Source: Nemertoderma westbladi (Eukaryota; Animalia; Xenacoelomorpha). From it: DNA of 32,383 bases. Shown in pieces: positions 1 to 32,383 of the stretch. The notes below the pieces were generated by a model, which saw only the letters and a program-made list of their open reading frames with translations, ran no database searches and was not told the DNA's origin. Positions within the stretch are counted from its first letter, which is position 1. Every line of letters starts with the position of its first letter. The DNA lies in the NCBI GenBank assembly GCA_032718475.1, contig JAUCBJ010005138.1, forward strand, positions 1 to 32,383. Reading direction: 5' to 3'. Position numbers and translations under genes: made by a program.

Positions 1-652
1 CCCATGGAGCCAGAATTTTCGATTTGCCTTAAAATTATATTTATAAGCGTTTTAAAAAAGTATCTTTTGCGAAATCGCACCGCCGTGCCGTATCGTGGCC
101 ATTCTTCGCATTAGTCGTAATTTTTTCATATCATTAAAAAGCTTGCCTTGCAAGGATTCCAAATATGTAACAATATCTGAATTTCGTTGAGAAACAGCTG
201 AGATATAGGCGTTCAAAGATTGCAAGAAGTATCCTTCCCGGCAGGCCATTTATTCTATTTAATAAATACACAATATTCTAGAACGTGGTTGTTTATTTTA
301 TGAGTTGGTGGGCAACAGCGGTAATGCCTATCCACTATATCTATTGCGTAGCTATTCATACTTAAACAAATTGTTCCAGAACATCGTGTATTTATTAGAT
401 AGTATATATGGCCTTCAGCGGACGATACTTCTTGCAATCTTTCAACGCCTATATCTCAGTTGTTTCTCAACGAAATTCAGATATAGTCACATATTTCGAA
501 TCCTTGCAACGCAAGCTTTCAAGTGATATGAAAAAATTACGACTAATGTGAAGAATGTCCACGATTCGGAGGGTGCGATTTCGCAAAAGACACTTTTTTT
601 AAAACGCTTATAAAAAAAATTTAATGGCAAAATCCAAAATTCCGGCTTCATG
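1..652. mobile_element. Long imperfect palindrome (foldback-type element), probably cut by the window edge
   Basis: Arm 1-~295 is the diverged reverse complement of ~365-652. Examples: ccatggagccagaattttcgatttgcc vs ggcaaaatccaaaattccggcttcatgg; tagtcgtaattttttcatatca vs tgatatgaaaaaattacgacta; aatttcgttgagaaaca vs tgtttctcaacgaaatt. Centre near 327. Confidence 0.8.
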
Positions 653-888
653 GAGTCATCGACGGTGAGTGGAACTAGTGGTGTTTCAAATTTCAAGCAA
701 TATGATAAAGATTTGTAAAAAAATTTGGGGGGGGCGGGTCCGTGTCATCAGAAAATGACACTATATTACGGGACATGGTGTATATATTACTGCAATTAGT
801 TGTGTTAGATATCGTTTAGAAACCCTCCCTAAAAACCCATTGCGGACATGATGCATTGTTATGCAAAGAGTAGGTCCGAAAACACAAA

Positions 889-3286
889 TATCACTGCAGT
901 AGTGTGCCTCCATTATCAGTGCAGTAGTGTGCCTCCACTAGGGGCCGTCCAAGTATGACGTCAGCACTTTAGGGGGGGGGGGGGTTGGGAAAATCTGATG
1001 ACGTGCTGATGAGGGGAGGGGAGGGGGTCAGCCAAAATCTGACGTCAGCATGTTCATTTATAGGTACTAGAAGAGTTATAGTTGAAGAATAAATAGCTTG
1101 CCTATTTTAATTGTTCGAAGCCCCCGAAGGCCCGTAGCACGACCTTCTGTTTCAGTTACCACTCACCATGTTTCAGTGATTAGGACGCGAAATTTTTTTT
1201 AATCTTATTTAGGGGAGGGAGGGGGGTCAACGCCTATCTGATGACATCTGATTTAGGGGAGGGAGGGGGTCAACATTTTGGGGAAAAGTGCAGACGTCAT
1301 ACTTGGACGGCCCCCTATCAGTGCAGTAGTGTGCCTCCACTATCACTGCATTAGTGTGCCTCAACTATCACTTCAGTTGTGTGCCTCCACTATCAGTGCA
1401 GTAGTGTGCCTCCACTTCCACTGCAGTAGTGTGCCCACACTTAGTGAAGTAGTGTGCCTCCACTATCACAGCAGTAGTGTGCCTCCACTATCAGTGCAGT
1501 AGTGTGCCTCCACTTCCACTGCAGTAGTGTGCCGACATTATCAGTGCAGTAGTGTGCCTCCATTATCACTGCAGTAGTGTGCCTCCACTTTCACTGCAGT
1601 AGTGTGCCTCCACTATCAGTGCAGTAGTGTGCCCCCACTATCAGTGCAATAGTGTGCCTCCACTATCACTGCAGTAGTGTACCTCAACGATCAGTGCAGT
1701 AGTGTGCCGACATTATCAGTGCAGTAGTGTGCCTCCATTATCACTGCAATAGTGTGCCTCCACTATCACTGCAGTAGTGTGCCTCCACTATCACTGCAGT
1801 AGTGTGCCTCAACGATCAGTGCAGTAGTGTGCCTCCATTATGAGTTCAGTAGTGTGCCCCCACTATCAGTGCAATAGTGTGCCTCCACTATCACTGCAGT
1901 AGTGTGCCCACACTATCAGTGCAGTAGTGTGCCCCCACTATCACTGCAGTAGTGTGCCCCCACTATCACTGCAGTAGTGTGCCCCCACTATCAGTGCAGT
2001 AGTGTGCCCCCACTATCAGTGCAATAGTGTGCCTCCACTATCACTGCAGTAGTGTGCCTCAACGATCAGTGCAGTAGTGTGCCTCCATTATCAGTTCAGT
2101 AGTGTGCCCCCACTATCAGTGCAATAGTGTGCCTCCACTATCACTGCAGTAGTGTGCCTCCACTATCAGTGCAGTAGTGTGCCTCCATTATCAGTTCAGT
2201 AGTGTGCCTCCACTATCAGTGCAATAGTGTGCCTCAACTATCAGTGCAGTAGTGTGCCTCCATTATCAGTGCAGTAGTGTGCCCCCACTATCACTGCAGT
2301 AGTGTGCCTCAACGATCAGTGCAGTAGTGTGCCTCCATTATCAGTTCAGTAGTGTGCCCCCACTATCAGTGCAATAGTGTGCCTCCACTATCACTGCAGT
2401 AGTGTGCCTCCACTATCAGTGCAGTAGTGTGCCTCCATTATCAGTGCAGTAGTGTGCCTCCATTATCAGTGCAGTAGTGTGCCCCCACTATCACTGCAGT
2501 AGTGTGCCTCAACTATCACTGCAGTAGTGTGCGTCCACTATCACTGCAGTAGTGTGCCTCAACGATCAGTGCAGTAGTGTGCCCCCACTATCACTGCAGT
2601 AGTGTGCCCCCACTATCAGTGCAGTAGTGTGCCCCCACTATCAGTGCAATAGTGTGCCTCCACTATCACTGCAGTAGTGTGCCTCAACGATCAGTGCAGT
2701 AGTGTGCCTCCATTATCAGTTCAGTAGTGTGCCCCCACTATCAGTGCAATAGTGTGCCTCCACTATCACTGCAGTAGTGTGCCTTCACTATCAGTGCAGT
2801 AGTGTGCCTCCATTATCAGTTCAGTAGTGTGCCTCCACTATCAGTGCAATAGTGTGCCTCAACGATCAGTGCAGTAGTGTGCCTCCACTATCACTGCAAT
2901 AGTGTGCCTCCACTATCAGTTCAGTAGTATGCTTCCACCATCAGTGCAGTAGTGTGCCCCAACACTATCAGTGCAGTAGTGTGCCCCCACACTATCACTG
3001 CAGTAGTGTGCCTCCACTATCACTGCAGTAGTGTGCCTCCACGATCACTACAGTAGAGTGCCTCCATTATCACTGCAGTAGTGTGCCTCCACTATCATTG
3101 CAGTAGTGTGCCTCCACTATCACTGCAGTAGTGTGCCTCAACTATCAGTGCAGTAGTGTGCCCCCACTATCACTACAGTAGTGTGCCTCCACTATCAGTG
3201 CAGTAGTGTGCCTCCACTATCAGTGCAGTAGTGTGCCTCCACTATCAGTGCAGTAGTGTGACTCCACTATTACTGATGTAGTGTGT
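889..3286. repeat. 25-bp tandem satellite, consensus CACTATCA(G/C)TGCAGTAGTGTGCCTC, roughly 80 copies
   Basis: Directly visible 25-bp periodicity with point variants; no unique spacers; interrupted at 941-1314. Confidence 0.97.
941..1314. mobile_element. MITE (374 bp) inserted in the satellite, 3-bp TSD CTA, PIF/Harbinger-like
   Basis: Perfect 22-bp TIR GGGGCCGTCCAAGTATGACGTC (941-962) / GACGTCATACTTGGACGGCCCC (1293-1314). CTA lies at 938-940 and 1315-1317, and removing the element plus one CTA restores the satellite unit gcctccactatcagtgc. The superfamily is inferred from the G-rich termini and 3-bp TSD. Confidence 0.88.
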
Positions 3287-3384
3287 GAATTCTTAGTACA
3301 CAATTGATTTACAGTTATTCACATATACATCTTGTTTAAGGACTTTAGTTCATCAATACCGAATCGAAATTATTTTTCCCTCAG

Positions 3385-3527
3385 ATGGACGCTAAATATG
3401 ACGTTGTAAAAGCTAAAGAAGCTGTAGTTTGGATGGAAGCAGTTACAGGCGAATCTCTAGAACAAAGTGATCCCATAGACCCACCAGATCTTAATGCGAA
3501 ACTTAAAAATGGCCAATATTTACTGAA
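3385..3527 (+). CDS. Transgelin-like gene, coding exon A (start of CH domain)
   Basis: ttttccctcag|ATG ... CTGAA|gtaagt; encodes MDAKYD...WMEAVTGE...LKNGQYLL. Confidence 0.9.
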
Positions 3528-6420
3528 GTAAGTCAAATTTGTATTGAATATTTACAGTAAAGTTAGTATTGTAGGCCTACCGGTATACTTACATATATCG
3601 GCCACACCATTAGGTGTGTACACTACCCGGTTAAAAAGGTACGCATGTGATGGGATTAGTCCTTGCGCCAATAAAAGATAAGTTATTTTCGGTAAAACCC
3701 CTAGATCCCTTCCTATAATAAATGTATAATAACAAACACCTCGAAAAACTCAGCTTGCCAACACACATTGTTACTATCAATAATAAAAATCAGGGGCTAA
3801 TAAAATGGCAGCTGGCTTTGAAATTAATACTCCATATCTCAAGAACCTGTGGCCTAGTGGTTGTTGATAATAATAACTTAGAAATAAAAAATAAATTTTA
3901 ACTAAATAAAATAAAATAACTTTTAAAAATAATAATTCCAATAAAAATTACGCGATTCCTAAATTTGTACACTACCCGGTTAAAAAAGTACGCATGTGAT
4001 GGGATTAGTCCTACAATTGCGCCAATAAAAGATAAGTTATTTTCGGTAAAATAAACTTATCATTCGAGGTTAAGACCCCTAGATCCCTTCCTATAAATGT
4101 TATAACACCATTAGGTAGGATTCATAGCCACTTACCAAAACACCTCAAAAGTTTGCGATCAGAATTTGTAAATTCCCAAAGCAGTACCTTTTGGTCATGG
4201 TTTGGTTATATAGGGGAGGGGGGGGGGGGGGGGGGGGGTCTCTTGGTTGACCTACCAATCAAAAGTAATATCTCTCTAACCTCCATTGGAAAATTGTTGC
4301 CAATAACAAACTGTTTTATTTGTAAACTGCGCAATTGACATTAATTTATTGTTTTGGTTAGAAACGTCAAGTTCAAAGGTAGCGGTGGCTGTCAAGACTA
4401 ATTAGTTGTTAATAAGGTAGCGGTGGCTGTCAATAAAGGTGAGAACGTCTTATGTTGGTGCTAGAGTATATCAGTACAACGTAATACAAGTAAATAGAAA
4501 CGGGAATTTGTTTCTATGAACATACATCACAACATATTCATTTATTTTATATATAACCTAACCTTTCCCGAAGATATATCCACCACTCTGACTTCTTGAC
4601 ATTGTATTCATATCATCATTGTCGGAGTCGCCATGGATTGAGAGGTTGTCCACATGGTCTAACATATTATTAATATCGGAGGTTGACTTTGAGTATTGAG
4701 ACGAGGTTCTACTTAAGGGTCTTGTATCGCGCTCCTGGTATCCATGGTAGTTGAATATGCCTCTACCACTGGTGGCGTTGGGCTCCTTCGTCTGCCTTTG
4801 ATATGAACCTGTTGCTATAGGAACCGGTGTCTCTGAATAGTTCTCCTTCCATCCGTTCGATTGTGTCTCGCTACTGGAGTCGTGCAACATTTCCTGGCTC
4901 CTAGCAACCAGTGAGTGTCTCCCGCGGTAAATGGAACCCATGTCGGACTATTCAGTTTCTACATGGCTAATGTGCCAATGTTTGTTAAAAACTACCTGAA
5001 ACAAATATATTCAAAAAGCGTTATTAACTTATGCATCAATTTCACTGTAGGCCTAACGTTAACTTAACCAACGTGGACGCATATGGAGTCTGTAAAGGGT
5101 CAAAATATAAATAAATAAAAGCATCTATGAAACAATAAAAATACATCCAAAAATTACTGCAGTAATAAATATTTGTTACTCGGCCACTTAGTTTGTATGC
5201 ACAGAAACGGTTTACATGCTTATATGCAAAAAAACGTATAATAAACAGGGAAGAAGTTAGTTGTTTTAATTAAGGCGGCGGTAAAATGCACATTTAATTG
5301 GATAGATTGTATTCTATATTATTATTACATTACATCATATTTAATTACACTAATTATGATTAATTTAGAGTCATCAACATTATAAACCCCGAAAAGAAAG
5401 TGAAAATTAATACAAAGAACACAGCGTTCCAAGAAAGGGAGAACATTGAGAACTTTAACAAAGCCATTGAGAAGTATGGAGTATCGCGTGCTGATGCGTT
5501 CCAGGTGGTTGACCTCTACGAAGCTACAAATAAATGGGCCGTCATATCTACTATACACGCGCTCGGCCGAGCTGTGAGTATCCACACTGGCGCCATCAAC
5601 TGTACTGATGTAGCCGGTGGCACAGGCGAAAATGCCCCCCCCTCGGGCATTTTCGCCTAGCGCCACAAGCCACCCAGATAATTTTCACCCCAGATTTCGA
5701 GAGTGGCGGTCCGAAACCCTAATTCAAAGTGAAATGGAGGCCCGAAACCCTAATTTAATCTGTTCGTGAAATATACTTTATGAAGGGGGGGGGGGGGGGG
5801 GGGCATTCCGCGCTGGGGGCGGATAAGCCTAGGACACCGGTAGGCACTATTATTAGCTTGTAAATTAAAAATTAAAAACTGTTAACTACATTTATAATAA
5901 TTTACACTGAGATGTTGTTATCTTAAACTTGATTTTATTTAATTTCATTTATTTTATTTTCCAGGCACAAAAGAATGGTTTTAATGGCCCTGTTCTGGGA
6001 CCCAAAGAGGCGACAGCACATGCTAGAGAATTCACAGACGAACAGTTAAAAGCAGGTATTATATATTAAACAGGTATAAATTGCCAGAGGTTTTTCTCTT
6101 TTTTAAAATGTGATTGTACAGTATGGTGAACTGCATACAACCATATCATAATCCATATTTCGGATGACAGGTACCGGTGAAATCAGACTTTACCAAAAAA
6201 AAGTCACGCACTATCAATGTGCACAAACGTACTTTTACGTCCCAAATTGTAAGTCTTTAATATTGTAATCACGTAATTCTTAATTACGGGTGGATTAGCA
6301 TGATGTGTTTCTGTCGCAGGTCAAACAGTGATAGGGTTGCAGGCGGGGACCAATCAGGGTGCATCGCAGGCTGGGATGAGCATGGGAAAAAGGAGGATGC
6401 CGACAACAGACCAGAAATAA
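3385..6420 (+). CDS. Transgelin/myophilin/calponin-family protein (one CH domain plus one calponin repeat), about 179 aa; exons 3385-3527, 5369-5573, 5965-6055, 6320-6420
   Basis: All introns are GT-AG and phases are consistent (2,0,1). Translation MDAKYDVVKAKEAVVWMEAVTGE...LKNGQYLLKVINIINP...FQERENIENF...YGV...FQVVDLYE...[23 protein letters not shown]...[36 protein letters not shown] matches family hallmarks. The ATG follows a CAG acceptor directly, so a further 5' exon probably exists upstream. Confidence 0.93.
3617..4098 (+). repeat. Direct duplication of a ~110-130 bp segment (copies at ~3617-3717 and ~3966-4098)
   Basis: Both copies share tgtacactacccggttaaaaa..gtacgcatgtgatgggattagtcct..tgcgccaataaaagataagttattttcggtaaaa..cccctagatcccttcctataa, with indels between them. 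Confidence 0.85.
4558..4941 (-). CDS. Nested antisense orphan ORF/exon, 127 aa, Ser/Thr/Asp-rich, probably disordered
   Basis: GC-richer than the flanking intron. Upstream acceptor tttgtttcag at ~4996; in-frame TAG just upstream of a strong-context ATG (gacATGG). It ends either at TAG 4558 with AATAAA at 4546-4541, or at a donor AAG|gttagg at 4563. Confidence 0.6.
   Translation of the reverse strand: MGSIYRGRHSLVARSQEMLHDSSSETQSNGWKENYSETPVPIATGSYQRQTKEPNATSGRGIFNYHGYQERDTRPLSRTSSQYSKSTSDINNMLDHVDNLSIHGDSDNDDMNTMSRSQSGGYIFGKG
5369..5573 (+). CDS. Transgelin-like gene, coding exon B (rest of CH domain)
   Basis: atttag|A ... GCT|gtgagt; encodes ENIENFNKAIEKYGV...FQVVDLYE. Confidence 0.92.
5614..5840. 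mobile_element. Small MITE-like insertion
   Basis: Imperfect TIR CCGGTGGCACAGGC / GCCTAGGACACCGG flanked by TAG on both sides; internal repeat ccgaaaccctaatt twice and a poly-G tract. Confidence 0.6.
5965..6055 (+). CDS. Transgelin-like gene, coding exon C
   Basis: ttttccag|GCA ... GCAG|gtatt; encodes [30 protein letters not shown]. Confidence 0.92.
6320..6420 (+). CDS. Transgelin-like gene, terminal exon (calponin repeat)
   Basis: tcgcag|GT ... TAA; encodes the calponin repeat [16 protein letters not shown]. Confidence 0.92.
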
Positions 6421-6939
6421 CCGATAAAATGCCGACAATATAGTGAGAATATATGCCAACGCATTGATAGACCTTTAGTCTTCTTTGTTTCTCAGTTTCA
6501 ACGGATGATGTCGACAGACTTCTTATGAATTAAATTGATCCTAATATTATTAAGTATTTTGAGTATTATTTTTGCATGTTGTGTAATGTGTACCTCTAGA
6601 AATAGCAGGAGACCGCTTTGAATATTGTTAACCGCTTCTTCTTCTATCTATAAAAGCCTATATCATTCATTGTTATCGCAATATAAATAATATAATGTAA
6701 ATCAATTTGCCGTTGTGTTTCATTTACTTTCATTATGGCGCCACGTTCAAAGAAACATAAAATTTTCTCTGTCTATGCCAAATACACATTTGCAGACAAA
6801 ATCGTAGGCAGATTTTATAAACCTAAGAACCAGTTAACCAGTTATAAAAGTATTGTGGATTGATTTGTCACTAAGTACCAGAAAGCTTATTGTTTGTTAG
6901 CGGCGCTTGCGACGATATGTAAGCCAAGCTTAGCATACG

Positions 6940-7110
6940 GGTGCCGTTGATTCAACCGCTGTCTGTCAGTCGGTCTGTCTATCTGACAGTCGGAAAATTT
7001 TTGAAGGCTAATAACTAAAGTCAATCTTTGATGAAATGAAACCAAATTTGGTACAAATGTAGGTAGGCTGGGGAAAGTCTGAAGTATAATTTGCGTGGGG
7101 GACAGTTCTC
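6940..7110 (+). repeat. Dispersed repeat with (CTGT)n-like tract and aaaccaaa(t/c)ttggtac core; related copies at ~14145-14295 and ~22350-22470
   Basis: The three loci share ctgtctgtc-like tracts followed by (c)aaa(t/c)ttggtac(a/t)(a/c)atgtag; two also share aatttgcgtg. This resembles the DINE-1/Helentron-type non-autonomous architecture (inference). Confidence 0.6.
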
Positions 7111-7604
7111 TAGTCTCCCGCTAGAGGGAGATTAAGGATCGGTTGAAATATTAGTATCCGTACAAACAACAAGCTTATACTTCTTTGAAAACGAATAAGC
7201 TTGCTTCCTTGCTTACTTCTTGTAGAACAGTACAACTCGTAAATCACTAAAATGCAATGCAGTATGCCTCGATAATATGGTTTCCACGCAACCATTTAAC
7301 AATTTAATAATTGATTTAAGAGTTATCACGGGAAAGCTGACAGCCTAGTGGCATATTTACGAAAGTAGGTCCTTTGGGAAATGAATGAAATGCATCTCAA
7401 ACTAGTCAAGAATCATCTATTTAGTACATTGCTAAAAATATAACATTTTGTTTTTAAAAGAATATAGGCTATATATATATGTCATAAGCCATACATACAT
7501 AAATAATATATTACGTTAGAGGAATGTCACTCAATGGCTCACCACCATGTTTCAAACAATACCATACGCACACACAGTCTGATCTCAGTTCTACGCAACG
7601 CACA

Positions 7605-7750
7605 TAGGGTGGGGGGGGGGGGGGGGGACTTTCGACGCATTTAAAATTATCCCCCTCCAAGGGAAATCGAAGCACATTACAGCTGATTACTCTGAAAAAT
7701 AAAACTGTAGCCTGTTCTATTAATTGACACTCGTTTATTGTTTTGTTTAG
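7605..7750. repeat. Poly-G-containing dispersed repeat; inverted homolog at ~20985-21110
   Basis: ctgattactctgaaaaataaaactgtagcctgttctatt is the reverse complement of aatagaagaggttacagttttatttttgagagtaatcag; both copies lie near a long G/C homopolymer. Confidence 0.7.
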
Positions 7751-10700
7751 AATAACAAACAAGCCACTGTAACCTCTGTTATGTTCATTTGGTATTAATT
7801 CACAGCATTCAAAAGATAGTGAAAAAAACAAGGTACATATGTATTAAAATTACCGAAATTTAAAGTAATATTAATGTAACTTAAATTTACAGTTATAATT
7901 TTAATAAGTGAATTGAATTGAGGTGCACATATTATACTCATACGGACTGATAGTTAGTTAGTTTCTCTGGCATTCTTTTCAAAAAAAATTCGAAATCAGC
8001 TTTTAAATATTCCAGGGAAAAACAATTAGACTTATTTCCTAAAGAAAGGTTAGGGACTATGATGTTACTATACTAACACTAACATGCACTCTAATGTAAC
8101 TTACACACTATTCTTATTAGGTAGGTATGAATCAGCAGGCCACAATCAATCAGTTACTAACCGTTCTTTTGTGAATCAAATAATATTTTTATATTTCCTC
8201 TTTGGTAATAGAAACTAACTTTTTTTACTTTACCCAATAAAAACATGAACAATTTACAATATTATAATAAACAAATTATTTACAAGTCACGTAAAAAACT
8301 AGGCCTTAGCAGGTTACTCTTACTGTAAATGTTTAACCTTCACCTTCAATACCGGTAACATAATTTAGTTTAAATGTGAAAATGATTCGATGCTAAAGAA
8401 GTAATTATAATGTTAGGCAAAAAATCAATACAATTTACTATTGGATCCCTAAGAGTAGAAAACGATCAATTCGTTATTGTTACATATTATTATTTAGGTA
8501 AATAATTTAGTCCGCCCCTATTAATTCGTAGTTCCCAGGCTGTTGATTGGGCCAGAATTAGTGCACACTCAAACTGCACTCACATTGGGTATCATCAGTG
8601 TTGTTGCATCAAGTTTATCCATTCAACAGCTTGACATTCTTTGTTACTAGGGAAACTAGCAGCTGACGCGAATATGGATGTACAAGGAAGCGGTTTGCCC
8701 AGGGAGGGTTGTTGGAATAAGGTGGCTGGTGAAACAGTAGTGGCTAGCTGCTAGAAGGCAATCATTCACACTGCATTACCATTGGTTCGCTGTCATGGCA
8801 ATACTATGCTACTGATTTGGAGGTATTTGGTTCTTTCTTCTACTGACTCATTGCCTTAGCATGTGTAAAATTTCCTTGTTTTTTTTATTGCGAAATAAAA
8901 TCGCCTAAAAATGTTTTTTTGTTTTTGTCTATTAATTAAATTTAAATCAATTGGATTTATTTATGTTTGTAGTCAAGCAGTATGTGTTCATTGTTAGTTG
9001 TGTCCAGTGCAAAAAATAATACGGATTGTGGACCGCAGGTTACAGCGTAAAGGAGGATTTGTGAAATTGTTACCCATAATGACAATAACCTAATTTCCTA
9101 CCCGTTTGTTAAGTTAACTGTTATTAGCGACAAAATGAAGATCCAATAATTATCGATTGCACTATTGTTATATTTAGAATGCAATTCGGCGTTTTATGGA
9201 GCAACAAACGCTATGAAGATACGGTACCCATTGTAACGATACCATTGCATCTCACTCTACGTCCCATTGGTAAAACCAAGCATGTCCCTGTAGAAACAAC
9301 TTCCTAGGGTGTCAACATCTGCAGTAACTCGTCTTATAATAGCAGTCCTCTGGGATCAACTAACCACAAGAGGACATATTACTTTCACCGGGTAGTCCAG
9401 GAAACCGGCCTAGAGAGAGCGAGAGTGTGCGATCAGTCAACCCAGTAGTACCGTTTTAAGGGGGGAGGTTGCGGGGGTTGTAGTCCGTGGCCCTGGACCA
9501 ACAGCGGACCTGTCAAATTATTAACTTTCGTTATGTGCTTAATGCGCTTACAAACGAATTTGCGGTCGCGCTTGTTACATATTCACTAATATCAGTCTAC
9601 ATTGTGTGCTGTACTTGTTTCCAATATAATTTTGAAACCCCGCACCCACCACATTCATCTCCCCATTGAGTATATTGATAGATCGCAATGAAAGGGGGGA
9701 TTTGAGCGGCTCTAAAAAAGTCACATCCCGCCCTCCCGCGGTCCAAAATACCTTAATCCTTGACTGAGTCAACTTTATGTTTATCAGGCAGTTGTGATGC
9801 CAGCATTGTTCTCAGCAATATAGTTAGTGCCGTTGCTGATGACACATTTTAAAAGTACAACCCGACTTACAGTATGTACGAGTCTACAGTATCTATGTAT
9901 TATATTTTAAGATGTTTTCATTAGGCCTTCATAGCTTCAGTTATTTTATTTGTTTTAAGTGTTGTTGTTATCAAACCACCGACCACCACAGCGCTTGTAG
10001 TATAATTGTATTCCTTAATTATTTGTTACAGTTAATATTATAACGTGGCCCTTTATATTGTGTTTCACTGTGAATGAGTTTAGTGGAAACATATAAGAGC
10101 CGGTTTATATTTGTAGTAATGATGATGATTTGGCAGGATTTTGATCCGTAGCTAAACTAAAGTTAATAGCTTTCAATAAGTCAGCCATTATAAACGATCT
10201 ATTGATAGGCTATTGTTTTGGCTAGCTACACAAGGTAAACTACAAATTCCCGTTATTGAATAAGGCCAAATTCCTTATCATTTACATTTCATTAGAGTGA
10301 AATATTAATGTTTATTTAAATGGTCTATCCCAATAATATATTGTAGCTTTACACACACACACATCTACACATAATTACTGTAGTTCAAAATTCCTTAATC
10401 CTCACGATCATAGGCAATTCATTATAGTTACTTATTAAATAAACATTTTTACCACGAGATTTTCGGTGTACAACTACGACACCACGAATATATTGTAATG
10501 TATATGTATGAATGTATCTTATGTAATATATGCATACTCTAGTGTTGTTGACATTACCGTTTTTGTATACGTTATTGATTGATACCACAATGTCTTTCGA
10601 CTGTCGGCTCCTCTGCATGACATTACTGACATCACTGTTGGCTCCTCTTCATTGTTATTCCTGACACTTGGATTCCCCTAAAATCGATGAAACCCTACAG

Positions 10701-10989
10701 TTTGTTGAACTTGGAGTTGAATGTTTCACTGTGCTATACCGACCGATCTACAGTGGTAGAGAACATCTGCCTGATGACTTATCATCCATCCATCCTGTGT
10801 CATCCACTGTGCTCAAATATATTCATACTGGCGACGTTTTGTTAAACAGAAACATCTGGATCTTCTATAAGCCTGTGTGTGTTGATGGGGTACTTCCTGA
10901 GGAGATCCTGACACTTAGACGTATTGGTTTTACAAATTGAGATACAGACCCATATGAAATGCCTTCATAAAGAGGTGTCCTTCAAGGTT

Positions 10990-11530
10990 GAAGCTCAAAG
11001 CCAAAGCTTTGACCTTCAAGCTCAAAGTATGGTATGCTTGAGCATGTGGACGACTTCTGTTACCTTGGATCATGGATCCCGAAGTCAGGTGAGGACCTTC
11101 GAATACGTAAGGGGAAAGCATGGGCTGGGCTGCCTTGAATAGGCCTTCCATGATTTGGAAGTCAAGTAGAATTAATCGAAAACTTAAGGTCCGATTATTT
11201 AGAGCAGCAGTAGTTCCAGTACTCCTCTATGGGAGTCCATGCTGGGCTCTAACTGCTGAGGACACCAAATCTCTGGATAGCACATTCACACGAATGCTAC
11301 GCCGGGTTCACTGTGTCAAGTACAATGCACACATCTCCAACCAGACACTATATAACATTGGATGTGTCTCATTGGTTCCCCCAGGCTTGACACTAGAACA
11401 AAGCCGCCTCCGCTTTGCAGGACATTGCTTTCGCCATGAGGACCATCCAGTGCATAATATTGTGCTTTGGTGGCGTCATGGAGTGAATAAGCATGGTGGA
11501 CAGCCCATGTGGCTACAGCCACCCACTTGA
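10990..11530 (+). mobile_element. Degenerate RTE-clade LINE 3' fragment (RT thumb/C-terminus)
   Basis: Encodes HVDDFCYLGSW, then in another frame LKVRLFRAAVVPVLLYGSPCWALT...TRMLRR...SRLRFAGHCFR, motifs typical of the non-LTR RTE ORF end; frameshifted. Confidence 0.85.
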
Positions 11531-12228
11531 GAAAGAAAGTACAAAAAAATATTTCACTATCAGTTGAATTTATCGTAAGGTTAATTATTGCATAGCCTTG
11601 AATTCACATCACCCCGGAGGAAAGTGGTGTGTTTAAACCCCCCAAATGGGCCATGGGAGTTTTCGTTGTGGTAACAATGCCGACGGACTGCAGCTCAACT
11701 ATTATCAAATGGTTATCACCATAACATTTGTGGACACAAACAGTATTGGCGACCAACGGACACTTGCACCTGTGGAATCACGATCACCCGCTGTAAACAT
11801 CATCCACTACGAATCCTAAGTCCCAGAGTTATTATTCTCAAAGCTACAAACTGCCATTTTTCTATCACAAATAACACATCATGGCACCTCCCTTCTTATA
11901 TCATAATAATTATATTTCTGTTATTGTTATATATAACAAATTTTAATAACAAATTTTAATCTGGTGCTTTATAAATAATATCTTAACTCGATAATGTATT
12001 GAATAAACTTCTACACATTCAATTTACACTAATTATAGTTAATTTATTTATTTACGTATTTGTAGTGTTTGGTTATTTGCACCGCTAAGTAATTTTCAAA
12101 TAACAAAGCAGCTGAAATGTTATTGGTGGTATACCATAAGCAGATTAGTTTCGGAGGATTCTAAAAATTTTTTTTTATACATTAATTGATGGAAATATAA
12201 TGGCGAAGTTGGGAATTGAAGCAGAACA

Positions 12229-15200
12229 ATGTCATTAGCATCAGTATTACAGGTTGGTGGTACTAACAGGGACATATTGATATTTACGATTTTAGTACCA
12301 TTGGTATTTAATTATTATTTATTACATGTTCGCGAAATTAAAGCACCGGCGCCAGAGCTGAAACTCTCCTGCTGGTTTTCCTTACCTAAATACTTTTTTT
12401 TAGATACATACATAGGTAGATACAGGTAGTAAGACACAGCTACTATAGTAACAGAGGTCCCAGTGATTGCATAATTGCCTCTTTACCTGTTATTTTTGCT
12501 TTTTTTTATTCCAGATCTATTTGGGATGGGCTAACAGTGTACTGGCTGAGATCGGAGAGTCGTTAGCTAACATTGCAGAGTTGAAAGATGGACGCAAACT
12601 CTGCGCTCTTGTGGATATATTGTCGTCGTCCACTGACTTGGTAGACCGTTGTTCCACAATGTCCGCCTTGGATCGCGTAACAACTCTAATAGAATTCCTT
12701 AGAAGTAAAGAAATCCATCTAGATGTTGACCCCAGAGGTGAGTGAGAAGACCTAGCGAACACGAATATAAGTTGAGTCCGGCAGTTTATAGACAGGAAGA
12801 ATATAAAATAAAAGCGATACATAGCTGGCTGTTTATTTATTTGTTTATTTTATATTATATTTTATTTACTCAATTTAATTTAATGCCGTGCATAATATCT
12901 AGTACATTACATTATAGTTAGTATAACTTTCGTTGGGCACACCTTAGCAAAGTCGGCAATGGGATCGAACTGGTGACCTTCGGGTTGGAAGTCTGACGCT
13001 CTAACCATTCAGCTAGCGGCTCAGCCCTCACATCTGTCAATACCATCATCTGCTGCCACTGTGCTCAACCCTACCGTACTTGGCCGTCTTTAACCACTCG
13101 CTACAATGAAAGGGTAGTGTATATTAACCATGAACCATGACGGCCATAATGATTAATTATACATTCCCAACTACTAATTTAGGTAGGACAGTTACACCCA
13201 TAGAGAAATGCGACCGGTATATTTCTAATTTATTATTGGTAATTTTGGTGAATGAGTGGTTTCATATATTATATCTCTCATTGGGCACATATATATAGTT
13301 AGAGCGTCGACCATAGGCCAGCACGAGTACAGTATATAGTATGTATACCACCGACAATATTATGGATGATTTATTATTGTCTGAATGATCTAATCCGATT
13401 CTCTATTCACAATCCCTTCCATCGACTCCTCCGATATGGGGGGAGAGGGGGGGGGGGGGGGGGGGGCTCTTGACTTTAAATCAACCGAAATTCATCCTTC
13501 TCCAGGGGAAAATCGGTAGAGGTAGAATCCATCCATAGAGGTAGAATGCTGGAAATCATAAGAGCTTACGGAATACCAAAAGTAATTGTCGCTGGCATCG
13601 AACTGTTTTTTTGTGACAGAGGTACTCTCACCAGATGGTGAAACTCAGTTCTTCTCAATCCTGGCTGGCGTACTGCAAGGTGACACATTAGCACAATTAC
13701 TATTTGTAATTGTACTGGATTACGCAATGAGGACAGCCACAACCGGTGAAGATCTGGGATTCACACTTCAAGAACGCAGAAGTAGTAGATATCCGGCAAC
13801 TACAGTCACAGACACCGACTTTGCGGATGACATCGCCCTGCTCTCTAATACGCTAACAGATGCACAGCTTCTACTAAATAAAGTGGAGAGGGCTGCTAAG
13901 GAGGTTGGATTGCATATAAATGCTACCAAGACCGAATTAGACTTTAAATGTTAATGGAAACTTGACAGCAATCACTAATAATCAACTAAGGAAGGTCGAT
14001 GACTTCCAGTACCTTGGATCATGGATAGAGAGTAGCAAAAAGGATATAGAAGTTAGGAAAGCAAAGGCTTGGGTAGCTCTATCAAAAATGGATACCATCT
14101 GGAATACGGGACGTCATCTGGACATACGGGTACCACTAACTCAATCGATGTGTCTGTTGTTCTGTCGTTCTGGTTCTGTTGTGTTCAATTTTAAACGTTA
14201 AACGCAGCCAAATCTCGATAAAATCTATCAAACTTGGTACACATGTAGTCTGGCAAAAGTTTAGAAATTTTCCAAGTTGAATTTGCGTGTGGCCTTCGAG
14301 AAGTTAAGATAATAACAGTTAATTAATTAAATTAAAATTAATTAAGTTGGTTAGGGTAAAAACAGCATTTTCAACATGACTTTTAAAGGAAATTAATTAT
14401 TTTATTGTATAAGATGTAAATAATTATACTTAAAAATTATACTGCTGCTGTAATCTCCATACCCCCTTCCATTATAGTTTTTAATTAGTTCAAGTGATTT
14501 GGTTTAAGAAATGTGTTTCTAATTGATCTAAACGTAATTAACTGTGTGTGTGTGTGTGTGGCTTTATTCCTCTCTCTTTGATTTACTGGTGTTTGGTTAA
14601 ATTTCTTGAATACAGAGTTTGTGATACAGTAGAATCGCTCAATATTAATCTGTATCTCATAACTAAGCCTCGTGCTGCGCGAAGGCCCCACGAACGTGTT
14701 CTTTAGTGGAAAGTGTACTTTTATACGGGGGTGAGACCTGATGAAATCACTTGAACAACGAATTGATGGTTGATACACAAGACTACTAAGGGCAGCCCTA
14801 AACAACAGCTGGAGGCAACACATGACAATCGATGACCGAGCTCTATGGTAGTGTACCACTTGTATCAAATACCATCCGTGAATGCAGATTAAGATTCAGT
14901 GGACACTGACACTGCCGGATAAGTAAACATGAGGTCATACCAGATCTACTTTTCTGGCTAGCAACTCATGGAAAGCGTAGTCGAAAGCGTAGTCGTGAAC
15001 GACCGGCTATGACATGTATACAAACTTGAAAGGAATACTGAACTTGAGAGAAACGAAATTGCGACAACTATGGAGAATCAGAAAGCCTGGAAGGATCTCA
15101 TTTCCACTGTCCGAGCTCGCATGACCTAGTAATATTAGTCGACATGGGATCTGAGGGCGTCTTACCCCCTGCACAATTGCATCCCGTAATTGCCAAGAGA

Positions 15201-18200
15201 GATGAGCCTTCGCGGTGCCTCTTGTTGTGTTTAGTATTTCACGTTCTTCGACAACCTAACTTTACTTAACAACTATATAACTTCCAAAAATAAAGACAAT
15301 AACAAAATAGAAAATGATTTTTTTTCAAAACAGCAAAATGTTTATTTCTATTTTTAATAGTTCAATCCGCAAAATCATGTAAAAGATTTTAGGTTTGGCA
15401 AAATTACTTATATTGTGCAACACGACGTTTGTAAAGAACATGATATATAAACTATAACTAGTTACATAGTTACGGAATATATATCAAGTTACATTACGTT
15501 ACAAAATGAGTTTATATTTGTGAAATTAGTACAGCAAATTCTCCGTAATTCAAATTACCATCGCCATCTGAATCGAAGTCCTTAAAGAATTCATCCATTT
15601 CCTCGTCGGTGAAACAATCCCCCATCTCGGTGAGTGCTTTCCTCAGTTCGTTTCTGTCCAACTGCCCATCCTGATTCAAATCGAACTTCTTAAAACTCTC
15701 CAGTAACTCCTCTGGACTCACGGTCATTGTCGCACCCTGATCCCGAACCAAAGTAGTAAACTCTTCGAAGTTTAATTCTTTATCGGAGGAATCATCGTAT
15801 AAGTGCATGTAGTTGTCGACATCGGCTTTGGTGGGTGAAAGTCCCAAACATTGGAAACAATCCTCCAATTCTGCTACGTCGATTGTCCCACTGTTATTCG
15901 CATCGTGTGTCTCAAAAACTTCCTTAATTTCCTCGTCAGTGGCTGCAGTCATTGTTAAACGCTGTGTTATTATTTAATAATTTCTACTAAAATAAAAATC
16001 AATTTATCAATATTATGATATTCGAATTACTTAATTGACTTGGCGGCAATTGGCGACCGACGAATATAATTGCTAATAGTTTGTTGTTGGTACTATGGCA
16101 ACGGCTATTACCTGCCAGTGGCAGTACCTACTTGGTTCAAGTTGAACTGCAGGTGTAAGTGTAACCCTGATAGGAGAATCGCAACCACACCATTATTCAA
16201 ATAAATCGTTTGAAGATACGGCTCCTTTCCCATAACATGCTATAGAGGGCTATAAGATTATTAAAGTAATACAACATAAAGTTATGGTTTTAGCAACAAC
16301 GAAAATTGTATTTTGTTGGTTTATCTGCTGTTCCTGATGTATTGTTACAATCTCATCAGTATTGTGTCTTAAAATTCAAGTCCCCTAACCCCCGTTCCAA
16401 CCCCCTAAATTTTTCACAAATCTTAATGAGTAGGAATTGCATGAAATTTAAAATAAGATCTTTAGCATCCATATTTTCAGAGGGTGAGGTTTTGTTTTAA
16501 TTGGTGACTCATTTCGATTCGAACTTATATTTACTTACTGAAAACTTATTTTGTCGACTCCAACCTCCAAGGATTAGATTATCTTCCAGCAGCTTACTAA
16601 GAAAGCTTTGCACAAGCCTAACAGCACTGCCATTGTTATTCTTTGGATGTTTTTTAAGGTGATGGTTATGGTGCATATATTTCAAAGTAGAGGTGTACTA
16701 TAGAGAGAGATACACTAATTGTTGACTTCTCTATATAAGGTGTGAAAAAATGCATATTTTAACTAAGTTCTATGAATAAATTAATCTACTATTCCCTGTG
16801 AAAAATAATTTTAATTTAAATGTGAAACCTTTATTTCTTGGTTAAATAAATCAGGTTGGCTTGCTAATCAATTATACGATAAATAAAAACAATGATATAA
16901 ATACTGTTTAATTGTAAAATAACTTTTCTGAATATTATCGAATAATTACAATCAGAAATTTTTCCGTATAAGCACAGCAAAGCAATACAATAAAATTAAA
17001 TATTTTAAAGAAATTATGAATGGTTTCCTGCAAGAAAAGTCAATTTAAACGTTCACGTCTTTAATAAATATTGAGTCCTTTCAACACGCTCGTTATGAGA
17101 GTGATTAACTAATATTCGGGATTTATAAGCTGATCAGCGCCAATCCAATAATTATATACCAAGTCTATTTTTACACCAGTACTTCTACTTTTTCGTAGTC
17201 TTGCATTTTGATGCCGAAGGACCGTCGATGGATGTCTCTGTCTGCACCGATACGATAGACTTACGGTCCTTCCGGTTGCGAAATGATGCCATCATTCTAT
17301 TAACACTCAAATGCAAATTATGAGATTGTGGATTGCGTCTTAGCGGTCCGGTTGGCAACAAGTGTCTGATTTTCAACCACGGATGATTCAGAACTTCGGT
17401 AGCAGTATGTCTTTCTTTGTGATTCACGTGCAACATACGAGAAATTAAATCTACAAAGTGATCTGTCGCGTGTTCCCAATGGTTGCGCTGAACTTCAATA
17501 TTGTAGTCCCCGGAAATAATCCTGGCAAAGATGGATCGCAGATCGTCCTCCTCGGAAATAGGGAATGGCGTCCGACCGGAGACCAAAACACAAAGAAGTA
17601 TGCCAACACTCCATATGTCCCACGCCTTTTCAAAACCATGATCGTCTCTCATTTCAGATGCGGCATGTTTGGCAGTGTACGATGTTGTCATCAACAAACC
17701 GTTTTCTGCGCGTAACTGTTTTGCAAATCCAAAATTGCAAATTCGAAGAGATGCTGGTGCTCGAGATTTATCTTTAAACATTATATTACTTAGGTGTATG
17801 TCTCTATGTGTAATACCGTGATCATGGAGGTATTCCAACGCCCCTATTAACACGTGCGTTATCCCTGCAACTTTCTTTTCAGAGTGATGTTTTTCGTGAG
17901 TAATATAGTTTAGCAAGTCGCCTCCTTCCATGATTTCCATTACAAGCAAGACTTGCTCCCCGTGGTCAAATAATTCAAACAATGTTACTATATTTGGGTG
18001 GTCATGGCCGACACGTTGCAATATGTTAACTTCTTCCGAAGCAACTTTCATTGTTTTGGCCATAACTTTTACGGCATAGCTACTACCAGTATACTTATCA
18101 ATACATTTATAATAAACACTTTCTGATCCTCTACCAAGTTCGCCTTTGATACGGAACTGTTTAACGAATATAGCAGGAAAGCGCGTGTGTTCTCGGGGTA

Positions 18201-21082
18201 TAGAGTCTTCCTCCACGGGATAATTAAAAGTTGTCTTAACTCCAAAACTGAATCCTCTGAAAAGGTTGTTAACACTTGGTCCAGCATCGGCTCCTCTTGG
18301 TATATTGGTCTTTTGTTTCATCGGTTGTGAATCTTGGGGGGTCGGTTTATATGGGGGCTTGATATCCTTGGCGTACAGTCGTTCCCAGCAGATGTTGTTA
18401 AAGAACTTGTGATCGCGGACCCTGGCAACACCACCACTACCCTCTCGTTCGGACACGGCCTTATCTTCAGCCTCCGGTTCATCTACGGCATCGTAGTCAT
18501 CCCCAGAATCGACTAAGTCTTCGCTGAAGTCATTGAAGTCATATCCCAGTCGGTTTCTCGGAGTCTTATTCAATATACAACGAAAAAAACTGTTAGCTTC
18601 TGGGGATAAACATCTTGGCATTGGAAGCTTCATTTCCTTTATATTCTGCACAGTTTCATTTCTATCCGTCCCACGAAACGGATAGAATCCTACAATAATC
18701 TCGTAAAAGACAACGCCGAAACTCCACCAGTCTGCCATATGTGAGTAGAAACTACGTGTGAAAACCTCTGGTGCAGTGTATTCCACCAAACCACTGAACT
18801 TGCTGAGGTTGAACTCTTCATCTCCAAAGTCATAAAAATTACACACAGCTTTACCACAAAGTAAAAAGTCTGCTAGTTTCACATGGCCATCAGAGTCTAG
18901 GAGTATTTTGTCGGGTTTGAGATCACGGTAAAAGACCCCAAGACTGTGTAAGTGTTCTAACGCCAGGACAACTTCTGCCATATAGAATTTCGCATCTTCT
19001 TCCGTAAACATAACCGCTTGAGATAGTTGAGTGTGCAATGGCCCTCCTTGTTGATAATCCATTACCAAAAACAGATCACCCAGGGTTTGAAATCCATAGT
19101 GCAGACCAACAATGAAAGGATGATGGATATTCGCTAGTATATTCTTTTCGGAATTAATTCTGATGATATCAACAATCTTTATAACCGCTTTCTTTACTAC
19201 TTTCATTGCATAAAGCTTGCCTTCATCGTCGCCTGTAAGTCTTCTTACAAGGATGATCTTACTAAATGATCCTTCACCGAGGTTTCTTATGAGGTCGTAG
19301 TGAGATTCATCAACATTCTCTTTGTTTTTCTTGAGAAGTTCGTCTGTTACTTCGACTATTTCCCCTTTGTCTTTGTGGGATAAACTGAACCTTCTGTCAC
19401 TTGTATCCACAGCCTTGCTGCTTCTTTGTTTTTGACACAAATTTTGCTGTAATTCATAGACGTGATGTGCAATAGGCATCTTAATCCAGGGTATATAAAT
19501 GTAAATATTATATGTATTGTAACTTAGGGATATTAATTATTGTAATTATATTTAGAATTAATAAATTATTATAAAAATATTTAGAGCAATTTTAAGAGTC
19601 ATGTCTTAGATCAGCCTTAGATATGTAGAGGTCTTACAAAATATACCCATAATGGCAGTATGGTCGAGAAGTTTTATAAATATCATAAAAGGAAGAGGGA
19701 GATAATACCGAATAATAGCGTGAGCAAGGTTTCGTTTGTCATCATATTACGTGTTGAGCGGCATGTTGGGTATGTATGGCTCGGTTACGACACCCAAGAT
19801 GTGTGTCCATACTATGGCTCAGCACTACAAGACGGTCAGCACGTTTTAACGAATTGTGAGCTAACTTATGGATTACCTAATAACTATTTATTAAGCCTAC
19901 ATATGATATGAAACAAATATATTAAATATCAAATATATTTTTCCCGCTGATCCTAGTTGTATTTATTCCCGAGTGAGCGCCAGCGAGACAGGGTAATTAT
20001 ACATAATATAAGGGATCATAAGGATAAAAAGCTATTTGTTTTCATCTAATTTTATTCCAGAAAATTTCCCATCCACCTCCCCTTGCTCACCATAGTATTG
20101 GTCGCACTTCGCTTCCAGGTAGTCCAGTAGACCTAATTACCAGAAATTCAACGACTTGCACTTCTGACTGAACGGATAGCAGTGTACGTCAGTAAGAACA
20201 GAACACTGCCCTTGATACGTCAGCCGTTGTTAGGATAAAAATTACCTTTGATGTACTTCCACTCAAGTATTATTTGTAGGCAAAAAAAGTCCCAAATAAA
20301 TAAAATTCGGAATAAATAATGTATTTACTGTAAGACTTTTGTATATTATATTTGTGTGTCTGTTACACTTATTGGACTAAGCTCCATTCCCGCCGATACA
20401 AGTAGGTATAGTGTGTGTTTTAATAGGTTTATAATTTATTGTACCGCTACTGATATTCAAACAATGTAATTAAAAGCGTGGTCGTTAAACGCAAATACCA
20501 TAAAATACTCCATATAATATGCCAAGCGATCTAAGATTAGTGTTGGAAGACAGTCAGTCCAGACAGTAGGCCTACCGGCATTCAATAGACAATTCGACAT
20601 AAGTCTACATTTTTATCTGAGTTTGTCTTGTGTGCTTTAATTAATTATGGCCGTGACACCGCCAGTTTGAGAAAGAATACACTTGATTAATTCGAATCAA
20701 ATAATGTACACAAATATTATTAAATTAAAAACAGCGATCTTATCGAAAAGACATTAACGACCTGTGTCAGTGGCGATGTGACTTAGAAGATACTATAATT
20801 ATAAACAAACCGATTTGTAAAAAAATGTAATATAATTACTAACTCGAGTATCTATATGTGAGACAGGGGTGTAAACTAGACGCAAATCCCATCTTGGCGA
20901 ATTAATATCCCGCCTCGATGTTAAATTCACAATTTAGGGAAAGGAGCTGGTTACAGTGGCACGTTATTTTAACCAAAACAATAAACTAAACACAATAGAA
21001 GAGGTTACAGTTTTATTTTTGAGAGTAATCAGATGTTATTTGCTTATAATTTCCCCTGGAGAGAGATTTTTTATTGCGTCCA

Positions 21083-21114
<32 letters not shown>

Positions 21115-24100
21115 TATATATTGTATATTACGGAGCCCCTAAAGGGACATTAATATTTATTTTCCTCAGCGGCTGTTTACGGTGACTTCAAGGCTCTCAT
21201 GGACATCATGTGGTCGCTGATTATCCACGGTACTGTCCACTCATTGGACAGACCGGCCCCACAGCGGACACTAAGGATTGGGAGACGGTTGCTACTAAAC
21301 TGGGCGTCCAGACAGACGTCAACAATCCGATTAGATTACAAAAGGAGTTTATCGGAAAAGTAAGGAAACCGCGAGAATGTATATCTTACGTCCCAAATAA
21401 ATAGTGAATCCATCCATTGTATGGGCACTAATAGATGTTACCGGTACTGCCAAATTTATATTACACTTCACGTTTTGTGAACGTTTTATGAGTGCAGGTC
21501 GCAACCCCAACTAGAAATGTACTGTACTTATTATACCAATACGATCATATGACTTGAGGTTTAATTGATATATTTTAGTAAAGGTTCAGTTGGAAAATGC
21601 CTTTAGGAGGAAAAAATTAAATGTTATTCGTTGTTAATTAAATTATTATTCGAAAATTATAATAATAATACGAATAATAATAATAATACGAAAATTATTC
21701 GTTGATAGTTAATTAAAGTGAGATCATCAATCATTTCATTATTATTAATTCATTACTTTAATCAGATAATATCAGGATAAGAGTTATTAATTTCAACCAA
21801 TACCAATAATAATTTCTGTACTGCAGGGAAATAATATTATTTTTCATCATCCTCCATCCGTGAAATAATTATTTATGATTATTTATATATTATATATGTC
21901 TGTAGTTTCGCTGACAACGACGCGCTGTCGGTTCTAATCTCTCAGTTTTGTCCGTTCCGGCCGGTGAACGAGGCGACTCCCGATAAACTCACGATGAATA
22001 CCACCAACGCGTTACTAACAGCTGATCACTCGCTACACATATCCAGGGATATACTCGATCCAGCCGCCGTTATTAAGGGAAACAGTGAAGAATATGCCTT
22101 AGCTTTATATTTAGGTTAGTACTTTATATTATGGTTGCACTTTATATTATGGTTACGTACTTTATATTATGACAGTGATATATTATGTTATGGTTATACT
22201 TTATATTATGGTTGTTCTTTATGAATCAGTTTTTACTTTGTATCCTTCACGTGTTCATCCCATTAACATAATGTTGTTGCTCCAATTTCAAACCTGGAAA
22301 AAGGGTTACTTAATTTTAATAAGTAAAAGTTGACTTAAATATTGTGGAGCGAGCGACGAAGTAAGCTAACTTCAACCGTGTCCATCAGTCTGTTTGTGAC
22401 TTGATGCTAATAACTTATCAATCCTCGATTAAATTAAACCAAACTTGGTACTCATGTAGTCTTTCATGGGTTCATGGGGGATCAGAAGTTCTACAGTCTC
22501 CCACTAGAAGGGCCATGCTTGCTTGCTACTTCCTTCGCGGAAGTCCCACGAACAAATAAACAAATAGTACCGGTAGGTCATATTAAAGTTGCCGCTTGTA
22601 TTTTGTGTAGCGTTATTGAAAAGGAAAACTACTATTCCAACCAATAACGGTTCAGGTGCTTCCAATAATAAACATGACAGTAAACTAGCCAATGGGGACA
22701 GAGTATTATTAGCATCTATGGGGGGAAGGACAACGGCAGAATTGGTGAGTAGACATACTTTCAGTATCAACAAAAAAAATTTCTAAAATTTTTTGCAAAT
22801 ATTTTTCAATTACGAAAATGACTACCTCTCCGTAAATTTAAAAATTGCAGATAGGGGGGACTCTTGGCGTAGGTATTAATAGACGCCTCCAGCAAAAAAT
22901 ATACTTATTGTCGAAAAATGAGTTATTGCTAAAAACCAATAACGCTTAAACTTCAACATTTTTTAAGTTAAATTAACTTCAAGTAGTAGTTAAGAATAAT
23001 TATCACACTTTAATTGATATAATAAATGATTTGTATTACTGTACTACCACATGTTGTACAATATGCATTAAAATCTACATTAATGAGCCATCACTCTGCA
23101 CCAACCCCACCAATCTAACAATAATAATTATTATATCACACAATAAATGATTTGATTTCTAGGGAGTTATACCGGAGCATATTGAGGTCGTGCGTGTAGC
23201 TAGAGATGCAGTTGTCGATGTTAGTAACGACTCTATGGACGACACGACCATAAAGTAAGTACCTTTATAATACATAATAAATTAATATAATATTAAGTCC
23301 CCCCCCCCCATCTTAATTTTTATGAACTGCTGTATGTATAGCCTCATTACTATTTGTCTATAAATCTTTAGGTCAGCCGAGGTCGATAGCGCCTTCCATA
23401 CGGAGAACTCTGAGGCGTTAACAGAACAAATGACGCCGAGCAAACGCCAAAAACTGAGTCTACAGAATACAGCACCGGCTGCAATAATGGTTACCACTGA
23501 GAACCAAGGTAACGTTATTATGAGATGCAACATAGCAGTAAGCAAAATAAAAATGCGATACAAAATAACTTAATCTTGTTAATTAAAGTTATTCTGGAAA
23601 TCTGAGTATTATATTTTAGCAAAAATACTTTATTCAAAACTTAAAATGTTATTTATTGCAGATTTCTTTTCGTCGTAAAATAATGTAGGATGCGGCGATA
23701 ATCGAGGTTTAACATTACATTACTCATCGCAGCAAAGTTATATTTAATCAATAATATTATATTCTTCAGATGATGAATCAACAATTGATGACGATTTTGT
23801 CAACATTGATAATTTATTGTGCGGGATCCCCGATGCTGAAAGTCGCAATAATGTTGAGGAGACAGTTGTAGAAGAGGAAAAAGAGGAAGAAGACCTTGTT
23901 AGACTTGATATTCATCGTAACGATACCACAGACGTTATAGACGATAGTGTAGACGGTGGTAAACCCGAGAATAAATCGGGATTCTTATCCAAAATAATAC
24001 AGAGTTTCGAAAGAAAAAAGGAGCCAAGTGGGGCAGAAACAGGGAAGGTTTCACCTGCAAGGAGACGCCGTGAATTAAACAAAAAAAATAGAGCGAGAGA

Positions 24101-25331
24101 CGGAACTTACGTTGTCAATGCGGAGGGTAAGCCGAGTGCGGGACGTAGGCGGGACCAGACGTACGTGGTGGAGGAGACGGGTGTATCTACGGAGACGGGT
24201 GTATCTACGGAGACGGGTGTATCTACGGAGACGGGTGTATCTACGGAGACGGGTGAACCCAAGGGAGAGGCGGGTCGACCCAATGAAGAGGCGGGTCGAC
24301 CCGGCGAGACAGTGCCTGTCCCTGCGGAGACAGCGGGTCACCAACAGAGAGAACGCAACCCTGAGACTGTTGTTTCGGTCTCTGGTGCGGATAAAACTGG
24401 TGCGGACGGGAAGAAAACTGAGAATAAAGTGGACTCGGATCCGACTAAGTTTATTTACGGCCGGAGGGAAGATTCCGGGATATCGAGCGACCGCGAGGAC
24501 TCCGAGGTAACTCGGGAGTCGTCAGCGGTGCATGATACACCGACGGAGAAGCACCGGGCACCGGCGGTGGGATCCCGACCAACAACGGTGAAACCCACAC
24601 CGCCGGTGATGCGATTCGCGCCTCCAGTCGTGACAGAGACGATCCCGGAAGAACGAACACCTACGCCGCACACGGCGGATCGGAAGCGAGCTAAAGAATT
24701 CCGAGTTGGACCCCGGACTAACCGACGTTCAACCTACACCGTAAAGGAAGTTGCAGACGGGCGGCAAACTGCGTTAGTGTTCGGTACCGCAGGGGTCAAA
24801 CCAAATGAGAAAGTGAAGAAACCTGTTGACAAGGTGGAAGAGGAGATAGTAGAAACGAGGGAGGAAAAGGGTGAAGCAACCTCCAGGTTCGCAACCAAAG
24901 TGATAAGATATGTCCCTCCTGTGTCTGCCTCACAGACCGGCGACCCTCAGGTGTCTGTCCGACGGACGTCTCTCCCCCAGACGTCTACCCCGCTACGGGA
25001 CCAACACAAATCCGAATTAGTAATCAGCGATGGACCAGAACAATCAGGAACTACAGGACAGTCGCATGGAATCAATCAAGTTATGTAAGTGAATGTATTT
25101 GTTTACGAATAAATAAGGATACTGTTTAATGTTTTGGTCCACCGCCTAATCATATAAAATAGGCTACTAATAGAAAAGACTGAACGACTAGTAAATATTG
25201 GAAGTTTAACAAATATGAACAAAGTTCGCAATAATTTGAACAAAATCATCATTGCAGATGCCATGCATAAGAACAAAGTTCGAAAGTGGAGGAAAAAAAA
25301 TTCGCAAATAATTACCATCACAAGGAACTAA
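12229..25331 (+). CDS. Divergent tandem calponin-homology (CH1-CH2) actin-binding-domain protein with long disordered C-terminus, about 830 aa; exons 12229-12252, 12515-12737, 21170-21359, 21906-22114, 22611-22744, 23163-23254, 23372-23508, 23770-25084 and tentatively 25163-25331
   Basis: All junctions are GT-AG with consistent phases (0,1,2,1,0,2,1,2), giving one continuous 2493-nt ORF. CH1: IYLGWANSVL...ELKDGRKLCALVDIL...AVYGDFKALMDIMWSLIIH. CH2: LLLNWAS...ENFADNDALSVLISQFCP...NALLTADHSLHI...ILDPAAV...EEYALALYLALL. The last exon is uncertain. Confidence 0.8.
12515..12737 (+). CDS. Tandem-CH gene exon 2 (CH1 N-terminal part)
   Basis: ttattccag|ATC ... AGAG|gtgagt; WAN and LKDG motifs. Confidence 0.88.
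12955..13022 (-). mobile_element. tRNA-derived SINE head or tRNA pseudogene
   Basis: The minus strand reads tagctgaatggttagagcgtcagacttccaacccgaaggtcaccagttcgatccc, with Pol III A-box and B-box; no convincing acceptor stem. Confidence 0.7.
13530..15130 (+). mobile_element. 5'-truncated degenerate RTE-clade LINE, split by an insertion at ~14110-14690
   Basis: RT motifs GVLQGDTLA..LF.IVLDYAMR, DFADDIALL, GLHINATKTE, VDDFQYLGSW. After the insertion: VESVLLYG, YTRLLRAAL..SWRQHMT, RLRFSGH. Contains stops and frameshifts. Confidence 0.9.
15512..15952 (-). CDS. Calmodulin-like 4-EF-hand Ca2+-binding protein, 146 aa, intronless CDS, nested antisense
   Basis: EF loops DANNSGTIDVAE, DDSSDKELNFEE, DLNQDGQLDRNE, DSDGDGNLNYGE with calmodulin spacing (LGLSPT, FKKFD, EMG..FTDEEMDE). 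Possible 5'UTR acceptor at ~15988; minus-strand AATAAA at 15346-15341. Confidence 0.93.
   Translation of the reverse strand: MTAATDEEIKEVFETHDANNSGTIDVAELEDCFQCLGLSPTKADVDNYMHLYDDSSDKELNFEEFTTLVRDQGATMTVSPEELLESFKKFDLNQDGQLDRNELRKALTEMGDCFTDEEMDEFFKDFDSDGDGNLNYGEFAVLISQI
17185..19479 (-). CDS. RPS6KA: Intronless p90 ribosomal S6 kinase (RSK)-like protein, 764 aa, two kinase domains, both with degenerate catalytic motifs
   Basis: RSK signatures: [58 protein letters not shown], hydrophobic motif [30 protein letters not shown]. The gene symbol denotes the family only; this is a divergent paralog. Confidence 0.93.
   Translation of the reverse strand: [764 protein letters not shown]
21170..21359 (+). 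CDS. Tandem-CH gene exon 3 (end of CH1, start of CH2)
   Basis: ttcctcag|CG ... GAAAA|gtaagg; encodes GDFKALMDIMWSLIIH...RRLLLNWA. Confidence 0.87.
21906..22114 (+). CDS. Tandem-CH gene exon 4 (CH2)
   Basis: ctgtag|T ... TTAG|gttagt; encodes FADNDALSVLI...ILDPAAVIKGNSEEYALALYL. Confidence 0.87.
22120..22215. repeat. Short ~19-20-bp tandem repeat (actttatattatggtt), about 4-5 copies, just after the exon 4 donor
   Basis: Directly visible. Confidence 0.75.
22611..22744 (+). CDS. Tandem-CH gene exon 5
   Basis: ttttgtgtag|CG ... TTG|gtgagt; supplies the phase 1-to-0 bridge needed between exons 4 and 6. Confidence 0.78.
23163..23254 (+). CDS. Tandem-CH gene exon 6
   Basis: tttctag|GGA ... ATAAA|gtaagt; only one frame is open. 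Confidence 0.78.
23372..23508 (+). CDS. Tandem-CH gene exon 7
   Basis: ctttag|G ... CAAG|gtaacg; encodes SAEVDSAFHTENSE...TPSKRQKL. Confidence 0.8.
23770..25084 (+). CDS. Tandem-CH gene exon 8 (1315 nt, low-complexity E/T/R/P-rich)
   Basis: ttcttcag|AT in frame with the 423-aa ORF; GC-rich coding composition; ends GTTAT|gtaagt, or reads through to TAA at 25088. Confidence 0.85.
24174..24254 (+). repeat. Coding 18-bp minisatellite GAGACGGGTGTATCTACG x4.5, encoding (ETGVST)n
   Basis: Perfect copies, in frame within exon 8. Confidence 0.95.
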
Positions 25332-25614
25332 ATTAACACCGCCATATAAATAATAAATACAACAATTATTTAAAGTATGGGAGTTAGGCCGTTTAGCCGT
25401 TACCGGTACATCAGGTAAATGTCGACATCCAATTACTTTCATTTTCCAGTTTTGCAGTATACTGTACCGTACCTGCAAACCTTAAGGAGATAGCCATCAC
25501 TGGGAAATTTATATATTTAAAGTATATTTGTAAAAAAATGCTAATATTAAAAGATAACTCAAATTTACGAATGAAGCAAGTCCTGACGAAGACAAGTGAA
25601 TGAATAAACGACAT

Positions 25615-25889
25615 CGCCCATGTGAAGAATACCAGGATTTCACTTTTCGGTCGACTTTTTATTGGAATTTTATATATGAAGATTTTTTATTTTTTTTTAA
25701 TTTTTCTTTATTAAGTGTTTTATAGCGCTTATTTCTGTCTTATAACCTGTACATATACTAATTCGTTTATTGTTTTGGTTATATTCAGCCCTTCTGTAAC
25801 CTGTGTTTTTGGTGAAAACCTGGTATTCTTCGGGGGTAACTGCAAAGTGAAATATAGCGGCAGAAAGTCTGGTATTCTTCACATGGGCC
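25615..25889. mobile_element. MITE (275 bp) with 8-bp TSD AACGACAT
   Basis: Perfect 20-bp TIR GCCCATGTGAAGAATACCAG (25616) / CTGGTATTCTTCACATGGGC (to 25888); AACGACAT at 25607-25614 and 25890-25897. Confidence 0.88.
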
Positions 25890-26429
25890 AACGACATTAG
25901 ATGTAAGTATGTCAGGGATCATGTGTGTCAATGAAGGGGGTACTGTAGTGGTGGACTGGGCCAGTTTGACAGTAGTAAATACGAACCTTATATCTCCGAT
26001 GTCTGCTTCCCAGTGTGTCAAGAAAGTGCGGAACGCATGCGGATCGCACGCGGAATGCGTAAATTATGCGGATAAGTGTGTAATTAATGTGGGATTGACG
26101 CATTTATTTTGAAGGGCATCATCAGGCAAAAATACCGCACAATTTCCACACTAAAAACACAGTAACTATTTATACTCATTGAGTGAAATGTGCGTGTTGT
26201 ACACATTTGCCCAAAGTGTGTTTAAAACCTGTCATATCCGCACTTATTACACACAACACAATGCATCATGGGAAATATCCCATCATGCATTGCGTGATTA
26301 CTGAGAACACTCCAGCAGACCAGCACTCTGTGGGCAGGTACCGGTACACGTACAAGGTATGTGCTTGATAGGCCTGTGTTGTGTTTGTGAACCGGTCAGC
26401 GGTCACCGGGTAGGTAGGTCATCAGTAGG

Positions 26430-26733
26430 GATCGACCGAACTTGTAAATCTTTAAAAAAAACGGTATCTAAACAATTACGGAGACTGATTACTGACGAAT
26501 TCGCACGTAAATCATCCGTGACCGGAAGGTCAACTATAAATGGTTGCCCAGTCAAATATTCGCTTCAGAAACTGGGCGTTACCAATCTGCTATTTATTGT
26601 TAATTCTCAGAAATTTGATGGCATTACTATGGAGGAGTTGGTGGATGCCATGAGGAAAACTCATCACTTGATGTGCGATACAAGAAACGGTAAATGGATA
26701 ATTAAACAATATAATAACAATATAGTAAATTAA
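26430..26733 (+). pseudogene. BEN/DUF4806-like domain fragment inside the transposon
   Basis: SLKKTVSKQLRRLITDEFARKSSVTGR...KYSLQKLGVTNLLFIV..KFDGITMEELVDAMRK resembles the BEN/DUF4806 pattern (L..L.TDE.A...S.TGR...K....L); recognised by eye only. Confidence 0.55.
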
Positions 26734-27204
26734 TTAATAAATAAATAATATTTTTTTATATTTCAAATTACGTAATTTTTTAAGAAATTTATCTTTATAA
26801 AATTTTATTTATTAACATATCCAAACCAATAAGTGTTATAAAGAGGATATAATGCAGAGGTAGAAGAGGTGGAACTACTTGCGCCAGCGGTGGTGTATTT
26901 AAGAATGAAATTGGGTCGAAATAACTTTGGTTTGTGGTAGGAGCAGAGGAAGGCCCCGTATGTATAACATTTTTCGATGTACCAGTATATATTTTACACT
27001 ATTATATGTTACTAACATATTATATATAATATACTGTATTTATAGGTGACCGTCTTCAAACTTAATAAGTCTTCGTGAGCTTTAATATCGTATTAATTAA
27101 GTCAGTAATTTATTTACCATGGTATATATAATATATACGCCTATATAATATTAATAAACTGCTTATAATATCTTTATAGGAAAACGAGGTGAGAATGAGG
27201 ATTG

Positions 27205-27740
27205 TTGATGGACCAGTTTGTATAATCTCGTTGATGGACCAGTTTGTATAATCTCGTTGATGGACCAGTTTGTATAATCTCTTTGATGGACCAGTTTGTA
27301 TAATCTCTTTGATGGACCAGTTTGTATAATCTCGTTGATGGACCAGTTTGTATAATCTCGTTGATGGACCAGTTTCTATATACTAGTTGATGGACCAGTT
27401 TGTATAATCTCGTTGATGGACCAGTTTGTATAATCTCGTTGATGGACCAGTTTGTATAATCTCTTTGATGGACCAGTTTGTATAATCTCGTTGATGGACC
27501 AGTTTGTATAATCTCGTTGATGGACCAGTTTGTATAATCTCGTTGATGGACCAGTTTCTATATACTAGTTGATGGACCAGTTTGTATAATCTCGTTGATG
27601 GACCAGTTTGTATAATCTCTTTGATGGACCAGTTTGTATAATCTCGTTGATGGACCAGTTTGTATAATCTCGTTGATGGACCAGTTTCTATATACTAGTT
27701 GATGACCAGTTTCTATATACTAGTTGATGGACCAGTTTCT
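27205..27740. repeat. 26-bp tandem repeat GTTGATGGACCAGTTTGTATAATCTC, about 20 copies
   Basis: Directly visible periodicity; variants ctctttgatgg and tttctatatactag. Confidence 0.95.
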
Positions 27741-28252
27741 ATACTTGTAGCTGGACCCGTTTATACTCGTTTATACTTGTAGCTGGACCCGTTTATACTC
27801 GTTTATACTTGTAGCTGGACCCGTTTATACTCGTTTATACTTGTAGCTGGACCCGTTTTTACTCATTGCTGGACCCGTTTATACTTGTAGCTGAACCCAT
27901 TTGCCTTTATACTCATTGCTGGACCAGTTTATATTTATACTTGTGCTAAATTCGGTTATACATGTAGCTGGACCCGTTTATACTCATTGCTGGACCCGTT
28001 TATATTTATACTTGTGCTAAATTCGGTTATACTTGTAGCTGAACCCTTTTATACTCATTGCTGGACCCGTTTATATTTATACTTGTGCTAAATTCGGTTA
28101 TACTTGTAGCGGAACCCTTTTATACTCATTGCTGGACCCGTTTATATTTATACTTGTGCTAAATTCGGTTATACTTGTAGCTGAACCCTTTTATACTCAT
28201 TGCTGGACCCGTTTATATTTATACTTGTGCTAAATTCGGTTATACTTGTAGC
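27741..28252. repeat. Related 32-bp repeat (about 3 copies) grading into a 71-bp repeat (about 5 copies)
   Basis: atacttgtagctggacccgtttatactcgttt has period 32; tactcattgc recurs at 27910, 27981, 28052, 28123 and 28194 (period 71). Confidence 0.92.
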
Positions 28253-30118
28253 TATTTCAAATTGTAGTCAAGTTGTAGTTAATTCTGTTTTAATTAAATA
28301 AGCATACTAGCAATAAGCATTTTCATATTTCGATTATTCCGCTATAATATATTATAAAATTGGTTCATAAAATTTCAAACGTTTCAACTAAAAAAAATAA
28401 ATTTAATTATCATGTCGTTATTCAGGTACCTGCCCCCCAAATTTTTCTACGATATTTTATTAACTTAAAGTAAGTTTTAAAGTTAAAGCCGTTAAAGCAT
28501 GGTTATAGTTCTGGGAGATTGGGAGAGTAAACATTGCGTATACAATGCATCATAAAACCTGCGTATTTACCGCTTTTAATAAGCGTAAATAGTGTGTAAA
28601 ATGTGAGTAAACATTGCGTATACGATGCGTAAAATCTGCGTATTTCTCACTTGCAATTGTGCGTTTTTTGAATGTTTATTACGCATATAAACCACCTGCG
28701 AAAAATATGCGGTATAAACACACAAAAAAAGTCAAAGCGCGTATTAAACACGTGCGTTTCGCACATTTCACACCGTCACATTTTCTTTTGTTCTCCGCAC
28801 TAAAAACGCAAAGCGAAACGCACGCGTATCGCACTAAATACGCACTGCGGAAAATGTGCGTTTGACACACTGGGTTTAAGGGAATATTAATTTGGTTAAC
28901 AGATTTTGCATAAGAAAATTAAGTTATTATCAAAATTATTATTATTATATTCAGAACTTTTCAGAAGCTTTTATCTGGGCCTATTTCAGTATAAATATCG
29001 TCCATCGAAGCTTCTTCCACAGTGAAATACGGGCATTACTATACCTTTGGGTACCACCTGCCCATTGTTTAACCAATTTTTTTCATATAAAAAGGCTTTT
29101 ATCATTAGGTTTTTTTCCTAGAACAAATATTTGACCTTCTGACAGTAGTATGGTATTTTTTTCAAATACATGTTCTAGAAAAAAATGTGTTCTAGAATAG
29201 AAATATTTATCAAAATTAAACAACACTGTTCTACACACGGTAACATTTATAAAAAAGTAGAAAAATCTACCTTGTATAAAAAATATAAAATGTGTTCTAA
29301 AACAAAGTGTTCTAGAACAAAAATATTTATAAAAATTGATAGCTAACACGTGTTCTATAACATTTATAAAAAAAATTAGCAAAAATAATATTAGAAATTA
29401 TCTATTTAATCTATTTAAATGCAATGTTATTATTAATGTCATGGAAACATTACTTTTTGTATTGACAGAAAAAGTGCTCTTTTTATGTCAAACTTGTTAA
29501 CGACTTTGACTAAAAAAAAACTTAAAACAACAAATAAAAGACATTTTGGCGCCCTTTTCGGATGGCGCCCAGGGGAAAGTAACCACCCCCCCCCCCCCCC
29601 CCCCCAATAGCTACGCTTCTGTAACTGCCCTTGTGGAAGACCTGGGTAGAACCCATGCAACATTGCGAACCAACTAGTCGATTTCCCGGCCTCAGTACTC
29701 AAACTTAGACCGGATAATGGGCCGGCAAACAGATAATGGCAATGGGCCGGCAAACAGATAATAGGTTTTCACAAATTGCGTGGTCCAATGGGTAAATGAC
29801 AGGTGGCACCTCAGTCCATGAGTCACTGCATATAGCCCAGTATGAGACGATCACGATATATTCACGATATTGTTCTTTGGCATCCCTATAAGACGGGCCT
29901 AATACCTCCCGAGTATGTTAACCAATTTGTTTGTTCGTTGAGAATATCCGCCCTATATACATACATCTAATGGGGTTCCAAAATTATAATTATTTATTAC
30001 ATGGGAAAAATTAGAACATTTTTTCACTATTCTCGAGGCATTTTAGTTACCGATCGTCAGCGAGGTTAATAAAGGGACGAGAGAATATTGAAAAAAAGGT
30101 TTGTTTTTTTCCATATTA

Positions 30119-30581
30119 GGGCGCTTTCACACGGCGACTACCGAGTCAAAGTCTAAATAAAATAAATATAGCTAGATAGCAATAATAAATAATGGGAGAA
30201 TCTTTTAGGCTCGTTAAGCCAAGGAATGCCTGTTCACCACCATGGGTGATCTTCCACAGGAAACCCTTCCACTCTGTTTCCCAAGTGGCCTTGGTTCCCA
30301 TATATCGACCACTGAAGGATGAAAGCCGGGGTTGGGCTAGGCTGCAGCATTTAAAGCACTGTGCCCAAACAGTGCTGCCCCATCTAGGGATCGAACCCGG
30401 GCTCCCTAATCGGAAGCACAGTAATGTCACCACTAGACCAAGCTGCTGCATTATAATAAATAATAATACATTATATAGGCCTAATATAATACATAAAGGC
30501 ATTCTAGAAAAAAATTAAATTTCATGTGATATGTTTCACATTTTTGTCTTTTGACTTTGACTCGGTAGTGTGAACGCGGCC
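30119..30581. mobile_element. Harbinger-like MITE containing a nested SINE
   Basis: Left end gggcgctttcacac..ctaccgagtcaaagtc; right end gactttgactcggtagtgtgaacgcggcc; flanked by TTA and TAA. Confidence 0.65.
30180..30448 (-). mobile_element. tRNA-derived SINE with conserved-type core and (TTA)-rich tail
   Basis: The minus strand has A-box tggtctagtgg, B-box ggttcgatccc, central ggctttcatccttcagtggtcgatatatgggaacc and tail cccattatttattatt. Confidence 0.78.
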
Positions 30582-30997
30582 TAATACATAATTTTATTCC
30601 GAAATTTGTACTTTTTGTTACTGCATTCTTTAATTAAAGATATAGCATTGAATCTAAATAAGAAAACATTATGATATCTGCGATGGCAGATATCGGTTAC
30701 TAAATAAATTGAACTGTAGTGATTTATCATATTGCTTCCATAGTTACTGTGATTCAAATTAATGCACTCTTCAGCTCCTGATGCCGCCTTACTCAATGTT
30801 AAATAATTTAGTGTTCTCGAATATTTATTACGTAACCAGAGAACCGCTTAACTACATAAACCAATATTGGATATTGAGTTCTGTTTTGGTGTACGCCACG
30901 CAGACACTAAAGTTGCAATAACTTTTGAGTGTGTCAATGGATTTTTTTCAAAATACTTTCAAACCTTTTCTACTTCGACGCCATTTTAACACATGTA

Positions 30998-31327
30998 CTC
31001 TGGAGTCCCGAATAGGCGGGGCGACACGGCTATTAATTTTTGAAGTAAATATCCACCCACAATTCTCTTATTCCAGACACCCCGACTCTTATTTTTTTCT
31101 AAAAAATTTAGTACATTTTTTATTATGAGTGAATAAACGTTTGTTCTCATAATAATTGAGAGTTGAAAGTGAAAGAAAACAAAAACCGTGTACCGAGTAT
31201 ACCACCAGTAGCAGTAGGTACTGCTGTACCTGTACGCCTATACTGTATGTTAAGTAAATGTGTTAAATTTTCCACCCACCACGTTTATTCCACCCACGAC
31301 CCACCCCGTCTATTCGGGACTCCAGAG
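30998..31327. mobile_element. Tc1/mariner-superfamily MITE (330 bp), TA TSD
   Basis: TIR CTCTGGAGTCCCGAATAGGCGGGG / CCCCGTCTATTCGGGACTCCAGAG (1 mismatch), flanked by TA on both sides. Confidence 0.9.
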
Positions 31328-32383
31328 TAATAAAATTCCACCAAAAATATAAAATATATATTTTTGCCTACAGGACTATAAAAGTCAATGAAAACCTGAT
31401 AGACAATAATAATACAGCCGTGATATTATAGAACACAATATCGCAAAAAATATGTTTTGAGAAAATCCTTTAGTGGTTTGCTGTTATGAGTTAGCAGATG
31501 ATTGTTAGACCAGCGTATGTTCGTGAGGGAGGAAGATGGGGTAATTTTTAGATACAAAAATATTAAATTTTTACCCGTAAACAAAATATATAGCGTCAAA
31601 TGCGGTTGCAAAACATATATAAGGTCGATTACTTACAACTTATATTATCAGATTATATAAATAATACCCTACCGGTAGGTGAAATGTTCAGAATTGATAC
31701 AGCCAGAACAAGCTATCTCACTGATATAGGGTGTTCTACCATTCAAGATTATCGACATATCTATCTATATACGGGGGCACAACCCATAAGCATTTATAAA
31801 CAGAGGTGCCGTTACCGGTACCGGTACGGTAAAGGGAGTTATTCAAAACATCCAGGATAAAGACACAAGCCAGATGTGAATAATGAATAATGACAATATT
31901 AATTCGAAATCTTAACGCGTATTGTGGAATAAAAATGATATACAAATTTCAATTTATAAATATATTATATATATAATTTTGTTGATATGCTACAGCTACG
32001 CTAAAGATCGGTGCCAAAAATGTACAGGACAGGATATAGGGCCTACAATATACCGGTACCAGCAAGAATCAATATAGAACTTACCAAAAAGTGTTCAATA
32101 TCTAAAAAACAACGAACGCGTTATTAAAAGTACCCACCGCTAGTAGCGGTGACCGGCAAACTACGTCGCAGGTAATCTTTACAGCATTATGCATTAGGCT
32201 ACTCTGTCTGACTCTAATACTACAGTACTAAATCTAACATCAATGTTCCTTGCAAGTAGTTCACTATTTAATTTGCTCGATGCAGTATTTTGCCGTTTCC
32301 GTGGCTGTACTTCTGTTTTTGTTGCTGTTCAAACAACTGAGTACGTCGCCCTGTTTGTTTTTCATTAGATTCCAAACCCCATA

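Follow-up and report, generated by a model that had tools for sequence, protein, structure and literature searches.

In the window (the whole stretch of 32,383 nt that was analysed, from a single contig of Nemertoderma westbladi), an intronless ORF derived from p90 RSK lies on the reverse strand, inside an intron of a gene on the forward strand that codes for tandem calponin-homology (CH) domains. The features of this setting are as follows.

12515-12737, forward strand: host exon with the first part of a CH domain (match to utrophin)
12738-21169, forward strand: GT-AG phase-1 intron of 8,432 nt in the tandem CH gene (actinin/utrophin type), which hosts the RSK copy
15512-15952, reverse strand: intronless calmodulin-like EF-hand ORF of 146 aa, also within this intron and co-oriented with the RSK copy
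16830-17065, reverse strand: candidate polyadenylation signals, with ATTAAA at 120 nt and AATAAA at 350 nt past the stop; weak evidence as the region is AT-rich
17185-19479, reverse strand: intronless RSK-derived ORF of 764 codons (translation; a single tblastn HSP to the canonical RSK P0113 with 42% identity)
21170-21359, forward strand: host exon continuing the same CH domain (match to utrophin)

The two host exons match utrophin 10-77 and 86-134, in this order, with E values of 0.13 and 0.89, each weak when taken alone, and a third host exon gave no match against PDB. The RSK copy is antisense to its host and forms one full-length coding sequence from the ancestral start at the new site, and the neighbouring genes retain their introns. 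Being intronless and antisense within a host intron, it is likely a retrocopy.

Translation of 17185-19479 gives 764 aa with zero internal stops, and all indels relative to canonical RSK preserve the reading frame, in agreement with the original prediction that the frame is open. The protein starts with MPIAH, similar to the MPLA/MPFA start of canonical RSKs, and has an N-terminal AGC and a C-terminal CAMK-type domain in a single chain, together with a linker hydrophobic motif of the FxxFSF form and an RSK-type C-terminal activation segment. A tree of the N-terminal domain (33 rows, the MSK-like and S6K-like labels of which we assigned by motif) places it in the RSK clade (100/100) rather than with MSK or S6K. 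The position within RSK is unsure due to the long branch (1.7 against a median of 0.35), and the tree includes no RSKL row. Identity to 19 RSKs is 49-54% in the N-terminal and 35-47% in the C-terminal domain, and a Pfam search returned kinase domains only. The RSK origin proposed earlier is therefore borne out by the tree, and descent of the ORF from RSK is supported by its sequence features.

The motifs read in the original prediction were all recovered at the same positions. For the C-terminal half these and the adjoining features, all on the reverse strand, are listed below.

17374-18162, reverse strand: C-terminal CAMK-type domain, residues 440-702 (alignment and predicted fold)
17785-17808, reverse strand: catalytic loop HRDIHLSN (translation)
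17728-17736, reverse strand: NFG in place of DFG (translation)
17686-17733, reverse strand: run of 16 activation-segment residues (583-598) identical to canonical RSK (alignment)
17674-17688, reverse strand: TTSYT at the ERK site (translation)
17653-17661, reverse strand: ASE in place of APE (translation)
17188-17316, reverse strand: αL helix (722-739 in the model) and tail without the LAQRR ERK-docking motif (alignment, model)

The C-terminal domain retains K471 (β3 Lys), E483 (αC Glu), HRD and N565, and is altered at K562H (catalytic-loop Lys), D582N (DFG Asp), P599T and P608S. Under the classical rule a pseudokinase is missing the VAIK Lys, the HRD Asp or the DFG Asp (PMC4718504), and with D582N the C-terminal domain is a pseudokinase by that rule. 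All 147 other proteins that carry the activation-loop signature of the RSK C-terminal domain have the DFG Asp, and BRAF D594N and G596R are impaired (PMC4619530). The identical run 583-598 ends at the ERK-site Thr, T598 (P = 0.0012-0.0036 in a test chosen post hoc). The ERK site had been read as changed from TPCYT to TTSYT; what is lost there is the Pro at +1, and the Thr itself is retained. No LAQRR-like motif follows the αL helix, as had been predicted. The tail sequence RNRKDRKSIVSV fits a forward MAPK D-motif but was dropped as evidence, since 48% of shuffled tails fit the pattern. Three RSK/MSK-like proteins, P0132, P0139 and P0161, likewise combine a degenerate C-terminal domain with an intact N-terminal one, and P0124 and P0126 combine single C-terminal changes with an intact N-terminal domain.

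The N-terminal half has the following features.

18400-19299, reverse strand: N-terminal AGC domain, residues 61-360 (alignment and predicted fold)
19261-19278, reverse strand: Gly-loop GEGSFS (translation)
18907-18930, reverse strand: catalytic loop YRDLKPDK, its metal-binding Asn171 position occupied by Lys (translation, alignment)
18862-18870, reverse strand: DFL in place of DFG (translation)
18766-18870, reverse strand: activation segment with DFL, an insertion, Lys at the PDK1-site Ser and GT changed to GL (alignment)
18766-18804, reverse strand: PDK1-site segment SKFSGLVEYTAPE (translation)
18619-18636, reverse strand: DDVF-docking loop, KAKLGM reading EMKLPM, with K284, L285 and M287 retained (alignment; PMC8812568, PMC10248553)
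18445-18543, reverse strand: acidic in-frame insertion of 33 residues, 313-345 (alignment; low pLDDT)

This domain retains K93 (β3 Lys), E111 (αC Glu), D186 (HRD Asp), K188 (catalytic-loop Lys), D204 (DFG Asp), APE and both conserved Gly-loop glycines, and is altered at N191K, G206L, S227K and T231L, with losses at the Asn171, Gly186 and Thr201 positions. As K93, D186 and D204 are all present, the VAIK/HRD/DFG rule does not make it a pseudokinase, and it may still have some activity. The claim of a double pseudokinase stands for the C-terminal domain and is overstated for the N-terminal one, the inactivity of which we infer from Lys in place of Asn (as in TRIB1), the DFL reading, Leu in place of Thr and the loss of the PDK1-site Ser. 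All four altered sites are invariant in 12 of 12 RSKs and unchanged in 10 of 10 divergent comparators. Among 614 catalytic loops caught by pattern in 427 other proteins, 612 have Asn at the Asn171 position; the other two have a Thr and, at an internal-duplication seam in P0003, a Lys. In place of the PDK1-site Ser (RSK2 S227) there is K227, with S226 and S229 close by. The insertion in the activation segment (6-7 residues, 214-219) carries a second, out-of-register DFG (217-219), which is not favoured as the true motif, as the alignments and the AlphaFold model, where strand 200-202 precedes DFL, hold DFL in register. The change of the third Gly of the Gly-loop to Ser had also been taken as a sign of inactivity, and this we reject: C-terminal domains of RSKs normally have this Ser, and it also occurs in P0126, an RSK whose N-terminal catalytic residues are intact. 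Of the 14 positions of the DDVF groove (KAKLGM region) 6 are identical (W252, F268, K284, L285, M287 and R300), and the replacements include K282E, G286P and K304N. The acidic insertion 313-345 is missing from 12 of 12 canonical RSKs compared.

Between the two domains the linker carries one further feature.

18244-18264, reverse strand: intact hydrophobic motif LFRGFSF (translation, alignment)

Its S411 corresponds to RSK2 S386, the PDK1 docking site, and the N-lobe pocket residues for the motif are retained (Q131, and K112 for Arg). The intact run has P = 0.0012, in a test chosen post hoc on an uncertain linker alignment, and the motif may be conserved merely for packing on its own N-lobe. 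Docking of the motif was also looked for in the AlphaFold model, which is uninformative on this point because the canonical control P0113 equally has pLDDT < 50 there. Around the motif both ERK S/T-P sites are lost, and with the C-terminal ERK docking motif, the activation-loop Thr-Pro and the N-terminal PDK1-site Ser also gone, the ERK-CTKD-PDK1-NTKD relay is interrupted in several places, as the original prediction had held. Neither PDK1 nor ERK turned up in motif scans of the comparison proteins collected.

An atypical yet active kinase is an alternative that we consider unlikely, given four independent N-terminal hits at sites otherwise invariant and the near-universal Asn at the Asn171 position. 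Here the N-terminal domain would be functional and the C-terminal domain alone dead, with one Mg or none (Lys191 standing for the second ion), an S411 switch, no coupling to ERK, and the acidic DEE of the longer activation loop substituting for PDK1 phosphorylation. It is favoured by the retained catalytic set from K93 to APE (including YRD), by the presence of LYAMKV and YRDLKP among the longest identical runs, by the proteins named above in which a degenerate or singly changed C-terminal domain accompanies an intact N-terminal one, and by TRIB2, which reportedly autophosphorylates without metal. Asn581 of BRAF is presumably the equivalent of the Asn at the Asn171 position. BRAF N581S has intermediate activity and is not dead (PMC4619530). 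Also, RSK2 without its C-terminal domain is active through MK2/3 (PMC4295372).

A very improbable alternative is that the ORF is the species' only RSK, degenerated after ERK-RSK signalling was lost or rewired (having lost its introns in place or having replaced the parent gene), or that its message is recoded by A-to-I editing. The introns kept in neighbouring genes and the antisense intronic site, which fits insertion, argue against the former. For the latter, the N582 codon AAT is one A-to-G change from an Asp codon and the gene is antisense to the host pre-mRNA, but A-to-G changes are unable to restore the canonical residues at K191, L206, K227, L231 and H562. For several changes two bases of the codon must differ (G206L TTA, T231L TTG and K562H CAC), so these are not isolated sequencing errors.

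Each of 300 runs of neutral mutation of the coding sequence to 70% identity produced at least 3 stops. Of 184 sites invariant in RSK, 55 are changed, and these changes have a mean BLOSUM value of +0.20 against a null of -0.62 ± 0.23, a value attained in 0 of 2000 null runs. Retention was 27 of 28 for fold residues and 9 of 14 for catalytic residues (Fisher P = 0.011); it may be noted that the residue classes, like the run tests, were picked after seeing the sequence. Structure modelling, proposed along with the original prediction, gave both kinase domains folded in the AlphaFold model, the N-terminal one with a TM score of 0.90-0.93 against RSK2 by target length. The stop-codon simulation and the conservative changes support selection on the ORF through most of its divergence, as had been suggested; drift does not account for it. 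The catalytic residues changed (5 of 14) are close to the 30% background at RSK-invariant sites (P = 0.41), which shows release from constraint and not targeted inactivation. Five MSK-like kinases that are equally distant (57-65% relative to the RSK consensus against 60% here) have all 7 of the N-terminal catalytic residues, and in each of the five the T-loop Ser is present as well.

The same data bear on a retrogene once constrained and now dispensable or recently dead, with no stop or frameshift yet and with its motifs as relics, which we take to be quite unlikely. Stop codons alone bound a neutral phase at about 0.03 substitutions per site, so that a very recent loss of function (below about this value) is possible; yet 30% of the invariant sites are changed, the indels are all in frame, the start codon is the ancestral one and a wholly neutral history is rejected by the stop simulation and the BLOSUM test. 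The very long branch, the equality of catalytic and background loss and the fast evolution of nested retrocopies in Drosophila (PMC5174743) would fit this account, as would the lack of an orthologue among the matches listed. None was found among the 120 listed of 4200 protein matches (identity 37-43%, the named ones all canonical RSK), among the best 150 representatives (top match a lobster RSK, 47% identity), or among the 120 listed of 298 shorter matches (at most 55% identical, across 29% of the query). An exact sequence look-up of the protein gave no match, 0 of 94 pattern matches in a metagenome scan were confirmed, and an Atlas search returned generic kinase clusters only. The ORF is known from one genome and from its sequence alone, which limits the reach of the finding.

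Compared with p90 RSK (RPS6KA1/2/3/6 and invertebrate RSK), the ORF shares the AGC and CAMK layout, MPLA-type start, hydrophobic motif, C-terminal activation segment, αL helix and clade. It differs in the altered metal-binding residues of both domains, in the absence of the PDK1-site Ser, ERK S/T-P sites and ERK docking motif, and in its two N-terminal-domain insertions and intronless, nested state. RSKL1 and RSKL2 (RPS6KC1 and RPS6KL1) have RSK-like names and are classed as pseudokinases; they form a separate family that has PX/MIT domains and is not known to carry a second kinase domain, whereas the ORF has kinase domains only by Pfam and falls with true RSK in the tree. A double-dead RSK was not found in the literature searched, in accordance with the original prediction, though subscription papers and supplements could list one, and the pseudokinase reviews consulted have 0 mentions of RSK. 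TRIB1 and STRADα share a basic residue at the Asn171 position (Lys210 and His200, respectively), and TRIB1 also retains the β3 Lys and HRD Asp (PMC4718504). Both are single-domain proteins of other kinase groups with the DFG Asp replaced (SLE, GLR), unlike the present N-terminal domain, so that the likeness is in working only and not in membership. KSR3 of non-chordate metazoans is likewise an inactive invertebrate ERK-pathway paralog that has lost part of its upstream input, but it belongs to the RAF family, is widespread and acts as an allosteric activator above ERK in the pathway (PMC10322840), while the present ORF derives from RSK, which is downstream of ERK, and is seen in one genome.

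Pseudokinases make up 7-10% of animal kinomes (PMC5290486, PMC4718504), and being common, like fast-evolving nested retrocopies, they are ordinary; what sets this case apart is which family is affected and which residues are lost. RSK ranks with the best-conserved kinases of two domains, and N-terminal catalytic loss was seen in no comparator examined. We consider it rather probable that the ORF codes for a selected, non-catalytic RSK-derived protein with both domains predicted to fold. Its phosphotransfer would likely be weak or absent, and it would serve as a binder within the RSK/PDK1 pathway. The scaffold, decoy or regulator first proposed gains from the selection, the C-terminal pseudokinase and the cut relay, but its N-terminal inactivity was overstated, as the classical residues are retained. 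In such a protein Lys191 would occupy one Mg site, allowing cation-free nucleotide binding (cf. His200 in STRADα) or locking the pocket (cf. Lys210 in TRIB1). An MK2-type kinase or canonical RSK could phosphorylate S411 in trans, independent of ERK docking (MK2/3 act in this way on RSK2 S386 and need neither the C-terminal domain nor the ERK site; PMC4295372), and the phospho-motif would then bind PDK1 or fold onto its own N-lobe as a conformational switch. The relay would end at this step because the activation-loop Ser is missing, and the protein might scaffold PDK1 or keep it from canonical RSK by competition, a PDK1-docking decoy step that we hold to be doubtful when taken by itself.

A dedicated PDK1 trap, with both domains dead yet folded, the ERK input gone and the docking motif trans-activated by a p38/MK2-type kinase, is a tentative extension and on present grounds improbable; removal of the target serine would mean that docked PDK1 is never discharged. 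Viral MLKL, a non-phosphorylatable trap for RIPK3, follows the same logic in binding an upstream kinase with an activation loop that is not phosphorylatable, but it is viral, of an unrelated pathway and experimentally shown, where PDK1 binding is here inferred; decoy pseudokinases are rare (PMC8141879). If true, the trap would be a natural dominant-negative that converts stress signalling into shutdown of PDK1-dependent AGC kinases, by a decoy mode with few pseudokinase examples and none found in the RSK family. The retained PDK1-docking motif, C-terminal activation segment and DDVF-groove core suggest that RSK surfaces may be important without catalysis. The ORF would then offer a natural construct for kinase-independent RSK functions, and a natural test of Lys at the Asn171 position for metal-free nucleotide binding in an AGC kinase. 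The original prediction was silent on the intronless nested position of the ORF and on its intact PDK1-docking motif.

The open reading frame (ORF) on the reverse strand (17185-19479) translates into 764 amino acids without an internal stop, in agreement with the original description of it as intact, and each motif quoted there was found at its position. Pfam identified two kinase domains and no other domain, and the top solved-structure matches were the N-terminal domains of RSK1/2/4 and the C-terminal domains of RSK1/2. Its N-terminus, MPIAH, agrees with the MPLA/MPFA start of canonical RSKs, so that the entire ancestral coding sequence is present. Maximum-likelihood analysis of 33 N-terminal domains (17 RSK, 8 MSK-like, 5 S6K-like, 2 other AGC and the ORF, where all non-RSK labels are our own, assigned by motif) grouped it with RSK with a support of 100/100. 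Since its terminal branch is 1.7 as against a median of 0.35, it is placed to RSK as a group and not to a position inside it. Identity to 19 RSKs is 49-54% in the N-terminal and 35-47% in the C-terminal domain; over the same columns rat RSK3 (P0113, our canonical control) shows 85-86% and 71-73% with arthropod RSKs. No orthologue was found among the matches listed in the protein searches: 120 of 4200 matches had 37-43% identity, a lobster RSK was the top 50%-cluster representative, and the best of the shorter matches (120 of 298 listed) had 55% identity over 29% of the ORF. Its combination of changes had no sharer in a motif table of 83 of the 270 fetched proteins.

A pseudokinase is classically recognized by loss of the VAIK Lys, the HRD Asp or the DFG Asp (PMC4718504). 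Under this rule the proposal of a double pseudokinase stands for the C-terminal domain, which by its sequence qualifies through D582N in the DFG (ORF numbering); K562H alters its catalytic loop as well, and P608S is a further change. The proposal does not stand for the N-terminal domain, which falls outside the rule because K93, E111, D186, K188 and D204 are retained. The DFG Asp is present in all 147 other fetched proteins bearing the RSK activation-loop signature. Degenerate C-terminal domains are not unique to the ORF, with at least one catalytic change in 4 of 10 divergent comparators and likewise in P0161, though errors in these gene models are possible. P0132, P0161 and P0139, fetched RSK/MSK-like proteins with an intact N-terminal and a degenerate C-terminal catalytic set, may represent additional half-dead RSKs of natural origin or else faulty gene models. 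All 7 N-terminal catalytic residues and the Ser are retained in each of the 10 comparators, which include five MSK-like kinases as distant from the RSK consensus as the ORF. For the comparison with BRAF mutants, we take their residues to be equivalent to the ORF positions. On the side of the C-terminal domain, BRAF D594N is listed among the impaired mutants; on that of the N-terminal domain, G596R is impaired but N581S is intermediate (PMC4619530), so by analogy some residual N-terminal activity would be possible. The N-terminal domain could then be an atypical yet active kinase, as its five retained residues and the only intermediate effect of N581S would allow, but N191K, G206L, T231L and S227K each hit a site invariant in 12 of 12 RSKs and we consider this unlikely. 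N191K falls at the position of the cation-binding Asn171; TRIB1 also has Lys there and does not bind nucleotide, whereas STRADalpha has His and binds ATP free of cation (PMC4718504).

Selection was gauged by proxies, without a close relative of the ORF. On neutral mutation of its coding sequence to 70% amino-acid identity, which approximates its retention at RSK-invariant sites, a mean of 13.7 stops arose and none of the 300 runs was stop-free; at 90% identity 2 of 300 were. Of the 184 positions that do not vary across 12 RSKs, the ORF differs at 55; these changes have a mean BLOSUM score of +0.20, where the null gives -0.62 +/- 0.23 (as high in 0 of 2000 runs), this conservatism being weaker for the C-terminal domain alone (P about 0.03). 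For residue classes picked post hoc, once the sequence was known, 27 of 28 fold residues are retained (P = 0.0006 against the 70% background) as compared to 9 of 14 catalytic residues (Fisher P = 0.011). Taken together, the stops, BLOSUM scores and fold residues indicate that the bulk of the divergence accrued while selection maintained a folded protein but had let go of catalysis, which bears out the selection originally predicted for this diverged ORF. The catalytic loss (5 of 14) is however no excess over background (P = 0.41), which counts against our reading and would suit a recently dead retrogene; we find the latter distinctly unlikely, as stop codons alone hold any recent stretch of neutral evolution to about 0.03 substitutions per site. 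The AlphaFold model forms both kinase domains (mean pLDDT 70.0 vs 73.6 for the canonical control), and by Foldseek it matches the RSK2 N-terminal domain with a TM of 0.90-0.93 by target length. The ORF is probably a selected, folded and non-catalytic RSK derivative.

In the canonical relay (RSK2 numbering), ERK acts on T577 and the C-terminal domain on S386, followed by PDK1 docking and then S227 (PMC9941302). Motif comparison recognized no ERK docking motif in the ORF, as had been noted for its C-terminus, and no +1 Pro of the T577 site or either linker S/T-P site; the S227 equivalent is likewise missing (K227). Two runs are untouched, namely the hydrophobic motif LFRGFSF in the linker (7 residues, permutation P = 0.0012, on a gappy alignment) and residues 583-598 (16 residues, P = 0.0012 when the domain alone is considered, 0.0036 over the full protein), both by tests chosen post hoc. 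In dendritic cells S386 of RSK2 is phosphorylated in trans by MK2/3, for which the C-terminal domain and the ERK site are dispensable (PMC4295372). The ORF would act via its retained hydrophobic motif, which on phosphorylation in trans would dock PDK1 while presenting no acceptor. This decoy step, likened to viral MLKL on RIPK3 and of a kind with few described cases (PMC8141879), is tentative and on the doubtful side; the motif could instead merely pack against its own N-lobe. In the DDVF-docking groove, the ORF retains K284, L285 and M287, which correspond to the positions on which binding depends most (PMC8812568); however, just 6 of the 14 positions in the groove are identical, and some of the basic SPRED2 contacts given in PMC10248553 and PMC11984722 are altered. 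An acidic 33-residue insertion (18445-18543, reverse strand) containing acidic-aromatic words lies directly after this groove and might, speculatively, occupy it in cis.

The observation on the ORF is real, and lineage-restricted pseudokinase paralogs are an already known kind, KSR3 being a worked invertebrate example in the same signalling pathway (PMC10322840). In C. elegans, both rskn-1 and rskn-2 carry an annotation of two functional domains (PMC5290486). No RSK disabled in both domains was found among the papers listed in searches of the open literature, and RSK is unmentioned in two pseudokinase reviews (PMC7586955, PMC8141879).

The ORF is intronless and antisense to a host gene, inside a GT-AG intron of 8,432 nt (12738-21169) whose flanking exons splice together in phase. 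The other features of the window are as follows.

1315-3285 and 27204-28253: 79 copies of a 25-bp satellite adjoining the upstream side of the myophilin-like gene, and arrays of 26-, 32- and 71-bp units farther along
3385-6420, forward: myophilin/calponin-like gene of 4 exons
4558-4941, reverse: unrelated 127-codon open frame in the first intron of that gene, ending at a donor-like site
11120-11530, forward: decayed fragment resembling a non-LTR retrotransposon end, with a weak DUF6451 match under the cut-off
12515-25088, forward: host gene, a divergent actinin/utrophin-type tandem calponin-homology region, then an extended acidic exon of low complexity (23772-25085) that contains a coding repeat of 18 bp at 24173-24255
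about 13520-14110, forward: decayed, stop-bearing fragment within the host intron, resembling by eye a non-LTR retrotransposon end
15512-15952, reverse: calmodulin-like EF-hand gene, likewise without introns and lying in the host intron that holds the ORF, on the strand of the ORF and 1.2 kb downstream from it

The flanking host exons match successive pieces of a single calponin-homology domain, at utrophin 10-77 and 86-134; the E values of 0.13 and 0.89 are weak taken singly, and the first exon also matched actinins and filamins. Introns of an ordinary kind are present in the upstream myophilin-like gene. RNA-mediated duplication into introns is described for nested genes of Drosophila (PMC5174743), and the setting of the ORF fits such an event. 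We infer that it is a paralog and also a retrocopy; that it is the sole RSK of the species in degenerate form, or an edited RSK, seems very improbable. A candidate splice acceptor lies closely 5′ of the ATG of the EF-hand gene, and the open frame at 4558-4941 may belong to an interleaved gene as one of its exons.
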